Source: Euglena gracilis (Eukaryota). From it: 38,821 bases of DNA. Numbering within the stretch: position 1 is the stretch's first letter; the number at the start of each line of letters is the position of its first letter. The stretch covers positions 18,196,589-18,235,409 of the forward strand of contig CP154954.1 in assembly GCA_039621445.1 (NCBI GenBank). Reading direction: 5' to 3'. Both the position numbers and the translations under genes were made by a program. The notes beneath the pieces are model-generated. The model ran no database searches and had not been told where the DNA came from. It saw only the letters and a program-made list of their open reading frames with translations. Of this stretch, positions 1 through 38,821 are shown one piece after another.

Positions 1-245
1 CTAGCTCGAGTGAGCACTTTGAGGGGGCCCAGGTCCCATATTTGGGGTCATCTATGCGTGTGTCTGCGTGCGTTTGCATGACAGGAATGGCCCATCCCAC
101 ATTAATGTCCGCCCTCCTACAGGGTATCACTGCGGACTACCTCAGAAGGCACAGTCACATGGTGAGGTCGTGGCCCAGCACGATGCTTGGTGGAAGACCG
201 GCACATGGTGTTTGGCATTATTATTCAACCGAATGATGAAACTTT

Positions 246-700
246 GGGGGTGGTGCGGGTCACGGGGGGGTCACGGGGGGGGGGGGTCACGGGGGGGTCA
301 CGGGGGAAATATGCCACTTTGGAGGTAGTCGGGGGTAGCATCCATCATGTTGCATCCCATCACGAGAAGGGCGGCACGCATCCAAAAAATCGGTGATTCT
401 CAGGCCCAAAAAGTGGTCATTTTGAATCAGTTTTGGGCAATTTTTGAACACAAAAAAAAAACGCTTTTTTGGACCGAAAATGGTCATTTTGGGGTAATTT
501 TTTATGTCTGAAATTGGTCATTTTTTTCATTTTTGAAAGGGAATTTTGTTAGGATTTTCTTGACCATCACATTTTTTGGGATTCATTTTGGGCCATTTTT
601 TGACAAATTCTGTTTTGGGTATGGAAAAGCACCAATTTTTGGCACTTTTTTTAGGGGACAAGATTTTTGGCCATTTTTGGTGTGAAGGTGCGTTGGGCGT
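246..700. mobile_element. Left part of a GGGTCACG-repeat non-autonomous element (family H, Harbinger-like)
   Basis: Starts GGGGGTGGTGC followed by (GGGTCACGG)n. 246-355 and 510-700 are inverted homologues of 23880-23996 and 23690-23872. Right end not identified. Confidence 0.6.
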
Positions 701-1011
701 TGGGTGCCAAAAAGGGGTTTGGTTGTCCAAATGGAAGGTGGGGTGAGGACAATTCTTTTCTGTTTTTTTGGGGGGTGATCTTCCACACAAATCTCATGTC
801 CCCTCCCCCCTTCTTGCCATGAAATTCTTTCCTACTTGCACAATATCCTCTTTTGCCAATGGACATATTTTGGGCCAAATTGACACAAATAAAAAAAATT
901 AAATTCCTACACCAAAAAAGCGCCCTTGTTTGGGTCGAAAATTTTTTCACCTCAAATCTTGGCATTTCCTTCCATTTTTTGACCATGTGAAAGCAAATTT
1001 TCGCTGGTTTC

Positions 1012-1176
1012 TGATACGAAAATTGTGTCCAGAACGCCGGTTCGGGCGTGAAGCCGTGTTCCAGAACGAACGGGCGGCAGCCCGAACCGGCGTTCTGGAA
1101 CACGGCTTCACGCCCGAACCGGCGTTCTGGACACAGTTGTTGAAACCGTGTATTAGGGGCTCTGGCTTCCCGCCCG
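1012..1176 (+). mobile_element. Hairpin end of family P element (copy P1)
   Basis: TTTC (1008-1011), then TGATACGAA, then a palindrome AATTGTGTCC...GGACACAGTT (1021-1138), then TTGAAACCGTG. Homologous to 5897-6090. Far end not identified. Confidence 0.75.
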
Positions 1177-1229
1177 TTCATGGACGCATGGTCATTTGTG
1201 TTGTGACTCCTCTATGCAGATTTCTTCTA

Positions 1230-2438
1230 AATGAACGCCGGTCAGGTTGCTACCGTTTGCACCAGTGCACTGCCCCAACCCCCCACACCAGCTGAATTCT
1301 TTGCTGGCCTTGAGGCTGCCGACGCACCTCGGAAAACAGCAGAAGGCCATAAAAAAAATTTTTGGGGATACGTTTGTCGACAGTTGCCCCACTGGTGGAT
1401 TGGCAAAAAACAAAATAGTGGCTCTTGCAGTTGCGCGGGATTTCCAAAAGGTTTGCGAACTACGTGGGGCAACGTTTGACTTTCTGGATGACTGGCTGGT
1501 GGCATTTGCCTTCTGGACGGTAAAAGTCACGTGCCTTTTTGATCACGGTGACGAGAAGCAACAGGCAGCCGCCGTCCAGCGAAACAAAAACCAAAACAAA
1601 AAGCGTAACAGTGCAATCAACAGAATGCCAAGCAACCGCTCCGGGAGCAGCTTATGCTGCCCCGTGACAACCCCAAAATTTGTGGGGTGGAGACATGGCA
1701 GCGGCAACTGGCACTGCTGCCAGATGCCGCTAATCCCTCCTTACCATTCTGGTGCTCCTGCAAAATTATCTGCAAAATTCCGGTCCCGTCAAGGCATAGT
1801 GGGCCGGCCTGTTTTTTTTGACGTTGTTTTGTTTTGTTTTTTTAATTTTAACAATGTTTTTTTTAAAAAAAACAAAAAAACGCCCACTAGGTTTTGCATG
1901 GAAAATTTTTTGAATGAACATTTTCAATCATTTTTGGCAATTTCTGGGTAATTTCTGCCAAAAACTTCCTTCCACAAAAATGAAAAAAAAGTCATAAAAT
2001 TCCATTTTTGTTGCATTTTGGATGTTTTTGACCATTTTTGGCAGTTTTTGAACTGAGTAGGATTCAAAATATGGTTTGGGTGTTTCATAACGAGTTTTTT
2101 CAATGAAATTTTCCTTTTGTTTTTTTTGATGTTTTTTTTTACTGTTTTTTTTTAAAAAAAAAAAAAAAAATGCCCACTATGCGTCAAGGCAACTTATGCA
2201 ACGTTTCCTGGGGCAGCCAATTGGGCGCGGGACGTGCTTGACCGGCCAAATTGTCTTCAAGGATCTGGCCCGCCGTCCGGTGGTGTCTGCTTTGGTGGAC
2301 GAGTTGGGGTCGCATCGGGCGGCAAAGGCTGTGGGCATGTGCCCACGCAATACGGAAAAGTATTATCGTGCTCCCCAAGACGACATTTGTCGTCAGGCAG
2401 CGCAAGCTCTCCAAAACGTGTACATTTTTACATTTTAA
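1230..2438 (+). pseudogene. Degenerate tyrosine recombinase, Crypton/DUF3504-like (frameshifted, MITE-interrupted)
   Basis: Motifs occur in the expected order across frames: VARDFQKVCELRGATFDF (catalytic Arg box), RNKNQ (Lys loop), DNPKICGVETWQRQLALLP...PFW (read from 1621; CPV...YL..P-like), QPIGRGT, FKDLARRPVVSAL (HxLR-like box) and AVGMCPRNTEKYY (GH...Y-like box). Removing 1795-2181 plus one TSD restores the frame (KIPVPSRQLMQRF). The start is approximate and the assignment is from motif recall. Confidence 0.65.
1795..2181. mobile_element. hAT-like MITE
   Basis: TIR CATAGTGGGC / GCCCACTATG; perfect 8-bp TSD CGTCAAGG (1787-1794, 2182-2189); A/T-tract interior. Confidence 0.9.
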
Positions 2439-2954
2439 TTTCACCTCGCATACACGTATTCCTTTAGCAGAGGCGGCTGCCCACGGACATTCCCAGTTCT
2501 ACCCGAACCTTATTGACGCCGAAGAAAGAAAGAAGAGCCACGGGTTGTGGAACTGTTGGACAGTTCGGATGACGAGGTTTTGCAGATTCACCAGCTTGAA
2601 AATTCATTTTCCACTCACTCGAGGTCATTGTGGACGGCGGTGTTGCACCACCTGTCCCACTTCCCAAAGAGGATCCCCTGCCGGCTAAGCATCTCCAATG
2701 CTCCAGCGGTGAAGCCAGAGGAGGTAAAAATCCCGTTTGACGGCAGTTTTACACTACTGTCTTCAGGAGCCGGCTGACCAGAGGCTGACAATCGACGACC
2801 TGTCGCATTACAGGCAACAATTAGCTAAAAATAAATTCGAATATAACGCCTTCGCGTTCTCTGAGCAGGGTCGTTTATAATTTGTCTCAATTTTCCCCCA
2901 CCCCGCACCTCCCTGTTAAAATAAACTGTCCCTGTTTTCGCCCTTCCAACGCCG

Positions 2955-3610
2955 CCAACACAGAAGGGATTTTGTTATTTGAGGCTCGGATTGGGGTGGA
3001 GGGGGGAGTTTTCTGCCTCTCGTGATACAGAATGCTTGCATTCCTGAAGGATTTTCATGTAATCCCTGTTTCATCAGTGGTTTTTTACCCCTCCGGACCC
3101 CCATCAAGGGCCCACCGACCCCCCCACTGACCAAAGATTTCCATCTTGGGGTGTTTATTTAGGCGTGGGACACTTATTTGGACCCATCCGGACCATTGAA
3201 TTTTCAATATAAGTCAAATTTGCACAAAAAAAGGACTTATCAAGCCAAGTCTATTGCCAACATAGAAGGGATTTTGTTATTTGAGGGGGGGGTGCGGGGG
3301 GGGGGGGCGGAGCCCCCCCCGCCTATGCCAAAGTGAGCCACAAAAACGACTTAGCCCCCGAGTATGTTGCCAACACAGAAGGGATTTTGTTATTTGAGGC
3401 TCGGATTGGGGTGGAGGGGGGAGTTTTCTGCCTCTCGTGATACAGAATGCTTGCATTCCTGAAGGATTTTCATGTAATCCCTGTTTCATCAGTGGTTTTT
3501 TACCCCTCCGGACCCCCATCAAGGGCCCACCGACCCCCCACTGACCAAAGATTTCCATCTGGGGGTGTTTATTTAGGCGTAAGACACCTATTTGGACCCA
3601 TCCGGACCAT
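2955..3610 (+). repeat. ~245-bp direct duplication (2955-3197 and 3368-3610)
   Basis: Two near-identical blocks beginning CCAACACAGAAGGGATTTTGTTATTTGAGG. This motif is the reverse complement of the MULE-internal satellite motif. Confidence 0.85.
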
Positions 3611-3644
3611 TTCCGGGTGATTTGGGCCCGCCACAGACCATTTT

Positions 3645-3885
3645 TATGACCGCCGACTAGCCACCGACTAGTTTGCATTGGATTTTGTTCATGGGGGGGG
3701 CTTAAAAGTCGGCGGTTTTGACCCGTTAGTACATTAGAGTGGGTAGTCGGCCGACTAGTTGGCCGACTACGCACTACCCCCCCCCCCCATGTCTCGCCGA
3801 CCAGCTACCGACTAGGCCTAGTCGGCGGACCAATTGGGTAGTCGGCCGACTAGTCGGCCGACTACCCACTACCCCCCCCCCCCAG
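3645..3885. repeat. Palindromic TAGTCGGCCGACTA array, probable MULE-like TIR remnant
   Basis: Repeated palindromes ending in CCCACTACCCCCCCCCCAG, as in the ends of the 9-bp-TSD elements at ~12520 and ~16180. Confidence 0.55.
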
Positions 3886-3984
3886 TCTACCGCCTTGCGC
3901 CCAACGCCGCCAACTGCGGCGTTGCCCGTCGACTTGTCCAACGCTCCGAACCCCTTCCGCCCCCAGCCGGGATTTTTGGGCTTC

Positions 3985-4225
3985 GGCGCTTCGGCGCCAA
4001 AAGAAATGGCCACTTCAAGGGGGGTAAACCAAAGTTGCCAAAAATTATCCACACCGAGGGGGGGACACTTTGAGGGGGGGGGTGAGGGTGCCCACAACGT
4101 TGCACATAGCCGGAGAGAGATATGCTCGCGATCGTCGGATGAGACAAGAACAGAGTCGAAATTCGTGGTCATTTCTGGCACTGCTTTATTTGAGAAACAC
4201 ATTGAACAATACAATAAATATTCTT
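3985..4225 (+). repeat. Dispersed repeat family D
   Basis: Direct homologue at ~20805-21035; more diverged inverted relatives at ~28080-28220 and ~29640-29830. Confidence 0.8.
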
Positions 4226-4231
4226 TTTCTT

Positions 4232-4475
4232 CTGGCCAGTTTTGGGCCAAAGGTGCTGGCCAGTTTTGGGCCAGATGTGATGGACACTTTTGCAAATGGA
4301 GAATGCCACGGGGGTTGGCCAGCTCTGGGCCACAGGTGGTGGTCAATTTTGTGCCACGTGTGGTGGCCATTTTGGGCCAGAGATGGTGGCCACTTTTGCA
4401 CCACAGGTGGTGGCCACTTTTGGGCTAGAGACGGTGGCCAGTTTGGGGCCAGAGATGGTGGCAAGTTTTTGGGCA
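4232..4475 (+). repeat. ~23-bp minisatellite (GTGGTGGCCAGTTTTGGGCCAGA)
   Basis: About 9-10 diverged units; a shorter array of the same unit lies at 10160-10240. Confidence 0.8.
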
Positions 4476-4987
4476 TAGAAAGGGAGGGCAACCATTTAGG
4501 GACAGTGTAGTTTCTATCGAGTCAGCAGACGCTTGCTTGCTTGTTGCCATCGACTGAGAAACGCGGGGTCCATGAATGACGGGGCAGCATTAATGAATGC
4601 TCTACTGGTCTCCCCGTAACATTTTGGACAAAACCGATGTAAATAATTCCCTGGGTTTCTGACTGACAAGGATAAATGTCTGTTTTTTACGATTGAGAAA
4701 TGTCCTCCTTTTTGACGACTGGAATGTTGTAATGCGTAATTATACTGTCGGTAATAAACACAGAATGCAAAATACCATTACTCCCCCTTTAACGACCCCC
4801 CCCCTAAATGACCCTCCGGGGTGGGGGCCCAGACAATGGAAATTTTTTCAAGAAAAAAGTCTTCAAAAACCACCGATCTTTTTGAAATTTTTAGAAAAGG
4901 GAGTTTTCCTTCTGGTAGAAATGGTGCCAGAGAACACAAATTTCACAAAAAAAAGTTCCGAAAAAATGGGGGTAGGGGGGTATCCAA

Positions 4988-5692
4988 GGGGGCGGACGGA
5001 CGGACGGACGAACGGCTGGTGAAAAAAGCGAAGGTCCGGACGGACGGCTGACCTTGTGGGCTTGGTCCAGACGGCTGAAGAAAATGCACTTGGTCCAGCT
5101 AGCCGGCTGGCCGGCTGGCCGGCTAGCCGACCGGGTCTTTGGAACCGCAGGCGTAAACCACAATCGCGTAGATCGCCAACCGGAAGTAACGGTCCAGATC
5201 TGGGTTCCACACAACATGTCAGATCTACAGTACGATGTCCGCTGAGCCGCCCCGTACTGCAAGGTTCGTATCAGAGGTGATGCACGGGCCTATTTCTGTG
5301 GTATTTATCATTCAACCTCAAGATGATTATTTCCAAGTGGCTACAGTGACCTCCTTGCGTACTCAACTCATCCTCCGAGAATGATATCACCCCCCGTGGT
5401 ATAGCGGTCGTGTGGTTAGCGTGTGACCGGTAGATCGCGGGTTCGAATCCCGCCGGGGGGCAGCTTCGTGTTTTTCCTAATTTGACGCGACGAGTAGAGG
5501 GAAGCTGTGACTGCTTTTCGGAAAGGAAGGAAATTTTTTTTTTGGTCCGGCCGGCTGGCAAGACAGACATTGGTCCGGCTTGACGGACGGCTGGCGAAAA
5601 AATGCTTCGTCCGGACGGACGGCTGGGCGTCCAGCATTGGTCCAGCTGAAGAGGTCCGGACGGCTCGGACGGCTAGCCGGCCAGCCGCCCCC
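4988..5692 (+). mobile_element. Family A non-autonomous TIR element (copy A1) with tRNA-like cargo; Harbinger-like
   Basis: Ends GGGGGCGG / CCGCCCCC with subterminal (GGAC)n. Near-identical to 16398-17079. TSD probably AAG (ambiguous by one G of the homopolymer). Confidence 0.85.
5390..5461 (+). pseudogene. tRNA-like sequence (degenerate anticodon arm) inside element A1
   Basis: Acceptor stem CCCCCCG/CGGGGGG, A-box-like TGGTATAGCGG, T arm GCGGG-TTCGAAT-CCCGC, 72 nt. The anticodon stem pairs poorly, so no isotype is assigned. Confidence 0.7.
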
Positions 5693-6479
5693 AAGCCCCT
5701 TTTTTCGACCCCCCCCCCTTAGTGACCCCCCCCTAAGTGACCCTTCGGGGGGGTCCTGGCCGAGACAAGATGGGGGTCATTTGGGGGGGGGGTAATTGTA
5801 ATTCCCGTTCCTTTCCGAGTGTCCATTGTTTGACATATCGCATGATGGCTGAGAAGTGAAAACTTTGGAGGGGTTCAAGTTACAAGAGCTGGTATCTATA
5901 TCGAGAATTGTGTCCCAAACGCCAGTTCGGATGTGAAACCTGTGCCTGGGACGTCGGTTCCGGGGTTACCGCCCGGTAGCCCGGTAGCCCGAACCGGCGT
6001 CCCAGGCACATGTTTCACGCCCGAACCGGCGTCTGGGACACAGTTTTTGAAACCGTGGCTAGTGGGCTCCGGTTTCATGCCCGAACCGGCGGCTGAGGAA
6101 TCACGGCCAATTTCGCCCAAAATACCCATGTTTGGGGCAGTTTTGGGCTACTTTGGCCCAAATGGGCCGCCGGTCAAAAATGGCAGATTACACACTTATG
6201 AAGCCATGTTACCCATTAATCGAAAGCTCTTCTCAAGGGCTTTCGACAGATGGCCATAGGATTCGGCGGCTCCCGGACCTGGCCTGGGGGGGGGGGTAGT
6301 GGGCCGACCCTAGGGTCGGCCCAATACGACCCCAGGGTCGCTAGGGTCGCTAAAGTCGTTAAGGTCGACCCCCCCCCACAGGATGTGGAGTCTAGGGTCG
6401 GCCCACCCCACGACCTCGCCCGCCCCAAAAAAAATGTGGAGAATATTTTTTACCCATTTGAACAGGAATTGAAGTTGGA

Positions 6480-7654
6480 CTTGATGTCGTTTTGGGGGGC
6501 AAGTCCCTTGTGTTTTCAAATTGTTTTGGGGGGCAAATCCCTTGTGTTGTCCAACCGATCGAGCTCCCCAAAATAATAAAATCCCTTGTGTCTCCAAGTT
6601 GTTTTGGGGGGCAAGTCCCTTGTGTTTTCAAATCGTTTTGGGGGGCAAATCCCTTGTGTTGTCCAACTGATCGAGGGCCCGAAAATAGTAAAATCCCTTG
6701 TGTCTCCAAGTGCCTTGTGTTCAAGTTGTTTCGGGAGGCAAATCCCTTGTATTGTTCGACCGATCGAGGGCCCCAAAAAAATAAAATCCCTTGTGTCTCC
6801 AAGTCGTTTTGGGGGGCAAGTCCCTTGTTTTTTCAAATCGTTTTGTGGGCAAAATCCCTTGTGTTTCCAACTGATCGAGGGCCCCAAAATAATAAAATCC
6901 CTTGTGTCTCCAAGTCGTTTTGGGGGGCAAGTCCCTTGTGTTTTCAAATCGTTTTGGGGGGCAAATCCCTTGTGTTGTCCAACTGATCGAGGGCCCCAAA
7001 ATAATAAAATCCCTTGTGTCTCCAAGTCGTTTTGGGGGGCAAGTCCCTTGTGTTTCCAAGTTGTTTTGGGGGGCAAATCCCTTGTGTTGTTCAACCGATC
7101 GAGCTCCCCAAAATAATAAAATCCCTTGTGTCTCCAAGTCGTTTTGGGGGGCAAGTCCCTTGTGTTTTCAAATCGTTTTGTGGGGCAAATCCCTCGTGTT
7201 TCCAACTGATCGAGGGCCCCAAAATAATAAAATCCCTTGTGTCTCCAAGTCGTTTTGGGGGGCAAGTCCCTTGTGTTTTCAAATCGTTTTGGGGGGCAAA
7301 TCCCTTGTGTTGTCCAACTGATCGAGGGCCCGAAAATAGTAAAATCCCTTGTGTCTCCAAGTCGGTTTGGGGGGCAAGTCCCTGGTGTTTCCAAGTTGTT
7401 TTGGGGGGCAAATCCCTTGTGTTGTTCAACCGATCGAGCTCCCCAAAATAATAAAATCCCTTGTGTCTCCAAGTGCCTTGTGTTTTCAAGTCGTTTTGGG
7501 GGGCAAATCCCTTGTGTTGTCCAACTGATCGAGGGCCCCAAAATAATAAAATCCCTTGTGTCTCCAAGTGGTTTTGGGGGGCAAATCCCTTGTGTTTCCA
7601 AGTTGTTTTGGGGGGCAAATCCCTTGTGTTGTTCAACCGATCGAGGGCCCCAAA
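6480..7654 (+). repeat. Satellite: AAATCCCTTGTG subunits in a ~110-bp higher-order repeat
   Basis: CCCAAAATAATAAAATCCCTTGTGTCTCCAAGT recurs about every 110 bp. The array resumes at 10979-11253 and 11928-12222 after two insertions. Confidence 0.95.
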
Positions 7655-8019
7655 GGAGGCGGACGGACGGACGGACGGACGGCTGGTGAAAAAAGCGAAG
7701 GTCCGGACGGACGGCTGACCTTGTGGGCTTGGTCCAGACGGCTGAAGAAAATGCACTTGGTCCAGCTAGCCGGCTAGCCGGCTGGCCGGCTGGCCGGCCC
7801 GAGTCTTTGTAAGCGCAGGCGTCTCAGTGCACGCGACTTTGGAGCTGGGGTGCTGCTAGCCTGGCCACATCTGGCTAGCCGCGGCCAGCCGCGGCTGGCT
7901 GGCAAAAAAAAAGGAGGAGGTCTGGCCAGCCAAGATTTGGTGTTCTGTCCCGAAACTTTCTTCCGCTTCATTTTGTTGGACTAGTCCTTTTTTTCTTTTG
8001 ATATTGAGAAGTGTATCGT

Positions 8020-8090
8020 GCACACAGTGTAGTTGGTGCAGCATGCAGTTCGGAACTGTCAGGTCGCGGGTTCAAACCCCGCTGTGTGCA
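8020..8090 (+). pseudogene. tRNA-like sequence, possible Pro(CGG) origin, inside element A3
   Basis: Acceptor stem GCACACA/TGTGTGC+A, T arm GCGGG-TTCAAAC-CCCGC, anticodon loop TTCGGAA closed by GCAG/CTGT; irregular D arm. Confidence 0.65.
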
Positions 8091-8592
8091 ACAAGTTTTC
8101 CTCACTTGAAACCGCCATCTACTGTCATTTTTTTGAAGAAATTATGAATCACCCTCACGCAAAAAAATGCTTGCATTCCCAATTCTTCTCCTTCAGTGTC
8201 ACAATGCCGTTTCGGGTGGAAGCGGTGTGGGATAGTTATGATGAAAGTACAGGGTACTGAAATGAAGTGAAAATACAGGAACTTATTGCTTTATGGAAAG
8301 AGGGCCAACATCACCACATGCAGGCCACTCAGGCCTTTGCTCTGAACAAATCCACATTCGATCGAGCAGAGGCCTGCCTGCAACACGGTGACAGGCCCTT
8401 GGTGGGTCTACTTGTTTTCTGCTTGGTACTTGCTACTTGCATCACAAGTTTCAAGTCTGAAGACAGATTTCACAGACATTTTGTCCTTAGATGCTGGTTT
8501 TCTTCTGAAACTTCAATTTTTATTTCTTGCGTTCTTTATTTGCTGTTCGACAAATGTTGTTGGAAACCAAAAAATTGGGGGAGAAGTTTTTC

Positions 8593-10100
8593 TATACACA
8601 AATTGTGGCTGAGCCCAGATTTGAGCCTGAAAACGTGTTCAGCCAGGGGCCCCCGAAGGGGGCCCCTGAACACGTTTTCAGGCTGAAATCTGGGCTCAGC
8701 CACAATTTGTTTAAAAACGTTTTCAGAGCCCGCCAAATGCCTGCCCTGAAATTCGTGGTCATGATTTACGCAAGGGGTCAAAAACGCCAATTTGTGAAAT
8801 TCGGACCCAAAAAACGGCGCCCTCACTGAAAACGTGCCTGAACCCGGATGCCTTCACTGAAAACGTGTCATTGACACAAATGCCCTCACTGAAAACGTGC
8901 CTGAACCCGGATGCCTTCACTGAAAACGTGTCATTGCCACAAATGCCCTCACTGAAAACGTGTCACCCCCCCCTTTTTTTTCTTTTTTTCTTTTTTCCCG
9001 CAGCCCTGCCAATATGGCCAAACGCACGGCAAACTTTGTGAATGGTCTTTTGCCACCTCCCCCTAGGACGGACCCCCTTCATGGCACCTTGCTGGCACAG
9101 GGCAACACAAAGAAAAAGTCCGGCTCCGTAGGTGCAGAGCTTGCTGCTGTTGCCAACTGTTTGGAGTTCGCCAAACTGTGTCAACATCGGCAAGCCTCTT
9201 ATCCTGAGCTGGATGCTTTCTTGTTGCCTGGACGGGATGGGAGCTGGAACCCAGCCTGTTGTTCGATGAGGCGAGCGTCATCGAACAGTGTGTGGTCCCC
9301 TGACCAACCCCCTGTGCCTCGTGCTGTGTCCCGACTGCCAATAAAACACGAGAAATGTGGTTTTTGTGGTGTTGCCATTCCCAAAAATCCAAATTGTGTG
9401 GAGCTGAACAAAGTTGTCTGTGACGCCAAACAAACAAAGTTGTCTGTGAACAAAGTTGTCTGTGATTGGCATATCATTTTCATTGCCAAGATTTGGCAAA
9501 AGAGCCAAAGTATGGCTCTTTTGTGTCAAGAAACTGTGTTCGGGCCAAGACTTAGGGGGAGCCCAGGGGCGGGGACCGCGACGCCGAAGGCGCCGCGGTC
9601 GCCCCTGGCCCCCCCTAAAACCTTGGCCCAAAACACTGTTCTTGTTTGAAACCGTGTTTTGGGCGAAGATTTAAGACTTTTAAAGTCTCGAAATCGGCCC
9701 AAACACGGTTTCTTTGTGTAAAGCGTGTCGTGTGCCGTGATGTCCGCCACTCTGTTTCGTTGTGCTCCAAGGCAACCTAGCCTTCTGTTGTGTTGTAGAG
9801 TGCCCCCGACCCGCCTCACTCGTTGAGGACCACCCGGCCTCGCAACCACACGCCGATTTTTCATGATAGTGTTTTTTGCTTTTTACTCAGGGTTGCCACA
9901 GATGCCCTCACTGAAAACGTGCCTGAACCCGGATGCCTTCACTGAAAACGTGTCATTGACACAAATGCCCTCATTGAAAACGTGCCTGAACCCGGATGCC
10001 TTCACTGAAAACGTGTCATTGCCACAACTGCCCTCATTGAAAACGTGTTCATGACCACGAATTTCAGGGCAGGCATTTGGCGGGCTGAACACGTTTTTAA
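8593..10100 (+). mobile_element. Family B hairpin/asymmetric-IR element (copy B1)
   Basis: TTTC|TATACACA, then a palindrome at 8601-8707. IR TTAAAAACGT...GTGGTCATGA (8711-8764) pairs with 10049-10100. Internal ATGCCCTCACTGAAAACGTG tandem repeats at 8820-8960 and 9895-10048. Confidence 0.8.
9013..9297 (+). other. Coding-like fragment carried in family B (unknown protein)
   Basis: Reads MAKRTANFVNGLLPPPP / LLAQGNTKKKSGSVGAELA..ANCLEFAKLCQHRQASYPELD. Copies at 31866-32075 (+) and ~30640-30760 (-). Confidence 0.4.
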
Positions 10101-11253
10101 TCTGGCAAACGGCCCAAAATTTTGCATTTCACATTTTTTGCGATGTCATGGTTTTTTTTTTGGGCCGGATGTGGTGGCCAGTTTTGGGCCAGATGTTCTA
10201 TCCAGTTTTGGGCTAGATGTGGTGGCCAGTTTTGGGCCACAGGATTCTCTCAGGAAGGAGTTGTTTGGGTGCCATTCTCTTGGAAAGGGGGGGCAGAAAA
10301 GCGTTTTGTTTCCGTTTTTTTTTTTTGGCAAAATATGTGTTGTTCAACGAGAAAAATGTCAGTAAAATTTGACTGTGCCAAAAGTTTGTTTACTTTATTG
10401 ACCTTCGTTTATTTCACCTCCTCAAAAATATGAGTTTTTAGGACGGAAAATTTTGAGGTTTTTTGTGAAAAAAGTTTTTTTCCATCAAAAATCACGTGTT
10501 TTTGGGTTTTATTTTTCAAAAAACTTTTCTGGGCAAAATCCCCGTTTTCCCGAAAACGGTGAAAATGTTGTGGTGGGTGTGGGGGGGGGGGTCGACTTAC
10601 CCCCCCTTCCGGTTCTTCCGGCGCAGTCTTTTGGTGCTGCCGTCATATGTTGAAGAAATGTTCATCCACCCGAAAAATAAATAGCATTGGACTCCGTGCA
10701 GGCGCACTCACGGCAATGCTGGAGCGTGCACAACAGGAAAAACCGAAGGGCAGGGACAATTTCTTGATTTGACGCGACGAGTGGAGGGAAGACGTGACTG
10801 CTTTTCGGAAGGAAGGAAATTTTTTTTTTGGTCCGGCCGGCTGGCAAGAAAAACATTGGTCCGGCTTGACGGACGGCTGGCGAAAAAATGCTTCGTCCGG
10901 ACGGACGGCTGGGCGTCCACCATTGGTCCGGCTGAAGAGGTCCGGACGGCTCGGACGGCTAGCCGGCCAGCCGCCCCCAAAATAATAAAATCCCTTGTGT
11001 CTCCAAGTCGTTTTGGGGGGCAAGTCCCTTGTGTTTCCAAGTTGTTTTGGGGGGCAAATCCCTTGTGTTGTTCAACCGATTGAGGGCCCCAAAATAATAA
11101 AATCCCTTGTGTCTCCAAGTCGTTTTGGGGGGCAAGTCCCTGGTGTTTCCAAGTCGTTTTGGGGGGCAAATTGTTGTCCAACTGATCGAGGGCCCAAAAA
11201 TAATAAAACCCCTTGTGTCTCCAAGTCGTTTTGGGGGGCAAATCCCTTGTGTT

Positions 11254-11927
11254 CAGGGTTGACGTTTTTTTTGTTTTTTTAAAAAAAAACAAAAAAACAT
11301 GTTTTTTTTAAAAAAAACGCAAAAAAAAACATGTTTATTTTTGAAAAAGCAAAAATTGACCTTTTTCCTTGCGAAATGACCAATTTTTTGAAGAAAATTT
11401 TTCGCGGGTAGTTCGGGTCACGGGGGGGGGTCACGGGGGGGTCACAGGGGGGGGGGGTCACGAGGGGGGGTCACATTTTCGGTGGCCAGATTAGAAATCA
11501 CCGAAAACGAATTTTTGGGGGAAAATCCTTTTTAGGCTCCAAAATAGGAATCCCCCAAACGAAAATTAGGAAATCTACCGGAATATTTTGGCATCACCGG
11601 CCAAGTTTTTCAGAAAAAATGGCCGAAACGGGTCTTAGGTCGGGTTGGGGGAGGGGGGTCAAGGGGGGAACACCCCCTGTGAAGTTTTTTTTTTCAAATG
11701 TGTGAAAGTATTTCCAAATCTGTGTTTTCTGGTGCGAAAAATCATGCTTTCAACCCAAAAAAATGAATGTTGTAGAGATAAAAAATGCACTTTTTCCCAA
11801 AAAAAACATTGCAAAAATTTTTTCCCCCAAACCCTCCATGATGTTTTTTTTGTTTTTTTTAAAAAAAACATATTTTTTTAAAAAAACATGTTTTTTTTGT
11901 TTCAAAAAAAACAAGCCGTCAACCTTG
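11254..11927. mobile_element. hAT-like MITE (family G) inserted in the satellite
   Basis: TIR CAGGGTTGACG / CGTCAACCTTG; perfect 8-bp TSD CTTGTGTT (11246-11253, 11928-11935). Contains a GGGTCACG-type insert at ~11405-11678. Second copy begins at 23228. Confidence 0.9.
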
Positions 11928-13640
11928 CTTGTGTTTCCAAGTTGTTTTGGGGGGCAAATCCCTTGTGTTGTTCAACCGATCCAAGGCCCCAAAATAATAA
12001 AATCCCTTGTGTCTCCAAGTCGTTTTGGGGGGCAAATCCCTTGTGGTTCCAAAACGTTTTGAGGGGTAAATCCGTTGTGTTGTTCAATTGATCGAGGGCC
12101 CAAAAATAATAAAATCCCTTGTGTCTCCAAGTCGTTTTGGGGGGCAAGTCCCTTGTGTTTTCAAATCGTTTTGGGGGGCAAATCCCTTGTGTTGCTCAAC
12201 TGTTCAAGGGGCAAATCCCTTATGTCATGTAGTGATTTTGGGGTGTATTTTGGCATCAGTAATCAATATTAATTTTTCTTAGTTTTGTTTTCTTTGTATT
12301 TGAAGGCCTAAAACATCAAAAAAAATTCGAATTTTTTTTGATAGGGGGGCGAGGTCGTGGGGTGGGCCGACCCTAGGGTCGACCTAGGGTCGGCCCACGA
12401 CCCTAGGATGGGCGACCCTGGGGTCGGCCCACTGCGACCCTAGCGACCTTAGCGACTTTAGCGACCTTAGCGACCCTAGGGCCGTATTGGGCCGACCCTG
12501 GGGTCGGCCCACTACCCCCCCCCCAGGCCAGATCTACCCCCCGGATTCGGCCATAATGCAGCGCTTATTTTCAGCGATTGTGTATTCCAAAATTTGACAT
12601 CCTAATTTGTTAAATCCCACAGCTCAGGTTGCATATTGCATATCAAACGAAAGGTCTCACCAACACCTTTCGCTTGGTACCCACAGAACTCAGCCAGATT
12701 GCAGATTGCAAAGCGCCCTCAAAATCAGCGATCGCATTTTTCCGCATTTTTCGGACCCCATTTGCATATCTGAAATTCCACTTTTCAGCTGCCATGTTGC
12801 CCATCGATCGAAAGCTCTTCTCGAGGGCTTTCAGCAGATGGCCTTAGATTTCTGCCATGCTTTGTGGTATTCTATTTCAGAAAGTCTCCAAAATTGGCCA
12901 AAAGGAAATTTTCCTCAAAACCCCCAAATTTTTGGGCCAAGTCCACCCAAAAACTGCTCAAATGTGATTCCCACCTATCCACGAACCCTTTTGGACACTT
13001 TTTGGCACTTTTTATTTTGGGTCCCCCAGACGCCCCCCCCAAGAACATTTATCAATTCCCTATTTCCCTCCCCCCCCTTAATTCCGCCTCCAATATTTCT
13101 CATATTTCCCCCCTATATATATTTTCAATCGCCCGAACCGAGAAAAAAACACAATTCCCTCCCCGCAAAAAAACAAATAAAACCCGAACGGAAAAGAGGA
13201 GCATAAAACCCCGAGCCAAATTTAATTTATCAACCGAAATTAATTTTTAATTTATAATTATTTAATATAAATATCAACATTTAAAATCAAAAAAAAAACC
13301 AGGCGGTCAGACACCGGTTCGGCACAGAAATTTCCCGCCCGAACCGGCGTCCCAGACGCCGGTTCGGGCATGAAACCGGAGCCCCCAGACACGGTTTCAA
13401 GTGTTTATCAAGTGCATGTTATTATGTCATTGAGATCAAGTTTCAACTTAAACCGTTTTTGAACCCGGCGTTTGAGACGCCGGGTTCAGGACAGAACCGG
13501 CGTCCCCCCCCCCATGGGTTTTCCAGATGCTGGTTCTGTCCTAAAACCCGGCGTTATGAACGCCGGTTCTGTCCAAAACCCGGCGTCCGGTTTGGGACTG
13601 TTTTTTGTGCAAAAAAGTGTGCCAATGTGACCCCAGAAAC

Positions 13641-14836
13641 CAGCGGTGTAGAAACAACTTTTTCTCGGGGGGGGGGGGCGAGATCCTGGGCCTGAAGCGA
13701 AGTTAGCGCCCGTCATAAACAGAAAAATTCCAAAAATAGCACCTTTTCAAAAATTTTCGGCGCCAAAGACGCCGAAAAGAATATCCCACTCCCCCTGGGG
13801 TGACCCCCCGGGGGGGGGGGGGGGGGTTTGGCGGGACCCCAATGTTCCCATTTTTTTGTTTTAAAAAAAAGCAAAAAAACTTTCATGAATAAAAAAAACG
13901 GTTTAAAAACGTTTTTTTGTTTTAAAAAGGGTGTTTTTTTAAAAGTAAACACCACAAATAGGAAAAAAACCTGTTATAAACAACTTGTTTAAAAACAGCC
14001 CAGTAACCTTGCAGGACCCACCCACCCCACCCCCCCTCCCCCTGGGGTCCACGACGGAAAAAAACCCTGTTACCAATGTTGTTTGAATGTGTTGTTTTCT
14101 TTTTGCTGCCCGAAGGGCAGCGAGACGGTAGCACTTTTTTGAAAGAAGGCATTGAACGTAACAAAAAAAATGTGGCAATTTTTTGACATCATGCCAATTT
14201 GACATTTTGACACCATCACAATTTGAAAGCTTTCAAGCTGCCAGCGGGCGGAGACGGTGTTGCCTTTTGTGTTTTGGGATTTGAAACGAGTGCAAAATGC
14301 GAAAAAGAGCCCTCGGTCCATTTTGTATTGAACAAAAAAAAACATATTGCCGGCCGAAGGGCGGCTGGACGGCAGTGCAATTTTCCAAGAACATTCCCCA
14401 AAAAGAGCCAAATTTATCAACAGAATGGTTTGCTCTTTTAAAAAATTAAACATTAGAAGCCAAGTCAAGTTACATGTGTTTCCTGTTGCCACCCAAAGGG
14501 CGAGACGGGAGTGGAGATATTCACAAACAACAACTTCAGATTGGAAAAAGGAAAACTTTTTTCCCCTCTCTGACCATGAGTTTTGGGCTTGTTTGGCCGC
14601 CCAAAGGGCGGCAAGACGGTAGCGATGTCCAACAACAAAAACACCCAAAAGTTCAATGAAAAGTTGGGTTCTTAATCTGAAAGAATTTTTTCACAAAGTG
14701 CAAAAAAATTTTGGAGGGTAACTTTTTTCAGGGGGGGGCAAAAAAGTTTTGAGTCAAAAAATCCTCGGGGGGGGGGCGAAAAAATCTCGGGGGGGGGGGC
14801 GGCCGCCCCCCCTGCCCCCCAGTTTCTACACCAATG
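13641..14836. mobile_element. hAT-like non-autonomous element (family C, copy 1)
   Basis: TIR CAGCGGTGTAGAAAC / GTTTCTACACCAATG; degenerate 8-bp TSD CCAGAAAC / GCAGGAAC; homologous to 19060-19847. Confidence 0.8.
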
Positions 14837-15178
14837 GCAGGAACGAAAATCTCCTTGGCTGAAGGGGGATAAGAGGCACAATATCATGGCTGAGCGCAAA
14901 ATATCATGGATGTGGCGGCAAGTGTTTTGCAGTTTCTGAGGTGGGGGGAGGACTACTAGGCATACAGGGAGCCACAGCTGCAGCAATTATGGCCGAGCTC
15001 CTTGGCGATGAGGAGGGCACCGAGTTGTGCGGCGACTCCGGTGAACAGTGCCAAAGAGAGGCCCTGTTGTAGTCCATCAAGGAACACGCTCCGCGCCCCA
15101 CCGGAGGCCATGGCCCCAAGGCGACGCCGGAGCTCATCCCATACGCCGTGACTGTCTTGCCGAAGGACCCCCAGACGC

Positions 15179-15630
15179 CATAGCCGGCACTTCGTTTAAA
15201 ACGAAGTAAAGAAAAAAACGTTTTCTTTAAAAAGAACATGTTTTTTTTAAAAAAAACAAAAAACGCCATTAAGGGTCCAGGGCAAAAATTTTTTTTGCCT
15301 TTAATTTTAGCTTTTTTTGCCTATCCTCGGTCAGAGAAAGACACCAAATTTGGGATGTTTCAACCATAGCTGGCACTAGGACCTTGTTTGGAATGGTTTC
15401 AAGCCAAAATGGCGGAAAAATGCCCTATTTTGACCATTCTTGTTGAAGACAACCAAAAGTATTGGTTTTCAAGTCATTTGAGCTAAGATTGGTTCACCCT
15501 TGCGATCAAAGGCAAAATTTGGACCATCATTTTCCCCTTTGTTTTTTCCGTTTTTTTTTGCCCGTTCTTTTTTTAATAAAAAACAAAAAAAAACGTTTTT
15601 TTAAAAAAAACAAAAAAAACGCCAGCTATG
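15179..15630. mobile_element. hAT-like MITE in the retrotransposon endonuclease region
   Basis: TIR CATAGCCGGC / GCCAGCTATG; perfect 8-bp TSD CCAGACGC (15171-15178, 15631-15638). Confidence 0.9.
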
Positions 15631-15674
15631 CCAGACGCTGAGGATCAATGGGGAGAAGCCCCGTGCCTGGCAAC

Positions 15675-16206
15675 GAGGGGTAGATTTATCCTGGGGGGGG
15701 TACCACCTCCCCCCCCCTAATTGACCCCCCCCCTAATTGACTAATCGCCCCGGGGAAATTTTTTTCGACCCCCCCCCTAATTGACTACCCGGGGGGATTC
15801 TGTGCTGAAGCACCCCCTAATTGACGGTACCCCCCCTAATTGACCAACCCCCCCCCTAATTGAACCCCCCCCCTAATTGACCAAAAGGGGGGTTCACATG
15901 GTCAATTAGGGGGGGGGGAGGTGGTAGTGGGGGTCGACCATGGTCGCTTTCGGTCGCCCTCGGTCGCCCTCGGTCGTGGGGGGGGTCGATGTCAAAATGT
16001 GCGCTACATGCAAAATTTGCGCAACATACAAGCAAAAGGCGTTACACACACAAGGGATTTTGTTATTTTAGGGCCCTGGAACAGTTGCCTACGCCGCTAC
16101 ATGGCAAAAAAGGTGGAAAAAAAATCAGTAGGAATCACCCATAGCGACCGAGAGCGACCATGGTCGACCCCCACTACCCCCCCCCCCCAGGCCAGATCCG
16201 GGAGCC
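15675..16206 (-). mobile_element. Short MULE-like element, same ends as 6268-12542 in reverse orientation
   Basis: Perfect 9-bp TSD CCTGGCAAC (15666-15674, 16207-16215); ends GAGGGGTAGATT... and ...CAGGCCAGATCCGGGAGCC. Confidence 0.9.
15703..15924. mobile_element. Tc1/mariner-like MITE (TA TSD) nested in the MULE TIR
   Basis: TIR CCACCTCCCCCCCCCTAATTGACC / GGTCAATTAGGGGGGGGGGAGGTGG with TA on both sides; multiple internal CCCCTAATTGAC motifs. Confidence 0.85.
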
Positions 16207-16397
16207 CCTGGCAACGGGCCCCATACTTGGCCGTCTTTTTCTGGGCCCGGCCGCGCAGGAGCTCCGATGAGGCGGGCAAGCTCCAAGCAGCACTGGGTGG
16301 TGAGGGGTGATTGATGCCCACGTCGATGGCCCACGAGGCAGCCCCCGACCAATGTGGCAGAAAGGTATCCACATCACGCTTCTGATCTGCAGCCACA

Positions 16398-17079
16398 GGG
16401 GGCGGACGGACGGACGGACGGACGGCTGGTGAAAAAAGCGAAGGTCCGGACGGACGGTTGACCTTGTGGGCTTGGTCCAGACGGCTGAAGAAAATGCACT
16501 TGGTCCAGCTAGCCGGCCGGGTCTTTGGAACCGCAGGCGTAAACCACAATCGCGTAGATCGCCAACCGGAAGTAACGGTCCAGATCTGGGTTGCACACAA
16601 CATGTCAGATCTACAGTACGATGTCCGCTGAGCCGCCCCGTACTGCAAGGTTCGTATCAGAGGTGATGCACGGGCCTATTTTTGTGGTATTTATCATTCA
16701 ACCTCAAGATGATTATTTCCAAGTGGCTACAGTGACCTCCTTGCGTACTCAACTCATCCTCCGAGAATGATATCACCCTTCATGGTATAGCGGTCGTGTG
16801 GTTAGCGTGTGACCGGTAGATCGCGGGTTCGAATCCCGCCGGGGGGCAGCTTCGTGTTTTTCCTGATTTGACGCGACGAGTAGAGGGAAGCTGTGACTGC
16901 TTTTCGGAAAGGAAGGAAATTTTTTTTTTTGGTCCGGCCGGCCGGCAAGACAGACATTGGTCCGGCTTGACGGACGGCTGGCGAAAAAATGCTTCGTCCG
17001 GACGGACGGCTGGGCGTCCAGCATTGGTCCAGCTGAAGAGGTCCGGACGGCTCGGACGGCTAGCCGGCCAGCCGCCCCC
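16398..17079 (+). mobile_element. Family A element (copy A2)
   Basis: Near-identical to A1; 3-bp TSD ACA (16395-16397, 17080-17082). Removal rejoins the retrotransposon frame (ALEISV-AADQKRD). Confidence 0.9.
16776..16847 (+). pseudogene. tRNA-like sequence inside element A2
   Basis: Copy of 5390-5461 with substitutions in the 5' acceptor strand (CCCTTCA). Confidence 0.65.
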
Positions 17080-17359
17080 ACAGAAATCTCGAGAGCATGG
17101 CGGATCCCCCGGGCCTGCAGCTGGGCACCCAGAAAGTGTTGAACCGGTGGTGGCGCTCCCACAACTTGTTCTTGTGGCAGCACAGAGCGTGATCCCCAAA
17201 GGGATCCACCACCTGCCCGCAACCCAAGGGGCAGGGTGAACCTGCCAGGCTCAACGGGATGATGCAACCCCAGATGCCACTTCATCATCAGGCGAAACGA
17301 TGCACCGTCCACGGCAAATCCGGCAGCCAGAGGGGCGAGCCCCGATCCAGCTCGAGCAC

Positions 17360-17596
17360 GGGGGTGGGCCGGGTCACGGGGGGGGTCACGGGGGGGGGGC
17401 ACGGGGGGGGGCACGGGGGGGATATGGCCTCCTCTTCAATGTTTCCGGCTTCCGCGACATTTGAAAAAAAATACTGAAAGCAGTTGTGATTGAAGCACGT
17501 GCGTTTGCGGACCCCAAAATCGGGGGGTGTTCAAATCCGGGTCACGGGGGGGTCACGGGGGGGGGGGTCACGGGGGGTCACGGGGACGACACCCCC
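17360..17596. mobile_element. Short GGGTCACG-repeat element (family H-like)
   Basis: Ends GGGGGTG / CACCCCC; interrupts retrotransposon coding between QSSSI and SSWIG; no clear TSD. Confidence 0.6.
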
Positions 17597-17927
17597 AATG
17601 GAAGAACTCTGATGCTCAAAGCGGACCCGGTCTCGGTCGTTCAAGGTCGCGAGGAATGCCGGACGTGCTGCTTGGCGCAGCTGATCGCTCCACCATGCCT
17701 GATCGTGGTGGGTGGTGTCGTCAGGGGTCAAGGCGCCGTTTCCTGCCCATCTCCGCACTGGCTCGAGGCATCCCCCAAGTGCTTTTGCAGCCCGGATAGT
17801 AGATCGTTTAATCCGTCAATGGGGGCGCGAGAAATGTTACTCAGGCCCAAGGAGTTGGGTGCATGGTGGATCCATGACAACAGTGCACTCAGACGTGCCG
17901 GCAGGACGGAGTCCAGTGCCAGCTTCT

Positions 17928-18046
17928 TAGGGAGATTTCATTGTCAAAAAACGGAAGGGACCAATTAATCGTTAATCGTCCGAGACACCCCGATTAATCG
18001 CGATTAATCGTTCTCCAGCCCGAAACAATTAATTGGCACAACCCTA
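17928..18046. mobile_element. Tiny hAT-like MITE with ATTAATCG repeats
   Basis: Ends TAGGG / CCCTA; degenerate duplication around CCAGC. Removal gives GIRLALDSVLPARLS in the retrotransposon frame. Confidence 0.55.
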
Positions 18047-19059
18047 CCAGCCGGATACCGAAACCACCCAAACGCAGAGGCAGGGCAGCCTGGGCCCATT
18101 GTGTGTCGGTGACAGAGCAATCCAAAATCTGCTGGAAAGTGGCCCGGAGGCATCCGTCCGCACGGGCCAGCAAGTGGGGAAAGGGGAGGCAGTGAGCACT
18201 ACGCAACAAAGAACTGAACTTACAGGCGTCGAAACAGAAGTGGAGTAAGGACAGTTGGACTTGGGGGTCTTGCACGGAGCCCAGCAGTGCTGTTGCTTGC
18301 TCATGCTTGGAGATACCTCTAATTGCTGGCGAACAAAGGACACATCCGAAGGGTGATGGATCGGGACGCCCAACACCGAGACCCGGAGTCGAGGGTGAAG
18401 GGAACGACAAAGGCCCCACGCAAGACGGAATCATCATGCAGAGAGGGGATATGCCGAACCCCTGGGCCCCACACGGTAGTCTTGGTTAGATTCAGAGAAC
18501 ACCCCAGGCGGCCCAGGCCGATCTGGAGGTGTGCCAGGGCGCGATCAGCAGTTGGGACGTCTGACAAGATGGACCCGTCGTCCAAGTACCAGAAGGAATT
18601 GCCCCGTCCTGGTGCCGAAAGCAGGGTGTCGTGAATGGCTAGCGAGAACAGGAGAGGCACGAGGGGTGCTCCCTGCTGCCCACCTTCCGTGCTCTAGATC
18701 TCGTTGTCCCCAACGAATAAACGGGATGGCTGCAGGGAAAGGCGGCACCAGTGCAGCAAGTGCGGGGCCTGGCGCTTGACGGCATCAATGATGGCAGCCC
18801 ACTTTACAGAATTGAAGGCATTCCGTATGTCGACCTGGAGTACACCCAGTCAGGGTCGTCCCTGCGCTCAGATGTTGCAGCGAGATCCCAATTTGCTCGC
18901 AGGCGCTTTTGCCTCCAAAGGCGGACTGTAACGGGCGCAGGTTGGCGCCCACGTCCTCTGTCTCGGGAAGAGCCATGAGGCATTTTTCCACAAAGGTCTC
19001 CCCGACGGCAACCGGGCGTACCCCGTCGTCCTTCTTCCGCAAAGGGAAGAGGTTGGCCG

Positions 19060-19847
19060 CAGGGGTGTAGAAGTAATTTTTTCTCGGGGGGGGGGGGGCG
19101 AGATCCTCGACAAGACTGAAAATATCCATTTTTCCCTCGCCGCCCGAAGGGCGGCGAAATGGTGGTGCTTTTTTGAAAGATGGCATTGAATGTTACAAAA
19201 AAAAATGTGGCAATTTTTGGCATTATGACACTGATCCATCACAACTTGGAAGCTTTTAAGTCACCCGAAGGGCGGCAAAACGGTAGTGCTTTTTTGAAAG
19301 ATGGCATTGAATGTTACAAAAAAAGCCGCCATTTTTACATTATGCCACCAATCCATCACAATTTGGAAGAGCCGCCCAACAAGCGGCAAGAGTGACGCCT
19401 TTTTGTGTTTCAGGATTTGTGTCTTAGGATTTGCGTGGAACAAAAAAAATCTATTGCCGCCCGAAGGGCGGCTGACGGTAATGCAATTTTCCAAAACCTT
19501 CCCCAAAAAGACTTGTCAACTTGCCAAACTTGTCAACAAAAATTGTGTGCTCTTGAAAAAAAAGAGCTTTGGAAGCGAAGTCAAGATGCATGTTTTCCTG
19601 TTTGCCGAGATTTTCGCCCCCTCCGACCCATGAATTCAGGACGTCTTTGGCCGCACAAAGGGCGGCGAGACGGTAGTGATGTCCAACAGCAAAAACACCC
19701 TAAAGTTCAATGAAAAGTTGAATTCTCGGTGTGAGAAATTGAAAAAACCACAAACAATGTGAATCACACACTTTTCAAAAAAAATTTCTTCCCAAAATGT
19801 CGGGGGGGGGCGGCCGCCCCCCCCGACCCCCCACTTCTACACCTATG
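19060..19847. mobile_element. hAT-like non-autonomous element (family C, copy 2)
   Basis: TIR CAGGGGTGTAGAAGT / ACTTCTACACCTATG; perfect 8-bp TSD GTTGGCCG (19052-19059, 19848-19855). Confidence 0.92.
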
Positions 19848-22800
19848 GTTGGCCGAGCATAGCCATTCCGCTGCCGTGGGGTGCAGAGACCCCTGGGTGC
19901 ACTGTTGGACAAGGTCGTCCAAGGCCTACAGCAACGGAGTGGGTTCCCACTGTCACCGTCCCGTAACAGTTCGGCAAGGTATGCGGGTCGCAGGCCAGAC
20001 GGCCCCGGTGCACTCCCCGGAGGGAACCCGAGGGCAACTTTACGAAGTGCTGCCAACCGGTCGTCGGCTGGGGAGTTGACGTAGCAATAGTGGGTGGAAG
20101 CTAACTGTTGGTCATTGTCGGACCAGGAGAAGCCCGCCCCGACGGGGTGTAGTCCGCGCAGGGCGGCAAGGACGTCCTCGGACCGGGAGTCATGGACCCC
20201 CTTACTCAGAAGGCATTTGGCTGCCTTGGAAAAGGCACCGGGTTTTCCTCCCTCCCTCACCCTCCACGCCGAACCTCCGGACCAACACAAAAAACCGCTC
20301 CTCCCCCTCTCCCACAACCTTGAGCTTTTCTCAAATGTCTTCTCGCGCATATTGTATACATACCCCTAACCACCACTAAACCTACCACCACTCATTTCAC
20401 AGCTTCCTTGGGAGCCTTTCCCCAGACAGTAGAGGAGAAAGCCATGCGACTGACCTGTTTGATCACGTGGGCAACAGTGGCCCTTGACACTCAAGGTGAC
20501 ATGTCTTCCAGTTTAGTAAGTTTAGTAAGGCGAACATGCATGCATTCGGCCCACCACCTTGTGAGGAGTGACCGGAGGTGGGATTGGCCAAAGAGGCAAG
20601 AGTTGTTATCCATGTTGCCAGTGGTTTGCTATCAAGTGCACAACCTTGAAAATTTCATGGCCACCGATGGATGTCTGTTGAAAAGAGCTTTCGATCGAGA
20701 TTGGTACCCTCACCCCCCCCCTCAAAGTGGCCACCCTCCAGGCACCACAGGACCCCAAAACGGCCCCTGGGGGGGGGGGGGGTGCGGGGGGGGGGGTCAA
20801 TTTTTGGGCTTCGGCGCCAAAAGAAATGGCCACTTCAAGGGGGGTAAACCAAAGTTGCCAAAAATTATCCACACTGAGGGGGAGACACTTTGAGGGGGGT
20901 GAGGGTGCCCACAACGTTGCACACAACCAGTGAGAGATATGCTCGCGATCGTCGGATCAAACAGAAACAGAATCGAAATTTGTGGTCATTTCCGGCACTG
21001 CTTTATTTGAGAAACACAATGAACAATACAAAAGCGATTTTTTCCCTTCAAACCGACGACCAAAAGGTTCTTTGGGGCCAGACATGAGAAACCATTGAAA
21101 AAGTGCCCAAAATTTTTTGCACGTCCCAAAAATGACAAGGGAAAATCCTAACAATTTTTAAAAAAATTCACCAAACTCTCGCTGGCTTTTTCTGTTTCTT
21201 TCAAAAAGCTTTTTTTTGTTTTTGATTTTTTTAATGCGGCTTAGATTGCCATTACGATGCCCCCATGTTACCGCACGTTCCTGCCCTGTTTCTGCCCTCT
21301 CAGCCTACTTCCCCCTCACGACACTTAATTCTACCCTCTCTTCGCCCTTCCAGGTTTCCAGGTTTCCTGGGAACCGGATGACACCCTCTGCCTTATCCTC
21401 ATCCATGGGGTCTCCCAATCGGTGCATAGCCTCCCCCCCGTACACTTCAAATCCAGTAGGCTGCGCCACTGGTCGGTGGATTCGGTTCGCCCCACCGCCG
21501 TTTCGTCCGGTGAAACCCCTGATATAATCGCGATAATTTTCGCGAAGTCGTGTCATCATCACCCGCCTGTGGATGAATTGAAATCCTGGAATTTGTGAGA
21601 GTTGTTCGAAAAAAATAGGGCACATTGGACATGAGAATCAGAGGCGGGTCCCACCACAGCCACCAAATGAAGCCAAAGCAAAGACGTCAATATTGATGTT
21701 AAATAATGTGCAAGGTGGGATTGTGTGCTTTGGGGATTCTGAGGAAATCCTCATAAAGGCTTCTGGGAGTCATTTAAATCTTGTTTTTCAACGATCATGC
21801 ACTTTACATCCCAGCAGTGCATTTTCCAATTGACCATGCACTGGGCAAGGGCAGCTGTCCAGAAACCCGGGGAGGGGTCTGGGGAGGATGGTTGGTGGGT
21901 CCGCCCCCACCCCTTTTCCGCACAAATCCCAAAAAAATTTTGGACCCCAAAATGACTTCCCTTGACTTGAGTCCCCCCCCCAGATTCCCCCCCCCCCCAG
22001 ATTGGCTGCTCGTTTTTCGGAAATTCAGCGTGCCAAATTGGCCGTTATTGGGGGAAATAGGTTAGGGTTCGGAGTTTCATGAAGTTTTAGCCTTATTTTT
22101 GGATTTGGCAAAATCTTAAAGACCCCCCCCCCTCAATAACCTGGGTGGCGGGGTGTCAGGTTATTGAACCAACTTTTGGCCCGCCCGCCGACCCTTCGGC
22201 CAAATTTGCCATCCTGGAGGGGGGGGGGTCGGCACGCCGTGGCGAGGTGTCTGGCTAGGGGGGGGAAGGGGGGGGTTTGGCGTGGCGAGGGGGTCCTGGA
22301 GGGGGGTGCGCGGGGGTTTGCCAAGAAAATTTTCTTTGGCGGGCCTGAATCTTTTTCCCCCTCTTCTGGTCTGCCGCCTTTGGAGCCCAGGTATTGGGGG
22401 CCCCCCCTGTTCACTTCTGAACTGAACTGGACATGTTGACTTCCCGGAGGGGGGGGAGGGGGGGGGAGGGGGGGTCCGACACCGAAGGTGCCGAAAAAGC
22501 CCTTTTCGGTGTTCGCCTGCTGTTCCGGTTTTCGGTTTTTTCCCAAAGTGAACAGGTGCATCCAGGTACACAGTAGGGTGGCGACTGAAATTTCCGGCCC
22601 CTGAAATTTCACAAAATTTCACAATTTTTAACTTTTCTTTCAGACCACAAGCCAATAGCAGGGTGTTGACTGAAATTTCCGGCCCCTGAAATTTCACGAA
22701 ATTTCACAATTTTTTACTTTTCTTTCCGACCACTTTTCACGAATGTCACCACCCTACTACACGGGGGGGGGACCCCCTGTTCACTTCCGAAGTGAACTGA

Positions 22801-23227
22801 ACAAGGGGGGGAGGGGGGTCCCAGGGTCCCGAAGTGGACTACCTGGCCTCCTTTGGGGTTCCCTTGTGTGTATGTGCAAGGTTTGGCATGCCCAAATCCT
22901 GCCCCTGTCTCGTCAAAAGTAAACCCACCAAAATGGAGACAAGGCACAGGGGGGGGAGGGGGGGGTCCGAGGGGGGGGGGGTTGGAAGCTGTACAGGGGG
23001 GGGGTCCCCAGAAAATCACAACTGTACTGCCTACCCCCGAGACAGTTGCGACATTTTTCGTCCAATTGAGGTTGGCAATGATGGATTTTGCGAAATTCAG
23101 ATGCATTTTGCAAAATATTTGTGTCTTGTAAAAAGAGTGGTAGCCAGTATTTTCACTTTAAACACTTAGCAGAAAGGCAGGAAGCAGCTTCAATCACTCC
23201 CCCTTGGCACACCATGCGGAATTGAGC

Positions 23228-24035
23228 CAGGGTTGACGTTTTTTTGTTTTTCAACAAAGAACAAAAAATATGTTTTTTTTCCAAAAAAACACACAAAAAC
23301 ATGTTTTCTTTTTTTAAAAAAGCAAAATTTGACCTTTTTCCTTGCGAAATGGCCATTTTTTGAGGAAAAGGTTTTAAGGTCATTTTTTTGGTCATCAAAA
23401 GTGACGTATTTTTAGTTTTTCCAGCACCTTTAACAGACTACGAAGCTGCAGAGATGAAAAAAGACCTTTTTTCAAAAAAAAAGTTTCAAAAAAAATTCCC
23501 CCAAACCCCCATGAGGTTTTTTTTGTTTTTTTAAAAAAACATATTTTTTCTTAGGGGGTACTACCCCCGTGCCCCCCCCCCCCAGTTACACCCCCGTGAC
23601 CCCCCCGTGACCCGAGGATCGATCCTTCGCCATTCTTTTTTTAAAAGCATTTTTTTTAAAAAAAACAATGCACTTTCATGTATCCTTGTCCGCCCAATGC
23701 ACCTTCACACCCAAAAATGGCCAAAAATCTTTTCCCCTGAAAGAAGTGCCAAAAACTGGTGCATTTCCCCACCCAAAACGGAATTTTGTCAAAAATGGCC
23801 CAAACTTCATCCCAAAAACGTGTTGGTCAAGAAAATCCTAACAAAATTCCCTTTTCAAAAAATGACCAATTTTATCACGATGCCACGTCATGGATGTTGC
23901 CTCCCGGCTACCTACAAAGTGTCATACTTCCCCCGTGACCCCCCCGCCCCGCCCCGTGACCCCCCCCATGACCCCCCCGCGACCCGCACCACCCCCTTAA
24001 AAAAGCATGTTTTTTTGTTTCGAAAAAACAAGCCG
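23228..24035. mobile_element. Family G hAT-like MITE, second copy (right TIR decayed)
   Basis: Begins CAGGGTTGACGTTTTTT and is collinear with 11254-11927 up to AAAACAAGCCGT. Confidence 0.7.
23554..23996. mobile_element. Harbinger-like MITE (family H) nested in G
   Basis: Ends GGGGGTA / CACCCCC; TTA on both sides (23551-23553, 23997-23999); subterminal CGTGACCC repeats. Confidence 0.7.
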
Positions 24036-24047
24036 TTTTTTTAAAAA

Positions 24048-24490
24048 AATTTCATCTGTCTCGGGGGGGTTGGAAGTGGGGGGGGAGGGGGGGGGGTCCC
24101 GGGAGGGGGGGGTTGGAACTGTACAGGGGGGGGGAGGGGGGGGGTCCCAAGAATTGGTCATTTTGGTCAAAAACAAGGTCCCCAGAGGCCGTCCAAGGGT
24201 TAGGCAGTACAGGGGGAGGGGGCTGCGGACCCCCCGGTGAACGTTCACTGGTGAACGTTCACCGGGGGGAAGGGTGGGGAACTTTCGGCGATGAAGTTCA
24301 CGGGTGAAGTTCACTGGTGAACTTCACCGTTTTGATGGTTGGAGGTGAAATTTTGCTCCTTTTCCTCACAAAATGGTCATTTTGAGGTTGATGGTTCATG
24401 GAATTTTGTCGAAATTTCCGAAGGCTTGCCCAAAATGTCATTTTTGGCCATTTTTGGCCAAAACAGTGCTCTGGTGGTGAACTTCACCGG
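24048..24490 (+). repeat. Dispersed family F with tandem 14-bp palindromes (CCGGTGAACTTCACCGG)
   Basis: Homologous to ~31108-31790; related CTGTACAGGGGG segments at ~22950-23040. Confidence 0.75.
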
Positions 24491-25180
24491 GGGGGGGGGG
24501 GGATGGGGTCCAAAATCCCAAAAGTTACCGCCTGATCTCCTGGGGGTGAGGGCATCCCTGGGCCCCCCTGGGGGGGGGGCAGGCTGAGTCGGGCATTTTT
24601 GGGACTTGGGGGCCTATAAAATTTGCTTAAATTTTAAGACCTTTGCACACATGATTGCATTGAGGAGTGTCCATTTTGACCAGGAAGAAGTGGGGGGGGG
24701 GGGCTGTGGACCCCATGTGGATGACGGCAACAGGTCTGGTTAGTTCACCGTTTTTAGGGCTGGGGGTTGAAATTTTGACCACGTTCTGTCAGACGAAGCC
24801 TGCCGGCCTCGAAGGGATTTGCCTTTAACCCCTCTCCCCCAAAGTGTCCCCCCCCCCATTGGCCATTGGCCAGTGGCCATTTTGGATTCCCATAGTTCCT
24901 GGAGGGTGCTCACTTTGAGGGAGTGAGGTTCTTTTTTTTGGCCTTGCCACCTGTCGTCATGACCTATGGAGTCCCAGATTGGGGGGATTATTTGGTACTT
25001 GTTCGCTATCGACCCTCCCTTTTCTGCACACAAATCGTGGCTGAGCCCAGATTTCAGCTTGAAAACGTGTTCCGCAGGGGGGCCCCCGAAGGGGGCCCCC
25101 TGAACACGTTTTCAGGCTGAAATCTGGGCTCAGCCACAATTTGGTTAAAAACGTGTTCAGAGCCCGCCAAATGCCTGCCT

Positions 25181-26610
25181 TGTAACCGTGAATAGAGGCC
25201 CGGCGCCTGCCCTGTTTTTCGTGGGTGTGAACACGAAAAACAGGGCATATTTTCAATTCACGAAAATATGCCCTGTTTTTCGTGAATACCTATTCACGAA
25301 AAACAGGGCATATTTTCGTGAATAGGAATTTTAACTGAAATGAAACCCAAAAACCTGTCAATCCCATCAATCGAAAGCTCTTCTCAAGGGCTTTTTACAG
25401 ATGGCCACAGGAATCAGCAATACTGCACACAGCGCTTATTTTCAGCGATCGTGTATTCCAAATTTTGACATCCTAATTTGTGAAATCCCACACCTGAGGT
25501 GCCATACAGCATATCAATTGAAAGCTTTCCCCATGAGCTTTCGTTTGGTACCCTCAGAACTCAGCCACACTGCACAGCGCCCTAAAAATTGCCAATCGCA
25601 ATGTTCCGACCCTTTTCGCAAATTCCAAAACCCACTGTTCACCTGCCATGTTGCCCCTTGATCGATAGCCCTTCTCGAGGGCTTTCAGCAGATGGCCTTA
25701 GATTTCAGCCGTGCTGCATGGTACTCCATTTCAGAAATTCGCCAAATTTGACCAAATGGAAAGTGTTGCACAAAATCCCCCAATTTCTGACCAAATACCC
25801 CCAAAAACTGCTCAGATATGATTATATGGTTGCCACATGTCTAAAACCCATTTTGGACACTTTTTGGCACTTTTCATTTTGGGTCCCCTGGACGCAAAAT
25901 GGACCAATGAACCGGCATCCAATGGACCAGCATTGGACGCCGGTTCGGGCGTGAAGCCAGAGCCCCAATACACAGTTTTGGGGGTTGTGGCAACATTCGG
26001 TCCATGGTGTTTGCGGCTTTCTTCGCCATTTTTGCAAGAACAGACTGAGGAACAACACAAGCAATGTGGATAAAATACCGACCCTCTGTGATCCGTTAGG
26101 CTCTAAAGAGAATATCGGCGTCAGGCCAAGCATTGTGGGGGCCTTTGGGGGGGACCGTGCGCCTTCGGCGCCCAGTCCCCCCCCCCAAAGTGCCCCCCAA
26201 TTACTTGGCCCAACGCCCATTTCTCGTTTTCCAGGACCAGCGGTGCCATGTGGGTATGATTCGGGTCATTTGGACACCATTTCTACAGACCTGTTTCTAT
26301 TCACAAAAAACAGGGCATATTTTCAATTCACGAAAATATGCCCTGTTTTTTGTGAATAGATATTCACGAAAAACAGGGCATATTTTTGTGAATAGGATTT
26401 TTGGGTGAAAAATGACAAAAAAATGCCCGAAAACCTGGCGTGAAGCACACCCACGAAAAACAGGGCAGGCGCCGGGCCTTTCTATTCACGGTTACAGAAA
26501 AATTGTGGGCTATAACCCGTATTCAGGCCGTATAACGGGTCAAGGGCGCCTGCGGCGCCCTTGACCCGTTATACGGCCTGAATACGGGTTATGCCCACAA
26601 TTTTTATATA
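25181..26610 (-). mobile_element. Family E hairpin/asymmetric-IR element
   Basis: IR TGTAACCGTGAATAGA...GGGTG (25181-25227) pairs with 26448-26496, followed by a near-perfect palindrome at 26501-26602 and TTTATATA|GAAA. Inserted in B's conserved GCCCT^GAAATTC without duplication. Confidence 0.85.
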
Positions 26611-26887
26611 GAAATTCTGATCATGATTCACGCCAAGGGAAAAAAAACGCGAAAATGTGAAATTCGGACCGAAAAAAGAGCGCCATAATGGAAAACATGC
26701 CTTGCCACAGATGCCCTACCATGCCCCCCCCCATATAAGACCAGGTTTTGAATAGTGCTTCGCTCTTAATAAGCGCTCACCCACCCTTGACACCCCCATA
26801 TAAACCGGCCCACTCCATGGAGCTCTGTCGACTGAAATGCAAAGGTTTTGTGCCCGAAACAGGGCGCCGGGGGGGGGGTGAAGAAAC

Positions 26888-27660
26888 ACTCATTTTTGGC
26901 TCAAAATACACTTTTTCCGGGTCTGGGGAGCCAAAAAAACAGCGTTTTGTTGTGTTTTTTTTTGACCCGAAAATGACCGAAAGTGAGTGAGTGGGTTGAC
27001 AGCCCAGAACGGGGCGCTGGCGGGTCGAAAAACGCTCATTTTTCGGCCCAAAAACAGTTTTTCTGGGTCCGGTAGACCAAGAAAAAACATCGTTTCGGGC
27101 AAAAAGATTTTCTCCGATTTTTTCCGACTTGTTTGACCCGAAAATGACCCAAAGTCAATGGGTTGGCAGCCCAAAACAGGGCGCTGGCGGGTCGAAAACC
27201 GCCCATTTTCGGCCCAAAAACAGTTTTTCTGGGTTCAGGAGGCCAAAAAACATCGTTTCGGGCCAAAAAAAATTTCTCGATTTTTTTTCGACTTTTTTTG
27301 ACCCGGTTTTGACCCAAAGTCAATGGGTTGGCAGCCCAAAACGGGGCGGCGGGTCGAAAAACGCTCATTTTCGGCTCAAAAACAGTTTTTCTGGGTTCAG
27401 GAGGCCAAAAAACACCGTTCTGGGCAAAATTTTTTTTCGATTTTTTTTCGACTTTTTTGACCCATGATGCCCTTCCTGGGTCATGATGCGCATCATAGGT
27501 CATGATGGGCATCATGGCCATCACGGGTCATGATGGCCATGATGGTCGAAAAACGCCCATTTTCGGCTCGAAAACCCTTTTTCCGGGTCCGGGAGGCCAA
27601 AAAGCATGGTTTTGGGTAAAAAATTTTTCGATATTTTTCGCCTTTTTTGGCCGAAAGTCC
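26888..27660 (+). repeat. ~150-170 bp diverged tandem repeat with a CATGATG-rich insert (27462-27545)
   Basis: GGGTCGAAAAACGCTCATTTTCGGCCCAAAAACAGTTTTTCTGGGT recurs at ~27020, 27190, 27350 and 27545. Confidence 0.8.
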
Positions 27661-27832
27661 ACCAGTGGAAAAAGTGTACAAAATGGCCAAAATCGGCCGA
27701 AAAACGGCCGTATCTCGGGCTACGCGAACAGTTGTGGGAAAATCAAAATACCAGTGGATGGGGCGTTCCAACAAGGGCTTCAAATTTGGTCTCTGGACAT
27801 TTCCTTTGATTTTGCTTCATTTTGGAGATATT

Positions 27833-30265
27833 TTAAAAACGTGTTCAGCCCGCCAAATGCCTGCCCTGAAATTCGTGGTCATGAACACGTTTTCCATGAG
27901 GGCATCTGTGGCAATGACACGTTTTCCATTAAGGCATCTGTGGTCAGGCACGTTTTCCATTAAGGCATCTGTGGCAATGACACGTTTTCCATTAGGGCAT
28001 CTGTGGCAATGGCATGTTTTCCATTAGGGCATCTGTGGCAACGGCACGTTTTCCATTAGGGCATCTGTGGCAATCACGTGTCGTCCGAAATCGTCCGAAA
28101 ATGCATTTTGCGAAATCGATCGACGATCGCGAGCGGATCTCTGGCTGTGAAAGTTGTTCAGGAACAAACTCACCCCTCGATCGAAAACTCTTTTCATCAG
28201 ACGACTAGTGGTGACGACCAAATTCAGCCACGCCGCTTGGTACTCTTACCTCCGCCCCCCCCCGAGCTGCCCCCCCCCCCCCCCCGAGCTATTCCCATAG
28301 GGGGGACGGGAATAGCTCACTGTCATAGCACTTTTTATAAAGAACTTCCCAAAAAAGTGCTCAAAAATCGACGTTTTTGGGACAGCCATAGAACAGGAAA
28401 GGTCTCCCCCCTTAGTTCTTAGTCTATGTCCTTAGTCCAAAGAGGACACAAATTGTTTGGTTTCAGCAAATCCATTCAGAAGGGGGAAAATACACAAGGC
28501 AATGCATTTTAGGTCCACATTGAGGGGAAACGGGCTGGCCCAGCAGTCCAACTGCAAAGAAACATCGGACACTTTTTCAGATTTGGGGAGTTGGATCCAA
28601 TGTGCACAACGTAAAGCTATCTAACCGGTATAAAATGAACTCTGGAACGGTTCAAGAATCGAGGGGTGGTACCTTTGCCGGCCTGGAACCCTTGTGTTAT
28701 CGTTGGTGCCGGCCATCGTCATATGGGTGGTGTTCATGGATCTAATGACGTCGTCCGTGGACCTGCTGCGCAGCACCACCCACGACTCGATGGACGTCAT
28801 GGCACAAAATATTCAGCAGTTGCTGATGTCCAGGTTGAGGTCTTTTTGCTCTTTGCAACTTTTGGTGCATGGCTTGATCCCCCCGCGGGGGGGGGGGGTT
28901 GGCTTGTACTCTGGAGCAGTGGTTTACCCCTTTTTTTGATGTTTAATTTGCCAAATGATGGAGGAAGGGAAGGAAGGGAGGAAGGGAATGAAGTGAATGC
29001 CAAAATGTCATTTTGGAGGAATTTGGGGGGCTTTGTACCTCTTGATAACCAACCACCCAAGTTGCGGTGTTCAAGAGTGAATTTGAATTTGAACCCACAG
29101 CAGTGCGGGAAAAAAAGAACTTCCCAAATTTTGTCCAACATTGGAGAAAGGGGGTTGAGCGAAAAGCTGGGGAACCCCCAACTCATACATTTACTTCCAA
29201 CCCCTTTCCCACCCCCTCCCCCAATGGATTTCATTCTTGAGGTTCTGGAGGAATTTGACTGCTTGGCATCCAGATTCTGAAATGGAAATCATTCAAGCAA
29301 AAAGACAATTGGAACCTGAAACCTGTTGGTGTATCAAGCGATTGAAAAGTTTGACACCCACATCACGGAGGGCGAGAGGGAGTTTTCAAAAATCACTTTT
29401 TGACAAATGTGCTTAAAAATGACCATTTTTTGCGAACATCCAAAAAAAAGTTGCCAAAAATGACCCCCTTGGGGTTGCCCGAGGGTCGGGTATGGGAATA
29501 GCTCGGGTCCCCCCCCCCCCCCCAAGCTGTCCCGGGGACGGGAGTAGCTCGGGGGGGGGTATGGTATTTCCTGTCACTGGGAAATCCTAATTTCACAATT
29601 CTTGTACCTCCCTGGACCCCAGATGCCCTCGATTCGAAGACAAAAATCGTTTCTGTATGGTTTGTTAAGCATTTTAAACCAAGCAGCACCAAAAACCACC
29701 ACAAATTTCGACTAAGATTCTGGCCGATCCGACGATTGTGAGCGTATCTCGGGCTTCGTGCAACGTTAGGGTACCAAGTTACCCCTCGATCGAAAGCTCT
29801 TTTCAACAGACGGCCAGCGGTGGTCATCAGATTTTTCCACGCTTCACGGTGCTCACAAAGTTTGCCGTGCGTTTAGGTATGGGGGGAGGGGTAACACGTT
29901 TTCCATTAGGGCATCTGTGGCAATGACACGTTTTCCATTAAGGCATCTGTGGTCAGGCACGTTTTCCATTAAGGCATCTGTGGCAATGACACATCTTCCA
30001 TTAAGGCATCTGTGGTCAGGCACGTTTTCCATTAGGGCGCCGTTTTTTGGGTCTGAATTTCATATTTTCGCGTTTTTGACCCCTTGCGTGACTCATGACC
30101 ATGAATTTCAGGGCAGGCATTTGGCGGGCTCTGAACACGTTTTTAAACAAATTGTGGTTGAGCCCAGATTTCAGCCTGAAAACGTGTTCAGGGGGCCCCC
30201 TTCAGGAGCCCCCTCCTGAACACGTTTTCAGGCTGAAATCTGGGCTCAGCCACAATTTGTGTGTA
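27833..30265 (-). mobile_element. Family B element (copy B2), reverse orientation
   Basis: IR 27833-27884 pairs with ~30094-30146; palindrome 30150-30257, then TGTGTGTA|GAAA. CACGTTTTCCATTA(A/G)GGCATCTGTGG tandem repeats lie inside both ends. Confidence 0.8.
28686..28833 (+). CDS. Isolated exon-like fragment: transmembrane helix plus amphipathic helix (possible receptor/sensor N-terminal segment)
   Basis: GTLVLSLVPAIVIWVVFMDLMTSSVDLLRSTTHDSMDVMAQNIQQLLMS; homopolymer-free, GC3-rich, ends at AG|GTTGAG (donor-like). No clear canonical acceptor upstream. Confidence 0.5.
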
Positions 30266-32919
30266 GAAAATTGACATTTTTTGGCCGAAATGGCAGAGTC
30301 CAAAGGGGGGGGGGGCTTATCCAGGGGGGGGGGCGGGCCAATCCTACCCAGTTTGGACCCCTTCGCGCGTGAATAACTCGGGCCTGGCGGGGAGTTGGGG
30401 GTCAAACCCAGGTTTTCAGAAAATTCAGAAACTAGAAATCCAGTCGCTCGCGACTGAAATTTTTTTTTTCCGGAACGGGGCCGGGATCATGGTGATAATC
30501 CGCCGGTTCCCGAGGTGGCCCCGAGGGGGGGGGGTCGGGGGGGGGGGGTCCCCCGGTGGTAAGCTTCGCTCTTACCCTAAAGGGATAAGAGCTCAGCGAC
30601 CCCCCATATAAGACCCCCTGGGATTTTGGCTCCCGAGGGAGGGTCAACCTTCGGCTTCTCAGCATCTTGCTGGTACACCGCAAGAGCAGCCAGGAACACT
30701 TCCGTCTTAGGGGGAGGTGGCAAAAGGCCATTCACAAAGTTTGCCGTGCGTTTGGCCATGGGGGGAGGGCTGTGCGGGAAAAAAGGGGGGTAACACGTTT
30801 TCCATTGGAGATCAGGCGGTGAACTTTGGGTTTTTCGGGCGGGACCCCCCCCCACCCCCCCTCTTCATTGGAAATACATGGACGAACTTCACCGGTGGAG
30901 CTTTGGCAGGGGGGGGGGGGGGGGGGCCCCGAGGACAGTTTTTTTTTTTGCATTTTTTTGCACTTTTTGCTGTACTGTCTCAACACAGGGGGGGGGGAGG
31001 GTCCTGGTAAACTGCCAACCCCCCCTCAAAAATTGGCCAAAACCCGGCGCCGGAAAAAAATTTTAGGGCCTTTTTTTTGGTCTAAAAAGGCCATTTTTGG
31101 TGACAAAATGTTCATCTGTCTCGGGGGGGTCGGCACTAGGACTAGGGGGGGGATCCCAAAAATACAAACTGTACAGGGGGGGGGAGGGGGGGGTCCCCAA
31201 AAAACCCCAACTGTACTGCCGTCGCCCCGGTGAACTTCACCGGTGAACTTCACCGGTGAAGTTCACCGGTGAGGTTTCTCCATGAAATTCCTTTAGGGGC
31301 GGGGCCCCCAACCCCCCCCCCCCACCCCTCTAACCTCGATTAGGGCATCTGTGGCACTGACAAGTTTTCCATCCGTGCATCTGTTGCAATGACATGTTAT
31401 CCAGGGGTGGGGGTGGTGGTTGTGGATCCCTCCGGTGAGAGTTCACCGGTGAAGAGTCACCGGGCTGGAGGGGGGGGTACTTTCGGCGGTGAAGTTCACC
31501 GGTGAAGTTCACCGGTGAACTTCACCGTTTTGATGGTTGGGGGTGAAATTTTCACTGGTACAATTTTGCTCCTTTCCTCTCAAAATGGTCATTTTGAGGT
31601 TGATGCTTCATGGAATTTTATCGAAATTTCCGAAAACTTGCCCAAAGTGCCATTTTTGGCCATTTTTGGCCAAAAAAGTACTCTCTTGGTGAACTTCACT
31701 GGTGAAATTCACCGATGGGTTAGGCAGAGGGGGGGGGGAGGGGGTCCGGGACCCCCCCGGTGAACTTTCAAACGGTGAACTTCACCATAGGGGGGGGGGA
31801 GGGGAGGTCAAAATGACCAAAGTCTACTGCCTGATCTCCCATGCCCCCCCCCCCATATAAGACCGCACCTTGCTGGCACAGGGCAACACGAAGAAAAAGT
31901 CTGGCTCCGTAGGTGCAGAGCTTGCTGTTGCCAACTGTTTGGAGTTCGCCAAACTGTGTCAACATCGGCAAGCATCTTATCCTGAGCTGGATGATTTCTT
32001 TGTTGCCTTGACGAGATGGGAGCTGGAACCCAGCCTGTTGTTCGATGAGGCGAGCGTCATTGAACAATGTGTGGCTCAATGTGAGCAGCAGTCGGGAACT
32101 ATGTTCGTTTCAGGGAATCGTTCACAACCTCTTTTCATACATACGTGAATGCCCTCGCTCGGGCATTCCGCAAAACCACGACCGAGGGAGTTGTGTTGCC
32201 TTCTGCAGAGTGTTTACAGATGCCCTAATGGAAAACGTGTTCATGATCACGAATTTCAGGGCAGGCATTTGGCGGGCTGAACACATTTTTAACAAGTCGG
32301 TTGCTTTGAGTCCAGAAACCAAACACCCCATAAAGCCGCGTTTCTGGACTCAAGGCAGACCGACTTGTGGGGGGGGGGGGAAAGGTCGAAGCGAACAAGT
32401 GCCGATTTTTCAGCTGTTTTCTTGGAGGGTGCCAGATTCTAAAATTTGGTTGAAAATGGGGGGAGATCGGGATGGCGCTGTATTGCTGTCTGTTTTCCCC
32501 GTTCAGGGTGGCATTTCCTGTCCTTTCTTGACCCCTGAAACCGTGTATGGGGGCTCCACCCAAACCGGTGTCCCAGACACCGGTTCGGGTGGGGCGAGGT
32601 ACGCGGGGGACGTCCAGGCGATTGGCTTCTGTGATCGTTGCGGCTGTGGCACAACAGTGCTTGCCTAGCATTTCCTCCACTCATTCATGCATTCATGTCC
32701 CTGTTCTTTGGAAATGACTCCCAGCCAGGGACACAGACCCGGGCGGGAAATTTCTGCTCGAGTCTGTGCCCCAGACACAGGCTCGGCCGTGAGTCTAGAG
32801 ACTCAAAAAATGTGTCCCAGACGCTGGTTCAGGTGTGAAGGCGTGGACACATTAATTGATCAATTGGGTTGATTGATTCATTGATTAACTGATTGAGTTT
32901 CACCTTCTCAGGGCATCAA

Positions 32920-33528
32920 ATATTTATTGAGCAGCAAGCTCACATTGCCATGGCACGGGGTCCCTTGTGGGCTGAGTTCTCAGAGAAGTTGGAAGACTTC
33001 AAAAATGCCGAAAAGAACGCAAGGGTGTTGTTGCTGCAAGGGCAGAGATGTGCCTTCTTTGCTCTGAAGTTGGCTGTGCCGCAAACTTTGACTTTCACAG
33101 CACCCAGTATCCAAGAACGAAGATTGATGGATCTTTTTTGCAATGCTGCACTGGACACTAAAATGAGATACTGTGCGCGTGTGCGTGTGTCTGTGGTGCG
33201 CTGTGTGCAAATCCTTGGTATGACCCACTTGGGCGATCCTGCCCCTTGGGGAAGGGGGTTTTGTTCCTCAGGGGAAGGGGATTTTGTTCTTCATTTCAAA
33301 ACATTGTTAGTTCAAGGTTTGATTTTCCCTCGCCTCACGAAGTTTTTTTACCCCCAAAGACTCCATCCATTGGCCTTTGCATTCGAAGCAGCGCACAATG
33401 CAATGAAATCCCGACATGCGGCATTTGAAGCACGCCTTGAAGCTAAACAGGCAACAGACCATCGATTGCATCTGGACATGAGCTTTGCAGCCAGTGGTCA
33501 AAAGCCCTTCATTTGTGGACTGGAGTGA
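32920..33528 (+). other. Unidentified coding-like segment
   Basis: Stop-free ~200-codon frame with protein-like composition in two blocks (LWAEFSEKLEDFKNAEKN...; AFEAAHNAMKSRHAAFEARLE...RLHLDMSF). A small internal intron is possible. No family recognised. Confidence 0.3.
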
Positions 33529-33874
33529 GAATGTGTTCGCAGTCACATCCATATCAACAACATATTTCCCTCCATTGTTGTGGTCAGGGGTCCGGTGAGA
33601 AAGGTTGGCCGGAAATAAAGGGGGGGGGAGTTTGTTGACCCTCTGTTGAAACGTGGTAAATTTGATGGAGTTTTTGGAACCTCCACACAAACTTACCAAA
33701 CTCTAAGCACAATTTGAGCTCGGGCACAATATTTTTTTTACCAAACCTCACAATTCAAAAGCGGGTCAAACACCTGAAAAAACTCAGAAATGAAAAACCT
33801 GGGGGGTAAGGAAAGTGGTATTTACCCCCCAGTTTTCAAGAAATTTCCAAAAAAAAGGCCAAAAAATGAGGCAT

Positions 33875-33980
33875 AAACCCAGACTCATGCCCGAGCCGGG
33901 GTCTTGGACCCGTACTCGGGCGGGAATTTCTCACCCAAGTCCGGGTCCTAGATCCCGGCTCTGGCGTGAGTCTGGGGTTG
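33875..33980. repeat. ~105-bp imperfect palindrome related to family P interior
   Basis: AACCCCAGACTCATGCC...GGCGTGAGTCTGGGGTT centred on GGGCGGGAATTTCT; similar to 32715-32800 and 13310-13350. Confidence 0.65.
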
Positions 33981-36900
33981 AGGGAATTCCTTCCAAATGT
34001 GTCCGAGGACAGTTTCAAAAATACCAAAAATGCCACATTTTGTTTACAAAAGTGCCAAAATCCCAAGAGCCAACCCCAAAATTCATTGTGCCCCAAATGC
34101 CAAAGTTTATTTTCCCAAAGTGCCAAAAAAAAGCTAAATGTTGGTTACTAAAGTGCCATCAATGCCGAACTTTGGTTGCCATTGCTAAAAATGCAAAATG
34201 TTGGTTGTGAAAGTGCTGGAAATGCAAATACCAAAGAGATTTTTGGTTACCAAAGTGTCCAAACCGGCACTTTGTTCACGACAAAATGCCAAGATTATTT
34301 CCCCAAAGTGCCAAAAATGACAAACTTGGTCATTTTCCATTTCCAGCTTGCTCACAAATTTTGAGTCCGTTCCAATTTCGCGACCTGAAGGGTCTTAACT
34401 CTTTGCCCTAAACAGGGACTCAGACCAGAACAGTGCCTAGGCCAAGGTTTTAGGGGGCACGGCGCTTTCGGCTTCTCAGGGGAGCGCTCCCCTAACTCTT
34501 GACCTAAACACAGTTCTTGGCATAAAGACCTCTGCCAATTTTACCAAACTCACAACCTTGAGATCCCACAGCCCCCTCCCCTCCCCTGGGGGGGGTTGGC
34601 GACAAAAAAATGTGATGAATTTTTCTCCACTGACCACAATCCCCCTGAAAAACAAAGGGACAAAAAACTCGCCAGGACATCCTAAACAACCCCTCTCCCC
34701 AAGTTTTGGACACACTGCATTTTGGGTGCATGCAAACTTGCCACGACCCCAAGTTTTGGACCCTGCCAGTGGCGGAAACACTGGTGGAAGCTGTTGTTAC
34801 GGAGGCTTTTCAGGCAGTCTGGTCTGAAGCTTTGCAGCGCGATCTCTGGCAGTTGAAGGAGGTGGAGGACCAGGAGAGTTCAGGGTTGCTTGGGACGCCT
34901 TCTTCCTTCATCCCCCCAGGGAGGCATTTGTTGGGGAGGGAGCAGTTGGCCCTCCCCCCCACTCACAAGAAAGAGTGGACCCCCCGATTCCCAGGCTCCA
35001 TCACGTTTGATGTCAGAATTGGGTTTGGGTCAGGGTTGGGATTAGCGATCAGGGTTCTGGGGTTTAGGCCCAAATTAGGCCTAATTTGGTCCAAATGGTG
35101 CCCCAAAATGAAAATGGATTCCAAACCCTACCTCCTGGAATTAACCCGAATCTTACCCGAAACAGGTGAACTTGCCCCACACAAGTGGCCCCACCCTGGC
35201 AGCACACCACCTACTCTCCCCCCCAGGTTACCCAGAGGCAGGGGCTGCTGAAAAAAGCTTGCCCCTGGTGCCCCCACCAGATTGGCCGCCCCTTGGGCGG
35301 CCTCGGACCCCCAAATGGCCAATCTGGGGGGGGGGACAATCTTGCACGTTCACCATTTTTGACCAAAATGGCCGATTTGGGAAGTACACCAGATTGTCCC
35401 CCCCCTCGAGATTGGCCTTTTGGGTTTTGTAAGATACCCAGGCCAAATTGGCCGTTTGGTATTCGGAAATTTACCGTGCCAAATTGGCCGTTTTTTGTCA
35501 TTTTTATACCCGTGAATTGGCCAAAAATTGGGGGGGAAAACTTGGAAAAAGTTTTACCCCCCCCCCCTTGTCCATTTATTTTCTTTCAAGCATTGGCGAC
35601 CAATGAATTGCCATTCCTTCTTTTCCAGGGCCAGTGGACAGTTGATGGCAAAGAATGAGCTGACAATTTTGCCACGTGACTTTTTTGGACAAAGGTTGGG
35701 CATGGCAGTTCTTTTCTGACCTGAAATGCTGAAATAGTAAGGAGGGACGACAGTAACATCGAGTTCCTGTTCAGCGTCTCTTTTTTCAGTAAGCTCACAC
35801 CCTGCAGCATCCCTGGTTTTATGGGCACACAGGGTGGGGGTGGTATTTCAAACCCCCACGGTTGGATTTTGTATTTTTTTTTTTTTTTTGTGTGTTTTGC
35901 AAAATTTGTCTTCTTTTGTGTTCATTTGTGTGTTTTTGTGTTTCCCCCCCCCCGGCAATTTCTCCGTTTCTGCAAGGATTTTTTTTTACTCAGAAAATTC
36001 TGCATTTTTATTCCGCCCCGATTTTCCCTCAGGCGAAAACGGTTTCTCATTTTTTGTTTTTATCGTATTTTTTGAAGTATGTGAGCAAAATCGAATTAAC
36101 ATTCATCTTAAAAATAGAATTCTTGTTTCAAAAAAAGCAAAAAGAATTTGTTTTTTGGATGTTTTACATTTTTTTTGCTGTTTTGATCATGCCTTTTCTT
36201 TTTTGGAGGAAGAAGAAGAGTGTCCAAAACATGCCACTATGCATAACAATGTTTTTGAAAACATTTCAACAACTCTGTCAAAAAAGCTCCAAAAACCTTG
36301 TTCGTTGGAGTTTTATTCAAAGTATCAATCCGTTTCAACAACAGGGGCATTTGATGTATTTGGCTATAATCGCCAGATGTTTCATATGCAAGTAGCCCAA
36401 GTATTTCCCCTCTCTTCCTCCCCCCCAGAATTTCCCTCCCATGAAACCCTGAGGGTGGCAAGCATTGGTGGATGAGGAGGAGTCGATGCGCAGGCTCAAT
36501 GGTTTGCCATTGCCATTGCTTTATTTTGTTTCCAAAGTCTTCAAGACCAGGCCAAAAAGACACTTTGACAACGAGCACCATCTCATTTCTCTGTGTTTTC
36601 TCCGATTGTTTTTCATAGGAGGGGTGATTGTGCACCACTTCCTGCTTGATCAGCTTGAGTTTTGTGAGTCTGAATGACATCGCTCTTGCAGAGTTTTTAT
36701 TACCGAATTTAATTCAACTTCATTGAATTATTTTTCTTTTGGCCACGAGCAACACCACACACACACGCACAGCCACCCACACCCAACACACAACCATACA
36801 TGTTCAAGCCGGCACTTTGAGGAGACCAGAAAAGATCTGCCAGGGTGGACACCACCCATACCCCCCCCCCCCCATAAAGCGACCCCCAACCCGGACATTG

Positions 36901-38522
36901 GTCCAAAAAAGGCCAAATTTTGACGGAGCCTTCAAAATAACCCAATTTCAGATTCTTTTCCGATCTGTTCACAAAGAGCTCTCTGAGATCTTTCTAAAAA
37001 TGCATAAGAAGTTGGCCCAAAACTACTAGGTATCTTCCTACCACCATACCCCCCTGATTGACCAGGTTTGCAGAAGTGCTGAGCTCTTTGCATAAAATGG
37101 CAATCTGGGGTGATGATGCCTGCAGGCTCTTGCTTGAGCGTTCGCGGTACCCCACCCCCGGGGGGCACTGAGCTGCAGCTAGTCCGAATTTGGTCAGTGG
37201 AATTCCTAGTGGACCCTCCGGGGGGTATGTTAATGGAATTACACCAGAGTTAATTACACCAATTTACTCACCTGGCCAGGCGGAGCAACAACAAAGCACT
37301 GGTGTGAGGGGCACTCACTGGGCACCAGGCCACTCACCACACAGCAAACTGGGCCAGAAGTGAAGCTAGCACCGGCCATAAACAGACAAGAAGCCTTAGT
37401 GCAACTAAGGGTCTCTAAAATTTTGACTCCCAAAACTTGCCGAAAATGCCCATTTTTGGCCATTTTTGGTATTTTTTTTTTGGAGCAGAATCATCCAAAA
37501 AATAAATATTAAAAATCTCATTTTCCCACTGCCGGAGGAATTGTTTTTCCCAGTTGGGGGATCCCTGGACCCCTCCCCCTGGGGGGGGGTCCGGAGTGTA
37601 GAGGGGGGGGTTCAGCACAAGTGGTTGGTTTTCGCGTTAAGTGAGATATTTTGGGGCATTTTGGTGGCAGTTTCTGGATCAAAAATTGATCTTTCCCAAG
37701 AATCTGGAAAATGAAGCAGAACCAAAGGAAATGTCCGGCAAATGAGGCCATTGGAACGCCCATCTAACCGTATTTTTACTTTCCCGTAACTCCGTACCAA
37801 GCCGGAGTGATGGCCATATTTATGCATTTGTTTATTTTATTTTTTTGTTTCTTTTATGGTCACGCGGCCCACCTTTTTTTGCCTGTTTTGAATTAGCCGT
37901 TCATCAGCCATTTTAGGACAAAAAAATCGCCCCCCCCCCAAATGTCTCGAAAATGATGGAATCACTGGAGACCTAAAATATAGCCCTGGAGACCCTTTAT
38001 CACCCCGCCGTGTAGGCCTCCAGGGCCAGCTGCACACTTTGTTTTTCTTTGTTAGTTGTTGTTTATTTGAGATTAATTTTTTTTGTATTCTTTATATTTT
38101 TAACACACAATTTTATTATTGAACCTTTTTCATTTATTTTTTTTGCTTTTTTCCCCTGATGTTTTTATTTTGCATTTTTTTGCTTCAATTTGTCTGCCAT
38201 TCTTTGTATCAGTTTTGATTTTCCTCCTTTTTTTTTCAAATTTCAGGGTTTGAATTGTGGTTGTGCTTTTGACACGTATCTGTTGCCCCCCACTGAGACA
38301 CTGCACAACCCAACGACCTCATTGTCTAACACCCAGGCGTTTGTCAAGGGCCCCGGGGAGTCACTGGCTAGCCACTAGAAGTGACTAGACACTGGCAAAA
38401 AGCCACTGACACCAAGCATTGAATTCTCACAAAGGAAAAATTTGGGGCATTGTTTCAAGCTGTTTCTCACCTCCCCAAACCTTTGCAGTAACATCCCAGG
38501 TTGACAAGGCAGAAGTTGAAAG

Positions 38523-38724
38523 CAGGGGTTTTTTTTTTTAAAGCCGTAGACCCCCCGGGGGGGGTAGGGTGGGTGGGTTCGGCCGGATATACTAATTTTT
38601 TGGCCTTTTTTTTTTGATTTTTGGCCATTTTTGGGGGAAAAGTGGGTGCCCCCCGGGACCCCCCCCCAAGAGGATGGGTGGGTCGGGGGGACCCCCCCTT
38701 CCCCCGGTCTTAAAAAAACCCCTG
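38523..38724. mobile_element. Small TIR element (MITE)
   Basis: TIR CAGGGGTTTTTTT / AAAAAAACCCCTG; no convincing TSD. Confidence 0.55.
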
Positions 38725-38821
38725 GAAGGTCTCAAACACGCATTCTGGGGGTTATGCATCCTGTATGTTGTGGTGACACATCTTAGGCACCCCAACTGAC
38801 ATCCCTGCTCGTCCTGGGGCA

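Follow-up and report, generated by a model that had tools for sequence, protein, structure and literature searches.

Non-autonomous mobile elements with giant terminal hairpins in Euglena gracilis, possibly an oversized variant of HLE2 transposons

Helitron2 elements are described as carrying asymmetric terminal inverted repeats of 8-15 bp, with the 3' repeat just upstream of a hairpin that lies 20-30 bp from the end, and as inserting after TTTT without duplication (Bao and Jurka 2013, PMC3627910). The same paper gives the insertion site of HLE2 elements as T|T or TTTT|T/C, the T-rich tetranucleotide being on the side without the long tail. According to PMC4067079, the HLE2 stem-loop is a palindrome of 5-10 bp situated 8-35 bp from the end, and non-autonomous Helentrons combine subterminal repeats with a 3' stem-loop and central tandem repeats; the HELIANO paper (PMC11417382) applies the name 'HLE2-reverse' to a form in which the stem-loop precedes the left repeat. 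In Helraiser, the hairpin is reported to act as a terminator (Grabundzija et al. 2018, PMC5876387). Published HLE1 elements have 5'-TC ... CTRR-3' ends, an A|T target, and no terminal repeats. Autonomous HLE2 copies encode RepHel, which unites a Y2 HUH Rep and a Pif1-type helicase, with or without an endonuclease. Among other systems, IS608 is described as recognizing its cleavage sites and its target through base pairs formed with short stretches close to the hairpin foot (PMC3201880, PMC5934647), IS91 as inserting beside a tetranucleotide (PMC10288648), and elements moved by tyrosine or serine recombinases as being without terminal inverted repeats (PMC3627910).

The window analyzed here, i.e., the whole stretch of DNA, comprises 38,821 nt of Euglena gracilis (CP154954.1, 18,196,589-18,235,409), is repeat-rich and has a G+C content of about 50%. 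The part from 25000 to 27000 is present in at least 20 sequencing runs of one organism, belonging to at least 17 studies. The original prediction had placed six ends of mobile elements in this window, and we located all six at the positions given there, reading as described. On the plus strand, the P1 end reads TTTC|TGATACGAA-AATTGTG, P2 TATC|TATATCGAG-AATTGTG, B1 TTTC|TATACACA-AATTGTG, and B3 TTTC|TGCACACA-AATCGTG; on the minus strand, E reads TTTC|TATATAAA-AATTGTG and B2 TTTC|TACACACA-AATTGTG. The exact pattern TTTCTN7-8AATTGTG has four matches in the window compared with 0.04 expected, and none of 100 shuffled windows contained four or more; P2, with TATC, and B3, with AATCGTG, are one-letter variants of it. 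The tetranucleotide adjoins the hairpin side at every one of the six ends, as TTTC in five cases and as TATC in one.

Scanning the 38.8 kb for long, near-perfect hairpins with loops of up to 40 nt revealed eight large hairpins, six of which are the element ends while two lie inside E; the same scan found no hairpin in any of five shuffled windows. At the six ends, the near-perfect hairpins span 108-134 nt, in agreement with the palindromes of 100-140 bp that had been predicted. They start 5-9 nt from the element end and terminate in CACA(A/G)TT, and the inverted repeat follows 2-7 nt farther on. The plan of the elements is thus a leader of 8-9 nt, a large hairpin, and an arm of about 50 nt, with the opposite arm at the other terminus. 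In all five complete elements the terminal inverted repeats are asymmetric, one of them being set back behind the stem-loop. The termini are inverted and not direct, and the resemblance of the flank to the 3' end is confined to TTTC. The prediction that the partner of each inverted repeat is the opposite terminus was borne out at five of the six ends, but not for P1, whose partner terminus does not lie within the window.

P1 is represented by its 5' end (1012..1180, plus strand), which consists of a 9-nt leader, a 112-nt hairpin at 1024-1135, and an arm that starts TTGAAACCGTG..., and which is preceded by host TTTC at 1008-1011. P2 is a complete element of 7.5 kb (5897..13398, plus strand) behind host TATC at 5893-5896. 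Its leader and its 134-nt hairpin (5909-6042) are followed by the left arm at 6049-6099, and the right arm at 13350-13398 ends CACGGTTTC; the two arms match over 51 nt at 90%. P2 carries 112-bp tandem arrays, a tRNA-like repeat, and the nested element B1. The arrays (6454-7732, 10975-11253, and 11875-12295) are satellite-like, their 112-bp unit being made from a 34-nt subrepeat. An old, degenerate, and short P copy, P3, occupies 32535..32870 on the minus strand, with a P-type 3' end at 32535, a flank starting with AG, and a collapsed hairpin remnant near 32800-32870. Finally, a mini pair of P-type arm cores (TTGAAACCGTG... / ...CACGGTTTC) is found at 9645-9715 inside B1, about 70 nt apart and without a hairpin; this is a P copy with an internal deletion or else a small palindrome unconnected with P.

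Several other repeats accompany the P copies. Rfam matched the window only at two tRNA-like sequences, both outside the element ends (5390-5461 and 8018-8090, plus strand, 32-35 bits), within a dispersed repeat that is present three times. The units of this repeat, which probably represents a tRNA-derived SINE, lie at 4986-5418, 7653-7799, and 16396-16804, one of them inside P2. A G-run motif (GGGTCAC followed by 7-12 G) recurs in short arrays at 245-333, 11404-11477, and 17343-17588.

The B family is represented by three complete elements. B1 (8593..10098, plus strand; 1.5 kb) is nested in P2 behind host TTTC at 8589-8592, has its hairpin at 8598-8710 and its arms at 8713-8764 and 10047-10098, the right one ending CACGTTTTT, and shows an arm match of 94% over 52 nt. 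It has two subterminal 32/63-nt arrays (8819-8965 and 9893-10048), which run in the same direction at both ends. B3 (25025..32290, plus strand) is complete but interrupted. Host TTTC at 25021-25024 precedes its hairpin at 25031-25143, and its left arm (25147-25180) is split by E and resumes at 26611; with the right arm at 32239-32290 it forms a pair of 52 nt and 90%. Nested in B3 are E and B2, the latter a complete element of 2.43 kb on the minus strand (27835..30265). B2 has its hairpin at 30147-30260 and its left and right arms at 30093-30144 and 27835-27886 (52 nt, 94%), and its host TTTC is the complement of 30266-30269. E, within the left arm of B3, measures 1.43 kb (25182..26610, minus strand). 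It comprises a leader, a 108-nt hairpin at 26498-26605, a left arm at 26446-26495, and a right arm at 25182-25229 that ends CACGGTTAC(A), the arm pair being near-perfect over about 50 nt; its host TTTC is the complement of 26611-26614. The internal palindromes of E are composed of the arm motif.

The interior of B3 shows further repeats. Contigs of four DNA runs skip 1318 nt of B2 (28247-29564) by joining 28246 to 29565, and joints within this segment connect 28381 to 29384, 1-4 additional letters being placed in the gap. These joints suggest a further nested element whose inverted ends consist of G/C runs and which has a low-copy insert of about 1 kb (depth about 150-7000). A 162-nt tandem repeat of 3.1 copies at 26958-27463 has the top summed contig depth of the stretch examined for depth, 4-8 million, and represents an extremely abundant family. 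A hairpin that measures about 75 nt (32293-32367; arms 32293-32319 and 32340-32367, 93%) begins right at the 3' flank of B3 and stands outside the P, B, and E families.

According to the original prediction, P, B, and E were three unrelated families that form a coherent group of mobile elements and share a terminal grammar. The second part is supported, whereas the first is not supported in this form: E contains P-type 3' sequence, and the hairpin foot and the repeat core are common to the families. The P-type fragment in E (25430..25978, plus strand, antisense to E) shares 79% identity over 485 nt with the 3' part of P2 (12559-13033) and includes a P-type 3' terminus at 25936-25978 without a hairpin end. 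The hairpin itself co-varies with the family. The elements reach a summed contig depth of 10^5-10^6, compared with about 100-300 on unique flanks; this is not a copy number, but indicates very high abundance. With such a 10^3-10^4-fold excess in four independent DNA runs, the elements are a major genome component.

Two insertion events could be compared with uninterrupted sites. For E, the other five copies of the host arm (B1 left and right, B2 left and right, B3 right) are intact and read CCCTGAAATTC / ...GCCTGCCCTGAAATTC, whereas the left arm of B3 reads ...GCCTGCCT, followed by E and GAAATTC. The arm at the E site has ...GCCTGCC-T where the five other copies have ...GCCTGCC-CT. The prediction that E inserted beside GAAA without duplication therefore stood up against five intact arms, exact within one letter. 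For B2, contigs with the joint 27834->30266 were found in all four DNA runs (8, 4, 12, and 5 contigs), and loose contig ends before 30266 read ...GATATTTT / ...GGAGATATTTT. The contigs that skip B2 most likely stem from other host-repeat copies that lack B2. The empty site reads ...TTTT|GAAA... and shows no duplication. At this joint the hairpin and the repeat-bounded body are absent together in four runs, and the palindrome thus belongs with the body. Target duplication, denied by the prediction, was nil in both of the events that can be checked. No further paralogous empty sites were found within the window; one paralogue of the B2 host repeat lies at 37702-37736, but it has diverged too far to settle a boundary of 2 nt.

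The B2 joint sets the 3' end at ...CACGTTTTT and assigns AA to the flank. By likeness to B2, P2 would end ...CACGGTTTC and E ...CACGGTTAC, and the flank AG that follows ...GGTTTC in P3 agrees with AA being in the flank. The inverted-repeat match reaches across 1-2 of the disputed A/AA letters, which fit either the element or the flank and leave the 3' boundary uncertain by 1-2 nt. Two other readings of the ends were considered and rejected: a TTAA-type duplication for B, as the P and E ends place the same letters in the inverted repeat, and TTTC as part of the element, as it is already present in both empty sites (E and B2). Insertion is orientation-specific and always beside TTTC/TATC, at six of six ends. 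The flank letter at the non-hairpin end corresponds to T in the HLE2 orientation, again at six of six ends. The elements themselves terminate in TTTT, TTTC, or TTAC, each of which differs from the target TTTC by no more than one letter. In P, the six letters before the insertion (GGTTTC, GGTATC) match the 3' end of P itself (GGTTTC) and are complementary to the first letters of the left arm.

In each hairpin, the outer half duplicates the core of the inverted-repeat arm. The B 9-mer AAAACGTGT occurs 25 times in the window compared with 0.69 expected, and 23 of the 25 occurrences lie in B copies, in both hairpin arms, both repeat arms, and the subterminal arrays. The hairpins have DNA folding energies of -60 to -71 kcal/mol. 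A simulated 3'-to-5' junction, made up of far arm, leader, hairpin, and near arm, folds into one continuous stem of -118 to -140 kcal/mol, compared with -34 to -52 for shuffles, and the junction sits in a small bulge. The hairpins of P1 and P2 share 82% mean column identity and keep their pairing in both; among 28 shared pairs, a small number, 24 are unchanged, three are changed on both sides, and one is a wobble. Either selection or copying that regenerates palindromes would be expected to give this picture.

A Pfam-A search through six frames of the whole window, with stops as X and in 18 chunk-frames, gave a single match, RVT_1 (E = 2.7e-9, about 18469-18849, minus strand), which lies outside the elements and shows that the six-frame approach works. 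It belongs to a decayed LINE-like retroelement with in-frame stops at about 17994-20365 (minus strand). A LINE-like ORF had only weak eukaryote matches in the protein atlas. The scan of the window contained no Helitron_like_N, PIF1, Rep, Y1, DDE, or recombinase domain; Pfam assigned none of the 10 long ORFs of the window to a family, and a regular-expression search of its six frames for the helicase Walker A motif gave no plausible match. Since the six-frame scan yields only the RVT_1 fragment, the copies in the window are all non-autonomous. In summary, these are real and mobile elements that are non-autonomous, occur in very high abundance, and share one common terminal design.

Elsewhere, an exact 31-mer of the B hairpin had no match in metagenome contigs. 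A general pattern of the grammar, which misses E-type hairpins (gap 88 nt), matched at least 119 metagenome loci, 43 in viral contigs, and at least 120 in prokaryote genomes. Among the matches listed, none from these three sources has a comparable hairpin apart from one bacterial palindrome, and the best ungapped pairing among them was 0.56 (metagenome), 0.49 (viral), and 0.55 (prokaryote), compared with 0.81-0.83 for the copies in the window. The one exception, L176:1560-1750 on an Acidobacteriaceae MAG contig, is a symmetric intergenic palindrome of about 190 nt with a pairing of 0.73 and the pattern on both strands; it was set aside and is probably an unrelated bacterial repeat. The literature yielded no element with this grammar, with the proviso that the supplementary terminal tables of PMC3627910, PMC4067079, and PMC11417382 may include HLE2 families whose hairpins are larger.

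The reading we prefer, at roughly even odds, is that P, B, and E are non-autonomous members of one group that moves by a single-strand, rolling-circle-type mechanism with an HUH nuclease, most likely an oversized variant of HLE2. In such a mechanism, the enzyme would bind the double-stranded hairpin, whose foot AATTGTG/CACAATT is common to the families and whose outer half copies the arm duplex. One strand would be nicked at a fixed distance of 8-9 nt outside the foot, after TTTC, and peeled off as far as the opposite arm. The far arm could then pair with the near arm and lengthen the hairpin into a single long stem, so that the element's own TTTC-like 3' end (TTTT, TTTC, TTAC) would enter the same small bulge and be cut. 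The ends would be joined, and the strand would be pasted behind TTTC of single-stranded target DNA. The structure of the ends is what suggests this fit to a single-strand mechanism, and two insertion events underlie the check for duplication.

The same structure could belong to a separate, undescribed eukaryotic group of HUH single-strand elements outside the Helitron lineage, with hairpin binding like that of IS200/IS605 or IS91 and a cut after the flank tetranucleotide, which we regard as unlikely. It would account for the fixed flank tetranucleotide at a constant 8-9 nt from the hairpin foot, for a 3' end that differs from the target by one letter, and for the six pre-insertion letters of P that match the 3' end and complement the start of the left arm. 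There are precedents in the pairing-based site reading described for IS608 (PMC3201880, PMC5934647) and the tetranucleotide-adjacent insertion described for IS91 (PMC10288648), and the polarity of the target is unlike that given for Helitron2 (PMC3627910). The giant hairpin might then mimic paired ends and position a Rep-type nuclease, and TTTC might be read in the bulge, partly through arm pairing as in IS608, an extension that is equally unlikely. However, a simple pairing rule is weakened by B and E, where the target is still TTTC despite differing 3' ends and arms. In IS200/IS605 elements, each of the two ends has a hairpin and long terminal repeats are absent, and to our knowledge the IS200/IS605 and IS91 families are restricted to prokaryotes. 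Replitrons, which are eukaryotic HUH elements, have short direct terminal repeats and, as far as the published description goes, no such hairpin. Nor did the six-frame scan of the window find an enzyme of this kind.

A tyrosine or serine recombinase of the Crypton-like kind, acting through double-stranded circles with the TTTC-like letters as crossover core and the palindrome as binding sites, is an improbable driver. It would be in keeping with orientation-specific insertion without duplication and with the core-like similarity between the target TTTC and the 3' end TTTT/TTTC/TTAC, and in a circle both arms would flank the crossover symmetrically. Yet such elements are described as being without terminal inverted repeats (PMC3627910). 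The crossover would also fall not in the centre but at one foot of a palindrome longer than 100 nt, and no frame of the window contains a recombinase domain. Cut-and-paste transposition by a DDE enzyme of the no-duplication kind, with the hairpin as a passenger module at one end, is very improbable: DDE elements typically have long terminal inverted repeats accompanied by repeated subterminal motifs, and some are known that leave no duplication, but here the hairpin lies outside the repeat-bounded part and is nevertheless mobilized with the body and co-varies with the family, an asymmetric target borders the hairpin side at six of six ends, and no DDE domain was found in any frame of the window.

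If the elements are an HLE2 variant, a known terminal structure has been stretched about ten-fold, and a hairpin that copies the paired ends would offer a testable idea of how the enzyme finds its stop or start point. If the driver is not a Helitron-type protein, they would represent a new group of eukaryotic transposons. Judging by the rules set out in PMC11417382, annotation tools tuned to short repeats, short stem-loops, and T-T sites probably miss such elements. Thousands of near-perfect palindromes, each longer than 100 nt, are also of importance for the stability of the genome and for its assembly.

Compared with systems outside the Helitrons, the elements share with IS200/IS605, as described for IS608, insertion 3' of a fixed tetranucleotide that is retained in one flank, a hairpin a few nt inside, lack of duplication, strict orientation, and a 3' end with its own cleavage-like tetranucleotide. 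They differ in having one giant hairpin and 50-nt repeats, whereas both ends of IS608 carry small imperfect hairpins and terminal inverted repeats are lacking; IS608 is moreover prokaryotic and about 1-2 kb long with tnpA, whereas the elements studied here are eukaryotic. With IS91/ISCR, as published, they have in common a conserved flank tetranucleotide at one specific end, orientation-specific insertion, and no duplication, but IS91/ISCR are prokaryotic, their terminal structures differ, and no helicase or Rep gene was found in this window. Like Replitrons, the eukaryotic Y1 Rep transposons, they are eukaryotic, probably HUH-driven, and mostly without target duplication; the inverted repeat pair and giant hairpin contrast with the short direct terminal repeats and palindromes of at most 11 bp described for Replitrons. 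Crypton-type elements have no terminal inverted repeats and a recombinase, in contrast to the 50-nt repeats and the lack of a recombinase domain in the window. Canonical Helitrons (HLE1), as described, differ in their ends, which here are T(A/G)... and ...TTT(T/C)/TTAC, and in the long repeats and the target TTTC|A found here.

The closest resemblance is to HLE2 (Helitron2/Helentron) as it has been published, including its non-autonomous derivatives such as HINE/DINE-1. As in HLE2, one terminal repeat stands at one extreme, and its partner is set back and followed by a stem-loop and a short tail; the stem-loop-first form corresponds to the described 'HLE2-reverse' (FoHeli3-5, proto-Helentron). 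Insertion leaves no target duplication, is orientation-specific, and has T flanking the non-hairpin end, internal tandem repeats are present in B and P, and non-autonomous copies far outnumber coding copies; the satellite-like arrays of P2 recall the tandem repeats of non-autonomous Helentrons. The outer half of the hairpin that duplicates the repeat core, by contrast, is unlike HLE2. The flank at the hairpin end is G(AAA), i.e., TTTC on the other strand, at six of six ends, and not T as described for HLE2, and the T-rich tetranucleotide published for Helitron2 is at the end opposite to that of the hairpin-side TTTC here. The arms of about 50 nt exceed the published 8-16 nt about four-fold. 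The hairpins of 108-134 nt exceed the published palindromes of 5-10 bp about ten-fold, which agrees with the original prediction that known Helitron2/Helentron hairpins are much shorter; in its position, starting 5-9 nt from the end, the hairpin is compatible with the published stem-loop. That prediction had also suggested a possibly undescribed class. The layout, however, is that of published HLE2 or 'HLE2-reverse' elements, and it is the scale and the target that stand out instead.
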